From an uncultured Chlorobiota bacterium (GTDB lineage Bacteria > Bacteroidota > Bacteroidia > Bacteroidales > JAADGE01): a stretch of 64,000 bases of DNA. Shown here piece after piece: positions 1 to 64,000 of this stretch (positions are counted from its first letter, which is position 1; the number at the start of each line of letters is the position of its first letter). A program made the position numbers and the translations under genes. Location: positions 28,024-92,023 of the forward strand of contig CAMZKL010000031.1 of the NCBI GenBank assembly GCA_947311255.1. Reading direction: 5' to 3'. The notes beneath the pieces are model-generated. The model was not told where the DNA came from. It ran no database searches and saw only the letters and a list, made by a program, of their open reading frames with translations.

Positions 1-940
1 CATCTCCAACAATTTGAATTTTATCTCCAATTTTTTCATTTAATAAAGTCCAAGCTGCCCAATCATCTTCATGCAAACCGTCTTCAATTGATGCAATTGG
101 GTATTTGTCAGTAAGTTTATCCCAATAATTTACAAGTTGTTCTGAATTTAAATATTTTTTTTCTGATTTAAAATGATATTTTTTCTTTTTTTCGTTATAA
201 AATTCAGATGCTGCTGCGTCAAGAGCAATAACTATTTCTTCGCCTGTTTTATATCCTGCGTTTTCAATTGCTCGTAATATTAAATCAAGTGCTTGGTTAT
301 GAGATTTTAAATTAGGAGCAAAACCTCCTTCATCTCCAACATTAACAGAATGTCCTTCCTTTTTTAGAACAATTTTTAAATTATGGAAAACTTCTGTTCC
401 CATTCTTAAAGCATCTTTAAAATTAGTTGCACCCACAGGCATAATCATAAATTCTTGAATATCTAAATTGTTATCTGCATGAGATCCTCCGTTTAAAATA
501 TTCATCATTGGAATAGGAAGTGTATTTGCATTTATTCCTCCAATGTACCTGTAAAGTGATTGTCCGGAAGAAAGGGCAGCAGCTTTTGCCACTGCAATAG
601 ATACACTTAAAATTGCATTAGCTCCCAAATTAGATTTGTTTTCTGATCCATCAATTTGAATCATTTTTGCATCAATTCCGCTTTGGTTTGTAATAAATGC
701 TCCTTTTAGTTCTTCATTAAGAACTTTGTTTACGTTTGAAACTGCTCTTAGAACACCTTTTCCAAGATATTTTCCTTTGTCTTCGTCTCTTAGTTCTGCA
801 GCTTCGTATTTTCCAGTTGATGCGCCGGAGGGAACAGATGCTCTTCCTAAAATTCCTCTTGTAGTTATAACATCAGTTTCAACTGTTGGGTTTCCTCTTG
901 AATCTAATATTTGGCGTGATTTTATATGGGCAATTTGCAT
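1..940 (-). CDS. eno: enolase (phosphopyruvate hydratase), C-terminal end runs off the window
   Basis: Hand translation of the minus strand from ATG at 938-940 gives [27 protein letters not shown]..., a canonical enolase N-terminus. The frame stays open to position 1. The + ORF 726..1046 is its antisense shadow. Confidence 0.9.
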
Positions 941-977
941 AAGTATTTATTTTATTTTTAAAGGTAATGGTTTGTTT

Positions 978-1673
978 TTATTCAACAATAAGTTTATAAC
1001 CTTCGCCATGTTTATTAATGATTTTAATTCTTGGATCAATTTTTAAATGTTTTCTCAATTTGGTAATATATACATCCATACTTCTAGCATTAAAATAATT
1101 ATCATCGCTCCAAATAGTTTTTAGTGCATAATCTCTTTTCATAACTTTGTCTTGATGTTGGCACAAGAGTTTTAATAAATCAGATTCTTTTGATGTTAGT
1201 TTAGAAATTTCATCTTTATTATTTTCCATTTTAATGGTTTGTGTATTAGAATCAAAAATTATATTTCCGATGTTAAAAACTTTTTGTTTTTCGTTAGCAT
1301 CTCTTCCTGCACGTCTTAAAACTGCTTCAATTCGGAAAATAAGTTCTTCCATGTTGAATGGTTTCGTAATATAATCATCAGCACCAATCTTAAAACCTTT
1401 TAAAACATCGTCTTTCATAATCTTTGCAGTTAGAAATATAATAGGAGTGTCTTTGTTAGTCTGTTTTATATCTTTTGCAAGTTCAAATCCATCTTTTTTA
1501 GGCATCATAACATCTAGGATACATAAGTCAAAATCGTTTTTAACAAAAGCATCATAAGCTGATTCTCCATCTGAAAATAAATGAGGGTCAAAATCTTTTG
1601 CAATTAAATATTGTTCTAATAAAGAACCTAAATTTAAATCGTCTTCAGCTAATAGTATTTTTATTTTACTCAT
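978..1673 (-). CDS. OmpR/PhoB-type two-component response regulator (REC + winged-helix)
   Basis: The track ORF is 978..1811, but the receiver domain begins at MSKIKILLAEDD (ATG 1671-1673). DVMMPKKDG and TAK motifs are present. The C-terminal winged helix ends GEGYKLIV. Confidence 0.85.
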   Translation of the reverse strand: MSKIKILLAEDDLNLGSLLEQYLIAKDFDPHLFSDGESAYDAFVKNDFDLCILDVMMPKKDGFELAKDIKQTNKDTPIIFLTAKIMKDDVLKGFKIGADDYITKPFNMEELIFRIEAVLRRAGRDANEKQKVFNIGNIIFDSNTQTIKMENNKDEISKLTSKESDLLKLLCQHQDKVMKRDYALKTIWSDDNYFNARSMDVYITKLRKHLKIDPRIKIINKHGEGYKLIVE

Positions 1674-1877
1674 AATCAAGATGTTATAATAAATTATTTG
1701 TTTTTTTCTTGTTTGTATCGTTATTGAAACAAATATCTTTGCATACAAAATTAACAAAATGTAAGTTATATTAAAAAATATAAAATTAATAACGCTACAA
1801 AATTGAAACAAATTATACTTTTAACATTCTTTAATATTTATTTGTTTGTATTTTTGTGATTTTTAAAAATATAATTA

Positions 1878-2660
1878 ATGACAAAAATAGAAGAAAAGTT
1901 AACATCTTTTAAACGGATTTTAGGAATAATGGATAAAATTCGTTCAGAATGTCCTTGGGATAAAGAGCAAACAAATGAAAGTTTGAGGAGTATGACAATT
2001 GAAGAAACATATGAGTTGGCAGAAGCAGTTCTAACCAATAATCCTAATAATATTAAAAAAGAGCTTGGAGATTTGTTTTTACATATAATTTTCTATTCAA
2101 AAATAGCATCTGAAAAAAAACAGTTCGATATTGGAGATGTAATTAATTCTTTATCTGAAAAATTAATTTACAGACATCCTCATGTTTTTAGCAATGTTAT
2201 AGTAGAAAATTCAGAGGAAGTTCATAAGAACTGGGAAGAGTTAAAATTGAAAGAAAAAGAAAATGATGGAAGTGTGTTAAGTGGAATACCGGAATTTTTA
2301 CCTTCAATAATAAAAGCAATGAGAATGCAAGAAAAAGCAAGGGGTGTGGGTTTTGATTGGGAGTATAAAGAGCAGGTTTGGGACAAGGTTAAAGAGGAGT
2401 TATCTGAATTTGAAGAAGAATTAATAGCCCAAAATATGGAAAATGCAGAATCTGAATTTGGAGATTTATTATTTTCTTTGATAAATATGGCACGTTTATA
2501 TGGAATTAATCCAGATAATGCACTTGAAAGGACTAATAAAAAATTTAAAAAACGGTTTAATTATTTGGAAAGTAATACTTTAAAAAAAGGAATTTCTTTA
2601 AAAGAAATGAGTTTAGAAGATATGGAGAAGATTTGGCAACAAGCAAAAGGGTTTGAATAA
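1878..2660 (+). CDS. mazG: nucleoside triphosphate pyrophosphohydrolase MazG
   Basis: 260 aa with two MazG-type halves: CPWDKEQT...EETYEL..., EELGDLLF and EFGDLLFSLIN. Confidence 0.85.
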   Translation: MTKIEEKLTSFKRILGIMDKIRSECPWDKEQTNESLRSMTIEETYELAEAVLTNNPNNIKKELGDLFLHIIFYSKIASEKKQFDIGDVINSLSEKLIYRHPHVFSNVIVENSEEVHKNWEELKLKEKENDGSVLSGIPEFLPSIIKAMRMQEKARGVGFDWEYKEQVWDKVKEELSEFEEELIAQNMENAESEFGDLLFSLINMARLYGINPDNALERTNKKFKKRFNYLESNTLKKGISLKEMSLEDMEKIWQQAKGFE

Positions 2661-2694
2661 TTTTGTATTTTCTTTTGATTATGTAAAATATTTA

Positions 2695-2702
2695 TAATTT
2701 TG
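2695..2702 (+). promoter_or_regulatory. candidate Bacteroidota sigma-A -7 box (TAATTTTG)
   Basis: Matches TAnnTTTG, 24 nt upstream of the ATG at 2726. Confidence 0.4.
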
Positions 2703-2725
2703 TAGTCGTTAAATAAAAAATTATT

Positions 2726-3886
2726 ATGATGAATAGATATAATTTAATTAGTATTTTTGCTTTAATTCTTATTTTTACAAGTGGTTTATTAGCTCAAACT
2801 ATTGAACCAAATATGACTTTTGAAAAAGAGAGGCACAATTTTGGAAAAATAAAAGAAGATGGAGGGAAAGTTTCTTTTAAATTTGTTTTCACAAATATGG
2901 GTTCTGACCCTATTTTAATAAATGATGTAAAAACATCATGCGGTTGTACAACACCAAATTGGAGTAGAAAGCCAATTCTTCCCGGTTCAAAAAGTGAAAT
3001 TGAAGTTATATATAATCCAGATCATAGACCCGGGGCTTTTAATAAGACTATAACTATTAAATCTAATGCAAAAAACAGTCCTGTTACTTTGCATATAACC
3101 GGAGAAGTTTCCCCTAAAAAGAAAGATATTGCGGATGATTATAGATACACATTAGGTCAATTAAGAATGAAGAAAAGGAACATAAATTTTCGAGATATTT
3201 TTAATACTGAAATTAGAAAAGATTATATTGATATAATTAATACCGGAACTGAATCAGTTACAATTGGTTTTAATGAACAAAGAAGAATGCCTGCTCATAT
3301 TAAAATGGAATGTAAACCATCAACTTTAAAGCCAAATCAAAAAGCCGTAATTAGTATAGTTTATGATGCTGGAAAGAAAAAAGATTGGGGATATGTTTAT
3401 GATAGAATATATGTTAATTTAAACGGAAAAACTGAACATAAAAACACAATAAATATCAGTGCTACAATAATTGAAAAATTTAGTCAGGAAATGATAGATA
3501 ATCCTCCTGTTTTTACTATGATTAATGATATGACTCATGATTTTGGAACAATTAAACAGGGAGATGTTACGGAGCACGTTTTTAAATTTAAAAATACAGG
3601 AAAGCACGATTTAATAATTAGAAAAACTAAAGCCAGTTGCGGTTGCACGGTTGTGAATCTTGGAGATAAAATTATAAAACCAGGACAAGAAAGTAGTATA
3701 AAAGCAATTTTTAATTCAAGAGGAAAAAGAGGAAACCAACATAAAACAATAACTGTAACAACTAATATTCCTAATGTTGAGGGACAGTCTAATAGGTCAG
3801 TTATAACTCTTATGATGAAAGGTGTCGTTGAAGTTCCTCCTAAGGAAACTAAAACTAATTTGAATAAAAATACTGATAAAAAATAG
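2726..3886 (+). CDS. secreted protein with two DUF1573 domains
   Basis: Has a signal peptide. Two copies of the DUF1573 signature are present: HNFGKIKEDG...SCGCTTP...PG and HDFGTIKQGD...SCGCTVV...PG. Confidence 0.75.
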   Translation: MMNRYNLISIFALILIFTSGLLAQTIEPNMTFEKERHNFGKIKEDGGKVSFKFVFTNMGSDPILINDVKTSCGCTTPNWSRKPILPGSKSEIEVIYNPDHRPGAFNKTITIKSNAKNSPVTLHITGEVSPKKKDIADDYRYTLGQLRMKKRNINFRDIFNTEIRKDYIDIINTGTESVTIGFNEQRRMPAHIKMECKPSTLKPNQKAVISIVYDAGKKKDWGYVYDRIYVNLNGKTEHKNTINISATIIEKFSQEMIDNPPVFTMINDMTHDFGTIKQGDVTEHVFKFKNTGKHDLIIRKTKASCGCTVVNLGDKIIKPGQESSIKAIFNSRGKRGNQHKTITVTTNIPNVEGQSNRSVITLMMKGVVEVPPKETKTNLNKNTDKK

Positions 3887-3905
3887 AGTTTTTGAAGCTA
3901 TTTTA

Positions 3906-3946
3906 AATTGCCGTTATATTGTTTTAGATATAACGGCAATTTTTTT
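3906..3946 (+). terminator. intrinsic terminator between convergent genes
   Basis: Stem aattgccgttatat / atataacggcaatt, followed by a T-run. Confidence 0.6.
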
Positions 3947-3957
3947 GTAGGTTATAG

Positions 3958-4647
3958 CTACCCAATATCACTAAGTTTTTGAAGTATTGAAGGCTGAAGT
4001 ATTTTAAATTTTTTGCCTTCTATTGATAAAATTTCGTCTTTTTTTAATTCAGATAAAATCCTTACAGCATTTTCCATAGACATAGAAGAAAGTTCTGCAA
4101 GTTCTTTTCTGGTCATTCCAATATCAAATTCATCAGAATTAAATATCTCGTTTTTTAAATACAATATTGTATCTGCTAATCTGCCTCTGAGTTGTTTCCT
4201 GCTTATATCAGAAATTTTTTTGTAAACATAATTACTTGAATTACTGATTGATTTTGTTAATTCAAATAAATATTGGGGATTTCCTTTTGCCAAAGCTCTT
4301 AACATATCCGAATTTATCATGCAAATCATTGTATCTTCCATTGCAGCAACAGAATACTTATAACTTTTATCCCCAAAAAGAGTTTGTAAATCAATATATT
4401 CACCAGCTTTTATAAGTTTTAAGATTAAATTTTTTTTGCCTTCAATATATAATTTTACCATACCTTTTGCAAGATATAGTGCATGAGTTGCATCTGTGCC
4501 TTGCTTACAAATTGTTTCTCCTTTCTTAAAGTTTATTATTGTGCAACTGTTTTGGATTGAAATTATATCATCATCTTTTAAAAGGTTCAAATATTTCCAT
4601 TTGTAGGGACAACTTATACAGTTGTTGGGTTTAGAGATTTTTGGCAT
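3958..4647 (-). CDS. Crp/Fnr family transcriptional regulator
   Basis: 229 aa with a cNMP-binding beta-roll and a C-terminal HTH (TRKELAELSSMSMENAVRILSEL). N-terminal Cys pair NCISCP. Confidence 0.8.
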   Translation of the reverse strand: MPKISKPNNCISCPYKWKYLNLLKDDDIISIQNSCTIINFKKGETICKQGTDATHALYLAKGMVKLYIEGKKNLILKLIKAGEYIDLQTLFGDKSYKYSVAAMEDTMICMINSDMLRALAKGNPQYLFELTKSISNSSNYVYKKISDISRKQLRGRLADTILYLKNEIFNSDEFDIGMTRKELAELSSMSMENAVRILSELKKDEILSIEGKKFKILQPSILQKLSDIG

Positions 4648-4698
4648 GGTGTATTAAATTTATACAAATATAATTAAAATATTAATTTATTGAAAGTT

Positions 4699-4720
4699 TT
4701 GACAGTAATTTCTGTGTCAA
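4699..4720. promoter_or_regulatory. palindrome TTGACA-N10-TGTCAA upstream of the Crp/Fnr gene
   Basis: Arms 4699-4704 and 4715-4720 are perfect complements. The site lies about 50-70 nt upstream of the start at 4647. Confidence 0.3.
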
Positions 4721-4907
4721 AATAGTTTAACAAAAACTTTTTTTATTTCTTAAATTAATTTGATTTTATAGTAACAAAAAATACATTTTTTTTAATGTGT
4801 TTAAGGCTAGATATTTAGATGTGTTATTTGTCAGATATTTAAACATAATAATATTTTATGAACTCGGTGTAAAAACTGGCAAAATTTAAATAACTATAAA
4901 TACGAAA

Positions 4908-4947
4908 TAAAAAAAACCGATATTTTATAAATATCGGTTAAAAAAAT
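4908..4947 (-). terminator. intrinsic terminator downstream of trpB
   Basis: Stem aaccgatat / atatcggtt, flanked by A/T runs on both sides. Confidence 0.7.
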
Positions 4948-4977
4948 ACTAATACAATAGTTAATATTGTTGATATG

Positions 4978-6147
4978 CTAAATTCTTTCTACATCTTTGT
5001 CTCCTCTTCCCGAAACATTTATTATTGCAAGTTGATTTTTGTTTTTAAGTAATTTGAGAGCTAATGCAACAGCATGAGCAGATTCAACAGCAGGAATAAT
5101 TCCTTCTTTTTCAGAAAGTAATCTAAAAGCACTTATTGCTTCTTTGTCAGTTATTCCATAGTATTTTACTCTTCCTGTGTCTCTTAAATATGCGTGTTCA
5201 GGTCCAATTCCTGGATAGTCAAGTCCTGCAGCAACAGAATGCGAGTTGATAGGATTTCCTTCTTTATCTGCCAAACAAAGTGAATTTGTTCCTTGAAAAA
5301 TCATTTCTTTACCTAAAGTTAATGTGGCTGCAGTTTTATCTGTATTAATGCCCTCTCCCGCTGCCTCTGCTGCAAAAAGTTTTACATTCTCATCAGAAAT
5401 AAAATCTTTGAAAATTCCAATTGCATTAGATCCTCCTCCAATACATGCAAGAACCGCATCTGGAAGTTTTCCTTCGGCTTCTTTTATTTGCTTTTTAGCT
5501 TCTTTTCCTATTATACTTTGGAAATGTGCAACCATAGTAGGGTAGGGGTGTGGACCTACTGCCGAGCCTAATAAATAATATGCATCAGGATGCTCAATAT
5601 AATACCCGAGTGCAGCATCAACTGCGTCTTTTAAAGTTCCTAATCCTTGTGTTACCGGAATTATTTCAGAACCCAAAAGTTTCATCCTGTCAACATTGAG
5701 AGATTGTCTTTCAATATCTTCAGCCCCCATAAAAACCTTGCACTTCATCCCGAATAGTGCAGCAGCAGTTGCAGTTGCAACACCATGTTGCCCTGCACCT
5801 GTTTCTGCTAATATTTGTTTTGCTCCAAGTTTTTTTGCTAATAATATTTGACCTATTGTATTATTTATTTTATGAGCACCTGTATGGTTTAGGTCTTCTC
5901 TTTTTAAATATATCTTACTTCCTATATCTTCCGATAATCTTCTTGCATAATAAAGAGGAGATGGTCTTCCTACGTATGTTTTTAATAGGCTAATAAATTC
6001 TTCTTCAAATTCTTTTGTAAAAGCGTATTTTTTAAAAGATTCTGCAAGGTTTTTTAATTTTCCTTCTAAAACCGGAGGGACAAATCTTCCGCCATATTTT
6101 CCAAAATATCCTTCTTTTTCTTTATTTACTTGTATCTGAGTTGTCAT
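4978..6147 (-). CDS. trpB: tryptophan synthase beta subunit
   Basis: 389 aa with GKYGGRFVPP, LNHTGAHKINN (PLP lysine), GAGQHGVATA and GGGSNAIG motifs. Confidence 0.9.
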   Translation of the reverse strand: MTTQIQVNKEKEGYFGKYGGRFVPPVLEGKLKNLAESFKKYAFTKEFEEEFISLLKTYVGRPSPLYYARRLSEDIGSKIYLKREDLNHTGAHKINNTIGQILLAKKLGAKQILAETGAGQHGVATATAAALFGMKCKVFMGAEDIERQSLNVDRMKLLGSEIIPVTQGLGTLKDAVDAALGYYIEHPDAYYLLGSAVGPHPYPTMVAHFQSIIGKEAKKQIKEAEGKLPDAVLACIGGGSNAIGIFKDFISDENVKLFAAEAAGEGINTDKTAATLTLGKEMIFQGTNSLCLADKEGNPINSHSVAAGLDYPGIGPEHAYLRDTGRVKYYGITDKEAISAFRLLSEKEGIIPAVESAHAVALALKLLKNKNQLAIINVSGRGDKDVERI

Positions 6148-6274
6148 TTTATTTGTTTTATATTTTTATTATTAAAAAGTTTTGATGTGTTTTTTTAAAG
6201 TACATTGCCAAAGATTTTCAATAATGTTTAACCATATTAAGATAATTTTTTTCATAAAATTGAATTTTTGATAT

Positions 6275-6305
6275 AAAAAAAGCCGCAGGTGAGATACCTG
6301 CGGCT
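6275..6305 (-). terminator. intrinsic terminator / candidate trp attenuator
   Basis: 10-bp GC-rich stem agccgcaggt (6281-6290) / acctgcggct (6296-6305). In the minus sense it is followed by a 7-nt U-run. It lies between the leader ORF and trpB. Confidence 0.7.
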
Positions 6306-6332
6306 TTGGATAATATTATGTGTATAACAAAA

Positions 6333-6401
6333 CTATCGCAAAGAGTTATCTCCTTGTTTTAAATTTTTGCTATGCCACCAATTGTTTTTTAAAAAAATCA
6401 T
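6333..6401 (-). CDS. candidate trp leader peptide (22 aa, tandem Trp codons)
   Basis: Hand translation: ATG ATT TTT TTA AAA AAC AAT TGG TGG CAT AGC ... TAG = MIFLKNNWWHSKNLKQGDNSLR. The UGG UGG pair is at 6375-6380. The stop lies 27 nt before the terminator stem. Confidence 0.6.
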   Translation of the reverse strand: MIFLKNNWWHSKNLKQGDNSLR

Positions 6402-6467
6402 TTTTTCTTTTTCTTATCTGCAAATAAAAACAGATTTTATGAAATAATAAAATTTTTTTTAATTTTT

Positions 6468-7400
6468 TTAGAATTTTACTGAAAATCCTATTCCTAATAT
6501 TTCTTTGAATTGTATTCTTTTGCCTGCTCCATCAACAATTCCATCATTATTGCTATCAAGTGGAACATCAATATCGTGGTCATATAATAATTGTGTGCTT
6601 AAATTAGCTGTGATATATTTGTTAATTTTCATGCCTAATAGCACTTCCCAGTCAACATCAATATTTTGAGGATTATTAAGGTAATTTGAAAATAAACCAA
6701 GTTTTGTGATTAAACTTACATTTTTAATTACCTCTTTTGTGTAAACTGCTTTTAAATAACCTCCAAATTCATTTCTGATATTTTTTGTAGAGTCAACACC
6801 AAAAGCTCCCATATCAGCAAGTCTTTGGTTGTTAACAATTGTAGTTTTGGAAGTTAATGGAGCAACAAAAACTGAAAGCTCTTTATTTGGTCTATAATCA
6901 ATACCGACTGCTGCAAGAAGGTATGCAGGAGCTAATAAACCCGAAATTTCAATAGAATCATTTGGGTAATTATAACCGTTTGTAAATTGAGTTTTGAAAT
7001 CTATTAAAGCAGCATAGTAAAGTTTTTCTGTTGCTTTTAAACCTAGCTTTGAAGCAAAATTAAATTTATCATCAGTTTTCATTAACATTGAACTTCCACC
7101 TTTTCCTTGCTTTTGAAGACCATAGCCTAAATCAAGAGTATTGTCCCAAGTTAATTTTCCTTGTTTGTAGTTAGCAAATAATCCTGCAATTCCATTAAGA
7201 GAAAGTGTGTTGATACCTCCTGCTGCCCAATTTGTGAAATTACTTTGTCCAAATGTTAAAGCAAATATTCCACCTTTTTTCCAACCGTCTGTTGTGTCTT
7301 TGCTTATTTTTTTTAGTGAACCTTCGCTACCCGTATTTTGAGCTAGATTAATCCCAATTGTAAATACAGCAATTAAAATTGTTAATGTAAATTTTTTCAT
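6468..7400 (-). CDS. DUF3078-like outer-membrane beta-barrel protein
   Basis: Signal peptide, NWAAGG motif, alternating beta-strand pattern and a C-terminal aromatic residue. Confidence 0.7.
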   Translation of the reverse strand: MKKFTLTILIAVFTIGINLAQNTGSEGSLKKISKDTTDGWKKGGIFALTFGQSNFTNWAAGGINTLSLNGIAGLFANYKQGKLTWDNTLDLGYGLQKQGKGGSSMLMKTDDKFNFASKLGLKATEKLYYAALIDFKTQFTNGYNYPNDSIEISGLLAPAYLLAAVGIDYRPNKELSVFVAPLTSKTTIVNNQRLADMGAFGVDSTKNIRNEFGGYLKAVYTKEVIKNVSLITKLGLFSNYLNNPQNIDVDWEVLLGMKINKYITANLSTQLLYDHDIDVPLDSNNDGIVDGAGKRIQFKEILGIGFSVKF

Positions 7401-7516
7401 TTTATTAAATTTTTATTTTTATTAAAAAAACAAAACTAATTAATTAATCAATATAACGAAATTTTTGAAAAATTAATTAGTTTATAAAGGAATTATATTA
7501 AAATAAGATTTAAGAT

Positions 7517-7948
7517 TTATTTTTTTAATAGATCTCTAATTTCACCTAATAAAACTTCTTCTTTTGTTGGTGCAGGAGGTGTTGCTGGAGCCTCTTCTTC
7601 TGCTTTCTTTTTTGATTTGTTGTATGCCTTTACAACCATGAAAATTACAAAAGCAACAATAATGAAAGTAATAATTGTATTAATAAAACTTCCATATTTA
7701 ATTGCAATTTCTGAAACTTCCGGTGTAATAACTTCACCAGCAGCATTTGTTATTGCTTTTACTGGTTCTTGTATAACCATTTTTAATTGGCTAAAATCAA
7801 CTCCGCCTAAAATTTTTCCAATAGGAGGCATAATAATATCATCAACTAATGATTTAATTATTGCTCCAAAATAAGTTGCTAAGATAAGACCAACTGCCAT
7901 ATCTAAGACATTTCCTTTTGTAATAAACTCTTTAAATTCTTTAAACAT
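7517..7948 (-). CDS. mscL: large-conductance mechanosensitive channel
   Basis: Probable start is [20 protein letters not shown] (ATG 7946-7948), not the upstream M of the track ORF. Confidence 0.9.
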
Positions 7949-8031
7949 AATTATTTTTTTAATTGTTAAGATAATAAAGTACAGCAAATGTAAATACTTT
8001 TACTGCACTTATAAAATTTGATGTAATTTTT

Positions 8032-9477
8032 TTATTGATTTATAATAAATTCAACTCTTCTGTTGTTTTGTCTTCCTGCTCTTGTTTTGTTTGAATCTAT
8101 AGGTCTGTCGCTTCCATATCCTATTGCTCTTAATCTTGAAGCAGGTACTCCTTTTCCTAATATGTAGCTTTTTACTGCATCAGCACGTTTTTGTGATAAT
8201 GTTTTATTTTTAGCATAATTACCCGTGTTGTCTGTATGACCTTCAATATCAAATCTAACTTTTGGATACTTATTAAGAATTTCAATTACTTTGTTTATAT
8301 CTTTATATGAAGTAGCTCTGATAACGGATTTTCCTGTGCTGAATTGAATATTTTTTGCACTGAATCTTATTGCTTTTTCAATTTCTTTTTTCTTTTCTTC
8401 TTTCATTTTTGGGCATCCTTTTAATGAAGGAATTCCTGCAATATCAGGGCAATCATCTTTACTGTCAATAATACCGTCCCCGTCTCTATCCGGACAACCG
8501 TTTCCTGATTTATGACCTTTAACTTTTGGACATTTGTCAAGTTTGTCAGCAATTCCGTCACCATCAGTGTCTGGGCAACCGTTAAACTTAGCTAAACCTT
8601 TTACTTTAGGACAATCATCTTTACTGTCAGCAATACCGTCGCCATCAGTATCTGGGCAACCGTTAAACTTAGTTAGACCTTTTACTTTTGGACAAGCATC
8701 TTTGCTGTCAACAATACCATCACCGTCAGTATCAGGACAGCCATTAAATTCTGTTAAACCTTTTTTGTTTGGACAATCATCTTTACTGTCAACAATACCA
8801 TCTCCATCAGAATCTGGGCACCCGTTAAACTCGACCAAACCCGGTACTTCCGGACATTCATCTTTGTTATCACTTACTCCATCACCGTCAGTATCTTTTG
8901 CTTTTCCAATATTAAAGATAACACCTAATGAGTGTTTTAAATATCTTTCGTTAGCATCTTTATTAATTCCATCTATACCATCCCAATCTGAAAATAAGAA
9001 GTTTTCTTGAAATCTAATATAAACAACTGGAGATAATTTATAAGTAAGACCAAAACCAACTGATGGTAATGCCCAATTATCTTTATCGTCCATATCTTTT
9101 TCTTTAAATCTCATAGCTCCAACACCTAAAAATACATATGGGTTTAGTTTTTTTGCTTCGTCTAAGATGTTATATCTTACATTGAAGTTAAACTGTGTAG
9201 TTCTTTTTAAAACATGTCCTTTGTCTGATAAATGTCCCATGTCTCCCATTGATCCTTGTAAAGCAACATCAAAATGAGGAGTTAAATATCTGGCAAATTC
9301 TAATTCTCCAAAAGCATATAACTCTTGTGAGAAACTGTACCATCCATTTCCTAAATCTCCACTATATTGTTCTGACCCGCCATACAAACCAACTGCCCAT
9401 TTTCTGTCAGCTGATTGTGCATCTATATTAAATGTAAATATTGATGCAAAAACTAAAATTAGTAATAATTTTTTCAT
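8032..9477 (-). CDS. OmpA-family protein with thrombospondin type-3 (DxDxDGxxD) repeats
   Basis: Signal peptide and N-terminal barrel. Six or more CPDTDGDGIxDxKDxCP repeats. C-terminal OmpA_C domain (EGHTDNTG...NRRVEF). Confidence 0.85.
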   Translation of the reverse strand: MKKLLLILVFASIFTFNIDAQSADRKWAVGLYGGSEQYSGDLGNGWYSFSQELYAFGELEFARYLTPHFDVALQGSMGDMGHLSDKGHVLKRTTQFNFNVRYNILDEAKKLNPYVFLGVGAMRFKEKDMDDKDNWALPSVGFGLTYKLSPVVYIRFQENFLFSDWDGIDGINKDANERYLKHSLGVIFNIGKAKDTDGDGVSDNKDECPEVPGLVEFNGCPDSDGDGIVDSKDDCPNKKGLTEFNGCPDTDGDGIVDSKDACPKVKGLTKFNGCPDTDGDGIADSKDDCPKVKGLAKFNGCPDTDGDGIADKLDKCPKVKGHKSGNGCPDRDGDGIIDSKDDCPDIAGIPSLKGCPKMKEEKKKEIEKAIRFSAKNIQFSTGKSVIRATSYKDINKVIEILNKYPKVRFDIEGHTDNTGNYAKNKTLSQKRADAVKSYILGKGVPASRLRAIGYGSDRPIDSNKTRAGRQNNRRVEFIINQ

Positions 9478-9596
9478 AACTTTTTATATTTTTATGTTTA
9501 TAATTAAAAGACAAAATTAAGACAGTAATAATAATATTTAAACAAAAAAGGTTAGAAAAAGGTAAACTTATTTTATTTTTAAAGATATAAATAAAT

Positions 9597-9626
9597 GAGC
9601 AATATACATTTGCATGTATATTGCTC
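9597..9626 (-). terminator. 13-bp perfect hairpin downstream of the second OmpA paralog
   Basis: gagcaatatacat (9597-9609) / atgtatattgctc (9614-9626) with a 4-nt loop. The trailing U-tract in the minus sense is weak. Confidence 0.45.
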
Positions 9627-9654
9627 AAAAAAATTAAAAGATAACTTGTTAATA

Positions 9655-11067
9655 TTATTGATTAATAATAAACTCGACTCTTCTGTTGTTTTGTCTTCCT
9701 GCTCTTGTTTTGTTTGTGTCAATTGGTCTGTCGCTTCCGTAACCAACAGCTTTTAATCTAGAAGCTGAAATACCTTTATTAATTATATATTGTTTTACTG
9801 CATCTGCACGTGCTTGTGATAATGTTTTGTTTTTGTCATAGTTTCCAGTATTGTCAGTATGTCCTTCAACAAAGAATTTTACATTTGGATAGGTGTTCAT
9901 TATTGAAATTACATTATCAATATCTTTATATGAAGTTGTTTTTATTGTTGATTTGCCTGTATTGAATTGAATATTTTTAGCACTAAATCTAATTTTATCT
10001 TCAATTTCTTTTTTCTTTTTTTCTTTCATTTTAGGGCAACCTTTCATAGCAACTGTTCCTGCTTTGTCTGGGCAATTGTCTTTGCTGTCAACAATACCAT
10101 CGCCGTCTCTGTCTGGGCATCCGTTTGCAGATTTGTGACCTTTAACTTTTGGACATTTGTCATTTTTGTCAGCAATCCCATCTCCATCAGTGTCAGGGCA
10201 ACCATTGAATTTAGCTAAACCTTTTACTTTTGGGCAGTCATCATTTTTATCGGCAATACCGTCTCCATCAGTGTCGGGGCAACCTTTAAATTCTGTAAGA
10301 CCTTTTACTTTTGGGCAGTCATCATTTTTATCGGCAATACCATCACCATCAGAATCAGGGCATCCATTAAATTTTGCATCTCCTTTTGTATTTGGACAAT
10401 CATCATTTTTGTCGGCAATACCGTCTCCGTCAGAATCTGGACAGCCTTTAAATATTTCTAAACCAGCAACATCAGGGCATTCGTCTTTTTTGTCTGATAT
10501 TCCGTCTCCATCTCTGTCTGCACCTTTGCCAAGTCTAATTTTAATACCAAATGTTGTTTCATAATAGTTGTCTAAATCAAATCCGTAGTTGTAACCTGTT
10601 TCAGCATTAATAGCAAGGTATTCGTTTACCCAGAAATTAAGACCTAAACCTCCGTTTACAACAGGGCTTTTAACATTATCTAGAATGAATAAGCCTCCAT
10701 TACCAAATAAATAAGGATCAAACCAATGGTCATCATCCATTAAAAAACTTAAGAAACGAACTTGTACTCCTGCATCCCATTTCCAATAATCTTTGTCCGT
10801 TATAGGCTTGTTATACTTTTCAATATCGCCTAAGGTAAAGGATGTAGCTATGTTTATTGGCTTGATTAGGTTGTAAGCAAGATTAAAATGTGTGGGACCA
10901 GCATAGAAATTAACATGGTCTTTTTCATAGAGACCTCCACCGTCAGGTCCAAAATAGTCGTTCAAAGTAGCACTTATGCCAAATGCAAATTTTTTAGTTT
11001 CGTTTTGTGCAAAACTCATATTTGCCACTAGTGTAAGAATAAAAATTGTAACAATTAACTTTCTCAT
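9655..11067 (-). CDS. OmpA-family protein with thrombospondin type-3 repeats (paralog of 8032..9477)
   Basis: Same architecture as 8032..9477. The C-terminal 120 or so residues are near-identical between the two, ending RAGRQNNRRVEFIINQ. Confidence 0.85.
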   Translation of the reverse strand: MRKLIVTIFILTLVANMSFAQNETKKFAFGISATLNDYFGPDGGGLYEKDHVNFYAGPTHFNLAYNLIKPINIATSFTLGDIEKYNKPITDKDYWKWDAGVQVRFLSFLMDDDHWFDPYLFGNGGLFILDNVKSPVVNGGLGLNFWVNEYLAINAETGYNYGFDLDNYYETTFGIKIRLGKGADRDGDGISDKKDECPDVAGLEIFKGCPDSDGDGIADKNDDCPNTKGDAKFNGCPDSDGDGIADKNDDCPKVKGLTEFKGCPDTDGDGIADKNDDCPKVKGLAKFNGCPDTDGDGIADKNDKCPKVKGHKSANGCPDRDGDGIVDSKDNCPDKAGTVAMKGCPKMKEKKKKEIEDKIRFSAKNIQFNTGKSTIKTTSYKDIDNVISIMNTYPNVKFFVEGHTDNTGNYDKNKTLSQARADAVKQYIINKGISASRLKAVGYGSDRPIDTNKTRAGRQNNRRVEFIINQ

Positions 11068-11193
11068 AAATAATAAATTTAGTGAATAAATAATATAAAA
11101 TATTTTTGTTTATTTTGTTGTAAAATAGTATTATTAATACAACTTAACAAAAATATTAAATTATAACAGAAAAAAAAAATAATCTGTTATTAA

Positions 11194-12063
11194 TTATTCA
11201 TTTATAGAGTCGATATAAATTGTTGTTTCAAATTGCTTAACATTTTTGATTTTTTTTATTATACGACTTGTAATGGAATTGGATTCTTTAACTGTCATGT
11301 TATCAGGGAGATATATGTGGAATGTTAATTCGGAATGATTTACGTAATTATGTAGATGTATTTTATGGATTTTAACATCGAATCCTGCTGTTTCGTTTGA
11401 GATTTTTTTTAAACTTTCTATTGTTTTTTTATCGCAAGATTCACCGATAATTGCGTTTGCAGTTTCTTTTATAATTATATATGCAGTATGAAGAATAAAA
11501 AAAGATACTATTATTCCTAGTATTCCATCAATTAACGGGAAGTATGGATTAATAAAAATTCCAATTAAAATTAATATTGATGAGATTGCATCTGAACGAT
11601 GGTGCCAGGCGTCTGCTTTAAGTGACAGATAGCCTGTTTTTCTTGCTGTATAAAATGCGTATTGTGCTAACAATTCTTTAATCAAAATAGATATTGATAT
11701 TACTATGATTGATATTGTTCCAAAAACTGCAACTTCGTGGTTTTTTAAAGATTTTATTGATTCTGAAAAGAAATTAAAAGCAACTACTGACAAAAAGACT
11801 CCAATTATTATTGATGTTATTAATTCTACTCTGCCATGTCCAAAAGGGTGGTTTTTGTCTGGTGGTTTTGAAGATATTTTTGTGCCAATTATAACGGCAA
11901 TTGAACTAAATGAATCTGTTAGAGAATGCCATGCATCACTAATTAGTGCAATAGAACCAGATATTGTTCCAGCCCAATATTTTATTACAAATAATATTAG
12001 GTTTGCAAATATTGAAACCCATCCTTCTGAATATGCAAGTTTTTTTTTATTTATTTTTTTCAT
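11194..12063 (-). CDS. cation diffusion facilitator (CDF) family transporter
   Basis: HSLTDSFSS and HHRSDAISS metal-site motifs, six TM segments and a C-terminal cytoplasmic domain. Confidence 0.85.
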   Translation of the reverse strand: MKKINKKKLAYSEGWVSIFANLILFVIKYWAGTISGSIALISDAWHSLTDSFSSIAVIIGTKISSKPPDKNHPFGHGRVELITSIIIGVFLSVVAFNFFSESIKSLKNHEVAVFGTISIIVISISILIKELLAQYAFYTARKTGYLSLKADAWHHRSDAISSILILIGIFINPYFPLIDGILGIIVSFFILHTAYIIIKETANAIIGESCDKKTIESLKKISNETAGFDVKIHKIHLHNYVNHSELTFHIYLPDNMTVKESNSITSRIIKKIKNVKQFETTIYIDSINE

Positions 12064-12079
12064 TTAATTAATTGAAATA

Positions 12080-12826
12080 TTATTTCATAATTTTTAAAAA
12101 TGATTTAACAGCAATCCAATACTCTTGATTTCCTTCTTTTTTTGTCCAAAGTGCTTTTGATCCATGAAAGCCTTTGCTTTTAGGAATAAATTGAATACTT
12201 TTTCTGTTTTTTATGTTTTTAAATATTTCTGAACATTCGGGAGCTTCTTTTTTTGATGATGCTATAAAAACAGGACAATCAACTTCTTTTGCCCAATCTG
12301 ATATTTTTTTATTTTCAAATTCAAAATATTCTCCGGGAGAAAATGAAAGAACTGCATTTATCTCTTTGTGTTTTGAAGCAAGTATGAAAACTAAACTTGA
12401 TGAGTAGGAACTTCCTAAGACTATAATTTTTTTTGGATTATAGTTTTTTTTAATGTATTCTAAACTTGCTTCTAAATCTGGAAAAGCATCAGGATATTTT
12501 GTTTTCATACCCTTACTTTGTGCATCTTTGTAGGTTTTATTATTAATTCCATTTACTTTTTTCCCGCTTCTTTGGTCTATTGCTATACAGTTAAATCCCA
12601 GCTCATTTAATTTTGGTGCTGTTTCAATATATTCTCCTCTGCTGAACCATGCTTGATGAAATAGTAAAATAAAAGGAGCATTAATGTTTTCTGTTAAGTA
12701 TATGTCGGCAGTTATTTGAACATTATCTTTTGATTTAAATGTTACTTCTTTTTTGTTTTGAGAATAGCTTGATATAAAAATAAAAGTAATGATTATTAAA
12801 AAACTGAATTTTAAAATGTGTTTCAT
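12080..12826 (-). CDS. secreted alpha/beta hydrolase (dienelactone-hydrolase-like)
   Basis: Signal peptide, a nucleophile-elbow-like LGSSYSS motif and a C-terminal His region (GFHGS). Confidence 0.65.
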   Translation of the reverse strand: MKHILKFSFLIIITFIFISSYSQNKKEVTFKSKDNVQITADIYLTENINAPFILLFHQAWFSRGEYIETAPKLNELGFNCIAIDQRSGKKVNGINNKTYKDAQSKGMKTKYPDAFPDLEASLEYIKKNYNPKKIIVLGSSYSSSLVFILASKHKEINAVLSFSPGEYFEFENKKISDWAKEVDCPVFIASSKKEAPECSEIFKNIKNRKSIQFIPKSKGFHGSKALWTKKEGNQEYWIAVKSFLKIMK

Positions 12827-13097
12827 GTGTTTGAAAAGGTTAAAAGTTTGAAAGTATAAAGTTAAATTACATGAAAAAAAACTCTTTTTAGTAATGCACG
12901 TGAGTGTTTATAGCCCTAACTTAAGCTGGGTGTTAATAATGTTGAGCATCAAAAAAACAACTTTATTTGTTTTTTTATTTATTGAGTTTCAACATTTTCA
13001 TAAAACAAAATTTTTCGTTGTCGGTAAATTTAAAAATTAGTCGGATAACAACGATTATTTTTTTAATTTTTATGCAATATACTTAAATTTTAATTAA

Positions 13098-13136
13098 AAA
13101 GACAGCATTATTTGAACAAAAAATGCTGTCTTTTTT
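13098..13136 (-). terminator. hairpin terminator downstream of the DUF59 gene
   Basis: 12-bp stem aaagacagcatt / aatgctgtcttt with A/T runs on both flanks. Confidence 0.55.
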
Positions 13137-13153
13137 ATATTTGGAAAATCTAT

Positions 13154-13471
13154 TTACATATTTAAAAATAATTTTCCATCTTCAGTTATCATTTCTGGTG
13201 TCCATTGAGGTTCCCATGTTAATTCCACTTTAACTTCATGGTCAGGCAGAAAAGCTTTAACAACTGTTTCAACGTGTTGCATTATTGTATCGCCAACAGG
13301 ACAACCTCTTGCAGATAGGGTCATTTTAATAAAAATACTTTTGTCTTCTTCTTTGTGTTCTACTTCGTAAATAAGACCTAAATCAACAATGTTTACTTCT
13401 ACTTCCGGGTCTGGAATTGTTTTTAATCTTTCTAATATTTGTTTTTCTGTAATTGATAAATTTTCTAACAT
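13154..13471 (-). CDS. DUF59 / metal-sulfur cluster assembly factor (SufT/PaaD-like)
   Basis: 105 aa with DPEVEVNIVDLGLIY and the conserved Cys in LSARGCPVGD. Confidence 0.8.
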   Translation of the reverse strand: MLENLSITEKQILERLKTIPDPEVEVNIVDLGLIYEVEHKEEDKSIFIKMTLSARGCPVGDTIMQHVETVVKAFLPDHEVKVELTWEPQWTPEMITEDGKLFLNM

Positions 13472-13530
13472 CTTTTTATTGTTTATTTGTTAATGTTTAA
13501 AATGTTTCATTTAAATTATTTTGTATGTTG

Positions 13531-14832
13531 CTAATTGTCAAGCGGTTCTAGTTTTTCTTTATGAAATAAAATCATTAAAGTATTATAAGCATAAAGTAAG
13601 GCTGTTATTAAAAATGCTATTGAACTAATTTGAATTATTATACTTTCTTTTGCAAAAATACCTATAAATAGTGAGAAAATGGCAATGATAAAAGAGTAAT
13701 AATGAGCATTTGCAATTTTTTCAGAATATATGTGTGCCGGCATCGGGATTTTAAATTTTCCTACTTTATCAGAATAAAATTTTAGCCAAACTATAAAGGG
13801 TAGGGTTTTATACATTTGTCCTAAAATTAATGAAGTTAAAAAACCAAATAGTAAACTTACTCCGTAGGCTGTGTTAAAACTCATATTAAAATCTTTTAGT
13901 GTATCTAAATTAAGAATTGATAAAATTCCGAAAAGAAAAGTTGAAAATAATAATATAAACGAAAATACTGAAAGTTTCATTCCTATATCAAGTTTTTTAC
14001 GAAGGCGTTTTTTATATGCTTCGTAATTATAGATTACAAAAAATATCATACCTGATAATAAAACTAAAGCCGAAATTATTTTCGACCAAGAATTTATATC
14101 GATATATAGTGTAATAATTAATGCAGCTAGTCCTATATTTGAAAAGTAATATGATAGTTTTAAAAGTTTTCTATTAAGTTTGTGAGCAATAAAAAACATT
14201 GGCAAAAGTGTACTAGAAACCCCAATTACAAGCATCATAAACCAACCTACGATTCCTATTTGAACATGAATCTTTAGTAATTCTAAATTTGATTTTGGAA
14301 TAAAATTCAATGCGGTATTCATAGTTATAAAAATTCCCATAGAAACTGTTAATGTTAGCCAAATTGCTGAAGTAACAATAAAAGTATTTTCTATTGTTTT
14401 TTGTTTAGTTTTTAAGGCACTCATAAAAACATTTATCAAGAATAAGAATATTGAGACAAATACTAATGTTCCTCCAACTTGCATATAAATAGTTTCTCCA
14501 ATGTATGAATTCCAAAAGCTGTACGCTAATAATATGGTGCCAGGAACAAGAGTATATAAGCTAATATGTGCTAATATTTCGCTGTAAAGTTTAATTTCCA
14601 TAACTACCGGAATTAATTGGTATAATGCACCAAAAATTATTATTGTTATCCATCCTAAAATTATAATGTGTGTCATACTCAAAACCTTTGGTCCTATGTA
14701 TGAGTTTGCCATATCTCCTGCCGAAAAAAACATCATTATTGATGCTATTATAAAAAATATTGCACCAATAGCATAGTGTGGTAAAACTACGCTTGGAGAG
14801 GGTGCATTTTTAGTACTTAATCCTGCTTGCAT
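13531..14832 (-). CDS. polytopic membrane protein of unknown function (about 12 TM, several TM-embedded His)
   Basis: 433 aa and highly hydrophobic. His residues occur in MTHIIILGW, LAHISL, KIHVQIGIVGW, IAHKLN and PAHIY..NAHYY. I cannot establish homology. Confidence 0.6.
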   Translation of the reverse strand: MQAGLSTKNAPSPSVVLPHYAIGAIFFIIASIMMFFSAGDMANSYIGPKVLSMTHIIILGWITIIIFGALYQLIPVVMEIKLYSEILAHISLYTLVPGTILLAYSFWNSYIGETIYMQVGGTLVFVSIFLFLINVFMSALKTKQKTIENTFIVTSAIWLTLTVSMGIFITMNTALNFIPKSNLELLKIHVQIGIVGWFMMLVIGVSSTLLPMFFIAHKLNRKLLKLSYYFSNIGLAALIITLYIDINSWSKIISALVLLSGMIFFVIYNYEAYKKRLRKKLDIGMKLSVFSFILLFSTFLFGILSILNLDTLKDFNMSFNTAYGVSLLFGFLTSLILGQMYKTLPFIVWLKFYSDKVGKFKIPMPAHIYSEKIANAHYYSFIIAIFSLFIGIFAKESIIIQISSIAFLITALLYAYNTLMILFHKEKLEPLDN

Positions 14833-14870
14833 ATCTTATTCTTTTTTGTATTTTTTTTAATCTGTAAGTT

Positions 14871-15674
14871 TTATTTTTTAAATATTATAAATTTCATATT
14901 ACTTTCATCTATTTCTTTGTTAACATATGCCCAACCACGTGTTTCAAGTTCCGGAAGAAGGTATTGAGGAAGTCTTTTATGATGCACGTAAAGAACTTCG
15001 TCTTCTTTAATTTTTTCAATTTCTTGAAGAATTGTAACCATTGGAAGTGGCATTTCTAAATCTCTAACATCAATAATATGCATTTTATTTTTATATTTTT
15101 CTTCCATTTGTTCAAAAGTAGGATTGTTGTTATTCTCAATCTTTTCAATTGTATCATCTTCTCCATCGTTAACTTTTGTTAAATATGTATGAACAGTTGT
15201 GTCATCCGGTCTTTCAACTTCGTATTCGTAACCTTGTTTTTTTAACTTATTCAACAAAGGAACGGGTTCAAAAGTGTTAATAATTAACAAACTTTCATTT
15301 TCTTTGTCCATTGTTTTTAAAGTGTCCATTATTGCATGATATGGGTCAGTTCCTGTTGAAAGTATAGGACGAACATCAAGTGTTAAAATTTTATTCTTTT
15401 TCATTATTATTTTATTTTCAGTTTTAAAATTATTTTCTTTTGAAGAAGAATACTCTACTTCAAAACCTATTGCTTCTAACTTTTTTAGAATTTCATTTGA
15501 AGTAGTTCCTCCAATTTTTGCTGCATCTTTTATGCTTACTCTTGGAGCAAATAATTTCCTAAGAAAAGGATTTTGTAGTTTCTTGAAATTTTTATTTACA
15601 GAAGCTATTGTATCGATAGCTTTTTTGTTTTCATCTAAAATTTTAGAAACCTTTGTTTCTTTGTTAATAAGCAT
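14871..15674 (-). CDS. DUF1858 + two DUF2249 domains protein
   Basis: The N-terminal about 70 aa resemble DUF1858. Two DUF2249-like modules follow (LDVRPILSTGTDPYHAIMDT... and IDVRDLEMPLPMVTILQE...). Confidence 0.65.
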   Translation of the reverse strand: MLINKETKVSKILDENKKAIDTIASVNKNFKKLQNPFLRKLFAPRVSIKDAAKIGGTTSNEILKKLEAIGFEVEYSSSKENNFKTENKIIMKKNKILTLDVRPILSTGTDPYHAIMDTLKTMDKENESLLIINTFEPVPLLNKLKKQGYEYEVERPDDTTVHTYLTKVNDGEDDTIEKIENNNNPTFEQMEEKYKNKMHIIDVRDLEMPLPMVTILQEIEKIKEDEVLYVHHKRLPQYLLPELETRGWAYVNKEIDESNMKFIIFKK

Positions 15675-15732
15675 TCTTATTTAGATTAAATTAAAATAGA
15701 CCACAAAAGTAATTTATTTTTTTAATTTTCAC

Positions 15733-15750
15733 ATACCTATATTTAGGTAT
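15733..15750. promoter_or_regulatory. 18-bp palindrome ATACCTA-TATT-TAGGTAT upstream of the DUF1858 operon
   Basis: Perfect 7-bp arms, 59-76 nt upstream of the start at 15674. Confidence 0.3.
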
Positions 15751-15837
15751 TTTTAAGGAAAAGATCGTATAAAACTGATTAAATATTTATTAAGGGATTT
15801 TATACTTAGTATTACTTACTTTGTGTAGGAACTTTAA

Positions 15838-17313
15838 TTATTTGTTTGTAATTATAAATTCTTGGACAATTTTTTTATTATATGCTTTCCAAGCTCCTCT
15901 GTAATCTCTTGCAGAAATCTTTATGAAATTTTCCATTCTTTCAGAATTTAGTTCTTTTAATAATCTTTTGTTATTTCCTTCATATTTTATGCAATACCCT
16001 GAATAAAAAGTAGCTTCTGAATTGTTATGAAATATAAAATTAGGTTTCTTATTCATAGGAGAAAACAATATTTTCTTACCAAAACTTGTAACTAATCCCT
16101 GACTTCTTCCATAAGCATACCAAGCAACTGAATTAGTTTTTCCATTATCTCTTTTGTCTAAAATATCTTTTACCGAAAGTAAATAATTATAGCTTAAAGG
16201 ATATTTGATTTTTAATTCATTTTCAGGAATAATTGTTCCTTTTTCTTTTGTAGTTGTATATGGAAAAATAATATATTCAGTAATTGTTTCTTTTGCCGAT
16301 TTTAATTTAGAAACTTTAATTATAGGTTTTAAAATTCCTTTTTCAAGTTTTATAATACCGTTAAATTTAGATTGTAAATAAATATATTTATCAACTTTTT
16401 TAACACATGGCATTATGAAGATTTTGTCAGCAAGAGTTGTTATTCCCACATGAATATTTGCTATGTCGCCAAGACGTTTTCCGGTTTCTTTATTTTTCTT
16501 TGTTAGTGAAAGTTGCCAAAAATTAGTATCTCTAAGTTCATTAAAATAAATTTGCCTTTGTTTAAATTCTGTTTTGTTAATTGCAGATTGAAATAAAAAA
16601 TTATTATTTTTTTGTTTTGTGAAAATTACTATTGCACTGTAAGTTGTGGCATTATTAAATAGTTGTAAATGACCGTAGTTTGTAATTTGTTTAATATTGC
16701 AATTAGTTTCAAAATATTTCCGTAAAGGCTTTGCTGTTTCTGTTTGAAAAAAAGTATTTGGTGAGATAAATGCACAAATTCCGGAGTTTTTAAGTAAATT
16801 TATTGCGAGTTCATAAAATGCAATGTAAATATCTGTTGAGCCGGATTTGCAGAATTTATAATTATTCTGTATAAATATTCTTTCTTCAATTTCGAGGTGC
16901 TGTATTCTAATGTATGGAGGATTTCCTACAATAAAATCAAATTTTTGTTTTGTTATAGTATTTATTTTTAAAGAATTTTTAGTTTTTAGATTCCAGTTTA
17001 TATTAATATTGTATGGTTCAATAAGTTTATTTAATTTTTCTTTTGCCACAGAAACTGCTTTTTTGTCAGTATCCCATCCATATATTTTTGAAAGATTATC
17101 ACAAATATTTTCAGGTTTAGAATATTTAATAATTCTTTCAGCAATTTTTAGAAGAAAACGTCCATCGCCACATGCAGGGTCAAGTATTGTTTTTCCAAGA
17201 ATTTTTTTTGAATTATATTTTATATCGTCAAGAATTTTTTCAACAATAAAAAAAGGTGTAAATATTTGTCCTGTAAGTTTTTCTTTAGAGTATGTTTTTA
17301 CTAGTGAACCCAT
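15838..17313 (-). CDS. N6-adenine DNA methyltransferase (gamma class, Eco57I/TaqI-like) with C-terminal target-recognition domain
   Basis: Motif I is LDPACGDGRFL and motif IV is GNPPYIRIQ. Total length 491 aa. Confidence 0.85.
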   Translation of the reverse strand: MGSLVKTYSKEKLTGQIFTPFFIVEKILDDIKYNSKKILGKTILDPACGDGRFLLKIAERIIKYSKPENICDNLSKIYGWDTDKKAVSVAKEKLNKLIEPYNININWNLKTKNSLKINTITKQKFDFIVGNPPYIRIQHLEIEERIFIQNNYKFCKSGSTDIYIAFYELAINLLKNSGICAFISPNTFFQTETAKPLRKYFETNCNIKQITNYGHLQLFNNATTYSAIVIFTKQKNNNFLFQSAINKTEFKQRQIYFNELRDTNFWQLSLTKKNKETGKRLGDIANIHVGITTLADKIFIMPCVKKVDKYIYLQSKFNGIIKLEKGILKPIIKVSKLKSAKETITEYIIFPYTTTKEKGTIIPENELKIKYPLSYNYLLSVKDILDKRDNGKTNSVAWYAYGRSQGLVTSFGKKILFSPMNKKPNFIFHNNSEATFYSGYCIKYEGNNKRLLKELNSERMENFIKISARDYRGAWKAYNKKIVQEFIITNK

Positions 17314-17996
17314 TATTTTTTTAAATTATAAGTTTTAAAACTGTTGAACGCTTTGATTCTTTTACTTGTAAATGGTGTTGAAATATCTTTGAAAAATATC
17401 TCAAAAGTATCTTCATGAAAAACAAAACTTGTTCCGTTTCCTCTTACTCTTCTAGTCCCTTTTTTATATAAGATTCCAATTTTATTTTTAGTAATTTCAT
17501 CTTTTGAAACATAGCCCAAAATTGATGCAATAGTATTTTTGTTTTCTGTGTGTAAACTTATGCAGTAATAAAAATCGGTCAAACTATCTTTTCTTGTAAT
17601 GTTTCTTGCAGGGATATTTAAAACGTAATTTTCAAAAAATAGATTTGTTTTTCTATGCATTGTTTTAACATCAAAATTCATTTTTTTATTTTTAAATTGA
17701 ATTTCAAAATCTTTTCCAAAATCTTGTCCATCAATTGCACCAAAGGAACGTTCAGGTCTTTTAAGTTTATATAAATCTGCAAAAACAATTTCTCCAATTG
17801 TGCCGGTTAATCTTAATTCTGATGTTTTGTCTTTTTTATTAGTATCCCAAATGTTTTTTATAGGATGATGTTTTAAAGAAAAATCAACTAATTCTTTTGC
17901 ATACTTAATTTGTTCAAAGCTCACATTAATTGAAAAGTAGAATTTATTTTGCATCTTCAATAAATTATGGTCAAATATACGTATTTTTATTTTCAC
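17313..17996 (-). CDS. candidate type II restriction endonuclease (PD-(D/E)xK-like)
   Basis: Its stop overlaps the methyltransferase ATG by 1 nt (TAATG). It carries GEIVFADLY...IDGQDFG...FDVKT, consistent with an E...D...DxK core. The start could be M15 (17954). Confidence 0.55.
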   Translation of the reverse strand: MKIKIRIFDHNLLKMQNKFYFSINVSFEQIKYAKELVDFSLKHHPIKNIWDTNKKDKTSELRLTGTIGEIVFADLYKLKRPERSFGAIDGQDFGKDFEIQFKNKKMNFDVKTMHRKTNLFFENYVLNIPARNITRKDSLTDFYYCISLHTENKNTIASILGYVSKDEITKNKIGILYKKGTRRVRGNGTSFVFHEDTFEIFFKDISTPFTSKRIKAFNSFKTYNLKK

Positions 17997-18066
17997 TTTT
18001 TTATTCTAATTTTTAAAATCTAATTAAATGAAAAATAAAAATTTTATAAACATATTTTTGTTTTTA

Positions 18067-18074
18067 TATATTTG
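18067..18074 (+). promoter_or_regulatory. candidate -7 box (TATATTTG)
   Basis: Matches TAnnTTTG, 21 nt upstream of the ATG at 18095. Confidence 0.4.
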
Positions 18075-18094
18075 TAGCTTTTCAAAGAAAATAA

Positions 18095-20038
18095 ATGATT
18101 TCAATAAATAATATTTCGATAGCTTTTAACGGCATCTCCTTACTAAAAGATATTTCTTTTGTTGTAAATAAAAAAGCAAGAATAGGTCTGACCGGAAAAA
18201 ACGGGGCAGGGAAAACTACCTTGCTAAAAATGATTAATGGAATACAAGAATATGATTCCGGAAAAATTTCTATTCCAACAGGAACTTCAATAGGTTATTT
18301 GCCACAAAAAATGCTTTATCCCGAAGGTAAAAATGTTATTGATGAAACTTTAACTGCTTTCAAAAAAATTAATTTAACAAAAGAAGAACTTAGGAAATTA
18401 AATCTTCAACTTTCAGAAAGAACTGATTATGAGAGTGATGTATACCTGAAAATAATAGAAAAGATTAACAAACTTGATGAATATTTAAACATTGCAGGAG
18501 GAAATACTATTCTTGCAGATACTGAAAAAACATTGAAGGGTCTTGGTTTTTTGCAAACAGACTTTACAAGAGATGTTGGAGAATTTAGCGGTGGTTGGAG
18601 AATGAGAATTGAACTTTCAAAAATATTGCTCCAAAAACCTGATTTATTGCTACTTGATGAACCTACAAATCATCTAGATATTGAGTCAATTGAGTGGTTA
18701 GAACAATTTTTGCAAACTTATGAAGGAGCAATAATAATGATTTCTCACGACAGAGTTTTCTTAGATAGCATCACAAAAAGGACTATTGAAATTGCAAACG
18801 GAAAAATATACGATTATAAAGCTGCTTACTCTAAATATGAAATACTTCGTAAAGAAAGAATTGAACAACAAATTGCTGCATACACAAACCAACAAAAAAT
18901 GATTCAAGAAACTGAAAAGTTTATTGAAAGATTTAGGTATAAAGCAACAAAAGCTGTTCAGGTTCAATCTAGAATTAAGCAGTTAGAAAAAGTTGAGCGT
19001 ATTGAAATTGACGAAACAGATGTTTCAAATCTTGGTTTTAAATTTCCTGAGTCCCCTCGTTCCGGTGATATTGTTATTGACATGGAAAACATGACAAAAA
19101 GATACACCGAAAAAGCAATATTAAAAAATATTTGGCTTACAATTGAAAGAGGTAAAAAGATTGCTTTTGTTGGAAAAAATGGCGAAGGAAAAACAACATT
19201 AGTGAGAGTTATCACAGGCGAATTAGATTATGAAGGAATAATTAAAATTGGGCATAATGTTAAAATAGGTTATTTCGCACAAAACCAAGAAAAAGAATTA
19301 GATGATAATAAAACAGTTTATGAAATATTGGATGATATAGCCGTAGGAGATGTTCGTTTAAAAATTAGAAGTATTTTAGGAAGTTTCTTATTTCGCGGAG
19401 AAGATATTGACAAAAAAGTTGAAGTTCTTTCAGGAGGTGAACGGTCTCGTTTGGCTTTGGCAAAATTAATGCTTGAACCATATAATTTACTAATTCTGGA
19501 TGAGCCTACAAATCATCTAGATATGCACTCAAAAGATGTTCTAAAAAATGCTCTAAAAAAATATGATGGAACAATTTTAGTTGTTTCTCACGATAGATAT
19601 TTTCTTGACGGACTAGTTGATGAAATTTATGAATTCGGAAATCAAAAAATTAAAAAACATGCAGGAGATATTATGCTTTTTATGAAGAAAAAAAGAATAG
19701 AAAATTTAAAATCTATTGAGAAAAATAAAATTACAAAAGCAACTAAAATAAATTTTGAAACATCTTCAAACAAAGAGTTATATCTTAAAAGAAAAGAAGC
19801 TGAGAAAGAAATCCGGAAAATTTCAAAAGAAATTGAAAAAACAGAAAAACGCATTGAAGAATTAGAAACAAGTATTAAAAAATCGGAAATAGAACTATCA
19901 TCAGGCAAAGAAATAACAGATGAATTGTTTTATGATAATTTTAGCAAAGCAAAAAAAGAAATTGAAGAAAAAATGTATGAGTGGGAAATTCTAACTGAGC
20001 AACTTTCCGAGAAGGAAGAAATTAAAAATCAACTATAG
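18095..20038 (+). CDS. ABC-F family ATPase (two ABC domains, C-terminal coiled coil)
   Basis: Two Walker A motifs (GKNGAGKTT, GKNGEGKTT) and two signature motifs (FSGGWRMR, LSGGERSR). No TM domain. Confidence 0.9.
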   Translation: MISINNISIAFNGISLLKDISFVVNKKARIGLTGKNGAGKTTLLKMINGIQEYDSGKISIPTGTSIGYLPQKMLYPEGKNVIDETLTAFKKINLTKEELRKLNLQLSERTDYESDVYLKIIEKINKLDEYLNIAGGNTILADTEKTLKGLGFLQTDFTRDVGEFSGGWRMRIELSKILLQKPDLLLLDEPTNHLDIESIEWLEQFLQTYEGAIIMISHDRVFLDSITKRTIEIANGKIYDYKAAYSKYEILRKERIEQQIAAYTNQQKMIQETEKFIERFRYKATKAVQVQSRIKQLEKVERIEIDETDVSNLGFKFPESPRSGDIVIDMENMTKRYTEKAILKNIWLTIERGKKIAFVGKNGEGKTTLVRVITGELDYEGIIKIGHNVKIGYFAQNQEKELDDNKTVYEILDDIAVGDVRLKIRSILGSFLFRGEDIDKKVEVLSGGERSRLALAKLMLEPYNLLILDEPTNHLDMHSKDVLKNALKKYDGTILVVSHDRYFLDGLVDEIYEFGNQKIKKHAGDIMLFMKKKRIENLKSIEKNKITKATKINFETSSNKELYLKRKEAEKEIRKISKEIEKTEKRIEELETSIKKSEIELSSGKEITDELFYDNFSKAKKEIEEKMYEWEILTEQLSEKEEIKNQL

Positions 20039-20098
20039 TTTATAAAATAAAAAACAATCATTACATTTGTAAAACTTCAAAAATTAAAATTTTAAAAA

Positions 20099-20650
20099 AT
20101 GGATATAAACAAACTTACACAAGAAAATAAAAAGTTTATTAGAACAATCTTCAATGAAATGCGAAAAAAAACAAACAGTTTTTCAATCGTAAGAGATTTT
20201 AATATGTCAAATGCTCAGATTTTTACTTTTTTAAGTATTGCACCAGCGGCATTTGCAGCAGCAAGTGATAATGTTCTTGACAATAATGAAATTGCCAAAA
20301 TCGAAAAACTCTCTCGTATGATTGATGTTAATTCAACCGTAAATCTTGAACTGATGGAAATGATGTCTATTGCCACAGAGCCTGAAAATATTATGAGTAA
20401 CGAAGAATTTAATATAAGAGCAGGTGCAGAATTATTATACTTAGCCAGAAATTTAACTAAGTTTGAAAATGATTTTATTTCTGCACTAAAAACATTACTT
20501 ATATTTGACCAAAGCCCTAAAAAACCAGGTTCTCTTACTTCATCTTTCATACACCTTATGGATTCAATGATTAATAATAATCTAAGTAAAAACAAAGGTA
20601 CTGAAATGATAAAGTTGAACGAGTTTAAAACTAGAATAGGTTTAAATTAA
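20099..20650 (+). CDS. hypothetical protein
   Basis: 183-aa ORF with no motif I can name. A TACATTTG box lies at 20062-20069. Confidence 0.45.
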   Translation: MDINKLTQENKKFIRTIFNEMRKKTNSFSIVRDFNMSNAQIFTFLSIAPAAFAAASDNVLDNNEIAKIEKLSRMIDVNSTVNLELMEMMSIATEPENIMSNEEFNIRAGAELLYLARNLTKFENDFISALKTLLIFDQSPKKPGSLTSSFIHLMDSMINNNLSKNKGTEMIKLNEFKTRIGLN

Positions 20651-20975
20651 AGAGTGCAATATAAAAAGGCAAAATGTACTATAATATTATTTTGTGTTCT
20701 TTTTAATTTGCTGGTAATAAGTTGTTTAATGACTTTCGTAGAATATCATATTTGTAATTTAAGTTGGAACATTGCAAACTAATGGAAAAACCTACAAGAA
20801 TTTTAATAAGTTTTCAAAACATTGAACGTAAAAACAAAAACTTTTTTAACTTTCATACTGCCTGCTACTGTGCTGTAAAACAGAACTTTATAATATAAGA
20901 TAATTTATATAACATAGAACCGAAACTTTTATTTAATATTTCTTATTTTCGCAATCTTAATTTTAAACAAAAAAA

Positions 20976-22214
20976 ATGTATCCTACTTTAAGTGAATTTA
21001 TAAAAGATATTTTTGGAATCGATATTCCACTACCAGTTCAATCATATGGACTTTTTGTTGCCCTTGCATTTCTTACCGGAATATGGATGATGGTACTAGA
21101 AATGAAACGTAAAGAAAAACAAGGACTATTAAAATCTTCTGAAAAAAAAGAATTTATTGGTGAACCGGCAAAACCCAAAGAATTAATAATTTCAGGGCTT
21201 ATTGGTTTTATAATTGGTTATAAATTGTTAGATGCTGTTTTACGATATTCAGTTTTTGTTGAAAACCCCGGAGATTTTATTTTATCAACAGAAGGAAATA
21301 TTTTGGGAGGACTTATTGTTGCTGCATTTTCAATTTACTCAACATGGAGAGATAAGAATAAGCAAAAATTAGAAACCCCAAAATGGATTACAAAAACTGT
21401 TTTTCCACACGAACAAGCAGGTCAAATATTATTTGTTGCAGGTATTTTCGGATTGCTTGGAGCAAAAATATTTCATAACTTGGAAAATTGGGATCAATTA
21501 GTTGCCGACCCTTGGGGTTCAATAATGACTTTCAGCGGATTATCATTTCTTGGAGGATTAATTCTTGCAGGATTAGCTCTTTATATTTATGCTAAAAGGA
21601 ATAACATTAACATTGTTCATTTTTTAGATGTTGCAGCAGTAGTTATGCCACTTGCCTATGCAATAGGGCGAATGGGGTGTCAAGTTGCAGGAGACGGTTG
21701 TTGGGGAATTTATAATGAAGCTTTTGCAACAGCAAATACAATTCCGGCTGCTGCCTATGACTTAGGTCATGTTGGGTCATTTATGCCACCTGATTGGTTA
21801 AGTTTTTTACCCGATTGGATGTTTGCATACAACTATCCTCACAATATTAATAATGAAGGAATATTAATGGCAAATTGTACATGGGAACATTGTCATGTTT
21901 TACCAGCTCCCGTATTTCCTACACCTTTCTATGAAACCACAATGATGCTTACATTATTTGCAGTTTTGTTTTATTTAAGAAAAAAAATAAGAATACCAGG
22001 AATGTTATTTGCAATCTATTTCACTTTTGCGGGCTTAGAACGTTTCTTAATTGAAAAAATAAGAGTAAATAATTTATATAAAATTGGTAGTTTGGAAATA
22101 ACACAAGCAGAAATTATTTCATCACTTATGATTATTGCAGGCATTATCATAATTGCTTTGTTATATAAGAATAAAGAAAAATTAATTGCGAAACATGGAA
22201 ATTCAGCAGTTTAA
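20976..22214 (+). CDS. lgt: prolipoprotein diacylglyceryl transferase (extended form)
   Basis: Polytopic protein with a GRMGCQVAGDGCWG motif resembling the Lgt signature. At 412 aa it is longer than typical Lgt proteins. Confidence 0.75.
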   Translation: MYPTLSEFIKDIFGIDIPLPVQSYGLFVALAFLTGIWMMVLEMKRKEKQGLLKSSEKKEFIGEPAKPKELIISGLIGFIIGYKLLDAVLRYSVFVENPGDFILSTEGNILGGLIVAAFSIYSTWRDKNKQKLETPKWITKTVFPHEQAGQILFVAGIFGLLGAKIFHNLENWDQLVADPWGSIMTFSGLSFLGGLILAGLALYIYAKRNNINIVHFLDVAAVVMPLAYAIGRMGCQVAGDGCWGIYNEAFATANTIPAAAYDLGHVGSFMPPDWLSFLPDWMFAYNYPHNINNEGILMANCTWEHCHVLPAPVFPTPFYETTMMLTLFAVLFYLRKKIRIPGMLFAIYFTFAGLERFLIEKIRVNNLYKIGSLEITQAEIISSLMIIAGIIIIALLYKNKEKLIAKHGNSAV

Positions 22215-22238
22215 AGCAGGTTAAGTAATAGTGAAGTT

Positions 22239-23033
22239 ATGCTAAACTACAAACAAATATGCTCACAAGTATCCAAACTTTCAAAAGAAGCAGGAAATTT
22301 CATAAGAAATGAAAAAGGAAAGATAAATTCTGAAAATATTGAAACAAAAAGTTTAAATTCTTTTGTAACATATGTTGATAAAAATGCTGAAAGGATTATA
22401 GTTGACTCACTAAAAAATATTCTACCGGAAGCAGGTTTTATTACCGAAGAAAAAACAGAAATAATTCAAGCTGAAAAATACAACTGGATTGTTGACCCTT
22501 TGGATGGAACAACAAATTTTATTCACGGATTAGAACCATTCTCAGTTAGCATAGCATTAAAAGAAAATGATAAAATTGTAGTAGGCGTTGTGTATGAGGT
22601 TGGAAAAGATGAATGTTTTTACGCCTATAAAAATTCCCCTGCATTTCTTAACGGCAGAGAAATAAATGTGTCCAAAAATAAAATACTCGCAAATTCACTT
22701 ATTGCAACAGGTTTTCCATATTACAACTACTCAAAAATACAAGCAATCCTAAAAAGTTTGGAATATTTTATGAAAAATACCAGAGGAATAAGACGCTTCG
22801 GATCTGCTGCAACAGATTTAGCTTATGTTGCCTGTGGCAGGTTTGATGCTTTTTACGAATACAGTTTAAATGCCTGGGATGTGGCAGCTGGTGCATTTAT
22901 TGTTCAACAAGCCGGCGGAAAAATTTCAGACTTCAAAAAAGGAGATAATTGGCTCTTTGGCAGTGAAATGATTGCAACAAATAATTTGGTTTATGATGAA
23001 TTTTCTGGTATTATTCAAAAGTTCTTAAAATAA
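22239..23033 (+). CDS. inositol monophosphatase family protein
   Basis: WIVDPLDGTTNF and WDVAAG motifs. Confidence 0.85.
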   Translation: MLNYKQICSQVSKLSKEAGNFIRNEKGKINSENIETKSLNSFVTYVDKNAERIIVDSLKNILPEAGFITEEKTEIIQAEKYNWIVDPLDGTTNFIHGLEPFSVSIALKENDKIVVGVVYEVGKDECFYAYKNSPAFLNGREINVSKNKILANSLIATGFPYYNYSKIQAILKSLEYFMKNTRGIRRFGSAATDLAYVACGRFDAFYEYSLNAWDVAAGAFIVQQAGGKISDFKKGDNWLFGSEMIATNNLVYDEFSGIIQKFLK

Positions 23034-23129
23034 ATGTATTAATTTGTGTCATTACAGTTTTAAAATAATATATTCATTTTTTTATCATTCAAGAAACTCT
23101 GGTATTTTAGAAAATAGATAATAAAAAGT

Positions 23130-24320
23130 GTGAAAAAAATAATTGTAGGATTATCAGGAGGTGTGGACTCAAGTGTCGCAGCATATCTGCTTAAAGAACA
23201 AGGATATGATGTTCATGCCATTTACATGATTAATTGGCACGATACCCAAGGAGTTATTGAAGGCTCATGTCCGAGCGATGACGATGTCCTTGTTGCACAA
23301 TTAGTTGCACGGAAATTAGGCATCCCTTTTCAAACAGTAGATTTTAGTGAACTCTACAAAAAACGAGTTGTTGATTATATGTTTTCGGAATATGAAAAAG
23401 GAAGAACTCCAAATCCGGATGTGCTTTGCAATAGAGAAATTAAATTTGATGTTTTTTTAGATAAAGCAGTTGAACTTGGAGCCGAACTTGTTGCAACAGG
23501 ACACTATTGCAGAAAAGAATCAATTGAAAAAGACGGAAAACTTATACACAGGCTTCTTGCAGGAATGGATAATAATAAAGACCAATCATACTTTTTATGC
23601 CAACTTTCTCAAAAGCAACTTTCAAAAGCTCTTTTCCCAATTGGAGAACTGCAAAAATCAAAAGTTAGAGAAATTGCTGATATGTTAGGACTTGCAAGTG
23701 CAAAGAAAAAAGACTCACAAGGCATTTGTTTTGTAGGTAAAGTTGATTTACCTACTTTTTTGCAACAAAAACTTACGTGTAAAACCGGTAATATTGTTTT
23801 AATTCCTGATGATTATTCAGAATTTAATAAAACAATGACTTATAAAGATTTAAACTTTCAATCTCAATTAGAATTATTGTCAGAACCATATTCTTATAAT
23901 TTAGAAGCAGGCAAAATTGTTGGAAAACATCAAGGTGCGCATTTCTATACAATTGGGCAAAGGAGAGGTTTAGGAATTGGAGGTCTAAAAGAACCACCTT
24001 TTGTACTTGGAATAGATGTTAAAAAAAATATAGTTTACATAGGCGAAGGAAAACAACATCCTGGGTTATTTCGCAAAGCGTTATTCCTATCAAAAAATGA
24101 AATTCATTGGGTTCGTCCGGATTTAGAACTTAATGTTAATAAATCACTTAAAATTTATGCAAGGATACGATATAGACAAACCTTGCAAGATGCAACTTTA
24201 TATATGACAAAAAAAGGTGCATATATTATTTTTGAAGAAGCCCAAAGAGGAATTACTTCTGGGCAATTTGCAGCTTTTTATTTAGAAGATGAATTAATCG
24301 GATCGGGAGTTATTTCCTAA
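23130..24320 (+). CDS. mnmA: tRNA 2-thiouridine(34) synthase
   Basis: GTG start, PP-loop VGLSGGVDSS and the DQSYFL motif. Confidence 0.9.
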   Translation: MKKIIVGLSGGVDSSVAAYLLKEQGYDVHAIYMINWHDTQGVIEGSCPSDDDVLVAQLVARKLGIPFQTVDFSELYKKRVVDYMFSEYEKGRTPNPDVLCNREIKFDVFLDKAVELGAELVATGHYCRKESIEKDGKLIHRLLAGMDNNKDQSYFLCQLSQKQLSKALFPIGELQKSKVREIADMLGLASAKKKDSQGICFVGKVDLPTFLQQKLTCKTGNIVLIPDDYSEFNKTMTYKDLNFQSQLELLSEPYSYNLEAGKIVGKHQGAHFYTIGQRRGLGIGGLKEPPFVLGIDVKKNIVYIGEGKQHPGLFRKALFLSKNEIHWVRPDLELNVNKSLKIYARIRYRQTLQDATLYMTKKGAYIIFEEAQRGITSGQFAAFYLEDELIGSGVIS

Positions 24321-24395
24321 TTTAAACCTTTTGGTGTTTTTTTACCCCAAAAGAGGTTATGGATTTATACATGTTAATATTCCAATTGCTAAAAA

Positions 24396-24653
24396 CTACT
24401 CGAAAATTTTATATTTTGTAACATTCTTTAATTTATCAGCATCTTTTTTTAAATCTTTGATATTATCAACCATTTCTTTACTTTCGTCAGACATTTCTTT
24501 TTTTATATCATCTGCTGCATCTTTAAATTGTTTAATGCCTTTTCCTAGCATTCTTGCAATTTCAGGTAATTTTTTTGAACCGAAAAGTAAAACAACAGCT
24601 AACAAGATGAAAATTATTTCACCACCGCTTATAAATAAAATTATTGATTGCAT
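24396..24653 (-). CDS. tatA: twin-arginine translocase TatA/E subunit
   Basis: An 85-aa single TM segment followed by an amphipathic helix (LLFGSKKLPEIARMLGKGIKQFK). Confidence 0.85.
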   Translation of the reverse strand: MQSIILFISGGEIIFILLAVVLLFGSKKLPEIARMLGKGIKQFKDAADDIKKEMSDESKEMVDNIKDLKKDADKLKNVTKYKIFE

Positions 24654-24677
24654 CTAATTTGTTTTTTCCAAAATTAC

Positions 24678-24714
24678 AAAAAAAATAAGCCTTGAAAAAA
24701 TTTTCAAGGCTTAT
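24678..24714 (-). terminator. intrinsic terminator after secDF
   Basis: Stem taagccttga / tcaaggctta, followed by a U-run in the minus sense. Confidence 0.7.
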
Positions 24715-24739
24715 TTTAAAATATTTATTTTAAGAAGAG

Positions 24740-27700
24740 CTAATTATTTTTTTTCTTTTTTTTTCCTCCAAGATATTCTCTGTTTTTCTTTTTATATATT
24801 GCTTCTTTTATTTTTTCTTTCTCTTTCTTAACAGTATCAAAAACAACAGGAGTTGCAATAAATATAGATGAGTATGTTCCAACAACAACACCAACTAACA
24901 TTGCAAAGATAAATCCTTGAAGAGCTTCTCCTCCAAAAAGAAATATTGCAAGTAGCACTATAAATGTACTAATAGAAGTACTAAAAGTACGACTAAGTGT
25001 ACTGTTTAATGCTTCATTATAAACATTTTTTCTTTCTCTTGTTTTGCTAAATTGCATATATTCTCTTATTCGGTCAAAAACAACAACAGTATCATTTACA
25101 GAATATCCAACAACTGTTAAAATTGCAGCAATAAATGCTTGGTTAATTTCCATAGAGAAAGGCATGAAGTTGTATAATAATGAAAATAATCCGATTACAA
25201 TAAGTACATCATGGGCTAAGGCTGATATTGCACCCAATCCAAATTGCCAGTTTCTGAAACGTAAGAATATGTATAAGAAAATTGCAATTAATGAGAAAAA
25301 TACAGCCCAAAGTGCCATGACCTTAATGTCATCTGCAATAGTAGGTCCAACTTTTATAGAGCTTTTTTTACCAAGAACTATATCGTCAGAGTCACTTTCT
25401 TTTGTCTTTCTAAAATTTCCGTCTTCATTAACATATCCTTCCAAGAATAAATCTTGACTTACACCTTTTTGTATGAAATTACCAGCAATAAGCCCTTCAT
25501 ATAATTTTTGTTCGGCAATATTGTCAGCATTTTCAATAGAACTGTTTATCAAATATTTAGTTATGATTTTAACCTGTTTCTTATTTCCATAATTTTTTAC
25601 CTCCGGAGATTGTTCAAAAGCAGTTGACAAACTTTTTGCAATTTTAGAAGTATTAACTTCCTTATCAAATTGAATTGTATATGTTCGACCACCTTGGAAG
25701 TCAACTCCAAGATTCAAGCCTCTTGTTACTAATGAAAATAAACCAACAGCAATTAATGTTCCTGAAATAATATAAGCAATTTTTCTTTTTCCTATAAAAT
25801 CAATATTAATGTTTTTAAAAGCATTTTTTGTCATTTTTGTATAGAAAGAAATGCTTTTTCCTTTTGCTAATTTGCTTGAGAAAATTAATCTAGTAATAAA
25901 AATTGCTGAAAATAGTGAAGTTAAAATACCAATTATCAAAGTAGTTGCAAAACCCTTAATAGGCCCATGTCCAAATATAAATAAAATAATTGCAGTAATT
26001 AATGTGGTAATGTTTGCATCAATAATTGCAGAATATGCTTGTTTGTATCCATCTGTTAAAGCAAGTTTAAGTCCTTTTCCAAGTGCAAGTTCTTCTTTTA
26101 TACGTTCAAAAATAAGAACATTTGCATCAACGGACATACCAATTGTTAAAACAATACCTGCAATACCGGGAAGAGTTAATACTGCACGAAGTGAAGCCAA
26201 CACACCAAATATTAAAAATACGTTTACAACCAATGCAATATCTGCAACAACACCAGCAGATTTATAGAAGAAAACCATATACACCAATACTATTAAGAAT
26301 GCAATAATAAATGATAACATTCCGTTTTCAACTGCTTTTTGCCCAAGAGATGCCCCAACAACAGCTTCTTCAATAATGTGTGCAGGTGCTTGCAATTTAC
26401 CTGATTTTAAAATATTTGCAAGGTCAGATGCCTCATCATGACTAAAATTACCTGAAATAGAAGAACTTCCTCCTGTAATTTGAGAGTTTACGTTTGGAGC
26501 AGAATATACATAACCATCAAGAACAATTGCTACTTGATTTCCAATGTTTTCCCCTGTTATAATAGCCCATTTGCTTGATGCTTCTGCATTCATAGACATT
26601 GAAACTTCCCATTCTCCTGTATTTGGGTCGGTTTGTGCTCTTGCTTGAACAACAACATCTCCCTCTAAAGATGGTTTTCCTGCTCTTTTTGATTTTAAAG
26701 CAATTAATTGAAAATATGTATCTTGTTTGTCTTTATCTTTCATTTCCATAGCTTTAATTTCCCATCTTAAAACTAATTCTTTTGGAAAAATAGACTTTAT
26801 TTGTCTTGAATTTAAGATTCTGTTAACCTCAGCAGTATCCTTAAAATGAGCATATCCAACAGTTGCAGAATTAATAGGTTGATTATTACCATCTACATAA
26901 GGAGTTAAAATTGCAAATAAAGGATTTTGTTTTTTAAACTCTTCAAAACCTTCTTTTTCTTTTAACGCATTATTAATACTGTCTTTAAGAATTAAAGGAT
27001 TCTCATTTTGAAGAGAATCATTTAAAAGTAATAAATTTTCAGATTCAGTTGTATCTTGGTTTATATTTCCTTCAATATCAGACAGTAAGTTATCTTCTGT
27101 TTTTGTTGTGTCTTTTTTAACACTGTTTAATTCGCGTAATTTTGTATTTGCTTGAAAGAAATATTGATATATTTCCGGAAAATCATATGTTTCCCAAAAT
27201 TGGAGGTTTGCTGTTCCTTGTAAAAGTTTTCTTACACGTTTTGGTTCTTTTACACCAGGAAGTTCAATTAAAATTCTTCCCGAGTTACCTTCTAATTTTT
27301 GAATAGTAGGTTGAACAACTCCAAACTTATCAATTCTCGAACGAAGAACATTTAATGAATTATCAATTGCATCTTGTGCCTCTTGTCTAATAATTTTTAA
27401 AACATCATCATCTGAGGTGCTATTATTAATTCTATCTTTTAAACTGTAGGTTGCAAAAACTTTATTTAACATCAAGTCAGGATTTATTTCCTTAAATGCA
27501 GTATAAAATAAAGTAATAAAATCGTCTTGCGAATTTGCTTGATCTTTTTTTGCTTTTTTAATTGCTTGAATAAATGTTTCGTTTGTGCTTTTTTCAGAAA
27601 GATTCTCAATTAATTCAGCAACAGAAACTTCCAAAATAACATTCATCCCTCCTTTAAGGTCAAGACCCATGTTAATTTCTCTTTCTTGGCACTCTTTAAA

Positions 27701-27895
27701 AGTGTATTTAGGAAATGGATACGCTTGATTGTTTGAAACTGAATCAAGGTAATGTCTTTCTTTGTCAAAATCACCTCCGGAATATTCCTGGGCAGCAGAT
27801 TTTACACGCCAAGTTGCATAAGTAAATGACAACTGATAAATACTTGCCAAAGCCAAAATAATGGCAAGAAAAGTTATAACTCCTTTGTTTTGCAT
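24740..27895 (-). CDS. secDF: protein translocase subunit SecDF (fused)
   Basis: 1051 aa. There are two 6-TM blocks, each with a periplasmic domain, as in the Bacteroidota SecD-SecF fusion. Confidence 0.9.
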   Translation of the reverse strand: MQNKGVITFLAIILALASIYQLSFTYATWRVKSAAQEYSGGDFDKERHYLDSVSNNQAYPFPKYTFKECQEREINMGLDLKGGMNVILEVSVAELIENLSEKSTNETFIQAIKKAKKDQANSQDDFITLFYTAFKEINPDLMLNKVFATYSLKDRINNSTSDDDVLKIIRQEAQDAIDNSLNVLRSRIDKFGVVQPTIQKLEGNSGRILIELPGVKEPKRVRKLLQGTANLQFWETYDFPEIYQYFFQANTKLRELNSVKKDTTKTEDNLLSDIEGNINQDTTESENLLLLNDSLQNENPLILKDSINNALKEKEGFEEFKKQNPLFAILTPYVDGNNQPINSATVGYAHFKDTAEVNRILNSRQIKSIFPKELVLRWEIKAMEMKDKDKQDTYFQLIALKSKRAGKPSLEGDVVVQARAQTDPNTGEWEVSMSMNAEASSKWAIITGENIGNQVAIVLDGYVYSAPNVNSQITGGSSSISGNFSHDEASDLANILKSGKLQAPAHIIEEAVVGASLGQKAVENGMLSFIIAFLIVLVYMVFFYKSAGVVADIALVVNVFLIFGVLASLRAVLTLPGIAGIVLTIGMSVDANVLIFERIKEELALGKGLKLALTDGYKQAYSAIIDANITTLITAIILFIFGHGPIKGFATTLIIGILTSLFSAIFITRLIFSSKLAKGKSISFYTKMTKNAFKNINIDFIGKRKIAYIISGTLIAVGLFSLVTRGLNLGVDFQGGRTYTIQFDKEVNTSKIAKSLSTAFEQSPEVKNYGNKKQVKIITKYLINSSIENADNIAEQKLYEGLIAGNFIQKGVSQDLFLEGYVNEDGNFRKTKESDSDDIVLGKKSSIKVGPTIADDIKVMALWAVFFSLIAIFLYIFLRFRNWQFGLGAISALAHDVLIVIGLFSLLYNFMPFSMEINQAFIAAILTVVGYSVNDTVVVFDRIREYMQFSKTRERKNVYNEALNSTLSRTFSTSISTFIVLLAIFLFGGEALQGFIFAMLVGVVVGTYSSIFIATPVVFDTVKKEKEKIKEAIYKKKNREYLGGKKKKKNN

Positions 27896-27941
27896 ATCTT
27901 AATATTCTTTTTTGTTAATCAAATTCTAATTTTCAGGGGTG

Positions 27942-27949
27942 CAAAGATA
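27942..27949 (-). promoter_or_regulatory. candidate -7 box (TATCTTTG) for secDF
   Basis: The reverse complement of caaagata matches TAnnTTTG, 47 nt upstream of the ATG at 27895. Confidence 0.4.
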
Positions 27950-28156
27950 TTGTTTTTTTTTTAATAAAGAAGTAATTTTTTTCTGTGTCTTTTTTTATTA
28001 ATTTTAATGACCACATAGGAACACATAAATATGAACCTTTTTTTACATATTAATTTGTGAAATATAATTAGTTATTTATCTTATTATTAATTATTTATAT
28101 TAGTAGTTTTATAACTAATATTAGTAAGCAAAAAGAGGACTAATTGTTAAGGAAAT

Positions 28157-28531
28157 CTAACATATTTTATTGAAAAAACCATTAAATTTTAAGAAAATAG
28201 TTTCTTCATAATATATTTGGGCTATAACTTTATATCCCCCATCATCACTTTCAGAATATTTTATATTAAAATTCAGTTTTGGATTTATATTCGGAATAAT
28301 CATTGAACTAAATTTTATGCTTCTTGCTTTGGATACAAAGAATTCAAGTTCTAAGTGGTCTGCAAGTGTTTCATTAATCATTTGAACACTAACAACACCT
28401 GGTACAACAGGATTCTCTGGGAAATGTCCTTTATAAATATCATGTTTAACATTTAGTTCAATTTCTTTTAAAATTTCATTTTCGGAAATTTGTGTTGAAT
28501 TGATGATGTTGAAGAAATTATTTAAAAGCAT
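28157..28531 (-). CDS. FabA/FabZ-like hotdog-fold dehydratase family protein
   Basis: 124 aa with an HFPENPVVPGV motif. Confidence 0.65.
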   Translation of the reverse strand: MLLNNFFNIINSTQISENEILKEIELNVKHDIYKGHFPENPVVPGVVSVQMINETLADHLELEFFVSKARSIKFSSMIIPNINPKLNFNIKYSESDDGGYKVIAQIYYEETIFLKFNGFFNKIC

Positions 28532-29325
28532 TTTTTAAGTCTAAAATAGTTTTTTACAAAACTAATAAAAATATCATTGTAGTTCAACTAATCTTTTAAT
28601 TTACTGACAAAGAAAAAGGCAGGCTAATTAAATAGTTTAAAATCAATAAATTGTAAAATCAACAAAGACATTTTTTTTGTCTCCGACTTTATTAATTCCG
28701 ACTTAAGTCGCGGGGTATAAATACCTATATATATAAGTTGTGTGCGACTGGGTGAAATCGATGAATGAACATTTCAGTTTAATTGAAATTAGATTTGAAT
28801 TGCTCACTCAAACCGAATAAAATTGATAATCCGAAAGTTAAGTTCTTTATAGCGAAACTAATCGCCGAAATTGAATTTACTTGAATGAATATTGAAGTAG
28901 AAATGAAAATCATTTTTTGAGAAGTTGGTTGTTTAATTGAATGGAATTTGATTTTTTGCGGAGTTTTAGCGAAAAAAAATGAGTGGATAAATTGAGATTT
29001 TGAGAAGTGAATTTAGGACTGTGATTAGGGCAAAACTTTTGAAATTTAATCGAATATGAAAGTGTTGAATTGAAATAAATTGTAACGAATTTTGCAATTT
29101 TCCGTGCTTGAAAAAAATTGTGCGGATTTGAATTTTAAAAAGTTTGGAATTTAATGAAAGTGCTAAATTCAATGGCTTGCGAATGACATATTTTGCCGTG
29201 TGTCTGCTTCACACCGAATTGAATTCTCTCGAATTAAATTCTCTAACAAGAAAAAGATGATTGATTGATTTTTACTTGCCTGATGAGAAAAGATTACAAT
29301 GATTGAAAGTCGCCGACACACAACA

Positions 29326-29440
29326 ATGTGTATAGTGCAGTGCGAATTTAAGGCAAAATTTGGTGGTTCGGGAATTTTTGTTAAATTTGTTGCATAATTT
29401 GAAAGTTATGGCTGGTCGGGTCGCACCGCACCATACACGT
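29326..29440. repeat. 20-bp-arm inverted repeat (long hairpin) enclosing 75 nt
   Basis: The left arm atgtgtatagtgcagtgcga (29326-29345) pairs with the right arm tcgcaccgcaccatacacgt (29421-29440). All three non-Watson-Crick positions are transition-type. Confidence 0.6.
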
Positions 29441-29534
29441 GGACGTTTTAATCCGTTTTTTATCTCTCTTTATGGTAACAATAGAAAAAAAACTAAAAAA
29501 TACACTCCAAATTATAACAGTCGGATACTTTTTG

Positions 29535-29542
29535 TATTTTTG
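29535..29542 (+). promoter_or_regulatory. candidate -7 box (TATTTTTG) for proS
   Basis: Matches TAnnTTTG, 23 nt upstream of the ATG at 29565. Confidence 0.4.
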
Positions 29543-29564
29543 CACAAAATTGAAAAAATATAAA

Positions 29565-31037
29565 ATGGCAAAAGGAATAGCAACAAGAAAAGAAAATTAT
29601 TCACAATGGTATAATGATATTGTGATAAAAGCAGATTTAGCCGAAAATTCCGGCGTAAGAGGAAGTATGGTAATAAAACCTTACGGGTTTGCAATTTGGG
29701 AAAAAATGAAAGCTCAACTCGATATAATGTTCAAAGAAACAGGACATGAAAACGCTTATTTTCCTTTGCTTATTCCAAAATCATACTTTGCAAAAGAAGC
29801 AAGTCATGTAGATGGATTTGCAAAAGAATGTGCCGTAGTAACACATTACAGACTTAAAACTACCGAAGATGGCAACATTGAGGTTGACCAAAATGCAAAA
29901 CTTGAAGAAGAATTAATTATAAGGCCAACTTCTGAAACAATAATTTGGAGTACATATAAAAAATGGATACATTCATATCGCGATTTACCAATTTTAATAA
30001 ATCAATGGGCAAATGTAATGCGTTGGGAAATGCGTACTCGTTTATTTTTGCGTACTGCTGAGTTTCTTTGGCAAGAAGGACATACAGCACATGCAAAATC
30101 GAGCGAAGCAATTGCTGAAACCAACCAAATGTTAGAAGTGTATGCCGAATTTGCCGAAAAGTGGATGGCAATGCCTGTTATAAAAGGCTCAAAATCTGAA
30201 AGTGAACGTTTTGCAGGTGCTTTAGATACTTTAAGCATTGAAGCAATGATGCAAGACGGCAAAGCTTTGCAAGCAGGAACTTCACACTTTTTAGGACAGA
30301 ATTTTGCAAAAGCATTCGATGTAAAATATACAAGCAAAGAAGGAAAAGAGGAATTTGTTTGGGCAAGTTCGTGGGGAGTTTCTACTCGCTTAATTGGAGC
30401 ATTAATTATGGCTCATTCCGATGATAAAGGCTTAGTTTTACCACCAAAATTAGCCCCAATTCAAGTTGTAATTGTTCCCATTTTTAGAAGCGAAGAAGAT
30501 TTAGTAAAGATTTCTGAAAAAATTGATCCAATAATTAAAAACTTACGAAAATTAGGAATTAGTGTTAAGTTTGATAATAGAGATACATACCGCCCCGGGC
30601 ATAAATTTGCCGAATATGAACTTAAAGGTGTTCCGGTTCGTCTTGCAATTGGTATGCGTGATTTAGAAAACGGAACAATTGAACTTGCACGAAGAGATAC
30701 TTTTGAAAAGAAGACTTATGAACTTAAAGGTATAGAAGAACTTATTGAAAATTTAATGGTTGAAATTCAAGATAATATCTTTAATAAAGCATTAAAATTC
30801 CGAGAAGAAAATACGCACACAGCAGATACTTATGAAGAATTTAAAAATATTATAAAAAATAAAAGTGGTTTTGTGTATGCACATTGGGATGGTACAATTG
30901 AAACAGAAGAAAAAATACAAGAAGAAACCAAAGCAACAATAAGAAATATTCCTTTTGATAGTCCCGAAGAAGAAGGTGTTTGTATGGTAACAGGGAAACC
31001 ATCAAAAAGAAGAGTTTTATTTGCAAAATCCTATTAA
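29565..31037 (+). CDS. proS: proline--tRNA ligase (archaeal/eukaryote-like short form)
   Basis: The real start is [20 protein letters not shown] at 29565. The upstream 42 codons of the track ORF are low-complexity read-through. Confidence 0.9.
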
Positions 31038-31040
31038 TAA

Positions 31041-31071
31041 TACGTAGCCTGAGCTTGTCGAAGGCGATGTA
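31041..31071 (+). terminator. weak hairpin after proS
   Basis: tacgtagcc / ggcgatgta forms 9 bp with 1 mismatch and 1 GU. The trailing T-tract is poor. Confidence 0.3.
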
Positions 31072-31247
31072 AATAAATTTATTTAACATATTTATAAACT
31101 CTCTTAAATCCGCAAATAACGGTGTGAATAAACTAGTAAACAGAAAGTTAACTAAAATGTCATATCACTTTTATTAGATAATTCAAGCCGCGACTATCAG
31201 TTAGTTTTTGGCTTGCGGATATTAGGAACTCTTAAAAAAATAATTTT

Positions 31248-32306
31248 ATGAAACACACAGTATTAATTTTATCAATTTTTACCATGCTTTTCACAGCATG
31301 TAACGATGATGCACGGAAAACAGATAATGATGCAAAAGCAGATTCTTTAAAGAAAGTAGAAACTGCACTTCTGGAACAAGCACAAAAAGTTTTTAAAGTT
31401 TTACCTAAACTTGCAGAAAATACAGACAATGCTATTACAGATGCAAAAGTAAAATTAGGAAAGATTTTATATTTTGATACAAGACTTTCAAAAGAAGGAA
31501 ATCAATCTTGTAATACTTGTCATAATTTGACAACTTATGGAGTTGATAATTTGCCAACTTCACCGGGAGATAATGGTGGGCTTGGAACAAGAAATTCACC
31601 AACAGTTTTTAATGCAGCACTTCACAGAACTCAATTTTGGGATGGCAGAGCAAAAGATGTGGAAGAACAAGCAGGAATGCCTGTTACAAACCCTGTTGAA
31701 ATGGCAATGCCCGATGAAACTTCTGTAATTAAAAGATTATCAAAAATTGAGGCTTATAATAAAATGTTTGCTCAAGCATTTCCATCTGAAAAAAATCCTA
31801 TGACTTATAACAATCTTAAAAAAGCAATTGGAGCATTTGAAAGAACTTTAATTACAACCGATAAGTTTGATAAATATCTTGCAGGAGATGCAAGTGCATT
31901 AAATGAGCAAGAAAAAAAAGGATTAAATACTTTTATGAGTAAAGGATGTACCACTTGTCATTCTGGTGCAGCAATGGGAGGTGATTTGCTAATGAAATTT
32001 GGCATTCATAAAAATTACACCGAACTTATGGACAGCGTAGTTGTTGATGACGGACTTTTTGCAGAAACAAAATTAGAAAAAGATAAATTTGTTTTTAAAG
32101 CTCAATCATTAAGAAATGTTGAAAAAACATGGCCGTATTTCCATGATGGAAGCGTAAAAAATTTAAAAGAGGCTGTACAAATAATGGCAAAAACTGAATT
32201 AGGGCAAGAATTTTCTGAAGAAGAAATTAATGATGTGGTAGCTTTTCTTAAAACTTTAACTGCAAATATAAGTGAAGATGTAAAAACTGCACCTGAATTG
32301 CCATAA
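31248..32306 (+). CDS. di-haem cytochrome c peroxidase (CCP/MauG family)
   Basis: Lipoprotein-like signal (FTAC). Two CxxCH motifs (CNTCH, CTTCH). Confidence 0.85.
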   Translation: MKHTVLILSIFTMLFTACNDDARKTDNDAKADSLKKVETALLEQAQKVFKVLPKLAENTDNAITDAKVKLGKILYFDTRLSKEGNQSCNTCHNLTTYGVDNLPTSPGDNGGLGTRNSPTVFNAALHRTQFWDGRAKDVEEQAGMPVTNPVEMAMPDETSVIKRLSKIEAYNKMFAQAFPSEKNPMTYNNLKKAIGAFERTLITTDKFDKYLAGDASALNEQEKKGLNTFMSKGCTTCHSGAAMGGDLLMKFGIHKNYTELMDSVVVDDGLFAETKLEKDKFVFKAQSLRNVEKTWPYFHDGSVKNLKEAVQIMAKTELGQEFSEEEINDVVAFLKTLTANISEDVKTAPELP

Positions 32307-32364
32307 TTTATGTATATAATATGAATACTTGTAAAATGTAAACTGTCAATATTTTAAAATAATA

Positions 32365-32397
32365 AAAAGGCACAGATTTTTTATCTGTGCCTTTTTA
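32365..32397 (+). terminator. intrinsic terminator
   Basis: Stem aaaaggcacagat / atctgtgcctttt, followed by a T-run. Confidence 0.7.
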
Positions 32398-32444
32398 TAT
32401 ATTTAATAAGTAAGGAATAATTATGTTTTTAGCACACAAAAATA

Positions 32445-32452
32445 TATATTTG
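32445..32452 (+). promoter_or_regulatory. candidate -7 box (TATATTTG)
   Basis: 27 nt upstream of the ATG at 32479. Confidence 0.4.
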
Positions 32453-32478
32453 TTGAAATCTTAAAAAAATAAAAAGTT

Positions 32479-33306
32479 ATGAATTTATTATTATTACAAG
32501 GAACAGGAAAATGGGCTGATAAGGCTATAGAAATGGCAATTGCATATGGACCAAAAGTGGTTTTGGCAATTGTAGTATTAATTATTGGATTTTTTATTGC
32601 AAATAAAATTTCAAAACTTATTAAAAGAATAATGGGAAAAAGAGGTGTAGATGTATCTCTGCAATCCTTTGTTGGAAGTTTGGTTAGTGTACTTTTAAAA
32701 GTGATGGTTGTAATAAGCGTTGCAGATATGGTTGGAGTAGAAACAACATCATTTGTTGCAATAATTGGTGCCGCAGGTTTAGCTGTTGGTCTAGCACTTC
32801 AAGGTACTTTGCAAAATTTTGCCGGAGGTGCACTTATCATGATTTTTAAACCATTTAAAGTTGGAGATTTAATCGAAGCACAAGGGCAGTTGGGTGCGGT
32901 AAAAGAAATTCAAATTTTTGTTACAATTTTAACTACTTTTGAAAACAAAACAATTATAATTCCTAATGGAGTATTGTCTAATGGTACTATTACAAACTAC
33001 ACAACGGAAGGAAAAATTAGAGTTGATTTAAATTTTGGAATTGCATATAGTGCAAGTGTTAAAGATGCAAAAAAAACACTTGTTGAAGTAATGGATGCAC
33101 ACCCAAAAGTATTAAAAGATCCTGCACCTTTTGTTGGTATTGAATCTTTTGAAGCAAGTTTAGTAAAATTAGCTGTAAAACCATATTGCAAACCGGAAGA
33201 TTATTGGGATGTTTATTTTGACATTTATGAGCAGGGAAAAGAGGCTATAGAAAAAGCAAATGTTGAAGTGCCATTTCCTCAAATGGTTGTTCATATGGAA
33301 AAATAA
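32479..33306 (+). CDS. small-conductance mechanosensitive channel (MscS family)
   Basis: Three TM segments plus the MscS beta-domain motif (FKVGDLIE...G.V..I....T). Confidence 0.85.
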   Translation: MNLLLLQGTGKWADKAIEMAIAYGPKVVLAIVVLIIGFFIANKISKLIKRIMGKRGVDVSLQSFVGSLVSVLLKVMVVISVADMVGVETTSFVAIIGAAGLAVGLALQGTLQNFAGGALIMIFKPFKVGDLIEAQGQLGAVKEIQIFVTILTTFENKTIIIPNGVLSNGTITNYTTEGKIRVDLNFGIAYSASVKDAKKTLVEVMDAHPKVLKDPAPFVGIESFEASLVKLAVKPYCKPEDYWDVYFDIYEQGKEAIEKANVEVPFPQMVVHMEK

Positions 33307-33360
33307 AGTATAATTTATTAATTTGAGCTTGATATTGAATTAAATCTTCAGCTTAAAAGC

Positions 33361-33407
33361 AAAAAGCACCCTAATCTTTTGTGTTACAAAATAGGGGTGT
33401 TTTTTTA
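33361..33407. terminator. bidirectional terminator between convergent genes
   Basis: Stem gcaccctaat / ataggggtg (imperfect), with an A-run on one side and a T-run on the other. Confidence 0.55.
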
Positions 33408-33433
33408 TGCCCTAATTATACAATCCCATATAA

Positions 33434-34963
33434 TCAATTTCCAATTTTGAAAAATATAATGAAACTTGTTCCTTTTCCTTTCTCACTTTTTATTGAGATA
33501 TTGCCATTGTGCTCTTCTATAATTCTTTTTACATAACTCAATCCCAAACCAAAGCCTTTAACATCATGTATATTTCCGGTTGGAACTCTGTAAAATTTAT
33601 TAAAAATCTTTTTTTGATTTTCCTTACTAATACCTATACCATTGTCTTTTATTTCTATTTTTATTCCTTCTTCGTAGTTTGATGTTTTTACTTCGATTTT
33701 TGGAGGTGTTTTTTCTTTTGAGTATTTCACAGCATTGTCTAAAAGATTAAACAAAATATTTGTAAGATGGAGTTTATCTCCTTTTAAGATGAAATTTTTT
33801 GCATTCAAATCTACTATTATTTCACCATCTTTGTTCTTAACCTTAATATCCATATTTAAAACAGCAAAACTTATAAGTTCATGTATGTCAACATCTTTAA
33901 CATTAAAATGAATACTACCTTTTTCAAATAATGAAATTTGTAAAACTTTTTCAATCTGAAATTCTAATCTTTTACTTTCATCTTTAATAATTTTAGATAT
34001 TGATTTTAACTTTTTCTTTGAAATTTCAATAGAATCATCAGAAAGCATTTGTGAGGCAAGTGAAATTGTGGAAACAGGAGTTTTTAATTCGTGGGTCATG
34101 TTGTTTACAAAATCATTTTTTATTTCAGATAATTTTTTTTGTTTTAAGATAAGATAAATTATAAAGGCAAATGTGATAATAATTATAAATGTTATTATAA
34201 AAGATAGCAACATTGGTTTGGGAATATCTGAAGGGATAATATTATTATCTTTTTTAAAATACATTACCAAGTAATATTTAGATGCTAAAACATCATTTGG
34301 GAAAAGTAATATCTCGTAGGTTTCTTTAACATAGTTTAAGGTAAAACCTTTGGATTTAATTTTGTATATATTATTGTTGTCTTTTACACCATAAAAATAG
34401 TTGTAGTTTATTCCGTTAGAACTAAAAACGCTTGAAATAATTTTGTCAAATTCAACAGCTTTCAAACGTTTTTCAATTTGAGTTTCGCTGGCAATTAGTC
34501 TGTTTAAAATATCTTGAATAAAAAAAGTTTTTTTGCTGATATTTCCAATTATTCTTTGTTTTAAGTCTTCTTGGGTAAACTCTATATTGTTTCCAAAAAC
34601 ATCTTGTTGGGCTTCAACTCTATAAAGAGAATCGCCTTGTAAATAATAAACCGGATTTTGCTTAATTGTTGTATCGTCTTTGTTGTCATTGTTTTGACTG
34701 AAGTTCTCCTCAAAAAGAAATTTGCTGCCCATATGTTCTGTGCTATCTTTACTAAAAGGAACTGTTGACTCAGAAATAAGTAAAATAGCTTCATTTTCTT
34801 CAATTTGTTTAACTATTTCATATAATGCTTTATTCACTTTTCCTTCAAATTGTTGTTCTTCAATAATCAGAGCTTTTTCAATCCATGCTGCCTGAACCAG
34901 AATTAAAAAAATTACGGTTGCAATCATTATAACTGTTAGTAGCCTTATATATCTTTTTCGCAT
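33434..34963 (-). CDS. sensor histidine kinase (two TM, HisKA + HATPase_c)
   Basis: H-box is FVNNMTHELKTP, the N-box is LLDNAVKYS, and the G-boxes are DNGIGI and GFGLGLS. Confidence 0.85.
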   Translation of the reverse strand: MRKRYIRLLTVIMIATVIFLILVQAAWIEKALIIEEQQFEGKVNKALYEIVKQIEENEAILLISESTVPFSKDSTEHMGSKFLFEENFSQNNDNKDDTTIKQNPVYYLQGDSLYRVEAQQDVFGNNIEFTQEDLKQRIIGNISKKTFFIQDILNRLIASETQIEKRLKAVEFDKIISSVFSSNGINYNYFYGVKDNNNIYKIKSKGFTLNYVKETYEILLFPNDVLASKYYLVMYFKKDNNIIPSDIPKPMLLSFIITFIIIITFAFIIYLILKQKKLSEIKNDFVNNMTHELKTPVSTISLASQMLSDDSIEISKKKLKSISKIIKDESKRLEFQIEKVLQISLFEKGSIHFNVKDVDIHELISFAVLNMDIKVKNKDGEIIVDLNAKNFILKGDKLHLTNILFNLLDNAVKYSKEKTPPKIEVKTSNYEEGIKIEIKDNGIGISKENQKKIFNKFYRVPTGNIHDVKGFGLGLSYVKRIIEEHNGNISIKSEKGKGTSFIIFFKIGN

Positions 34964-35010
34964 TTAACTTAGTGTAAAGGGGTTTTTAAGCTCAATTTAT
35001 TTTTAAGTAC

Positions 35011-36141
35011 TTATAATCTTTGTGCTAATTGTTTTACCATTGATGTTTTCCATATCGCAAAAGTGCCTTCGTTTATTTTCTGTCTTGCAATTCTTACTAG
35101 TTCCAAATAAAAAGCTAAGTTATGAATACTCGCAATTTGTGCTGCTAATCTTTCATTAACTTTCATTAAATGTCGAACATATGCTTTAGAATAAAAAGAA
35201 TCAACATAAGAAGTTCCAAATTCATCTAGGGGAGAAAAGTCTTGTTCCCATTTTTTGTTTTTTATGTTAATTCGACCTTGCCATGTAAATAACATTCCGT
35301 TTCGTCCGTTTCTAGTTGGCATAACACAATCAAACATATCAGTTCCCAAAGCTATTCCTTCTAAAATATTTTCAGGTGTTCCAACTCCCATTAAATATCT
35401 TGGTTTATCTTCAGGCAGAATATTGTTTACAATTTCTAACATTTCATACATTTCCTCAGTAGGTTCTCCAACTGAAAGACCTCCAATTGCATTTCCTTCT
35501 CTCTCATGCGATGCAATTGTTTCTGCAGACTGTATTCTTAAATCTTTGTACGTACTTCCTTGAACAATAGGGAAATATGATTGTTCGTACCCATATAAAC
35601 CTTCTGTTTCATCAAATCTTTTTATTCCTCTTTCTAGCCAACGATGTGTAAGGAACATTGAATTTTTTGCATATTTGTAGTTAGAAGGGTAGGGCGGACA
35701 TTCATCTAATGCCATTATAATATCTGCACCTATACTTCTTTCTGTATCTACCACATTTTCGGGTGTGAAAAGATGTTTAGAGCCGTCAATATGTGATCTG
35801 AAAGTTACTCCTTCTTCTTTAATTTTTCTAATATCAGACAATGAAAACACTTGATAACCTCCACTGTCAGTAAGAATTGGTTTGTTCCAGTTCATAAATT
35901 TATGTAATCCTCCTGCTTTTTCAAGAGTATCAATTCCAGGTCTTAAATATAAATGATATGTATTTCCAAGAATAATTTGTGCTTTAATATCTTCATCAAG
36001 TTCTTTTTGGTGTACACTTTTTACCGAACCTAATGTTCCAACGGGCATAAAAATAGGAGTTTCTATAAGTCCATGAGCTGTATGTAGTTTGCCTGTTTTT
36101 GCTTTTGTAGTACTATCTTTTTTTATTATTTCAAATTTCAT
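35011..36141 (-). CDS. tgt: tRNA-guanine transglycosylase
   Basis: 376 aa with TDSGGYQVFS and the Zn-site region CVMPTRNGRNG. Confidence 0.9.
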   Translation of the reverse strand: MKFEIIKKDSTTKAKTGKLHTAHGLIETPIFMPVGTLGSVKSVHQKELDEDIKAQIILGNTYHLYLRPGIDTLEKAGGLHKFMNWNKPILTDSGGYQVFSLSDIRKIKEEGVTFRSHIDGSKHLFTPENVVDTERSIGADIIMALDECPPYPSNYKYAKNSMFLTHRWLERGIKRFDETEGLYGYEQSYFPIVQGSTYKDLRIQSAETIASHEREGNAIGGLSVGEPTEEMYEMLEIVNNILPEDKPRYLMGVGTPENILEGIALGTDMFDCVMPTRNGRNGMLFTWQGRINIKNKKWEQDFSPLDEFGTSYVDSFYSKAYVRHLMKVNERLAAQIASIHNLAFYLELVRIARQKINEGTFAIWKTSMVKQLAQRL

Positions 36142-36231
36142 CTTTATAGTATTCTTTCATTTATATATTGTTTCATCGATAAGTCTGTTATTAAAAGTAA
36201 CAATTTAACAATTTAAACAGTTTTTTTATTC

Positions 36232-36239
36232 TATTTTTG
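36232..36239 (+). promoter_or_regulatory. candidate -7 box (TATTTTTG)
   Basis: 17 nt upstream of the ATG at 36256. Confidence 0.35.
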
Positions 36240-36255
36240 CATAAAGGTAAAATTA

Positions 36256-36939
36256 ATGAATAAAAGTGAGAAAAAAAGATTAAAATTCAGTTTAATACTC
36301 CCCATTTTTTTTGTTTTTGTGATGTGGTTAGTAAAATTGTATGAATATTTTTTAAACTTACACTTTTACGAATACGGTATTTATCCTCAAAGATTTGAGA
36401 ACTTTAGCGGAATTTTTTTAGCCCCATTTATTCATGGAGATTTCAAGCATTTAATTTCAAATACATTTCCTTTTTTAATACTCGGAACTGGTCTATTTTA
36501 TTTTTATAGAAAATATGCTTATAAAGTTTTTTGGTTGATATTTATTTTTTCGGGATTTTGGGTATGGTTGGCTGCTCGTCCTTCATATCATATTGGTGCA
36601 AGTGGGGTTATATACGGATTGGCATCTTTTCTTATCTTTTCAGGTTTAATTCATAAAAATAAAGCATTAACTGCAGTTTCTTTAATAACTGTTTTTTTAT
36701 ATGGAAGCATGGTTTGGGGAGTATTGCCTATAAAACCAGGAGTGTCGTGGGAGGGACATCTTTTTGGTGCTGTTACAGGTTTAATAATTTCTATTGCTTT
36801 TGCAAACAAAAAACCTGCACAAGAAACTGTGAAAAAAAAGGAACAAAAAGATGAAATTTCAGAGTTTTCTGAACCTACTATAAGTAGCGATATATATAAT
36901 AAAGTAGAATATTTTTATGAAGAAGATATAAATGCTTAA
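36256..36939 (+). CDS. rhomboid family intramembrane serine protease
   Basis: Six TM segments, a GASGVIYGL catalytic Ser motif and a downstream His (EGHLFGA). Confidence 0.8.
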   Translation: MNKSEKKRLKFSLILPIFFVFVMWLVKLYEYFLNLHFYEYGIYPQRFENFSGIFLAPFIHGDFKHLISNTFPFLILGTGLFYFYRKYAYKVFWLIFIFSGFWVWLAARPSYHIGASGVIYGLASFLIFSGLIHKNKALTAVSLITVFLYGSMVWGVLPIKPGVSWEGHLFGAVTGLIISIAFANKKPAQETVKKKEQKDEISEFSEPTISSDIYNKVEYFYEEDINA

Positions 36940-37002
36940 TACAACTTATTAATTATTAACCTTTTGCTAACCTTTGTTTCTTTTGTTTATTAGATATTTT
37001 AA

Positions 37003-37010
37003 TAAGTTTG
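37003..37010 (+). promoter_or_regulatory. candidate -7 box (TAAGTTTG)
   Basis: 32 nt upstream of the ATG at 37042. Confidence 0.35.
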
Positions 37011-37041
37011 CAAAAAATCAATTATCTTGTTTTAATTTTAA

Positions 37042-38619
37042 ATGGACAAAATTTCACATAAATTATTTGCGGTTAAATTACTTCAAGCTTATACTGCTCT
37101 TATTAGTATGTTATTTATTTTAATAACAATACTTATTTATGTAAACGGTTTTAACTTAAATATGGTATTGGTTTTAAGTATCTCTGTTTCGTTATTGGTA
37201 TTAAGCCTGATTTTAACTTATTTTAAGCAATTAAATATTGCAAAGTTTATTGTAGTTATTTTTCCGCCCTACACTTTATTAATTATAAGCATATTAGAAA
37301 AATATTTCAATGTTGTAGCTAATACATATACTTTTTTAATACCAAGAATTGCAGTAATACTTTTTTTAATGCCACCAGTTATGTTTTTTGGTGTTAAGCA
37401 ATATAGTAAATTAATTATTTCATTAATTTTATTAAGCCCCGTTGTATTATTTTTTGATTATTTCCACCACCTATTTGGAATATACTTAGAAGAATTGCCT
37501 TATAATCAAAAGTTTTACACCATTTTATTAATAATTCTTTCTTTTTTTTATTCATTAGTTTTAGCAAGTGTTCTTTTATTTCAAAAATCAAATATTTTAT
37601 TCCAAAAGAAAATAAACAATCAAAATTTAAATATTTTTAAAGAAAAAGAGAAAACGGAAAAACAAAATAAAAAATTAAAAAATTTAAATGAAGAATTTTT
37701 AGCTCTTAATGAAGAGTTAAACCAGAAAAATGATGAGTTAGAAGCGATTTCAGAAGAATTTAAGCAAAATAATGAAGAATTACTAGTAACACAAGAAAGA
37801 ATTGTTGAAAGTGAAAAAAAATACAAACAACTCTATGAGAAAAGCGAAGATGCTTTTGAAAGCGTTAATTCAAGTATAAGGTATGCTAAAACAATTCAGG
37901 ATTCATTATTGGTAAAAGAAGAAACAATTAATAAGTGCTTTAATGATTATTTCCTTTTATTCAAACCCAAAGAAAAAATAAGTGGAGATTTCTATTATGT
38001 GAAAAAATATAAAGAGTATATTCTGTTTTCTGTTGCAGATTGTACCGGACACGGTATTCCTGGAGGCTTTATTACAATGCTTGGTATTACTTTTTTACAT
38101 GAAATAGTAAGTAACAAAAATGTTAATAATCCTGGCTTGGCATTAAACCTTTTAAGGAAAAAAATAAAAAATACTTTTAAAACTTTTGGGTCTGAAAACC
38201 CAAACGGAATGGATCTTGCACTTTGTGCCTTAAATACAAAAACTAATGTGTTAAGTTATTCCGGTGCATATAATCCTCTATGGATTATTAGAAACAATGA
38301 GTTGCATGAGTATAAAGCCACTCGAAACCCAATAGGCTTTAATTATGTTGAAACCGATTTTAAAAACTATGAAATTCAACTTCAAAATAATGATTTAATT
38401 TATATCTTTTCTGATGGTTTTCAAGACCAAATTAGTGAGGCAACAAATAAAAAGTTCTTATCTAAAAATTTTAAAAAGTTACTTTTAAACAATCAATTAA
38501 TTTCAATGAAAGAGCAAAAAGAAGTTTTAGAAAAAACTTTTAATGATTGGAAGGGCAACTATGAACAAGTAGATGATGTAACAGTTATGGGAGTTAAATG
38601 GAAAATCTCTAATGAATAG
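37042..38619 (+). CDS. membrane-anchored PP2C/SpoIIE-family protein phosphatase
   Basis: An N-terminal polytopic region is followed by a coiled coil. The C-terminal SpoIIE motifs are SGDFYYV, ADCTGHGIPG, FSDGFQDQ and DDVTVMGV. Confidence 0.8.
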   Translation: MDKISHKLFAVKLLQAYTALISMLFILITILIYVNGFNLNMVLVLSISVSLLVLSLILTYFKQLNIAKFIVVIFPPYTLLIISILEKYFNVVANTYTFLIPRIAVILFLMPPVMFFGVKQYSKLIISLILLSPVVLFFDYFHHLFGIYLEELPYNQKFYTILLIILSFFYSLVLASVLLFQKSNILFQKKINNQNLNIFKEKEKTEKQNKKLKNLNEEFLALNEELNQKNDELEAISEEFKQNNEELLVTQERIVESEKKYKQLYEKSEDAFESVNSSIRYAKTIQDSLLVKEETINKCFNDYFLLFKPKEKISGDFYYVKKYKEYILFSVADCTGHGIPGGFITMLGITFLHEIVSNKNVNNPGLALNLLRKKIKNTFKTFGSENPNGMDLALCALNTKTNVLSYSGAYNPLWIIRNNELHEYKATRNPIGFNYVETDFKNYEIQLQNNDLIYIFSDGFQDQISEATNKKFLSKNFKKLLLNNQLISMKEQKEVLEKTFNDWKGNYEQVDDVTVMGVKWKISNE

Positions 38620-39612
38620 TTTTACTTTTTTAAAAAGTTATTAATTGCAGATAAAAAAGATTTATTTGTAATGGGTTTTGTAAGATACTCGTCAAAAATA
38701 TGACCATATTTCTTTTTCTCTTCATTTGTTGCATTTGCAGTTATCGCTAGAATAGGAATATGTTTTAATTTTTTATTCTTTCTAATTATTTTAGCAGCAT
38801 CATAACCATTTAGTACCGGCATTTGTATATCCATCAGAATAATATCAGGAGTATATATTTTGAGTATATCAAGTGCCTCTTGTCCATTTACTGCATCTTT
38901 AATTTTAATATTATTGTTTCTTGAAAAAAGAGTAATTATTTCTCTGTTCATTTCTATATCCTCCACGTGTAATATTTTAACTTCTTTTATATTCAAAGTA
39001 TTTTTGTTACTTTTTAGTGCAATTTTGTCATTTCTTTTTTCAGAAAGAACCTTAATCTTTTTTAAAAATATTGTGAAAATTGTTCCTTTCCCTACTTCAC
39101 TTTGAACATATATTTTACCGTTTAACAGTTCAACAAGTTTTTTTGTGATAGCAAGACCAAGTCCGGTGCCACCATATTCGCGAGTTTTTTGCCCTTCAAT
39201 TTGCCTGAAAGTCTCAAAGATATTATCTAATTGATTTTTAGGAATTCCAATACCTGTGTCTTTTACTTTTATTAAAACATCAACAATATCTTCACTTTTC
39301 TTATTATTACATTCTTTTACTTCAAGAATAATATCTATTCTTCCGGTATTAGTAAATTTAATTGAATTACCCACAAGGTTTATTAAGATTTGGTTTAATC
39401 TATGCCTGTCAGTTAAAATATATCTTGGTACCGATTTGCCAATATTTACATTAATTGGAATATTTTTTTTGTTAGATATTATAAAAAATATTTTTGGAAT
39501 AATATTTATTGCTTCATATAAATCTGTATATTCTTTAACTATTTTAAGTTGTCCTGCCTCAATTTTAGAAATGTCTAGTATATCGTTTATGAGATGTATT
39601 AAATTTTTTCCA

Positions 39613-39618
39613 CTTAAA
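39613..39618. repeat. target-site duplication copy 1 (CTTAAA)
   Basis: Identical hexamer immediately flanking the element. Confidence 0.7.
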
Positions 39619-39754
39619 CAATGGGTCGTTACATTTCTTATCCACGAATGTACGAATAAACATAACTACCTTATTTTAAAGCTATTAGGTTTCTGTGGAC
39701 ACAAATACTAATCGCCTGATAAACAGGTAATTAAAAAAACTTAACGAACCATTG
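39619..39754. mobile_element. MITE-like non-autonomous insertion, 136 bp
   Basis: Terminal inverted repeats are caatgggtcgtta (39619-39631) and taacgaaccattg (39742-39754), matching 12/13. It is flanked by a direct CTTAAA duplication, has no coding capacity and interrupts a conserved HisKA helix. Confidence 0.75.
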
Positions 39755-39760
39755 CTTAAA
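39755..39760. repeat. target-site duplication copy 2 (CTTAAA)
   Basis: Identical hexamer immediately flanking the element. Confidence 0.7.
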
Positions 39761-40776
39761 GTAATCTTATTTAAATATGATTTGTTTTCAGGCTTGGTTA
39801 ATTTAGATTCTAGGATTTCCGAAAAACCTAAAATCGCATTCATCGGAGTACGAATTTCATGACTCATATTAGCTAAAAATTCACTTTTAAGTTTTGTTGA
39901 TTCTTTAGCTTGAAATTCTGCAATTTTAAGGTCTTTATTTTTTGATAAAAGAATTTTATTTAGCTTATTTAATTTTTGTGTTTTTTCATCAATTCTAATT
40001 TTTAATTCTTCTGAAAATTTAATCTCATTTTTAATTATAAGTTTTATCATAGACCACCCTATTAGCAATAAAAATAAATAGATAATACATGCCGTCAGTA
40101 ATGATTTTTTGAAATTGTTGTCTATGATACCTAATATATTTTGTTTAGACATATTAATGCTTATAATTCCTCTTAAATCTCCTAGCTTATAGTTGTATGC
40201 TTTATCATAATTATCTCGTACTGTTGAAGTTACATCTTCTCTTTTGCCATGGCAATTTAAACAAGATGTTTTAATGTAAAGTGGTGTGGAGCAGTAAAAT
40301 GCAGAGTCTAAATCTTTATAGAAGAAATCTTTTGAAGGATTTTTCTTAAAATATGAAATAATTTTAAGCTCATCTGAATTAGTCATATTAGATTTATTTC
40401 TAGGGCGGTCAGATACAGTTCGAATAGTTATTTTATGTTTAAGCCTTAATGAAAAATCTTCTGCAATATTTTTTATAGTTTTTGTAGGAAATAGATTAAT
40501 TGTTCTATTATCTATTGGAATATGATTTTCAATAAAAGCATTTTGATATATTTGCTTAAAAGAAACTAATAGTGCTATTAAAGATTTTGATTCGCTAGTA
40601 ATAATCATCTTCTTCAAATCTTTATCGGAAACATAATTATAGTAGAACTTAATGCTTATAATCATTAAAAACACCAAAGCATATATTTTAAAAATTAGAA
40701 CTCTTTTTTTTATTGAAAAATTTGAGATTTTCTTTGTAAAAGAATAAATTTATAGAATAACTAAAATACTTTACCA

Positions 40777-40784
40777 CAAATATA
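40777..40784 (-). promoter_or_regulatory. candidate -7 box (TATATTTG) for the hybrid kinase gene
   Basis: The reverse complement matches TAnnTTTG upstream of the kinase 5' end. Confidence 0.3.
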
Positions 40785-40977
40785 TACAAATAAAATAATT
40801 ATTGCAAATTACTTATTTTTAAATTTATTGCTTAATCCGTATAATATAAACTTAATCTGAATATTATCAGTATATTATTAAGGTGTGCTATGTTAGTGTT
40901 TTAACTTTGAAAGTGAAATAAGTTATAATCTAAAAATAAAATTTCAAAAAAAAGGTTGTATTAAAAAAAAATAATTT

Positions 40978-40985
40978 TATCTTTG
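40978..40985 (+). promoter_or_regulatory. candidate -7 box (TATCTTTG) for the str operon
   Basis: Matches TAnnTTTG, 28 nt upstream of the rpsL ATG. Confidence 0.45.
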
Positions 40986-41012
40986 CACCCCGAAATTAAA
41001 AATATATAAGAA

Positions 41013-41390
41013 ATGCCTACAATTCAACAGTTAATAAGAAAAGGAAGAAAAAAAGTAAAGAAAAAAAGCAAATCTCCTGCTCTTAATTCAAGCCCTCAAA
41101 AAAGAGGTGTATGCGTAAGAGTTTATACAACGACTCCCAAAAAACCAAATTCAGCAATGCGTAAAGTTGCAAGAGTAAGGTTAACAAACGACAAAGAAGT
41201 CAATGCGTACATTCCTGGTGAAGGGCATAATCTTCAAGAACACTCTATTGTTCTTGTAAGAGGAGGAAGAATTAAAGATTTGCCGGGAGTTCGTTATCAT
41301 ATTGTTCGAGGAACATTAGATACGCAAGGTGTTGACGATAGAACTCAAAGAAGATCAAAATATGGTACTAAAAGACCTAAAAAGAAATAA
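41013..41390 (+). CDS. rpsL: 30S ribosomal protein S12
   Basis: [12 protein letters not shown]... and [10 protein letters not shown]. Confidence 0.95.
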
Positions 41391-41485
41391 AACTTTAAAG
41401 CTGTAATTAGCACATAAGTATTAAAAAGTTACAAAAATAAACTATATACTTTAAATTTTACACTTTGTACATATTATAATAAGGT

Positions 41486-41962
41486 ATGAGAAATCAGAAA
41501 AAAAGAAAATTTAAAATTCAGGCTGACCCAAAATTTAACGATTTAATGGTAACTCAGTTTGTGAATAATCTAATGTTCAGTGGGAAAAAGAATATTTCCT
41601 ACAACATTTTTTATTCTGCATTAGATATCGTTGAACAAAGAACAAAAGATATTGAAGCATCTCCACTAGACATTTGGAAAAAAGCTATTGAAAACGTAAC
41701 GCCACAAGTTGAGGTTAAAAGCCGAAGAGTTGGAGGAGCAACATTTCAAGTGCCTACACAAGTTAACCCTTCCAGGAAAATGTCAATCAGTATGAAAAAC
41801 ATGATTAAGTTTGCAAGAGCTAGAAGAGGAAAAACAATGTCCGAAAAACTTGCAGCAGAAATTATGGACGCTTATAAAGGTGAAGGTGGAGCATTTAAAA
41901 GAAAAGAAGAAACTCACAGAATGGCAGAAGCAAACAAAGCATTTGCTCATTTCAGATTCTAA
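41486..41962 (+). CDS. rpsG: 30S ribosomal protein S7
   Basis: 158 aa. S7 sequence and operon position. Confidence 0.95.
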
Positions 41963-41970
41963 ATTATTAA

Positions 41971-44079
41971 ATGGCAATTGAAGAATTAAAATATACACGC
42001 AACATTGGTATCATGGCTCATATTGATGCTGGTAAAACTACAACAACCGAAAGGATATTGTATTATACTGGTGTGAATTATAAGATAGGTGAAGTACATG
42101 ACGGACTTGCAACCATGGATTGGATGGAGCAAGAACAAGAGCGAGGTATAACTATAACTTCTGCCGCTACAACTACTTATTGGAATGTAAGTAACCAAAA
42201 GTATAAAATAAATATTATCGATACTCCCGGACACGTTGACTTTACTGTTGAAGTTGAACGTTCTCTTAGAGTATTAGATGGTGCCGTTGCTGTTTTTTGT
42301 GCAGTAGGCGGTGTAGAACCACAATCAGAAACAGTTTGGAGACAAGCTGATAAATATGAAGTACCCGTAATAGCATTTGTAAATAAAATGGATAGAATGG
42401 GAGCTGACTTTTTTGGTGTTGTGGAACAAATAAAAGAAAAATTAGGAGCAAATGCAGTCCCTTTTCAAATACCAATTGGTTCAGATGAAGATTTTGTCGG
42501 ATTAATTGATTTAATAGAAAGGAAAGCATATACATGGTCGAAAGATGATGAATATGGAATTAAATATCTTACTTCTGAAATTCCTGAAAATTTAAAACAA
42601 GAAGTTGAAGAATGGAGAGAAAACTTAATTGAAGGAGTAATTGAGTTCGATGATGAAATCATGGAAAGATTTTTTGACGATAGAAGTAAAATAAGTGTCG
42701 AAGAATTTAAAGCTGTTGCTAGAAAAACAGTGTTAAAAAGGGAAGTAGTCCCCGTATTATGTGGTTCTGCTTTCAAAAACAAAGGAATTCAAATGTTATT
42801 AAATAGTATTGTTGAATTTCTTCCAAACCCCGTAGATATACCACCAGTTAAAGGAATTAATCCGAAAAATGATACTGAGATTGAACGTAAAGCTGATAGA
42901 GAAGAACCTTTATCAGCCTTAGTTTTTAAAATAGCATCTGATAAATTTATAGGTAAATTAGCCTACGTAAGAATTTATTCAGGCTCTTTAAAAGCTAAAA
43001 GCAATGTTTTTAATCCAAGGACAAATAAACGTGTTAGACTAGCAAACATTTATCAAATGCATGCAAATAAACAAATTGCAAAAGATGAGGTATTTGCTGG
43101 AGATATATGTGCAGTTGTTGGGTTTAAAGATATTCAAACAGGAGATACATTAACTTCTGAAAATAAAAAAATAGTTCTTGAAAACATTAAATTTCCTGAA
43201 CCGGTAATAGGAGTTGTTGTTGAACCAAAAGCTCAAAAAGATATTGAAAAACTAAATGCTTCTCTACAAATTCTTGCAGAAGAAGACCCTACATTTCAAG
43301 TTAAAACCGACAAAAATACCGGTCAAAGAATAATATCTGGAATGGGAGAATTACATTTAGAGATATTAATTGATCGCTTAGAAAGAGAGTTTAATGTAAA
43401 ATGTAACCAAGGAAAACCTAAAGTATCATATAAAGAAAGTTTAACTAAACAAGTTGAGCATACAGAAATATTTGATAAAGAAAACATTGGAGGAAAAGGT
43501 AAATTTGCAGAAATCACAGTAAGATTATCTCAGTACGAAGATGAAAATAAATTTTTATTTATCAATAATGTAGATGATACTAAAATACCAAAGAAATTTA
43601 TACCTTTTATTGAAAAAGGTTTTCATGAAGCAATGAATAACGGACCTCTTGCAGGTTATCCCTTAGATAATTTGAAAGTAGAATTAATAGGAGGTTCTTT
43701 TAAGGAAGAAGAATCAGACGAATTAGCTTTTGAAATAGTTGCACGTCAGGCATATAGAAATGCTACCGTTAAAGCAAATCCAATTTTAATGGAACCAATA
43801 ATGGATGTTGAAATACTAACACCAGGCGAATACTTAGGAGATATTGTTTCTGATTTAAATAAAAGAAGAAGTCAGATTAAAGGAACATCTGAAAAAATTA
43901 ATCTGCAAGTCATTAGTGCATCTGTTCCATTATCAGAAATGTTTGGTTATGTTACAATATTAAGGACGCTTAGTTCAGGAAGAGCATCTTCAACTATGGA
44001 ATTTTCACACTATGGTGAAGTTGATTCACGAATATCTAATGAAATAATAGCAAGATTAACTGGAAAAATATTTGTATAA
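41971..44079 (+). CDS. fusA: elongation factor G
   Basis: [17 protein letters not shown] and NKMD GTPase motifs. 702 aa. Confidence 0.95.
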
Positions 44080-44104
44080 TATATAATAACTAATGCTTTT
44101 TTAA

Positions 44105-44410
44105 ATGTCAAAAAAAATTAGAATAAAACTAAAATCATACGATCATAGCTTGGTTGATAATTCAGCTGAAAAGATTGTAAAAACTGTAAAAACTACCGGA
44201 GCAATTGTTAGTGGTCCAATTCCATTACCAACGCAGAAAAGAATTTTTACTGTATTAAGATCAACTTTTGTAAATAAAAAATCAAGAGAGCAATTTCAAC
44301 TTTCTTCTTTCAAAAGATTAATTGATATATACAGTTCAAACTCAAAAACTGTTGATGCCTTAATGAAACTAGAATTGCCAAGCGGTGTTGATGTAGAAAT
44401 AAAAGTTTAA
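44105..44410 (+). CDS. rpsJ: 30S ribosomal protein S10
   Basis: Sequence and operon order. Confidence 0.95.
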
Positions 44411-44436
44411 TAATAACTGGTAAAATTTAAAAAAAA

Positions 44437-45057
44437 ATGGCCGGATTAATAGGTAAAAAAATCGGTATGACATCGATTTTCAGTGCCGATGGGACTAATA
44501 TTCCATGCACTGTTTTAGAAGTCGGACCCTGCGTTGTTACACAGATTAAAACTGTTGAAAACGATGGTTACGAAGCTGTTCAAATAGCTTACGACGAAAA
44601 AAAAGAGAAAAGAACAAACAAACCTCAAATGGGGCATTTTAAAAATGCAAAAACTACTCCAAAAAGGAAAATTGTTGAGTTCTCACTTCTCAAAGGTAAA
44701 GAATATAAAGTTGGAGAAACTTTAAATGTTGATTTTTTTAATGACGATACTTGGGTTGACGTTACCGGAACTTCAAAAGGTAAAGGATTTCAAGGTGTTG
44801 TAAAAAGATATAATTTTAAAGGAGTTGGAGATGCAACTCACGGACAACATAACAGACTAAGAGCCCCTGGTTCATTAGGAGCGTCTTCATACCCTTCAAG
44901 AGTATTTAAAGGAATGAGAATGGCTGGAAGAACAGGTGGAGACAGAGTAAAAATCATGAACTTAAGGGTTATTAAGATTATACCTGAAAATAATCTAATC
45001 ATCGTAAAAGGATCCGTTCCCGGAGCACGTGGTTCATACATAATAATTGAGAAGTAA
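44437..45057 (+). CDS. rplC: 50S ribosomal protein L3
   Basis: Sequence and operon order. Confidence 0.95.
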
Positions 45058-45692
45058 TGAAACTAAACGTATTTAATATATCCGGAAAAGATACCGGAAA
45101 GACAGTTGAATTAGCAGATGAAATTTTTGCTATTGAACCAAATGATCATGTTATTTATCTTGACGTAAAACAAAATCTTGCAAATAAAAGACAAGGAACA
45201 CACAAAGCTAAAGAAAGAGGTGAGGTTAAAGGTAGTACAAGAAAAATAAAGAGACAAAAAGGAACAGGTACCGCAAGAGCAGGAACAATGAAAAATCCAT
45301 TATATAGAGGTGGAGGACGTGTATTTGGACCAAGACCAAGAGATTATAGTTTTAAGTTGAATAAAAAAGTAAAACAATTAGCTCGTATTTCAGCCTTATC
45401 TTATAAAGCAAAAGATAAAAATATTATTATTCTTGAAGACTTTGAATTTAAAGCACCTGAAACAAAAAAATATATTGATTTGACAAAAAATTTAAAGATT
45501 AATAATAAAAAATCAATATTAGTTTTTAAAAATGAAAATAAAAACGTATATTTGTCAGCTCGAAATTTGAAGCAATCAAAAGTATTAACTGTATCACATT
45601 TAACTACTTACGATGTGTTAAACAGTGAAACTTTAGTCTTGACAGAAAGCTCTTTAATCCAAATTAATGAGATTTTAGGCAAAAAAAAATAA
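45057..45692 (+). CDS. rplD: 50S ribosomal protein L4
   Basis: Sequence and operon order. TAATG overlap with rplC. Confidence 0.95.
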
Positions 45693-45737
45693 AAAATTAA
45701 AATTTCGATTGAATATTAATGAAATAAAATTAATCAG

Positions 45738-46028
45738 ATGAGTATCATTATTGAACCAATAATAACTGAAAAAATGACTGACAAAGCTGAAAAACTTAAT
45801 CAGTTTGGGTTTATTGTTGATAAGAAAACTAATAAAATTGAAATTAAAAAAGCTGTTGAGAAATTATACAATGTTCAAGTTGAAAGTGTAAACACTATGA
45901 TTTATGGTGGAAAAAGAAAAAATCGTAATACTAAATCTGGCTTAATTAAAGGAAGAACAAATTCATTTAAAAAAGCTATTGTTACATTAGTAGATGGTGA
46001 AACAATTGATTTTTACAGCAATATATAA
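45738..46028 (+). CDS. rplW: 50S ribosomal protein L23
   Basis: Sequence and operon order. Confidence 0.95.
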   Translation: MSIIIEPIITEKMTDKAEKLNQFGFIVDKKTNKIEIKKAVEKLYNVQVESVNTMIYGGKRKNRNTKSGLIKGRTNSFKKAIVTLVDGETIDFYSNI

Positions 46029-46034
46029 AAAATC

Positions 46035-46871
46035 ATGGCAGTAAAGAAAATTAAACCCGTAACTCCTGGACAAAGAAGAAAAATCGTAAATGTTTTAGAT
46101 GAAATAACAACATCAAAACCCGAAAAAACTTTAGTCATAGGAAAAAATAAATCCGGAGGTAGAAACAACCAGGGACGTATGACAATGCGTTATATTGGTG
46201 GAGGACACAAAAAATCTTATAGAATTATCGATTTTAAAAGAGATAAAGAAGGCGTACCCGCAACTGTTAAAACAATTGAATACGATCCTAACAGAACTGC
46301 ACTAATTGCTTTATTGTTTTATGCAGATGGTGCAAAAAGATATATAATTGCTCCAAATGGTCTTAAAGTTGGTGATGTAATTATTTCAGGTAAAGAAATT
46401 GCACCTGAAATAGGAAATACACTTTATCTTTCTGATATACCTATGGGAACAGTAATTCATAATGTAGAATTACAACCACAAAAAGGTGCTGAATTAGCAA
46501 GAAGTGCAGGTTCATATGCACAATTAGTTTCTAAGGAAGGAAAATTTGTTTTAATTAAATTACCATCTGGAGAAATAAGAAAAATTTTAGCAACTTGTAA
46601 AGCTACAATAGGAACAGTATCAAACTCTGACCATGCTCTTGAAAGATCTGGTAAAGCCGGCAGAACAAGATGGCAAGGAAGAAGACCTAGAGTAAGAGGT
46701 GTTGCTATGAATCCAGTTGACCATCCAATGGGTGGTGGTGAAGGAAAATCATCCGGAGGACATCCAAGATCAAGAAATGGTATTTTAGCAAAAGGATTCA
46801 GAACAAGAGGTAAAAAAGCATCAGATAAATATATAATTGAAAGAAGAAAATCTAAAAAACGTAAGAAATAA
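46035..46871 (+). CDS. rplB: 50S ribosomal protein L2
   Basis: Sequence ([10 protein letters not shown]) and operon order. Confidence 0.95.
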
Positions 46872-46877
46872 ATTTCT

Positions 46878-47138
46878 ATGAGCAGATCACTCAAAAAAGG
46901 ACCATACATTGACTATAAACTTGAAAAAAAAGTTGTAGAAATGAGCGAGTCAGGTAAAAAGAAAGTAATTAAAACTTGGGCAAGAAATTCCATGATTCCG
47001 CCAGATTTTGTAGGTCATACAATAGCAGTACATAATGGGAAAAAATTTATTCCGGTATATGTAACAGAAAATATGGTTGGACACAGATTAGGAGAATTTT
47101 CACCTACTAGAACTTATAGAGGACATAAAAAGAAATAA
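46878..47138 (+). CDS. rpsS: 30S ribosomal protein S19
   Basis: Sequence and operon order. Confidence 0.95.
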
Positions 47139-47140
47139 TA

Positions 47141-47542
47141 ATGGGCGTACGTAAAAAAGAAAGAGCAGATAAAATTAAAGAAGCAAAAAAGAATCAATAT
47201 TTTGCTATTTTAAGAAACTGTCCTACATCTCCAAGAAAGATGAGGATTGTTGCAGACCTTATAAGAGGAAAAGAAGTCTTAAAAGCTCTCGATATACTAA
47301 AATTTAACCCGAAAGAAGCATCAGGTAGATTAGAAAAACTATTAAAATCTGCAATTGCTAATTGGGAAAATAAAAACGATGGTGATAAACCAGAAGATTT
47401 TCATCTATATGTAAAAGAAATTAGAGTTGATTCTGCTGGAATGCTGAAACGTTTTAGACCTGCTCCTCAAGGAAGAGCACATAGAATTAGAAAACGTTCA
47501 AATCACGTTACTTTATTTATTGACAGCAAAGAAAAACAATAG
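47141..47542 (+). CDS. rplV: 50S ribosomal protein L22
   Basis: Sequence and operon order. Confidence 0.95.
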
Positions 47543-47543
47543 A

Positions 47544-48272
47544 ATGGGACAAAAAATTAATCCAATAAGCAATAGGCTTGGTATAATCAGAGGTTGGGAT
47601 TCTAATTGGTATGGTGGAGATAAATACGCCGACAAAATTCAAGAAGACAGTAAAATTAGAGTTTACTTAAAAGCTAGATTATCAAAAGCAAGTATTTCAA
47701 GAATTATTATTGAAAGAACACTTAAATTAATAACTGTAACAATTACTACTTCAAGGCCAGGTATTATTATTGGCAAAGGTGGTCAAGAAGTTGACAAACT
47801 TAAAGAAGAATTAAAGAAAATTACCGGAGGAAAAGACATTCAAATTAATATCTTTGAAATCAAAAAACCAGAATTGGATGCTGTTATAGTAGCAGAAAAT
47901 ATTGCTAAACAAGTTGAAGGTAATATTGCATATAGAAGAGCTGTTAGAATGGCTATTTCATCTGCCATGAGAATGGGAGCAGAAGGAATAAAAGTCCTTG
48001 TCGCAGGAAGACTCAACGGTGCTGAGATGGCAAGAAAAGAAATGTTTAAAGAAGGAAGAACTCCACTACACACTCTCAGAGCAGATATAGATTTCTATAA
48101 TTCTGAAGCATTAACAAAAGTAGGTCTAATAGGTATTAAAGTTTGGATTTGCAGAGGCGAAAAATTTGGAAAACAAGACTTAACTCCTAATTTCTCAAAA
48201 GCTCAAACAAAACGCCAATTTGCAGGAGGAAAAGGTGGAAGAAAATCAAGACCACCAAGAAGAAGAAACTAA
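47544..48272 (+). CDS. rpsC: 30S ribosomal protein S3
   Basis: The ATG at 47544 (MGQKINP...) is preferred over the TTG at 47520 used by the track. Confidence 0.93.
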
Positions 48273-48300
48273 AAATTATCAGATTTAACAAATAATAAAG

Positions 48301-48726
48301 ATGTTACAACCTAAGAAGACAAAATTTAGAAAGCAACAGAAAGGAAGAATGAAAGGTAACTCTGGAAGAGGAACCACAATAGCCTTCGGATCTTTTGCCA
48401 TAAAATCACTTGAAACTGCATGGGTAACAGGCAGACAATTAGAAGCAGCCAGACAAGCAGTTACAAGATATATGAAAAGAGAAGGAAATATTTGGATTCG
48501 TGTCTTTCCTGATAAACCTGTAACTAAAAAACCTGCTGAGGTTAGAATGGGTAAAGGAAAAGGAGAACCTGAATTGTTTGTTGCAAGAGTAAAACCAGGA
48601 AGAATTTTGTTTGAAGCAGACGGTGTTCCAATTGATGTTGCAAAAGAAGCAATGAGATTAGCAGCTCAAAAATTACCTGTAAAGACAAAATTTATTGTTA
48701 GAAGAGATTATGTTGAAACAATTTAA
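48301..48726 (+). CDS. rplP: 50S ribosomal protein L16
   Basis: Sequence and operon order. Confidence 0.95.
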
Positions 48727-48738
48727 TATAAAAGATTG

Positions 48739-48945
48739 ATGAAAAATTCTGAAATAAAAGAGTTAACAACTAAAGAGTTAATTGAAAGATTAGATAACGA
48801 ACAAACTAATAGAGTCAGTTTAAGAATGAATCATAAAGTAACTGACCTTGAAAACCCGCAACAAATTACTGAATCAAAAAGATTTATTGCTCGATTAAAA
48901 ACGGAATTACGTAAAAGAGAATTAAACGAAAATAAATCTAATTAA
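48739..48945 (+). CDS. rpmC: 50S ribosomal protein L29
   Basis: The ATG at 48739 is preferred. The track starts at the TTG at 48736. Confidence 0.9.
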
Positions 48946-48956
48946 GAATATACAAA

Positions 48957-49214
48957 ATGGAACAGAGAAATCTAAGAAAAGAAAGAATTGGTATTGTTAT
49001 GGGTGATAAGATGCAAAAATCCATTACTGTAGCTGTTCGTACAAAAATGAAACATCCCAAATACGGTAAGTTCATTACTGAAACTAAAAAGTATATTGCT
49101 CATGATGAGGAAGATACATGTAAAATGGGTGATAAAGTTAAGATTGCTGAGACAAGACCTCTCAGTAAAAGAAAAAAATGGAGATTAGTTGAAATTATTG
49201 AAAGAGCTAAATAA
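48957..49214 (+). CDS. rpsQ: 30S ribosomal protein S17
   Basis: Sequence and operon order. Confidence 0.95.
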
Positions 49215-49216
49215 TC

Positions 49217-49582
49217 ATGGTACAACAAGAAAGTCGATTAAATGTTGCTGATAACAGTGGAGCTAAAGAAGTTTTAGTTATCAGAGTATTAGGAGGAACA
49301 AAAAAACGATATGCTACAATTGGAGATAAAGTTGTAGTAACAGTTAAAAGTGCAATTCCTTCAAGTGAAATAAAAAAAGGAACAGTAGCTACAGGTATAG
49401 TTGTAAGAACAAAAAAAGAAATTCGAAGAAAAGATGGTTCTTATATTAGATTTGACGATAATGCTGTTGTATTGCTTAATGCAACCGGTGAAATGAGAGG
49501 AACTCGTGTATTCGGACCAATTCCCAGAGAGTTAAGAAGTTCAAACATGAAAATTATTTCATTAGCACCCGAGGTATTATAA
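49217..49582 (+). CDS. rplN: 50S ribosomal protein L14
   Basis: Sequence and operon order. Confidence 0.95.
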
Positions 49583-49600
49583 ATTGAAAATAAAATTCTG

Positions 49601-49930
49601 ATGCAAAAGAAGTTACATATAAAGAAAGGAGATATAGTTATTGTAAACTCCGGAAATGACAAAGGAAAAAAAGGACGTGTTATTTCTATAAATAGAGATA
49701 ACCATAGAGCTATTGTTGAAGGTGTTAATATGATATCTAAGCATACTAAACCAAATGCAAAATTTCCTGAAGGAGGAATAATTAAAAAAGAAGCAGCCGT
49801 TCATATTTCAAATCTGAATGTTGTTTGTCCTCAAACCGGAAAACCAACAAGAGTTGGAAGAAAAAAAAATGATAACGGAAAATTAGTTCGTTATTCGAAA
49901 AAATCTGATAATAAACAAGAGATTAAATAA
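49601..49930 (+). CDS. rplX: 50S ribosomal protein L24
   Basis: Sequence and operon order. Confidence 0.95.
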
Positions 49931-50478
49931 TGGAAAAAAGAGTTCCTACATTAAAGAAAAAATTCACAGACGAAATAATTCCTACTCTTATGAAAGAATT
50001 TAATTACACTAGTGTAATGCAAGTTCCAAGATTAGAGAAAATTGTTTTGAATCAAGGAGTTGGACAAGGAGTAGCAGATAAAAAGATTGTAAAAACTGCT
50101 CAAGACGAATTAACAATAATTGCAGGACAAAAAGCAATTCAAAGAAATTCAATAACTAATATTTCTAACTTTAAGTTAAGAGAAGGCATGCCAATTGGCG
50201 TTAAAGTAACTTTAAGAAGAGATAATATGTACGAATTTCTCGAAAAACTTCTTGTAATTGCTCTTCCAAGAATGAAAGATTTTCGTGGAATACCCGGTAA
50301 ACTTGATGGAAGAGGTAATTATACTCTTGGAATTGAAGAACAAATTATTTTCCCTGAAATAGAATTAGATAAAATAGATCGAATAATGGGAATGAATATA
50401 ACTTTTGTTACATCAGCAAGAACTGATGAAGAAGGTTACGCATTATTAAAACAATATGGATTTCCTTTTAAAAAATAG
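49930..50478 (+). CDS. rplE: 50S ribosomal protein L5
   Basis: Sequence and operon order. Confidence 0.95.
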
Positions 50479-50483
50479 ACAGT

Positions 50484-50753
50484 ATGGCTAAAGAATCAAT
50501 GAAAGCTCGAGAGAGAAAACGACAAAAACTTGTTGACAGATACGCTGCGAAAAGACAAAAACTTAAAGATGAAGGCGACTGGGTAGGTTTGCAAAAGTTA
50601 CCTAAAAATTCTTCAAAAGTAAGATTACATAACAGATGTAGCTTAACAGGAAGACCAAAAGGATATATGAGACAATTCGGAATAAGCAGAATTACATTCA
50701 GAGAAATGGCATCACAAGGATTAATTCCTGGTGTTAAAAAAGCAAGTTGGTAA
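50484..50753 (+). CDS. rpsN: 30S ribosomal protein S14
   Basis: 89-aa long form, in the expected operon position. Confidence 0.95.
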
Positions 50754-50775
50754 AAATATTAAATAATTTATAAAG

Positions 50776-51174
50776 ATGATTACAGATACTGTTGCAGATT
50801 ACCTAACTCGAATAAGAAATGCCCAAATGGCAAAACATAGAGTGGTTGAAATTCCCGCTTCTAATTTGAGAAAAGGAGTAACCGAAATTTTATTTAACCA
50901 AGGTTATATATTAAGTTATAAGTTTGAAGAGGATAATAAGCAAGGAAAAATTAAAATAGCTTTAAAATATCATCCTAAAACAAAAGTACCTGCCATTAAA
51001 AAAATCGAAAGAGTTAGTACTCCTGGATTAAGGAAATATACGTCAGCTAATGATATGCCACGTGTATTAAATGGTTTAGGTATTGCTATTATATCTACTT
51101 CAAAAGGTATAATGACAAATAAAGAAGCCGTAAGACAAAATGTTGGTGGTGAAATTATTTGCTACGTTTATTAA
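50776..51174 (+). CDS. rpsH: 30S ribosomal protein S8
   Basis: Sequence and operon order. Confidence 0.95.
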
Positions 51175-51192
51175 TAAGTATAAAGAAAAGAT

Positions 51193-51747
51193 ATGTCACG
51201 AATAGGTAAATTACCAATAAGCATACCTGAAGGAGCTAAAATTGAAATCTCTGATGATAATGTTATAACTGTTAAAGGTAAACTTGGAGAGTTAAAACAA
51301 GCAATTCATAAAGATATCAAATTAGAAATTGATGGAAATATAATTAATGTTACTAGACCATCCGATTCAAAAGCTCATAAATCTTTCCACGGACTATACA
51401 GAGTATTAGTTAATAATATGTTGGAAGGAGTTTCAAAAGGATTTGAAAAAAAATTAGAAGTAATTGGTGTTGGATACAGAGCATCTGTAAAAGGACAACT
51501 TTTAGAAGTATATGTAGGATATTCTCATCCTATTATTTTTGAACTTCCAAAAGAAATAAGTGTTGAAGTGAGTCAAGAAAAAAGACAAAATGCTTTTATT
51601 ACATTAAAAAGTTTCGACAAACAATTACTTGGACAAGTAGCCGCAAAAGTTCGTTCTTTCAGAAAACCTGAGCCATATAAAGGTAAAGGAATAAGATACG
51701 TTGGAGAATATGTAAGAAAGAAAGTTGGAAAAGCAGCAGCAGAATAA
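51193..51747 (+). CDS. rplF: 50S ribosomal protein L6
   Basis: Sequence and operon order. Confidence 0.95.
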   Translation: MSRIGKLPISIPEGAKIEISDDNVITVKGKLGELKQAIHKDIKLEIDGNIINVTRPSDSKAHKSFHGLYRVLVNNMLEGVSKGFEKKLEVIGVGYRASVKGQLLEVYVGYSHPIIFELPKEISVEVSQEKRQNAFITLKSFDKQLLGQVAAKVRSFRKPEPYKGKGIRYVGEYVRKKVGKAAAE

Positions 51748-51820
51748 TAAAAATGAATTTAGAATTTAGAGCTTTAAAATATTTTTTAAATCTAAATCTA
51801 TATCAAAAATCTTAAATAAA

Positions 51821-52180
51821 ATGGCTTTAACAAAAAGACAAAGAAGAATACGAATTAAAAAACGTATTAGAAAAAAAGTTAATGGAACACCTGAAACACC
51901 TAGATTATCGGTTTTTAGAAGTAATAAACATATCTATGTACAATTAGTTGATGATATTTCTGAAAAAACATTGCTTTCTGCATCTTCCAGCGACAAAGAT
52001 ATTGTAAGTCAAAAAGCAAAGGATAAAAAAGAGAAAGCTGCATTAGTTGGAAAAAAAATTGCAGATAAAGCAAAAGATAATAATATAGCATCTGTAGTTT
52101 TTGACAGAGGCGGATATCTATTTCATGGCAGAGTTAAAGCATTAGCTGATGCTGCTAGAAAAGGAGGACTTAAATTTTAA
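51821..52180 (+). CDS. rplR: 50S ribosomal protein L18
   Basis: Sequence and operon order. Confidence 0.95.
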
Positions 52181-52185
52181 AAGAT

Positions 52186-52704
52186 ATGTCAAAAGGTAAA
52201 GAAAAACAAATTAGAAATACTGATTTAGAACTTAAAGACAAATTAGTTGCAATTAAAAGAGTAACAAAAGTTACAAAAGGGGGTAGAACTTTTAGTTTTG
52301 CTGCGATTGTTGTTGTTGGTGATGAAAACGGTATTGTTGGACACGGACTTGGAAAAGCCGGAGATGTTGCTACCTCAATTCAAAAAGGAATTGAAGATGC
52401 TAAGAAAAATCTCCATAAAGTACCTGTTTTAAATGATACAATCCCTCATAGACAAACAGCAAGATATGGAGGAGCAGACGTATTAATTATTCCAGCATCT
52501 CACGGTACAGGAGTAAAAGCCGGAGGAGCAATGCGTGCAGTACTTGAAAGTGCAGGAATAAAAGATGTACTTGCAAAATCTAAAGGATCTTCAAATCCTC
52601 ATAATCTTGTTAAAGCAACTATGAAAGCATTGTTAACTATGAGAGATGCTTATACAGTTTCTCAACACAGAGGAATCCCTATTGATAAAGTATTTAACGG
52701 TTAG
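52186..52704 (+). CDS. rpsE: 30S ribosomal protein S5
   Basis: Sequence and operon order. Confidence 0.95.
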
Positions 52705-52714
52705 AAAATATAAA

Positions 52715-52894
52715 ATGGCAAATATTAGAATTACAAAAATAAAAAGTACTATTGGAGCTACAAAAAGACAAATTAACACGCTTCAAGCATTAGGACTTAG
52801 GAAAATCGGGAGTGTAGCAGAACACACTGAAAATGAGCAAATTAAAGGGATGATTAGAAAAGTACATCATCTTGTAAAAACTGAGAATATTTAA
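52715..52894 (+). CDS. rpmD: 50S ribosomal protein L30
   Basis: The start MANIRITKIKS is at 52715. The track ORF begins upstream, inside rpsE. Confidence 0.9.
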   Translation: MANIRITKIKSTIGATKRQINTLQALGLRKIGSVAEHTENEQIKGMIRKVHHLVKTENI

Positions 52895-52916
52895 TAAATA
52901 CCTGAAATAATTAGTG

Positions 52917-53363
52917 ATGGATTTAAGTAATTTAAAACCTGCAAAAGGTTCTATAAAAAAAAGAAAAAGAATAGCAAGAGGTATCGGTTCAGGTAAAGGA
53001 CGTACTGCAACACGTGGACATAATGGTCAAAAATCACGCTCTGGATATTCTAAAAGATTTGGATTTGAAGGTGGTCAAATGCCAATCCACAGACGTTTGC
53101 CTAAATTTGGATTCAGAAACATTAACAGAGTTGAATATAAAGCAATTAATATTGGAACTCTTGAATTATTAGCGAAAGAAAAATCACTGACTTCAATTGA
53201 TTTTGAAGTATTAAGAGATTATGGATTTGTTCAAAAGAAAGATTTGGTTAAAATCCTTGCAAATGGCGAATTAACAACTAAACTTGAAGTTAAAGCTCAT
53301 GCATTTTCAAAATCAGCAGTTCAGGCTATTGAAAAAGTAGGTGGTAAAGTAGAAAAAATTTAG
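52917..53363 (+). CDS. rplO: 50S ribosomal protein L15
   Basis: ATG at 52917. The GTG at 52914 is an alternative start. Confidence 0.93.
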   Translation: MDLSNLKPAKGSIKKRKRIARGIGSGKGRTATRGHNGQKSRSGYSKRFGFEGGQMPIHRRLPKFGFRNINRVEYKAINIGTLELLAKEKSLTSIDFEVLRDYGFVQKKDLVKILANGELTTKLEVKAHAFSKSAVQAIEKVGGKVEKI

Positions 53364-53367
53364 ATTA

Positions 53368-54711
53368 ATGAAAAAATTTATTCAAACAATAAAGAATATA
53401 ATAGCAATTGAAGATTTGCGAAATAAAATTCTTGCAACTCTTGGTTTGGTTTTAATATACAGGCTAGGTGCACATGTTGTAATACCTGGAGTTGACCCTT
53501 TGGGTATTAGTGCTATGCAAGACCAAGCTAGTAATAATGGAATTGTTGCGTTAATAAATATGTTTTCAGGAGGTGCATTTTCAAGAGCATCTGTTTTTGC
53601 TTTGGGTATAATGCCTTATATTTCTGCCTCAATTGTTGTTCAATTGCTCGGAATGGCTGTTCCATATTTTCAAAGATTACAGAGAGAAGGCGAAAGTGGA
53701 AGAAAGAAAATAACTCAAATTACCAGATATTTAACCGTTTTGATTACCGGTTTTCAGGCTCCTGCATATCTTGCAAACCTTCATCATACTGCCCAAAATG
53801 CTTTTATCATGCAAAGCCAAGATTTATTTTGGGTTTCAGCAATAATTATTCTTATTGCAGGTACAATGTTTACAATGTGGCTTGGAGAAAGAATAACAGA
53901 TAAAGGTATTGGAAATGGAATATCATTGCTTATAATGGTTGGTATTATTGCAAGATTACCAAAAGCTTTTGCAGCTGAAATAGTTTCTAAATTAGATTCT
54001 GGTGGTGGCGGTTTTATTATTTTTATAATTGAAATGGTAATATTATTCTTAGTTTTTGTTTCAGCAATTGCTTTAGTACAAGCTGTAAGAAGAGTACCTG
54101 TTCAATATGCCAAAAGAATTGTTGGAAATAAACAATACGGAGGAGTTAGACAGTATATACCTTTAAAAGTTAATGCTGCTGGTGTTATGCCTATAATTTT
54201 TGCACAAGCCTTAATGTTTGTCCCTATGATGTTTGCTAGATTTAATACTGAAACAGGTAATTCCATTGCTTCTGCATTTTCTGATATAACAGGATTCTGG
54301 TATAATTTTACTTTCGGATTATTAATAGTAATTTTCACATATTTTTATACCGCTATCACTGTTAATCCAACACAAATGGCACAAGACATGAAGAACAACG
54401 GAGGATTTATTCCAGGTATTAAACCGGGAAAGAAAACTGTTGAATATCTTGATGAAATAATGTCAAGGATTACATTCCCAGGTTCTGTATTTCTTGCTTT
54501 AATTGCAATATTACCCGTTTTTGCAATGATTGCAGGTATAAACAATCAATTTGCATATTTTTTCGGAGGCACATCTCTTCTTATTTTAGTTGGAGTTGTC
54601 CTTGATACATTACAACATATCGAAAGTCACTTATTAATGAGACATTATGATGGCTTAACAAAATCTGGTAGAATTGCCGGAAGAGGTGGTGCATCACAAA
54701 TATCTATGTAA
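53368..54711 (+). CDS. secY: preprotein translocase subunit SecY
   Basis: 447 aa with 10 TM segments, in the expected operon position. Confidence 0.95.
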
Positions 54712-54722
54712 AAATTATTTTT

Positions 54723-54944
54723 ATGGCTAAGCAACCATCAATAGAACAAGACGGAGTAGTTAAAGAAGCATTATCAAATGCAATGTTTAGAGTAGAACTC
54801 GAAAATGGACATATTATTACAGCACATATAGCTGGTAAAATGAGAATGCACTATATTAGAATTCTACCGGGAGATAAAGTAAAAGTTGAAATGTCTCCCT
54901 ACGATTTATCAAAAGGAAGAATAAAATACAGATATAAAAATTAA
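54723..54944 (+). CDS. infA: translation initiation factor IF-1
   Basis: 73-aa S1-like fold sequence. Confidence 0.95.
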
Positions 54945-54948
54945 AATT

Positions 54949-55065
54949 ATGAAAATTAGAGCATCAGTAAAAAAACGAAGCGCTGATTGTAAAATTGTCA
55001 GGAGAAAAGGTAGGCTTTATGTTATAAACAAAAAAAATCCCAAATTTAAACAAAGACAAGGTTAA
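54949..55065 (+). CDS. rpmJ: 50S ribosomal protein L36
   Basis: Not in the ORF track (38 aa). Hand translation gives [38 protein letters not shown] followed by a stop. Confidence 0.9.
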
Positions 55066-55083
55066 TTTAAAACTAAATAAATT

Positions 55084-55434
55084 ATGGCAAGAATCGCAGG
55101 TGTCGATATACCGGACAATAAAAGAGGAGAAATCTCTTTAACATACATATACGGAGTTGGAAAAACAACAGCTCAAAAAATTCTTGATGAAGCAAAGGTC
55201 AGCAGAGATACAAAAGTGAAAGATTGGACTGATGAACAACAAGGAAATATACGTAATATAATTATTGATAATTATAAAATTGAAGGAGAATTACGTTCAG
55301 AAAAAATGCAAAATATCAAAAGATTACGTGATATTGGGTGTTATAGAGGTATCAGACACAGAGTTGGCTTACCTTTAAGGGGGCAAAAAACTAAAAATAA
55401 TGCACGTACCAGAAAAATTAGAAGGGTATTTTAA
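55084..55434 (+). CDS. rpsM: 30S ribosomal protein S13
   Basis: Sequence and operon order. Confidence 0.93.
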
Positions 55435-55454
55435 TAAATAATTATTCTTAAAAA

Positions 55455-55847
55455 ATGGCAAAGAAAAATACAAAACCAACAAAAAAAAGAAAAGTTATTG
55501 TTGAAGCTGCAGGTCAGGCTCACATTCACTCTTCATTTAATAATATTATAATAACTTTAGCAAACAGTACTGGGCAAGTTATTTCTTGGTCTTCAGCCGG
55601 TAAAATGGGTTTTAGAGGATCAAAAAAGAATACTCCTTATGCTGCACAACGTGCTGCTGAAGATTGTGCTAAAGTTGCATATGAACTTGGATTAAGACGA
55701 GTAAAAGTATATGTGAAAGGTCCAGGAAATGGTAGAGAAGCTGCTATAAGAGCAATTCATACACAAGGGATTTTAGTTACTGAAATTCAAGATATAACTC
55801 CAGTTCCGCATAATGGATGCAGACCTCCTAAAAGAAGAAGAGTTTAA
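55455..55847 (+). CDS. rpsK: 30S ribosomal protein S11
   Basis: Sequence and operon order. Confidence 0.95.
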
Positions 55848-55876
55848 TTTTATTAAAATAGTAAATTTTATAGACA

Positions 55877-56482
55877 ATGGCAAGATATACAGGCCCTCAA
55901 ACTAAAATAGCAAGAAAATTCGGATCTCCGATTTTTGGACCAGATAAAACATTCGAAAAAAAGAATTATCCACCTGGACAACATGGACAAAACCGAAGAA
56001 GAAAAATTTCTGAATACGGAGTTCAATTAAAAGAAAAGCAAAAAGCTAAATATACTTATGGAATGTTAGAGAAACAATTCTATAATTTATTTAAAAAAGC
56101 TTCAAGAATTAAAGGTATTACAGGTGAAGTTTTTTTACAACTATTAGAATCAAGATTAGATAATGTCGTTTTTAGATTAGGTATAGCACCTTCAAGATCT
56201 GCTGCAAGACAACTAGTTTCTCATAAACATATAACTGTAAACGGTACTTTAGTTAATATACCTTCGTATACTGTTAAAGCCGGAGATTTAGTTGCTGTAA
56301 GAGAAAAATCTAAATCTTTAGAAGTAATTTCAGAATCTTTATCAAGAGGAACGCATACTAAATTCTCTTGGTTAGAATGGGATAACGAATCTTTAAAAGG
56401 TAAATTTGTACATTTACCTGAACGTGATGATATTCCTGAGAATATTAAAGAACAATTAATCGTAGAATTATACTCTAAATAG
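55877..56482 (+). CDS. rpsD: 30S ribosomal protein S4
   Basis: Sequence and operon order. Confidence 0.95.
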
Positions 56483-56496
56483 TAAATATTTGCTTT

Positions 56497-57561
56497 ATGG
56501 CTATTTTAAATTTTCAAACTCCTGACAAGGTCATTATGATCCAACAGGATGAATTTTCAGGACAATTTGAGTTTAGACCTCTTGAACCTGGATACGGTAT
56601 TACAATAGGTAATGCTTTAAGAAGAATTCTATTATCTTCTCTTGAAGGTTTTGCTATAACTTCTATCAAAATTGACGGTGTTGAGCATGAATTTTCCACT
56701 ATAACTGGGGTTGTAGAAGATATACCTAGAATTATTCTTAATCTTAAACAAATAAGATTTAAGAAAAAACATATAGAAACTGGGTCAACTACTGAATCTG
56801 ATACAGATTTAGAATCAGAAACTGAAGTTGAAACTCAAGTTACAGAAGAAATTAATTCAGAAAGAGTAGTTGTTAATGTTAGTGGAAAAAATAAATTTAC
56901 CGCAGGAGATATTAATAATTTCATGACTGATTTTGAGATTTTAAATCCGGATTTAGTAATTTGTAATATGGAAAAAAATGTCCGATTACAAATTGAAATG
57001 ACTATCAACAAAGGTAGAGGATATGTTTCTGCGGAAGATCATTTAGTAGAAACTGACGAAATTGGAATAATTGCTATTGACTCAATTTTTACTCCTATTT
57101 TAAATGTTAAGTATTCTATTGAGAACTATCGGGTTGGGCAAAAAACAGATTATGAAAAATTAGTTTTTAATATAGATACTGACGGTTCAATATATCCAAA
57201 AGATGCTTTAAAAGAAGCTGCAAAAATACTTATTCAACATTTTATGCTCTTCTCTGATGAAAGAATTACTCTTGATACAGATGAGAAAAAAGAAAATGAA
57301 GAATTTGATGAAGAAATATTGCACATGCGTCAACAACTTAAAACACAATTAGTTGACCTTGACTTGTCTGTTAGAGCATTAAATTGTTTAAAAGCTGCTG
57401 AGATTGATACTCTTGGAGAATTAGTTGTTTTTAATAGAAATGATTTGTTGAAATTTAGAAACTTTGGTAAAAAATCTTTAACTGAAATTGAAGATTTATT
57501 AATAAACAGAGATTTATCATTCGGAATGGATGTTAGAAAATATAAATTAGATAAGAAATGA
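56497..57561 (+). CDS. rpoA: DNA-directed RNA polymerase subunit alpha
   Basis: N-terminal dimerisation domain and C-terminal domain ([23 protein letters not shown]). Contains an acidic insert. Confidence 0.95.
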
Positions 57562-58106
57562 GACACAGGAAGAAATTTAATCATTTAGGAAGAAAAAAAG
57601 CTCATAGAAAAGCAATGTTAGCGAACATGGCAATTTCATTAATAGAGCATAAAAGAATAAAAACAACTCTTGCTAAAGCAAAAGCTTTAAGAGTTTTTGT
57701 TGAACCTTTGGTTACACGAACAAAAGACGACTCAACTCATTCAAGACGAATGGTCTTCAGAAAATTGCAAAACAAAGCTGCTGTTACTGAATTGTTTAGA
57801 GAAATATCTCAAAAAGTTGCTACAAGAGAAGGTGGATATACAAGAATCTTAAAAACAGGTAATAGACTTGGAGATAATGCTGAAATGTGTATTATTGAAT
57901 TTGTAGATTATAATGAAACTTATACAACTGAAAAATCTTCTTCAACTAAAAAGAAACGAACTCGTAGAGGCAAATCTAAAACTACTGTTGAAAATACTGA
58001 ATCAGTAAAAACAGAAGAAAATGTTGTTGATGAAATAAAAGATGAAGTTAAAGAAGATGTTGAAAAAGATGAAAAATCAACAGATAAAAAAGAAGATATA
58101 AAATAA
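57558..58106 (+). CDS. rplQ: 50S ribosomal protein L17 with a K/E-rich C-terminal extension
   Basis: [13 protein letters not shown]... ATGA overlap with rpoA. Confidence 0.95.
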
Positions 58107-58134
58107 TATAAAAAAATTTTATTTTAAAAAAAAC

Positions 58135-58168
58135 GAAAAGAGAGTTCAAAAAACTCTCTTTTTTTTAT
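58135..58168 (+). terminator. intrinsic terminator of the ribosomal cluster
   Basis: Stem gaaaagagagtt / aactctctttt, followed by a T-run. Confidence 0.75.
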
Positions 58169-58173
58169 TTTTG
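58166..58173 (+). promoter_or_regulatory. candidate -7 box (TATTTTTG)
   Basis: 27 nt upstream of the ATG at 58200. Confidence 0.35.
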
Positions 58174-58199
58174 TTTTTTAATTTATTAATAAATATTTA

Positions 58200-59657
58200 A
58201 TGAAGAACATACTGTTTTTAATATTAATATTAATTTCATTTCTTAAAGTAAATGCACAAACATTTTCTTCTCCTGATATAAATACTATATATTATCCAAA
58301 GTATCAAAAAAACAATAATAATTTTACCTTCACATTAACACATTCTTTTAGCCAAATTATTAATCCAAACACATCTGTGTCTTGCAACACTAATGGAATA
58401 CACCATGAAAACTCATATTACAGAGTTTTTGACTTATACGGGAGCCATTTTAACTTAAATTCAGATTGGAGTATTCAAGAAGTTCAATTTGGTATAGGTA
58501 TTGCCCAAGCCGGTATAGATACTCTTCAAGACATTAAATTGGTTTTATATATAATGTCGTCTTACGATGGGAAAACTATTAATCCGGATAGTTTAAGCCA
58601 AAAAGGAGATACAATAAGTTTTAAAGTTAATAATAATGAAACAGGAACTATTAAAACCATTAATATTCAACCTGCTGAATCTATCCCTTTTGGGAATGTT
58701 CTTGTTGTTGAGATACTTGTGCCTGATGGAAGTTTAAATGGAAATAAGTTTTTTATTGGTTCAAATGATTACGGTGAAACTGATAACACATACATAAAAG
58801 CGTCGCATTGTAGAATTGATGCTCCAATTGATGTTGCTGACCTTTTGTATCCTGACATGAATTTGGTGTTAAACATTAGAGGAGCATATAATGCTGCAAC
58901 ACCTGAAATTTTACAATTTACAATTGATGGGCAATACGGAGAAACTAAAATTTTGAATAATCCTGAATATACTGTTAATCTTGTTCTGCCGGCAGATACG
59001 GCATTAACAAATTTAACTCCCTCAATTGTTGTTCCTGCCGGTTTTTTTGTATCTCCTGCTTCAGGAAATGAAATAGATTTCTCATTAGGAGCTGTTGAAT
59101 ATACCGTTTCAAATGAACTTGGAAAAATTGCCCAAACATGGCAAGTAAATGTTAAAAATGCAGGTCCGGACATTTATAAACTTGAAGTAACCGGGCAAGA
59201 AGGAGAAACTATAATTAATTTTGATAATCACACAATTAGTGTTAAAATGCCATCTGGAACTGATTTAACAGGAATTTCACCAAAAATATATGTTTATGAT
59301 GGTTTTACAGTATCTCCTGCTTCTGAAAGTTCACAAGACTTTTCAAGTGGTCCTGTTCATTACACAGTTACTCACGAATCATTGCCTTTAACCCAAGATT
59401 GGCAAGTTAGTATTACAAACATTGCAAAAAAGTTCAGTTTTAACCCAGGTTTTAATATATACCCCAACCCTGTTTATGAAACACTTCACATTAGTGGAGC
59501 AGATTATAATAGAATTGAAATTGCCGATATTTCAGGTATAAGAGTTTTATCAACCTTAAAGCCTGATATAAATATTTCAAACTTTAGAAAAGGAATTTAT
59601 TTTTTAAGAATATACTATGACGGAGGCATATATGTTGAGAAAATTGTACTAATGTAG
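58200..59657 (+). CDS. secreted protein with T9SS C-terminal sorting domain
   Basis: Signal peptide and two tandem modules of about 87 aa. The C-terminus is NIYPNPVYETLHI...GIYFLRIYYDGGIYVEKIVLM, typical of Por-secretion tails. Confidence 0.8.
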   Translation: MKNILFLILILISFLKVNAQTFSSPDINTIYYPKYQKNNNNFTFTLTHSFSQIINPNTSVSCNTNGIHHENSYYRVFDLYGSHFNLNSDWSIQEVQFGIGIAQAGIDTLQDIKLVLYIMSSYDGKTINPDSLSQKGDTISFKVNNNETGTIKTINIQPAESIPFGNVLVVEILVPDGSLNGNKFFIGSNDYGETDNTYIKASHCRIDAPIDVADLLYPDMNLVLNIRGAYNAATPEILQFTIDGQYGETKILNNPEYTVNLVLPADTALTNLTPSIVVPAGFFVSPASGNEIDFSLGAVEYTVSNELGKIAQTWQVNVKNAGPDIYKLEVTGQEGETIINFDNHTISVKMPSGTDLTGISPKIYVYDGFTVSPASESSQDFSSGPVHYTVTHESLPLTQDWQVSITNIAKKFSFNPGFNIYPNPVYETLHISGADYNRIEIADISGIRVLSTLKPDINISNFRKGIYFLRIYYDGGIYVEKIVLM

Positions 59658-59666
59658 AATTTTGCC

Positions 59667-60206
59667 TTAATATTTATTAAAAGACACAATTTTGTCTGTT
59701 TTCTTTCTTTTTTTTATCCTTTGTTTATCAGAAGGATAACCGATTGTAATAATAAGTTCAGGTCTTTTTTTATTTGGAATATGCAATAATTTTTTAACTT
59801 CTTTTTCATTAAACCAACCAATCATACAAGTTCCAAGACCAAGTTCTGCAGCCTGCAAACAAAAATGTTCTGCTGCAATTCCAATATCTATTAAACTAAA
59901 ATTTCTGTTTTTAATTTTATTTCCAAGAATTGCAGTAAAATTTGAACCTTCATTAACTAAAACTACATGAACAGGAGCTTGGTTAGTAAAATGATTAAGT
60001 GGTAACAAACTATTTGAAGTAGTTTGTGCGATTTTTGATTTTAAGTCGGGCTTATCAACAATAATAAATTTCCAAGGTTGAGAATTGCAGGCAGAAGGCG
60101 ATAATCTTGCTGCTTCAATACACTGCTCAATTTTATCTTTTTCTACCGGTTTAGCCGAATATGCACGATTGCTTTGTCTTTTATTTACTAAATCATTAAA
60201 ATTCAT
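59667..60206 (-). CDS. nitroreductase family protein
   Basis: RQSNRAY and PSACNSQPW motifs. Confidence 0.8.
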   Translation of the reverse strand: MNFNDLVNKRQSNRAYSAKPVEKDKIEQCIEAARLSPSACNSQPWKFIIVDKPDLKSKIAQTTSNSLLPLNHFTNQAPVHVVLVNEGSNFTAILGNKIKNRNFSLIDIGIAAEHFCLQAAELGLGTCMIGWFNEKEVKKLLHIPNKKRPELIITIGYPSDKQRIKKRKKTDKIVSFNKY

Positions 60207-60208
60207 AA

Positions 60209-60586
60209 TTATTTAACAGCAATAGTTTCTATTTCAACCAAAACATTAAGAGGAAGCTCTTTTACAGCAAATGCAGCCCTTGCAGGAGGGTTTTCGGAGT
60301 AATATTTTCCGTAAACCTTATTCATTGCCTCAAAGTTTTTCATGTCGTTGAGCAAACAAGTTGATTTTACTACATCAGCAAAACTATAATCAGCTTCATT
60401 TAATATTGCTGATATATTTTCCATAACCTGTTCAGTTTGTTCAACAATTCCTCCTTCTACAATCTTACCAGAAGATGGGTTGACAGGAATCTGACCGGAA
60501 ATGTAGAGTGTGTTTCCAGATTTAATTGCTTGGCTGTATGGTCCAATAGCTTTTGGTGCTTTTTCTGTGTGAATTATTTGTTTCAT
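60209..60586 (-). CDS. ridA: RidA/YjgF family reactive-intermediate deaminase
   Basis: 125 aa with APKAIGPYSQA... and PARAAFAV..LP motifs. Confidence 0.85.
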   Translation of the reverse strand: MKQIIHTEKAPKAIGPYSQAIKSGNTLYISGQIPVNPSSGKIVEGGIVEQTEQVMENISAILNEADYSFADVVKSTCLLNDMKNFEAMNKVYGKYYSENPPARAAFAVKELPLNVLVEIETIAVK

Positions 60587-60890
60587 GTGTCTAAATTTTT
60601 CTAAATTAATTTATATTGAATAAGTTGCTTGTGTTTTTTTGTTGATGATATTTATTTTGTTCTGCACATAGGAACACTTGCTTTCTTCTGCAAGTAATCA
60701 TTGTTGTAAATTATAGTCATGCCCTTGGGTGTTAATATTTTTGTTGTGGGTGTTTCATGTAAAAAAAAATAAAATATATGTGACAAAAATCTAAAAATGA
60801 ACATTATTTTTTAATTCTTACAAAAGTAATTAATTCTTAATATTTATTCTAAAATAATTATACATTCGCAATCTAACTTCAAAAAAAACA

Positions 60891-61784
60891 GTGAAAATTA
60901 TAGATTTAAATAAAAAAATATGGCAATGGGTCTTGTTGATTTTTATATCATTCATTTGGGGAGCATCATTTATACTGATGAAAAGAGGCTTAGAATCTTT
61001 TAATGAATTTCAACTTGGCACATTGAGAATTTTTTTTGCTTCTATTTTTTTATTACCCCTACTTTTTAGAAGGTTAAAAAAATTTAAAAAGAAATATATA
61101 AAAGGTATTTTAATAATTGGGTTTATAGGAAATCTTTTTCCTGCTTTATTATTTGCCATTGCCCAAACACAAATTAACAGTTCTCTTGCGGGAATGTTAA
61201 ATACCGGTTTCCCAATTTTTACATTAATAATTGGCTCTTTGTTTTTTGGCTTAAAAGCTGAAAAAAATAAAATTTTGGGTGTTGTTCTAGGGCTTATAGG
61301 TTCTGTTGGTATAGTTTTGTTTTCTTCTTCCGATTTTAGCGAAGGAAATATATATTACGCTTTTTTTATAATACTGGCAATGATTTTTTATGCAATAAGT
61401 ATTAATGTTATAAAATACAAAATGCCAGATATAGATGGAGTTACAATTACAGTATTTTCATTTATTATAATAGGCCCTGTTGCTGGTATTAGTTTATTAT
61501 TCTCAGATTTTAGTCCTGCATTGGCTACTCCGGATTTTTTTGAAAATTTAATTTATGTTGCTCTTCTTGCTCTAGGTGGCTCTGCTATTTCTGTTACACT
61601 GTTTTATCTGCTTATGGATTATGTAGATGTTATTTTTGCTTCATTAACTACTTACTTCATATCTATATTTGCTGTGTTTTGGGGGCTTTTTGATGGCGAA
61701 AATATCAATTTTTTACAATTTCTATTTTTAGGACTCATATTCTTTGGTATTTTTATGGTAAATAAAAAGAATAAAAGAAAATAA
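60891..61784 (+). CDS. DMT superfamily (EamA-like) transporter
   Basis: GTG start. Ten TM segments arranged as two EamA halves. Confidence 0.75.
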   Translation: MKIIDLNKKIWQWVLLIFISFIWGASFILMKRGLESFNEFQLGTLRIFFASIFLLPLLFRRLKKFKKKYIKGILIIGFIGNLFPALLFAIAQTQINSSLAGMLNTGFPIFTLIIGSLFFGLKAEKNKILGVVLGLIGSVGIVLFSSSDFSEGNIYYAFFIILAMIFYAISINVIKYKMPDIDGVTITVFSFIIIGPVAGISLLFSDFSPALATPDFFENLIYVALLALGGSAISVTLFYLLMDYVDVIFASLTTYFISIFAVFWGLFDGENINFLQFLFLGLIFFGIFMVNKKNKRK

Positions 61785-61805
61785 CATTTCAACGAATTTT
61801 TTTTA

Positions 61806-61813
61806 TATATTTG
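61806..61813 (+). promoter_or_regulatory. candidate -7 box (TATATTTG)
   Basis: 26 nt upstream of the ATG at 61839. Confidence 0.35.
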
Positions 61814-61838
61814 TTCATATGATATTTGAAAATTTATA

Positions 61839-62912
61839 ATGAAAAAAATATTCTTATTTATTTTAACTATATTTCTTGCATACATAACTGCTTTTTATAC
61901 AACAGGTAAAAAAAATGGTTATACAGAAATGTTTGATTCCGACATAACAGAAAAAATTTCTAAATTATTTTATTTTGAAGATGAAATTACAGTTTCAAAA
62001 ACCGATTTTCTTAGTGAAGGAAAAAGACATCTTGAAAACAAAGAATATTCTTCTGCACTTAATGATTTTGCAATTGCTTCTGCTGAAAATAATTCAAGCG
62101 AAGTAAACTATCTTTTAGGGCATACTTATTTATTGTTAGAAGACTATTCAAGTTCAGAAATTTACCTTAATGACGCAATAAGATTAAATGCTGAAAATAT
62201 TAAAGCATATATTGACAGAGGCTATGCTAAATATATGCAATCAAAAAATAATGATGCAATTAATGATCTTTTCTTTGCAACTGAAATAGACCCTACTAAT
62301 CCTAAAGCATATTATTACCTTTCTTTATGTTATGAACAAGCCGGAAAACTTGAAGTTGCATTGCAATCTGTCGAAACAGCATTAAAATATGATAAAAACT
62401 ATGTAGATGCAAGATTTAAAGCAGGATATATAGCTTATGACATAGATAATTTTAGCTTGTCGGTAAATCATTATCTTAAATTATTAAAAACTGACAGTTT
62501 ACACAAATTTGGCACAATTAATTTAGGATTAGCATATAGCCAAATAGGAAAAGATGATTCTGCAATGTTTTATTATGATAAAGTTATTGAAAATTACCCT
62601 AAATATTATTTAGCCTACAATAATAAAGGATACATTTATCAAAAAAGAAACCAATACCAAAAGGCAATAGAATTTTACAATTTAGCTTACCAACTTAAGC
62701 CTTCAGATACTTATTCCTTATGGAACAGAGGAGATTGTTTTTTTGAATTAAAAGAATATCAAAAAGCTATAAATGATTATAAAAAGGTTTATGAACTTAA
62801 AAGTGATTATTACAATGTTTTAAATAGTATTGGAGATTGCTACGAGAAACTAAATATGAAATCAAAAGCATTAGAATATTATTCTAAATTTAAAGAAGCA
62901 TCGGGTTCTTAA
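61839..62912 (+). CDS. tetratricopeptide-repeat protein
   Basis: N-terminal anchor followed by multiple 34-aa TPR units (A..Y..A...P....AYYNLG-like). Confidence 0.75.
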   Translation: MKKIFLFILTIFLAYITAFYTTGKKNGYTEMFDSDITEKISKLFYFEDEITVSKTDFLSEGKRHLENKEYSSALNDFAIASAENNSSEVNYLLGHTYLLLEDYSSSEIYLNDAIRLNAENIKAYIDRGYAKYMQSKNNDAINDLFFATEIDPTNPKAYYYLSLCYEQAGKLEVALQSVETALKYDKNYVDARFKAGYIAYDIDNFSLSVNHYLKLLKTDSLHKFGTINLGLAYSQIGKDDSAMFYYDKVIENYPKYYLAYNNKGYIYQKRNQYQKAIEFYNLAYQLKPSDTYSLWNRGDCFFELKEYQKAINDYKKVYELKSDYYNVLNSIGDCYEKLNMKSKALEYYSKFKEASGS

Positions 62913-62927
62913 AATAAATTATTTTTG

Positions 62928-62935
62928 TATATTTG
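62928..62935 (+). promoter_or_regulatory. candidate -7 box (TATATTTG)
   Basis: Matches TAnnTTTG, 99 nt upstream of the ATG at 63034. Confidence 0.3.
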
Positions 62936-63033
62936 TGCAAATGTATGGGATGTAATATCTTATAAATAATTATCTTGAAAAACTACTGAAAAAAAACTTT
63001 TATATCTTTAAAAAACTATTTAAGACGATTATT

Positions 63034-63822
63034 ATGAAAAAACGTTTTGTTCTTGTTTCAGTGGTGTTTTTATTGATTTCTGCAAGTTTAAAAGTTACAA
63101 CAGAAACAAATCCTAAAAAAATAAAGAAAATTATTGAATTTTTTTTTCTTCCAAATGAGTATATGAGTATAAATATCTTTGAGTTTCATTATACTGAAAA
63201 TCAAATAGATTCTGTAATATACAATACCAGAAAACTTGAAGAAAAATTTAATTTAAAATATAAAAAAACAAAAAATATTTCAGAAGTTTTTTCGTATTTT
63301 CCTTTAAAAGATACAACTTTTAAAAAATACCAATACGAATATGATAGTTTAGGAAGAATACTAAAATTTCAGAAGTATGAAAATAATAAAGTAATTAAAA
63401 AAGATAGTTTTATTTACAATAATTCTTCCAAATTACTTAAAAAATTTTCTACAAGTTATTTTTTGTGGTATGATTCTGCAAAACATTATATTGAAGATTT
63501 TTATGTTACTGAAAAAGGCAATATAGACTCATCAAAACAATACTTTATTTTGAATGATACAACACAAATTTTAATTTTAAAAAGTTATTTCAAATTTGAT
63601 GATAAAATAAATCCTTTTAATAGAATGGCTTTTCAAGATATCAGCAATGATTATTTTAATGCAAATAATATGATAGATGAATATACAATAAATCAAACTG
63701 CTGATATTATGGATTCTGCTTTTTATAAATTTGAATATGGAGAAGATAATTATCCTGTGAGAAAAAGATATAGGAATTATCAAATCTCTAAAAAACCAAT
63801 TACATACAAATTTGTTTACTAG
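63034..63822 (+). CDS. hypothetical secreted protein
   Basis: Signal-peptide-like N-terminus. No recognisable motif. Confidence 0.5.
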   Translation: MKKRFVLVSVVFLLISASLKVTTETNPKKIKKIIEFFFLPNEYMSINIFEFHYTENQIDSVIYNTRKLEEKFNLKYKKTKNISEVFSYFPLKDTTFKKYQYEYDSLGRILKFQKYENNKVIKKDSFIYNNSSKLLKKFSTSYFLWYDSAKHYIEDFYVTEKGNIDSSKQYFILNDTTQILILKSYFKFDDKINPFNRMAFQDISNDYFNANNMIDEYTINQTADIMDSAFYKFEYGEDNYPVRKRYRNYQISKKPITYKFVY

Positions 63823-63865
63823 TAAGCTGGTGGTTTTAACTGTTTTTTTTAAATAACATACTACA

Positions 63866-64000
63866 ATGGAAAAACAAGAACGAATAAGTGACGAAGATTT
63901 TATAAATAGATATACTGAACGAAAAAAGCATATTGTCAGAAGTGATAAATATGTAAAAAACAATGAAAAAAAAATAAAATCCGGATTTGGATATTGGATT
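63866..64000 (+). CDS. hypothetical protein, 5' fragment running off the window
   Basis: The ATG at 63866 is open for 45 codons to the window end (MEKQERISDEDFINRY...). Confidence 0.3.
   Translation, partial: MEKQERISDEDFINRYTERKKHIVRSDKYVKNNEKKIKSGFGYWI

Follow-up and report, generated by a model that had tools for sequence, protein, structure and literature searches.

A putative ribosome-mediated tryptophan attenuator upstream of an orphan trpB gene in an uncultured member of the Bacteroidales

The spacer upstream of trpB in the window, i.e. the whole stretch of 64,000 nt analysed here, very probably contains a ribosome-mediated transcription attenuator of the Bacteroidota trp-leader class, controlling an orphan trpB gene, as judged from sequence features and their conservation in relatives. 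As a main finding this is ordinary, since the class of Trp leader-peptide attenuators concerned has been on record for Bacteroidota since 2010.

The gene trpB (nt 6147–4978, minus strand) encoded a tryptophan synthase beta subunit of 389 amino acids with a PALP domain, which scored 561.5 bits with TIGR00263 (cut-off, 392). It was monocistronic, and a terminator of its own with an 11-bp stem and a U run, located by the terminator search at nt 4915–4939 on the minus strand, closed the one-gene unit before a gene of the Crp/Fnr family (nt 4647–3958). Present in one copy, trpB was the sole trp pathway gene in the genome; no match to Trp_syntA was obtained in a profile search of the genome, and trpA, trpC, trpD, and trpF gave no tblastn hits in it. 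Since the genome was devoid of these four genes, TrpB probably salvages indole; the host is probably a Trp auxotroph, in which TrpB makes Trp by salvage of outside indole and not from chorismate. A TrpA match was also absent from 25 of 30 related genomes possessing the same type of trpB, and a tryptophanase gene adjoined trpB in two relatives. Neither the genome-wide loss of the remaining trp pathway nor the second leader ORF treated below (uORF2) had been included in the preliminary description of this DNA.

Direct reading of the minus strand bore out the 22-codon ORF reported previously, with UGG UGG at nt 6375–6380. This ORF, designated as uORF1 (nt 6401–6333), had an ATG at nt 6401–6399, a TAG stop at nt 6335–6333, and the deduced product MIFLKNNWWHSKNLKQGDNSLR. 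Codons 2 to 7 (ATT TTT TTA AAA AAC AAT) were followed by TGG TGG as codons 8 and 9, the presumed sensing site, and then by CAT AGC AAA AAT TTA AAA CAA GGA GAT AAC TCT TTG CGA before the stop. The stretch upstream of uORF1 was A-rich and lacked a Shine-Dalgarno sequence, as is usual in Bacteroidota; from its sequence, uORF1 is presumed to be translated and to sense Trp through its tandem Trp codons. There were 628 TGGTGG sites in the 2.8-Mb genome, counting both strands, and only the one in uORF1 was in-frame in a short ATG ORF with a terminator within 70 nt. A promoter-like -7 box, TTTATTTG, which had one mismatch to the Bacteroidota consensus TAnnTTTG, was located at nt 6428–6421 on the same strand, 20 nt before the uORF1 ATG.

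The intrinsic terminator between uORF1 and trpB (nt 6307–6275, minus strand), recognized in the sequence and by the terminator search, comprised a stem of 12 pairs, seven of them G-C, formed by the 5′ arm AAAGCCGCAGGT (nt 6307–6296) and the 3′ arm ACCTGCGGCTTT (nt 6290–6279), a 5-nt loop, ATCTC (nt 6295–6291), and a run of seven U residues (nt 6281–6275). It had been described as a 10-bp hairpin at nt 6281–6305, which corresponds, to within 2 nt, to the G+C core, whereas the full stem is 12 bp and extends over nt 6307–6279; similarly, the distance from the uORF1 stop, previously given as 27 nt, was 25 nt to the full stem and 28 nt to the G+C core. The seven-U run was as described, and the trpB ATG at nt 6147, expected about 125 nt downstream, was located 127 nt past it. 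The suggestion that the same hairpin could end the transcript of the upstream DUF3078 gene also stands, since no further terminator was detected by the terminator search between the DUF3078 stop (nt 6468) and the hairpin (nt 6307); the hairpin may thus also stop read-through from that gene.

A short ORF with WW or WWW, followed by a terminator, was observed before the orthologous trpB in 28 distinct Bacteroidales loci belonging to many families, whose flanking genes were unrelated and varied from locus to locus. The counterparts of uORF1 in these loci had 16 to 26 codons (median, 21), and the stop-to-stem spacing was 21 to 39 nt (median, 26.5). The Trp run was WW in 13, WWW in 14, and WLW in one, and the base after it was C in 24 of the 28, regardless of the next amino acid. 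In the 28-sequence alignment, compensatory changes occurred in 8 of the 9 consensus pairs of the terminator stem. In 22 of the 28 loci, the leader ATG was preceded at a distance of 12 to 57 nt by a TnnnTTTG sequence, versus about 13% estimated from base composition, suggesting that the leader forms its own transcription unit. Ten further named Bacteroidota loci, including those of Marinilabiliales, Rikenellaceae, Bacteroidaceae, and Perlabentimonas, possessed the leader, in two cases before genes of the TrpB2 type. The conserved WW/WWW ORF and terminator support the architecture of ribosome-mediated trp attenuation that had been proposed from the single locus. They also bear on a different reading, in which the hairpin is the terminator of the DUF3078 gene alone, the WW ORF arose by chance in an A+T-rich spacer, and trpB is transcribed from a promoter farther downstream. 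Short ORFs are frequent in DNA of 29% G+C, and the absence of another terminator after DUF3078 agrees with this reading; however, the ORF and terminator go with trpB while the upstream genes of the relatives are unrelated or divergent, the 28 loci all preserve the Trp codons, the length of the ORF, and the distance from stop to stem, such an arrangement is found just once in the genome, and most of the loci have the promoter-like box, making this reading extremely improbable.

For a wider search, a covariance model, R1, was constructed from the 28 orphan-trpB leaders, with no other leaders in the training set. In the host genome, R1 gave exactly one match, at this locus (90 bits, E = 2.5e-15). 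Among its best 89 matches across the order, 39 preceded a TrpB gene by no more than 450 nt and 24 more were 0.45 to 7 kb upstream of one on the same strand; of 15 further matches inspected, 7 were trpB or trpE leaders. The leaders retrieved in the same order include those of ordinary trp operons, of trpB2, and of a DAHP synthase gene. A pattern scan of all genomes for TGGTGGC...GCCGCAGG...CCTGCGGC yielded 11 Bacteroidota matches with a U tail, which were kept; the rest, mostly noise from genomes of high G+C content, were discarded. Upstream of more distant TrpB genes, no convincing leaders or WR-type mini-ORFs were observed.

Folding of the leader region, which the preliminary description had recommended, predicted a hairpin after the Trp codons and an alternative structure. 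The segment from nt 6440 to 6260 had a folding energy of -44.1 kcal/mol, compared with -25.6 ± 3.9 kcal/mol for 200 dinucleotide shuffles (z = -4.73), none of which was as good. In both the minimum free energy and centroid folds, a hairpin designated as P1 (nt 6373–6324, minus strand) started right after the Trp codons and spanned the uORF1 stop, with a predicted outer helix of AUAGCAAAA (nt 6373–6365) and UUUUGUUAU (nt 6332–6324) and a predicted inner helix of CAAGGAG (nt 6356–6350) and CUCUUUG (nt 6345–6339). A relative of the same genus (L093) has kept a 9-bp outer helix with different bases. The predicted P1 is equivalent to a "1:2" structure that could be opened by a ribosome stalled at the Trp codons.

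No convincing antiterminator had been recognized by eye, a fair assessment; a candidate was found in the window, while family-wide it was weak. When the ribosome-covered 5′ part was masked, nt 6352–6332, the end of uORF1 including the stop, paired with nt 6314–6291, which comprise the spacer, some of the 5′ arm of the terminator, and its entire loop (candidate at nt 6352–6291, minus strand); within it, GAGAUA pairs with UAUCUC. The energy of this stalled-state fold was -14.3 kcal/mol (z = -3.07), and 1% of 150 segment shuffles were as stable. Across the family, Stouffer's z was 1.9 and the energies were overall no better than those of shuffles, while in a swap test a leader's own pairings beat swapped ones for the arm plus loop (p = 0.02) and, less clearly, for the loop alone (p = 0.09); in nearly all relatives, the segment that paired best with the 5′ arm and loop of the terminator spanned the uORF1 stop codon. 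No antiterminator was found across the family as a conserved, covarying helix, and in an RNAalifold consensus of the leaders the terminator alone emerged, P1 and P2 not being alignable across families. An antiterminator, as modelled by folding, is thus plausible in the window and weakly supported across the family. Since the terminator outweighs the alternative fold at equilibrium, the model depends on kinetics. A further pairing predicted in the untranslated fold, GUGGC of the Trp codons with GCCGC at the start of the terminator 5′ arm, was rejected as an antiterminator because a stalled ribosome would cover GUGGC, giving the wrong logic; this predicted pairing might account for the conservation of C directly behind the Trp run.

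These elements can be arranged in the following model. Transcription would begin approximately 15–20 nt before uORF1, as placed by the putative promoter, and a ribosome would translate uORF1 while RNA polymerase advances. With charged tRNA-Trp plentiful, the ribosome would reach the stop at nt 6335–6333 and cover the segment around it, so that the terminator (nt 6307–6279) with its U7 could form and most transcripts would end; without translation, P1 would sequester the same segment, and termination would likewise follow. With tRNA-Trp scarce, the ribosome would stall on UGG UGG (nt 6380–6375) and open P1, and the freed nt 6352–6332 could pair with nt 6314–6291, delaying the terminator and allowing read-through into trpB. 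TrpB would then make Trp from indole and serine.

Weinberg et al. (2010, PMC2864571) reported the Bacteroid-trp class from positions before trpB or trpE in Bacteroidetes and characterized it by at least two conserved UGG codons together with a hairpin of loose conservation. All of its characters were found at this locus, namely a position upstream of trpB, a Bacteroidota host, tandem UGG in a short ORF, and a predicted hairpin followed by a terminator. In addition, the RF01692 seed contains a short ORF in which two or three UGG codons adjoin one another, frequently with C or a His codon next, and then a hairpin after the Trp codons, a small A+U-rich hairpin, and the terminator, all of which resemble the leader here. 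Nevertheless, the whole window matched no Rfam family at gathering scores, and RF01692 (gathering score, 49 bits) gave no match at the locus at E ≤ 10 in a search of 421 nt (nt 6100–6520) and none there in the genome-wide search. The same model also failed to detect 20 relatives, as well as the leader preceding an ordinary trpEGDCFBA operon in this order; since it missed a canonical operon leader of that order, RF01692 is narrow and uninformative as a membership test. The preliminary description had named a pair of observations that would together speak against attenuation: of these, the lack of a covariance-model match was found, whereas the other, a lack of conservation of the WW ORF, was contradicted by the 28 loci and the 10 named ones. 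The fit to the Bacteroid-trp class that had been suggested there is upheld by the characters listed, although RF01692 itself is silent; no RF01692 score was obtained, but R1 finds the leaders of ordinary trp operons, and the locus is thus regarded as a divergent member of the class. The orphan-trpB subfamily differs from RF01692 in its strongly conserved terminator stem, GCCGCAGG/CCUGCGGC, and from other Bacteroid-trp leaders in controlling a single orphan gene and in mostly having a second Trp-containing uORF, which was absent from the canonical trpE leader examined (L122).

Among other known systems, the leader resembles E. coli trpL (RF00513; the Yanofsky model), which also has a tandem-Trp leader peptide, a hairpin including or abutting the Trp codons, and a terminator before the first structural gene; the three-state logic of trpL (stalled, completed, untranslated) is common to the model proposed here. 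RF00513 was not among the matches at E ≤ 10 in the 421-nt search. Differences from trpL are the lack of a Shine-Dalgarno sequence, the presence of 13 codons after the Trp codons versus 3, and a candidate antiterminator using the terminator loop and spacer instead of a long 2:3 helix. Among the top TrpB relatives inspected, only those in Firmicutes and Izimaplasma (L020, L021, L023, and L024), the nearest outside Bacteroidota (58% to 61% identical), are preceded by leaders that appear by eye T-box-like; these have the same position as the leader here and the same presumed job, sensing of tRNA-Trp charging, indicating that Trp is sensed at this position in other lineages as well. In T-boxes, uncharged tRNA is recognized directly through contacts between RNAs, whereas the leader here would rely on a translated ORF; at this locus no T-box was detected at Rfam gathering scores or among the 15 matches at E ≤ 10.

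One of those matches suggests another kind of element. The trpB motif, RF04312, is a two-hairpin leader of Firmicutes and Fusobacteria, the second hairpin being a terminator and the 3′ shoulder of its predecessor the proposed site of an antiterminator; it is found mostly before an ABC transporter gene and sometimes upstream of trpB, and its authors regarded it as a riboswitch candidate while excluding neither a riboswitch nor a classic attenuator (Narunsky et al. 2024, PMC11109978). RF04312 aligned with nt 6371–6270 at 27.3 bits (E = 0.086 in the 421-nt search), placing its first hairpin and terminator on those of the leader. The leader could accordingly be read as a ligand- or protein-binding RNA, such as a relative of this motif, with incidental Trp codons, and the openness of its authors between riboswitch and attenuator lends this some weight. 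The score, however, falls well short of the 59-bit gathering score while unrelated terminators of the same genome reached 22 to 24.5 bits, the motif is reported from other phyla, and conserved sequence blocks in the leader family are limited to the in-frame UGG run and the terminator, outside which the leaders could not be aligned, a pattern that suits a peptide-codon sensor rather than an aptamer; such a binding RNA is therefore highly improbable. The other matches at E ≤ 10 within nt 6100–6520, all sub-threshold and including rteR on the opposite strand and STnc40, were judged to be due to chance, since every one of them depends on the hairpin and other terminators give comparable scores.

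Downstream of the terminator, a second ORF, uORF2 (nt 6255–6172, minus strand), identified by sequence and conservation, had 27 codons plus a stop and the deduced product MKKIILIWLNIIENLWQCTLKKHIKTF. It reads ...IWLNIIENLWQ... and ends in ...KTF, with Trp codons at nt 6234–6232 and 6210–6208. It started 23 nt past the terminator stem and ended 24 nt before the trpB ATG; no terminator was observed between it and trpB. Of 29 long-form loci, 18 had a W-x7-W ORF in the corresponding place (0.09 would be expected on the basis of shuffled sequences), with the ATG 13 to 34 nt after the terminator stem, the two Trp codons always 7 codons apart, and the family motif approximating [YI]-I-[IL]-x-W-[LIW]-[NKR]-x-[IV]-x-[FL]-[RL]-W-[RQ], followed by variable tails. 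The conserved non-Trp residues and the fixed spacing of the Trp codons suggest that the nascent peptide matters, not the codons alone. Probably, uORF2 adds a second check on the read-through transcript. That it represents an undescribed family of Trp-sensing mini-genes, located after the attenuator and specific to indole-salvage genes (orphan trpB and trpB2), is a tentative proposal, to which we give somewhat less than an even chance.

As for its mode of action, uORF2 resembles TnaC: both are short leader peptides that contain Trp, neither is followed by a terminator, and an untranslated spacer separates each from the structural gene. In the tna operon, a ribosome stalled on TnaC blocks Rho. 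TnaC has an Asp four residues after its Trp and a C-terminal Pro-stop, whereas uORF2 has neither and carries W-x7-W-[RQ]; it does not match a TnaC-type arrest peptide, and as a possible analogue of TnaC it would have the logic reversed, induction being by starvation instead of by free Trp. From the second Trp codon of uORF2 to trpB, C accounted for 15.5% and G for 8.2% of the sequence, the corresponding values upstream of uORF1 being 11.8% and 12.2%, and a ribosome stalled on uORF2 might shield this C-rich spacer from Rho or RNases. No conserved structure joining uORF2 to the trpB start was seen, the spacer being A+U-rich with weak locus-specific folds.

It is also conceivable, but quite unlikely, that the uORF1 terminator is mostly constitutive, serving as an insulator or set-point, and that stalling on uORF2 controls Rho termination, mRNA decay, or trpB translation. 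The conservation of uORF2 and its fixed spacing, the C-rich, G-poor spacer, and the weak uORF1 antiterminator would agree with this; on the other hand, uORF2 was absent from 6 short-form loci, whose terminator sits 36 to 46 nt from trpB and which retain uORF1 and the terminator, so that the first module suffices alone, and the geometry of uORF1 is conserved as well as that of uORF2. The C-over-G bias, common in unstructured 5′ leaders of Bacteroidota, is weak evidence for a Rho site.

With attenuation at the uORF1 terminator as the preferred reading, carriers of the leader would probably switch on indole-to-Trp salvage only when the charging of tRNA-Trp drops, which provides a testable link to indole cross-feeding in anaerobic communities, and the conserved uORF2 would represent a regulatory layer beyond the textbook model. 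As the curated Rfam model misses a whole subfamily as well as ordinary operon leaders of the order, automated annotation will overlook these switches together with their small ORFs; R1 and the alignment of 28 sequences could seed a broader model. A Cys-codon version of the leader was also observed before cysK in relatives, which, along with the leaders before trpB2 and the DAHP synthase gene, is a hint that leader peptides are more widely used in the phylum.

On the minus strand, a leader ORF, uORF1, extended from an ATG at 6401 to a TAG at 6335-6333 with 21 sense codons after the ATG, read MIFLKNNWWHSKNLKQGDNSLR, and carried tandem Trp codons (UGG UGG) at 6380-6375. It was followed by a 12-bp terminator hairpin (arms 6307-6296 and 6290-6279, loop AUCUC) and a seven-U run (6281-6275), downstream of which lay the trpB start codon (ATG at 6147); a TnnnTTTG box, reading TTTATTTG and resembling the Bacteroidota -7 promoter element, was located at 6428-6421. 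The preliminary description had reported a WW leader ORF and terminator before trpB; direct reading of the sequence confirmed this and placed its coordinates for the leader ORF, Trp codons and hairpin within 2 nt. The leader (6440-6260) folded at -44.1 kcal/mol versus -25.6 +/- 3.9 kcal/mol for shuffles (z = -4.73), and among 628 TGGTGG sites in the 2.8-Mb genome, the one in the window was the sole site lying in frame within a short ATG ORF followed by a terminator. The functions proposed here for the leader are drawn from sequence and comparison.

The trpB product was a canonical TrpB (TIGR00263, 561.5 bits), the gene occupying 6147-4978 and having its own terminator at 4939-4915, followed by a Crp/Fnr-family gene; upstream of the leader were a DUF3078 gene (7400-6468), mscL, and two OmpA-family genes. 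TrpB was present as a single copy in the genome, and no match to Trp_syntA was found in the assembly (75 contigs, 94.5% complete). In tblastn searches of the genome with TrpE, G, D, C, F, B, and A of a related organism, nothing was found for TrpD, TrpC, TrpF, and TrpA; the only match resembling TrpE and TrpG was a divergent gene pair at about 81.8-83.3 kb of contig C6, which probably represents pabB/pabA. No tryptophanase was found in the genome either. Thus, trpB was the only trp pathway gene in this genome. The organism would therefore be auxotrophic for Trp, and the only plausible use of its solitary trpB is the conversion of indole and serine to Trp. In two relatives, a tryptophanase gene adjoined the orphan trpB in convergent orientation (L014, 5332-6708, minus strand, TnaA by NF053783 with 860 bits; L017, 2557-3933, minus strand, called by similarity), so that the indole-making and indole-using enzymes are neighbours there.

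TrpB relatives fell into two groups, one 59-80% identical and the other, the ordinary operon type, 50-57% identical. Of 300 genomes sampled from the order Bacteroidales, 30 had the former, orphan type; TrpA had no match in 25 of these and a sub-threshold match only (25 bits) in one, while the four with a clear TrpA gene each also possessed an operon-type TrpB. In every locus read, the orphan-type trpB was monocistronic with differing neighbours. The leader device was located upstream of it in 28 distinct loci, with uORF1 counterparts of 16-26 codons (median 21), Trp runs of WW (13 loci), WWW (14), or WLW (one), terminators starting 21-39 nt (median 26.5) past the uORF1 stop, and, in 22 of the 28, a TnnnTTTG box 12-57 nt 5' of the leader ATG. 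This strict scan passed over seven loci, including one with just 85 nt upstream and one in which both uORFs were present and the stem was imperfect. Ten more named Bacteroidota loci came from a pattern search across all genomes; the leader preceded an orphan-type trpB in seven (60-68% identity to the window's TrpB), a trpB of just 54% identity, within the ordinary operon-type range, in one, and TrpB2-type genes in two, while L182, from the same search, no longer has the gene. In the 28-sequence alignment, the blocks that were invariant or nearly so were the UGG run and the terminator, and compensatory changes were seen in 8 of 9 terminator stem pairs. The hairpin could be read as the terminator of the DUF3078 gene and nothing more, but this fails because the device stays with trpB while neighbourhoods change and occurs once in the genome. 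Interpreting the leader as a riboswitch or as a protein-binding RNA fails as well, since conservation was limited to the codon run and the terminator and the known model, RF04312 (Rfam 'trpB motif' of Firmicutes and Fusobacteria), scored at noise level (27.3 bits versus 59 needed, no better than the genome's other terminators).

Trp attenuation by a leader of the Bacteroid-trp class had been proposed in the preliminary description. The Rfam model of this class, RF01692, did not match the window locus at any usable threshold; it also gave no match on 20 relatives of the leader or on the leader MTKMVLYSNIQLWWWHSFIRCCVKPL preceding a trpEGDCFBA operon in the same order, and its miss at the window therefore says little. 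The RF01692 seed and the window had in common the part order AUG, UGGUGG(UGG)C, hairpin, small A+U hairpin, and terminator start. R1, a covariance model built from the 28 orphan-trpB leaders and searched against 301 genomes of the order, matched in 125 of them, and its one match in the window's genome was at the trpB leader (90 bits). Among the best 89 R1 matches, at least 39 had a TrpB gene no more than 450 nt downstream, and for at least 24 the TrpB gene was 0.45-7 kb downstream with the same orientation, the latter being leaders of trpE-led operons. Of the remaining 26, 15 were inspected: seven were leaders of trpB or trpE and two lay before trpB2, and the others comprised a leader of a DAHP synthase gene, a cysK leader with Cys codons, and four bare terminators. 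As R1 retrieves ordinary trp leaders, the window element belongs, as a divergent member, to the general class of Bacteroidota trp leaders, which bears out the class assignment; the class itself is known, and the element is a new member situated before an orphan indole-salvage trpB. Conservation of the device in 28 loci and its link through R1 to trp leaders support the attenuation interpretation.

In the ribosome-free fold, a hairpin designated P1 was predicted to start directly after the Trp codons and to span the uORF1 stop, with an outer helix pairing AUAGCAAAA (6373-6365) with UUUUGUUAU (6332-6324) and an inner helix pairing CAAGGAG (6356-6350) with CUCUUUG (6345-6339). A small hairpin, P2 (GUUAU at 6328-6324 with AUAAU at 6319-6315), has bases in common with P1 and was kept in a same-genus relative by a two-sided change (GUAAU/AUUAU). 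For the stalled state, the ribosome-covered part at the Trp codons was masked and the transcript was ended before the terminator 3' arm; the best fold then paired 6352-6332 with 6314-6291, taking in all of the loop and some of the 5' arm (GAGAUA/UAUCUC). This candidate antiterminator had an energy of -14.3 kcal/mol (z = -3.07 versus shuffles), and a ribosome at the uORF1 stop codon would cover segment 6352-6332. Family-wide, the best partner of the terminator 5' arm and loop lay nearly always across the uORF1 stop codon, and 5' arm pairing went from 0.34 with the ribosome at the stop to 0.53 with the ribosome stalled. The family-wide statistics were modest (Stouffer z 1.9; swap test, p = 0.02; loop alone, p = 0.09); a three-state attenuation logic is accordingly considered very likely, and the exact antiterminator pairing tentative. 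The base after the Trp-codon run (6374 in the window) was C in 24 of 28 leaders, the next residue varying (H, Q, R, or L), and GUGGC of this run is able to pair with GCCGC opening the terminator 5' arm. Most leaders also had an A+U motif, AAUAU or AUAUA, 5-12 nt before the terminator stem (6311-6320 in the window), often within P2 and visible too in the Rfam Bacteroid-trp seed.

Between the terminator and trpB, a second small ORF, uORF2, extended from an ATG at 6255 to a TAA at 6174-6172 (minus strand), read MKKIILIWLNIIENLWQCTLKKHIKTF, and contained Trp codons at 6234-6232 and 6210-6208. Relatives were of a long form (21 loci, terminator-to-trpB distance of 100 nt or more) or a short form (six loci, terminator 36-46 nt from trpB) without uORF2. 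With the extra named loci counted, a W-x7-W ATG ORF occupied the uORF2 place in 18 of 29 long-form loci, versus 0.09 predicted by dinucleotide shuffles, and in all 18 exactly seven codons separated one Trp codon from the other; the ATG was 13-34 nt past the terminator stem. The first Trp was preceded by hydrophobic residues, with N, K, or R two residues after it, and the second was preceded by F or L plus R or L and followed by R or Q; the Arg codons varied (CGA, CGU, AGA), suggesting that selection acts on the peptide or the codons. Some other long-form loci kept just ...F-R-W-R, while L015 and L105 had W-W-W-R-G-L-P-A joined to a G+C hairpin, and an ORF of this kind starting with TTG was present in L149 and L162. 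From these comparisons, uORF2 is a real conserved element and is probably a second Trp check. The rival view that the switch proper is uORF2 loses weight because the six loci of the short form do without it, though it may still hold for the long forms. No terminator followed uORF2, and no conserved fold joining it to the trpB start was seen in the loci compared. The spacer past the second Trp codon was 15.5% C versus 8.2% G (11.8% and 12.2% in a control stretch), a composition compatible with a Rho entry site yet equally typical of unstructured leaders. L182 (WTBR01000076.1) retained an intact uORF2 (MYNYQYIIWWRRIDFLWRNLC) along with an intact uORF1 and terminator, with no trpB after them; in its place, a unit resembling CGTGCTACGGAT recurred several times, in both orientations, and trpB may have been lost or displaced. 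In L143 (CAJXLE010000051.1), uORF2 was separated from the terminator by an insertion in which an 11-nt unit (CCCCTTAGCGG followed by A or T) was repeated in tandem about five times.

Leaders of similar design preceded other genes. In L258 (G166:C103:6500-11200), a leader at about 10799-10918 (minus strand) had an ORF, MKINKLNNTCCCSRIKVCCR, containing five Cys codons (three in a row), and the ORF and its terminator lay 27 nt upstream of cysK (TIGR01139, 444 bits). This arrangement has the appearance of a leader-peptide attenuator that senses cysteine and is built like the trp leader. The WW/WWW design was observed before a DAHP synthase gene in L251 (G272:C39) and before TrpB2-type genes in L253 (G171:C32), L256 (G070:C7), L141, and L200, the last also containing the uORF2 motif (MKGYLVKWWRYINFRW...). 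In L250 (G004:C37:1-3700), trpE was preceded by two complete tandem WWW leaders, MNTNRLNNYWWWQ... and MNNSNLHIWWWH..., and paired R1 matches 120-260 nt apart were present in five further genomes (G280:C117, G291:C64, G118:C8, G072:C6, and G036:C152); in view of these, tandem trp attenuators seem common in the order. Upstream of trpB in two Izimaplasma MAGs (L023 and L024) was a leader judged by eye to be Trp T-box-like, after which came a Shine-Dalgarno sequence and then a mini-ORF, conserved as ATG GGA CCT TGA, which encodes Met-Gly-Pro-stop, or Met-Gly-Pro-Trp-Arg... if UGA is read as Trp.

Follow-up and report, generated by a model that had tools for sequence, protein, structure and literature searches.

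Bacterial MITEs include the Correia elements of Neisseria, RUP of Streptococcus pneumoniae, and Nezha of cyanobacteria. The 136-bp element described here, found in a 64-kb stretch of DNA that was analysed as a whole (the window), resembles bacterial MITEs in its size (100–200 bp), terminal inverted repeats (TIRs) and short target duplication; it lacks an ORF, and is presumably mobilised in trans. Bacterial MITEs also form families whose many copies are nearly identical, a trait seen here in its 171-bp relatives. In all features that we tested, the element is thus a typical bacterial MITE. To our knowledge, the combination of its terminus, CAATGGTTCGTTA, with a target duplication of 5–6 bp corresponds to none of Correia, RUP and Nezha.

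Prokaryotic MITEs have been described as almost exclusively intergenic (PMC4596501). The copy in the window, in contrast, sits in the middle of a gene, as is expected of a very recent insertion that has not yet been purged. The Bacteroidota MITEs turned up by our literature search are those of Porphyromonas: BrickBuilt/MITE239, MITE464/PgRS, MITE293 and MITE700 in Porphyromonas gingivalis, which have similar TIRs but otherwise unrelated sequence (PMC4596501). The element in the window is comparable to these in that it belongs to the same phylum, is non-autonomous, and has only its TIRs in common with other elements. The TIRs of BrickBuilt are of the GAGACCTTTGCA type and match IS5-family ISPg elements (ISPg1/4/9) (PMC4596501); CAATGGTTCGTTA bears no resemblance to them. 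Duplications are irregular in Porphyromonas MITEs, in contrast to the consistent 5–6 bp of the CAATGGTTCGTTA family.

We are highly confident that the 136-bp element is a non-autonomous DNA transposon that recently inserted within the coding region of a hybrid histidine kinase gene. Inverted termini, a target duplication of 5–6 bp, the absence of an ORF, presence/absence polymorphism between genomes and multi-copy relatives together constitute the signature of such an element.

Anatomy of the element

The element occupies window positions 39619–39754 and has a G+C content of 32%. Read directly from the plus strand, the region runs CTTAAA, CAATGGGTCGTTA, 110 nt, TAACGAACCATTG, CTTAAA. The left copy of the target duplication (39613–39618; TTTAAG on the coding strand) is supported by direct reading, by the single hexamer of a sister genome and by the spacing test described below, and the right copy (39755–39760) by direct reading and by the sister comparison. 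Between them lie the left TIR (39619–39631), which has a mismatch at position 7 relative to the family consensus CAATGGTTCGTTA, a non-coding interior of 110 bp (39632–39741), and the right TIR (39742–39754). The latter is the reverse complement of CAATGGTTCGTTA, and its sequence recurs unchanged at the ends of every one of the 20 further family copies that we found. The two 13-bp arms pair with a single mismatch (12 of 13 positions), and more weakly for about 8 bases further inward, to about 21 bp. A first-pass annotation of this DNA had proposed a 136-bp element with such ends and identical flanking hexamers, and our reading agrees with it to the base. All reading frames of the element are closed or trivially short, so that it contains no transposase gene, again as had been proposed. 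An attC-like site was also considered and rejected: each strand has GTTA towards its 5' end and TAAC towards its 3' end, whereas an attC site has them the other way round.

A terminus search of the 64-kb window for a second copy or degenerate termini returned only a chance match with two mismatches at 59372, and the earlier impression, gained by eye, that the window holds a single copy thus stands. One copy is known in this organism, as seen in 64 kb of the source genome and in the flanks of relatives. In a permissive Rfam scan of 39300–40100 nothing matched within the element, the two chance-level matches both lying outside it; nor does the element contain a Bacteroidota -7 promoter motif or a terminator-like site. 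The fold of 39613–39760 is better than that of shuffled sequences (z = -5.3 for the minus strand, -3.8 for the plus strand), mainly due to the terminal stem.

The window holds one inverted repeat that matches at 12/13 or better and is bordered by an exact 6-bp repeat. Per simulated window 0.12 such structures are expected by chance, and one was present in 7 of 60 simulations. The bare repeat structure is therefore only weakly improbable by chance, and the case is carried by the gene context and the evidence from outside the window, which make the insertion certain.

The interrupted kinase gene

The host gene is a minus-strand hybrid histidine kinase, in whose reconstruction Pfam identifies a Tll0287-like sensor, HisKA, HATPase_c and Response_reg. 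Its 5' part (39755–40665, minus strand) comprises the Tll0287-like haem sensor, a membrane segment, a coiled coil, the His box and the first DHp helix, and its 3' part (38622–39612, minus strand) the second DHp helix, HATPase_c and the receiver domain. The ORF of the 5' part (39685–40677) ends in ...YLNKITLS followed by 22 nonsense codons, as its frame enters the element and reaches a stop at 39685; the same tail, followed by out-of-frame residues, had been noticed before. Pfam finds the Tll0287-like and HisKA domains in this fragment, although HisKA is covered only at profile positions 2–46 of 66 (50 bits), and HATPase_c and Response_reg in the 3' part.

Excising 39613–39754, that is, the element and one hexamer, yields an open frame of 1914 nt (637 codons from a TTG, 633 from the first ATG) without any other lesion. 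The reconstructed junction reads ...KITLSGKNLIHLINDILD..., and HisKA now spans profile positions 2–66 with 76 bits, which bears out the in-frame junction predicted by the first-pass annotation. Of the 66 positions of the HisKA profile, the insertion hits position 46, which belongs to the second helix of the phospho-acceptor domain; the first-pass annotation had placed the element in the helix that follows the phospho-accepting His.

The distance between the His box and the LINDILDxSK motif provides a test of the hexamer. Across 122 motif pairs from the 120 best homologues, this spacing is 42 aa in 111 pairs, 43 aa in nine and 45 aa in two. The reconstruction has 42 aa with a single hexamer and 44 aa with both. 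Since the canonical spacing is obtained only when the element and one hexamer are taken out, the hexamer is a genuine target duplication and not native sequence. None of the homologues has coding sequence across the element, an observation that had been named beforehand as one that would speak against an insertion.

The interrupted kinase is, judging from its sequence, most likely dead. The 5' product is predicted to end 34 residues past the phospho-accepting His, with 22 nonsense residues added. In the 3' part the first in-frame ATG, GTG or TTG is a GTG at 39374, inside the ATPase domain, and with no start before it the second DHp helix cannot be made. The neighbours are a convergent gene for a SpoIIE-type phosphatase and the divergent S12 operon; given these orientations, no polar effect on them is expected. 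The ORFs at 38622–39374 and 39685–40677 are thus the two parts of a single kinase gene that was broken recently; a pseudogene is their proper annotation.

The empty site in a sister genome

Through a look-up of the S12 protein we reached a sister locus (L034; GCA_054023215.1, contig JBPMQK010000055.1) that is syntenic with the window, with 99.4% identity over 31087–39618 and 99.7% over 39756–51390. One hexamer is the meeting point of the two alignment blocks. Here the sister genome reads TTTTTTCCA-TTTAAA-GTAATC and the window TTTTTTCCA-CTTAAA-[136 bp]-CTTAAA-GTAATC, the surplus of the window being exactly 136 + 6 bases. In the sister genome the kinase gene is uninterrupted and encodes 633 aa with all four domains. 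Thus the empty-site allele that the first-pass annotation had suggested looking for does exist, with one hexamer and an intact kinase. Over about 33 kb compared (window 31014–64000), the 142-bp segment is the only large indel, and the rest of the comparison consists of substitutions and indels of at most 5 bp.

A third genome, GCA_947311445.1 (contig CAMZKV010000058.1, L035 positions 1–373), is about 95% identical to the window. Its contig stops within the 5' end of the kinase gene, at 373 bp upstream of S12, and it is therefore uninformative on the insertion site.

The comparison of window and sister is one of presence and absence and gives by itself no polarity, and deletion between short direct repeats is known to occur. 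The element might thus predate the split of the two genomes, the sister allele having arisen by precise excision or by deletion between the hexamers, with the window in the ancestral state. We consider this very improbable. Both hexamers of the window are CTTAAA, whereas that of the sister is TTTAAA; excision between two CTTAAA copies would leave CTTAAA, and an extra mutation would be needed to obtain TTTAAA, so that the insertion of the element into an allele with CTTAAA is the better fit. Moreover, the gene is otherwise undamaged over 1914 nt and the duplication is perfect, both pointing to a young insertion, and the more distant homologues all have the uninterrupted spacing. A recent non-autonomous insertion, as had been proposed from the window itself, is supported both by the empty site and by the family of elements found elsewhere. 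This insertion represents a clean case of a mobile element creating strain-level variation in signalling capacity within an uncultured Bacteroidota lineage.

A family of elements with the same terminus

We scanned 596 Gb of species-representative genomes for both termini, exact and 95–125 bp apart. The scan returned two matches, against an estimated 0.02 or so expected by chance, both in Bacteroidota MAGs: a 141-bp element in a Saprospiraceae MAG (L001, 4146–4286) and a 146-bp element in a Bacteroidales MAG (L002, 2787–2932). Their inverted termini are perfect over 13 bp, and extend to 17 and 20 bp, respectively. Neither has a clean target duplication: the flanks of the Bacteroidales element match at four of five positions (GATAA/TATAA), those of the Saprospiraceae element at none. 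Later mutation of the flanks, or recombination between copies, could be the cause.

A metagenome scan for termini 98–128 bp apart gave no matches, while one for termini 126–156 bp apart gave 17 loci (L013–L029) with 18 copies of a 171-bp element. These copies represent 13 distinct insertion sites and are at least 96.5% identical to each other. The target duplication is perfect at all 13 sites, being 5 bp long at nine of them and 6 bp at four. The 6-bp duplication claimed earlier therefore holds at the window site but not as a fixed length, since the family shows either 5 or 6 bp. Targeting of TTAA in the manner of piggyBac was considered for the family and rejected, as most of its duplications lack TTAA.

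The CAATGGTTCGTTA consensus is seen in the Saprospiraceae and Bacteroidales elements and in all 17 metagenome loci. Counting the window copy, there are four size classes with unrelated interiors; the common part consists of the 13-bp terminus and a few A/T-rich bases. Unrelated interiors are expected of independent derivatives that share only the ends bound by a transposase. Family members other than the window copy are intergenic or lie at gene edges. The G+C content of the hosts ranges from 29% to 46%, with 29% for the window. A T9SS sorting domain, DUF1573 and DUF3078 encoded in the window show that its organism belongs to Bacteroidota, and the 90%-identity clusters of its S10 and L16 proteins are named "Bacteroidales bacterium".

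The element family seems to be undescribed; a full-text search of the literature for the terminal string gave only unrelated PCR primers. A broader reading, in which CAATGGTTCGTTA marks an undescribed transposon lineage spanning Bacteroidota, with at least four MITE types, a transposase possibly of a new or poorly known family, and an unusual target preference, is speculative and we hold it to be rather unlikely. In either case, CAATGGTTCGTTA with a duplication of 5–6 bp offers a simple search key for the family.

In the host of the 171-bp family there is a further MITE-like repeat, here called B, which is about 160 bp long and has inverted ends TTAGGAACGAGTAAATAATAAC. It is found at 12177–12338 of L013, 7434–7593 and 2667–2731 of L028, 3331–3486 of L019, 10105–10263 of L021, and 12269–12357 of L018. 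A B copy lies near five of the 13 sites occupied by the 171-bp element: four of these are within 5–7 bp of a B end, and the one in L018 at 46 bp from a partial B match. Several further sites show B-like CGTTCC ends. This suggests that the 171-bp element prefers the ends of another element as target.

The family also bears on two other readings of the window copy. The first is that the segment is a functional intervening element, be it an RNA that splices itself or is processed, or an invertible segment within the gene, by which the kinase is kept or switched. In its favour, the strong terminal stem of the transcript (z = -5.3 on the coding strand) would bring exon-like ends together. This stem, however, is the inverted repeat itself plus the palindromic TTAA core of the duplication, and Rfam introns and ribozymes give no match in the segment. 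Its 136 nt are far below the size of group I or group II introns. The extra length of 142 nt equals 3 x 47 + 1, and not being a multiple of three it changes the reading frame whichever way the segment is oriented, so that a recoding inverton is excluded. Finally, the other members of the family are in intergenic DNA. There is thus hardly any room left for a functional intervening element. Similarly, it is extremely unlikely that an assembly error in a MAG, such as a chimeric join or the mis-collapsing of a repeat, added the 142 bases: the source seems to be an NCBI draft assembly, and look-ups with the truncated kinase ORF and several neighbouring proteins retrieved no independent assembly with the filled allele, but an artefact would not yield an exact 6-bp target duplication, nor inverted termini matching those of 20 elements from unrelated samples.

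Putative mechanism and search for an autonomous partner

For the preferred reading, the recent insertion of a non-autonomous DNA transposon, we propose the following mechanism. A transposase, most likely a DDE enzyme whose gene lies at another genomic location, would bind the CAATGGTTCGTTA ends, cut the target with a stagger of 5–6 bases and join the element to it, and repair of the gaps would then create the target duplication. The insertion would have inactivated the kinase, as far as can be told from the sequence. The current understanding of transposition is not challenged by this element. The event itself is ordinary, recent and pseudogenising; the new leads are the family and its possible target preference.

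The first-pass annotation had also proposed to search for further copies and for an autonomous partner with matching TIRs. The first part was successful, in that the same termini are found elsewhere on elements flanked by target duplications, whereas no autonomous partner was found in the loci searched. Outside the S12-to-L17 ribosomal-protein cluster the window has 30 ORFs of at least 150 aa, and none of them is a transposase. No extra termini were found in the fetched family and viral loci (L001–L033), nor partial matches to the element ends in L001–L029 or the window. The scans of genome and metagenome collections covered terminus spacings up to 156 bp.

The IS1634 family of insertion sequences has target duplications of 5–6 bp and ends beginning with C. 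It would fit as a candidate parent by duplication length and by the terminal C, and other families with duplications of about 5 bp are candidates as well; we regard IS1634 as a lead only.

In plasmids, blastn gave nothing but noise (E of 0.04 or worse). Six scans of viral contigs gave mostly chance occurrences of the terminus within recurrent phage coding sequence, and the singletons among these contigs had no inverted partner terminus. Seven viral contigs (L003–L007, L010 and L011) contain the 18-mer CAATGGTTCGTTATAAAT in one homologous stretch that resembles a conserved phage gene, and four of the seven have, exactly 3214 bp away, a direct copy of the 13-bp terminus with two mismatches. The CAATGGTTCGTTATAAAT matches are due to chance and unrelated to the element, and they caution against searches with a single terminus. 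One further viral contig (L008, 1–76) has a lone CAATGGTTCGTTA terminus 58 nt from the contig end, after which a frame that begins with ATG stays open up to the edge of the contig. This may be the end of a longer, possibly autonomous, element; no other contig extends it.

Other observations in the window

A 163-bp segment at 60588–60750 is shared with the 99.6%-identical sister (L037) and absent from GCA_947311445.1 (L038), which is about 95.5% identical here. A 9-bp direct repeat, TGTTTCATG, borders the segment on both sides and contains the start codon of a RidA-like gene on the minus strand. Inverted termini are absent, and the segment occurs only once in the window. Either an insertion or a repeat-mediated deletion would account for it.

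On the minus strand, 15838–17313 is an ORF for an Eco57I/MmeI-type N6-adenine methyltransferase. It is directly adjoined by a 227-aa ORF (17313–17996) that has no Pfam match. Together (15838–17996), the two ORFs may form a restriction-modification module.
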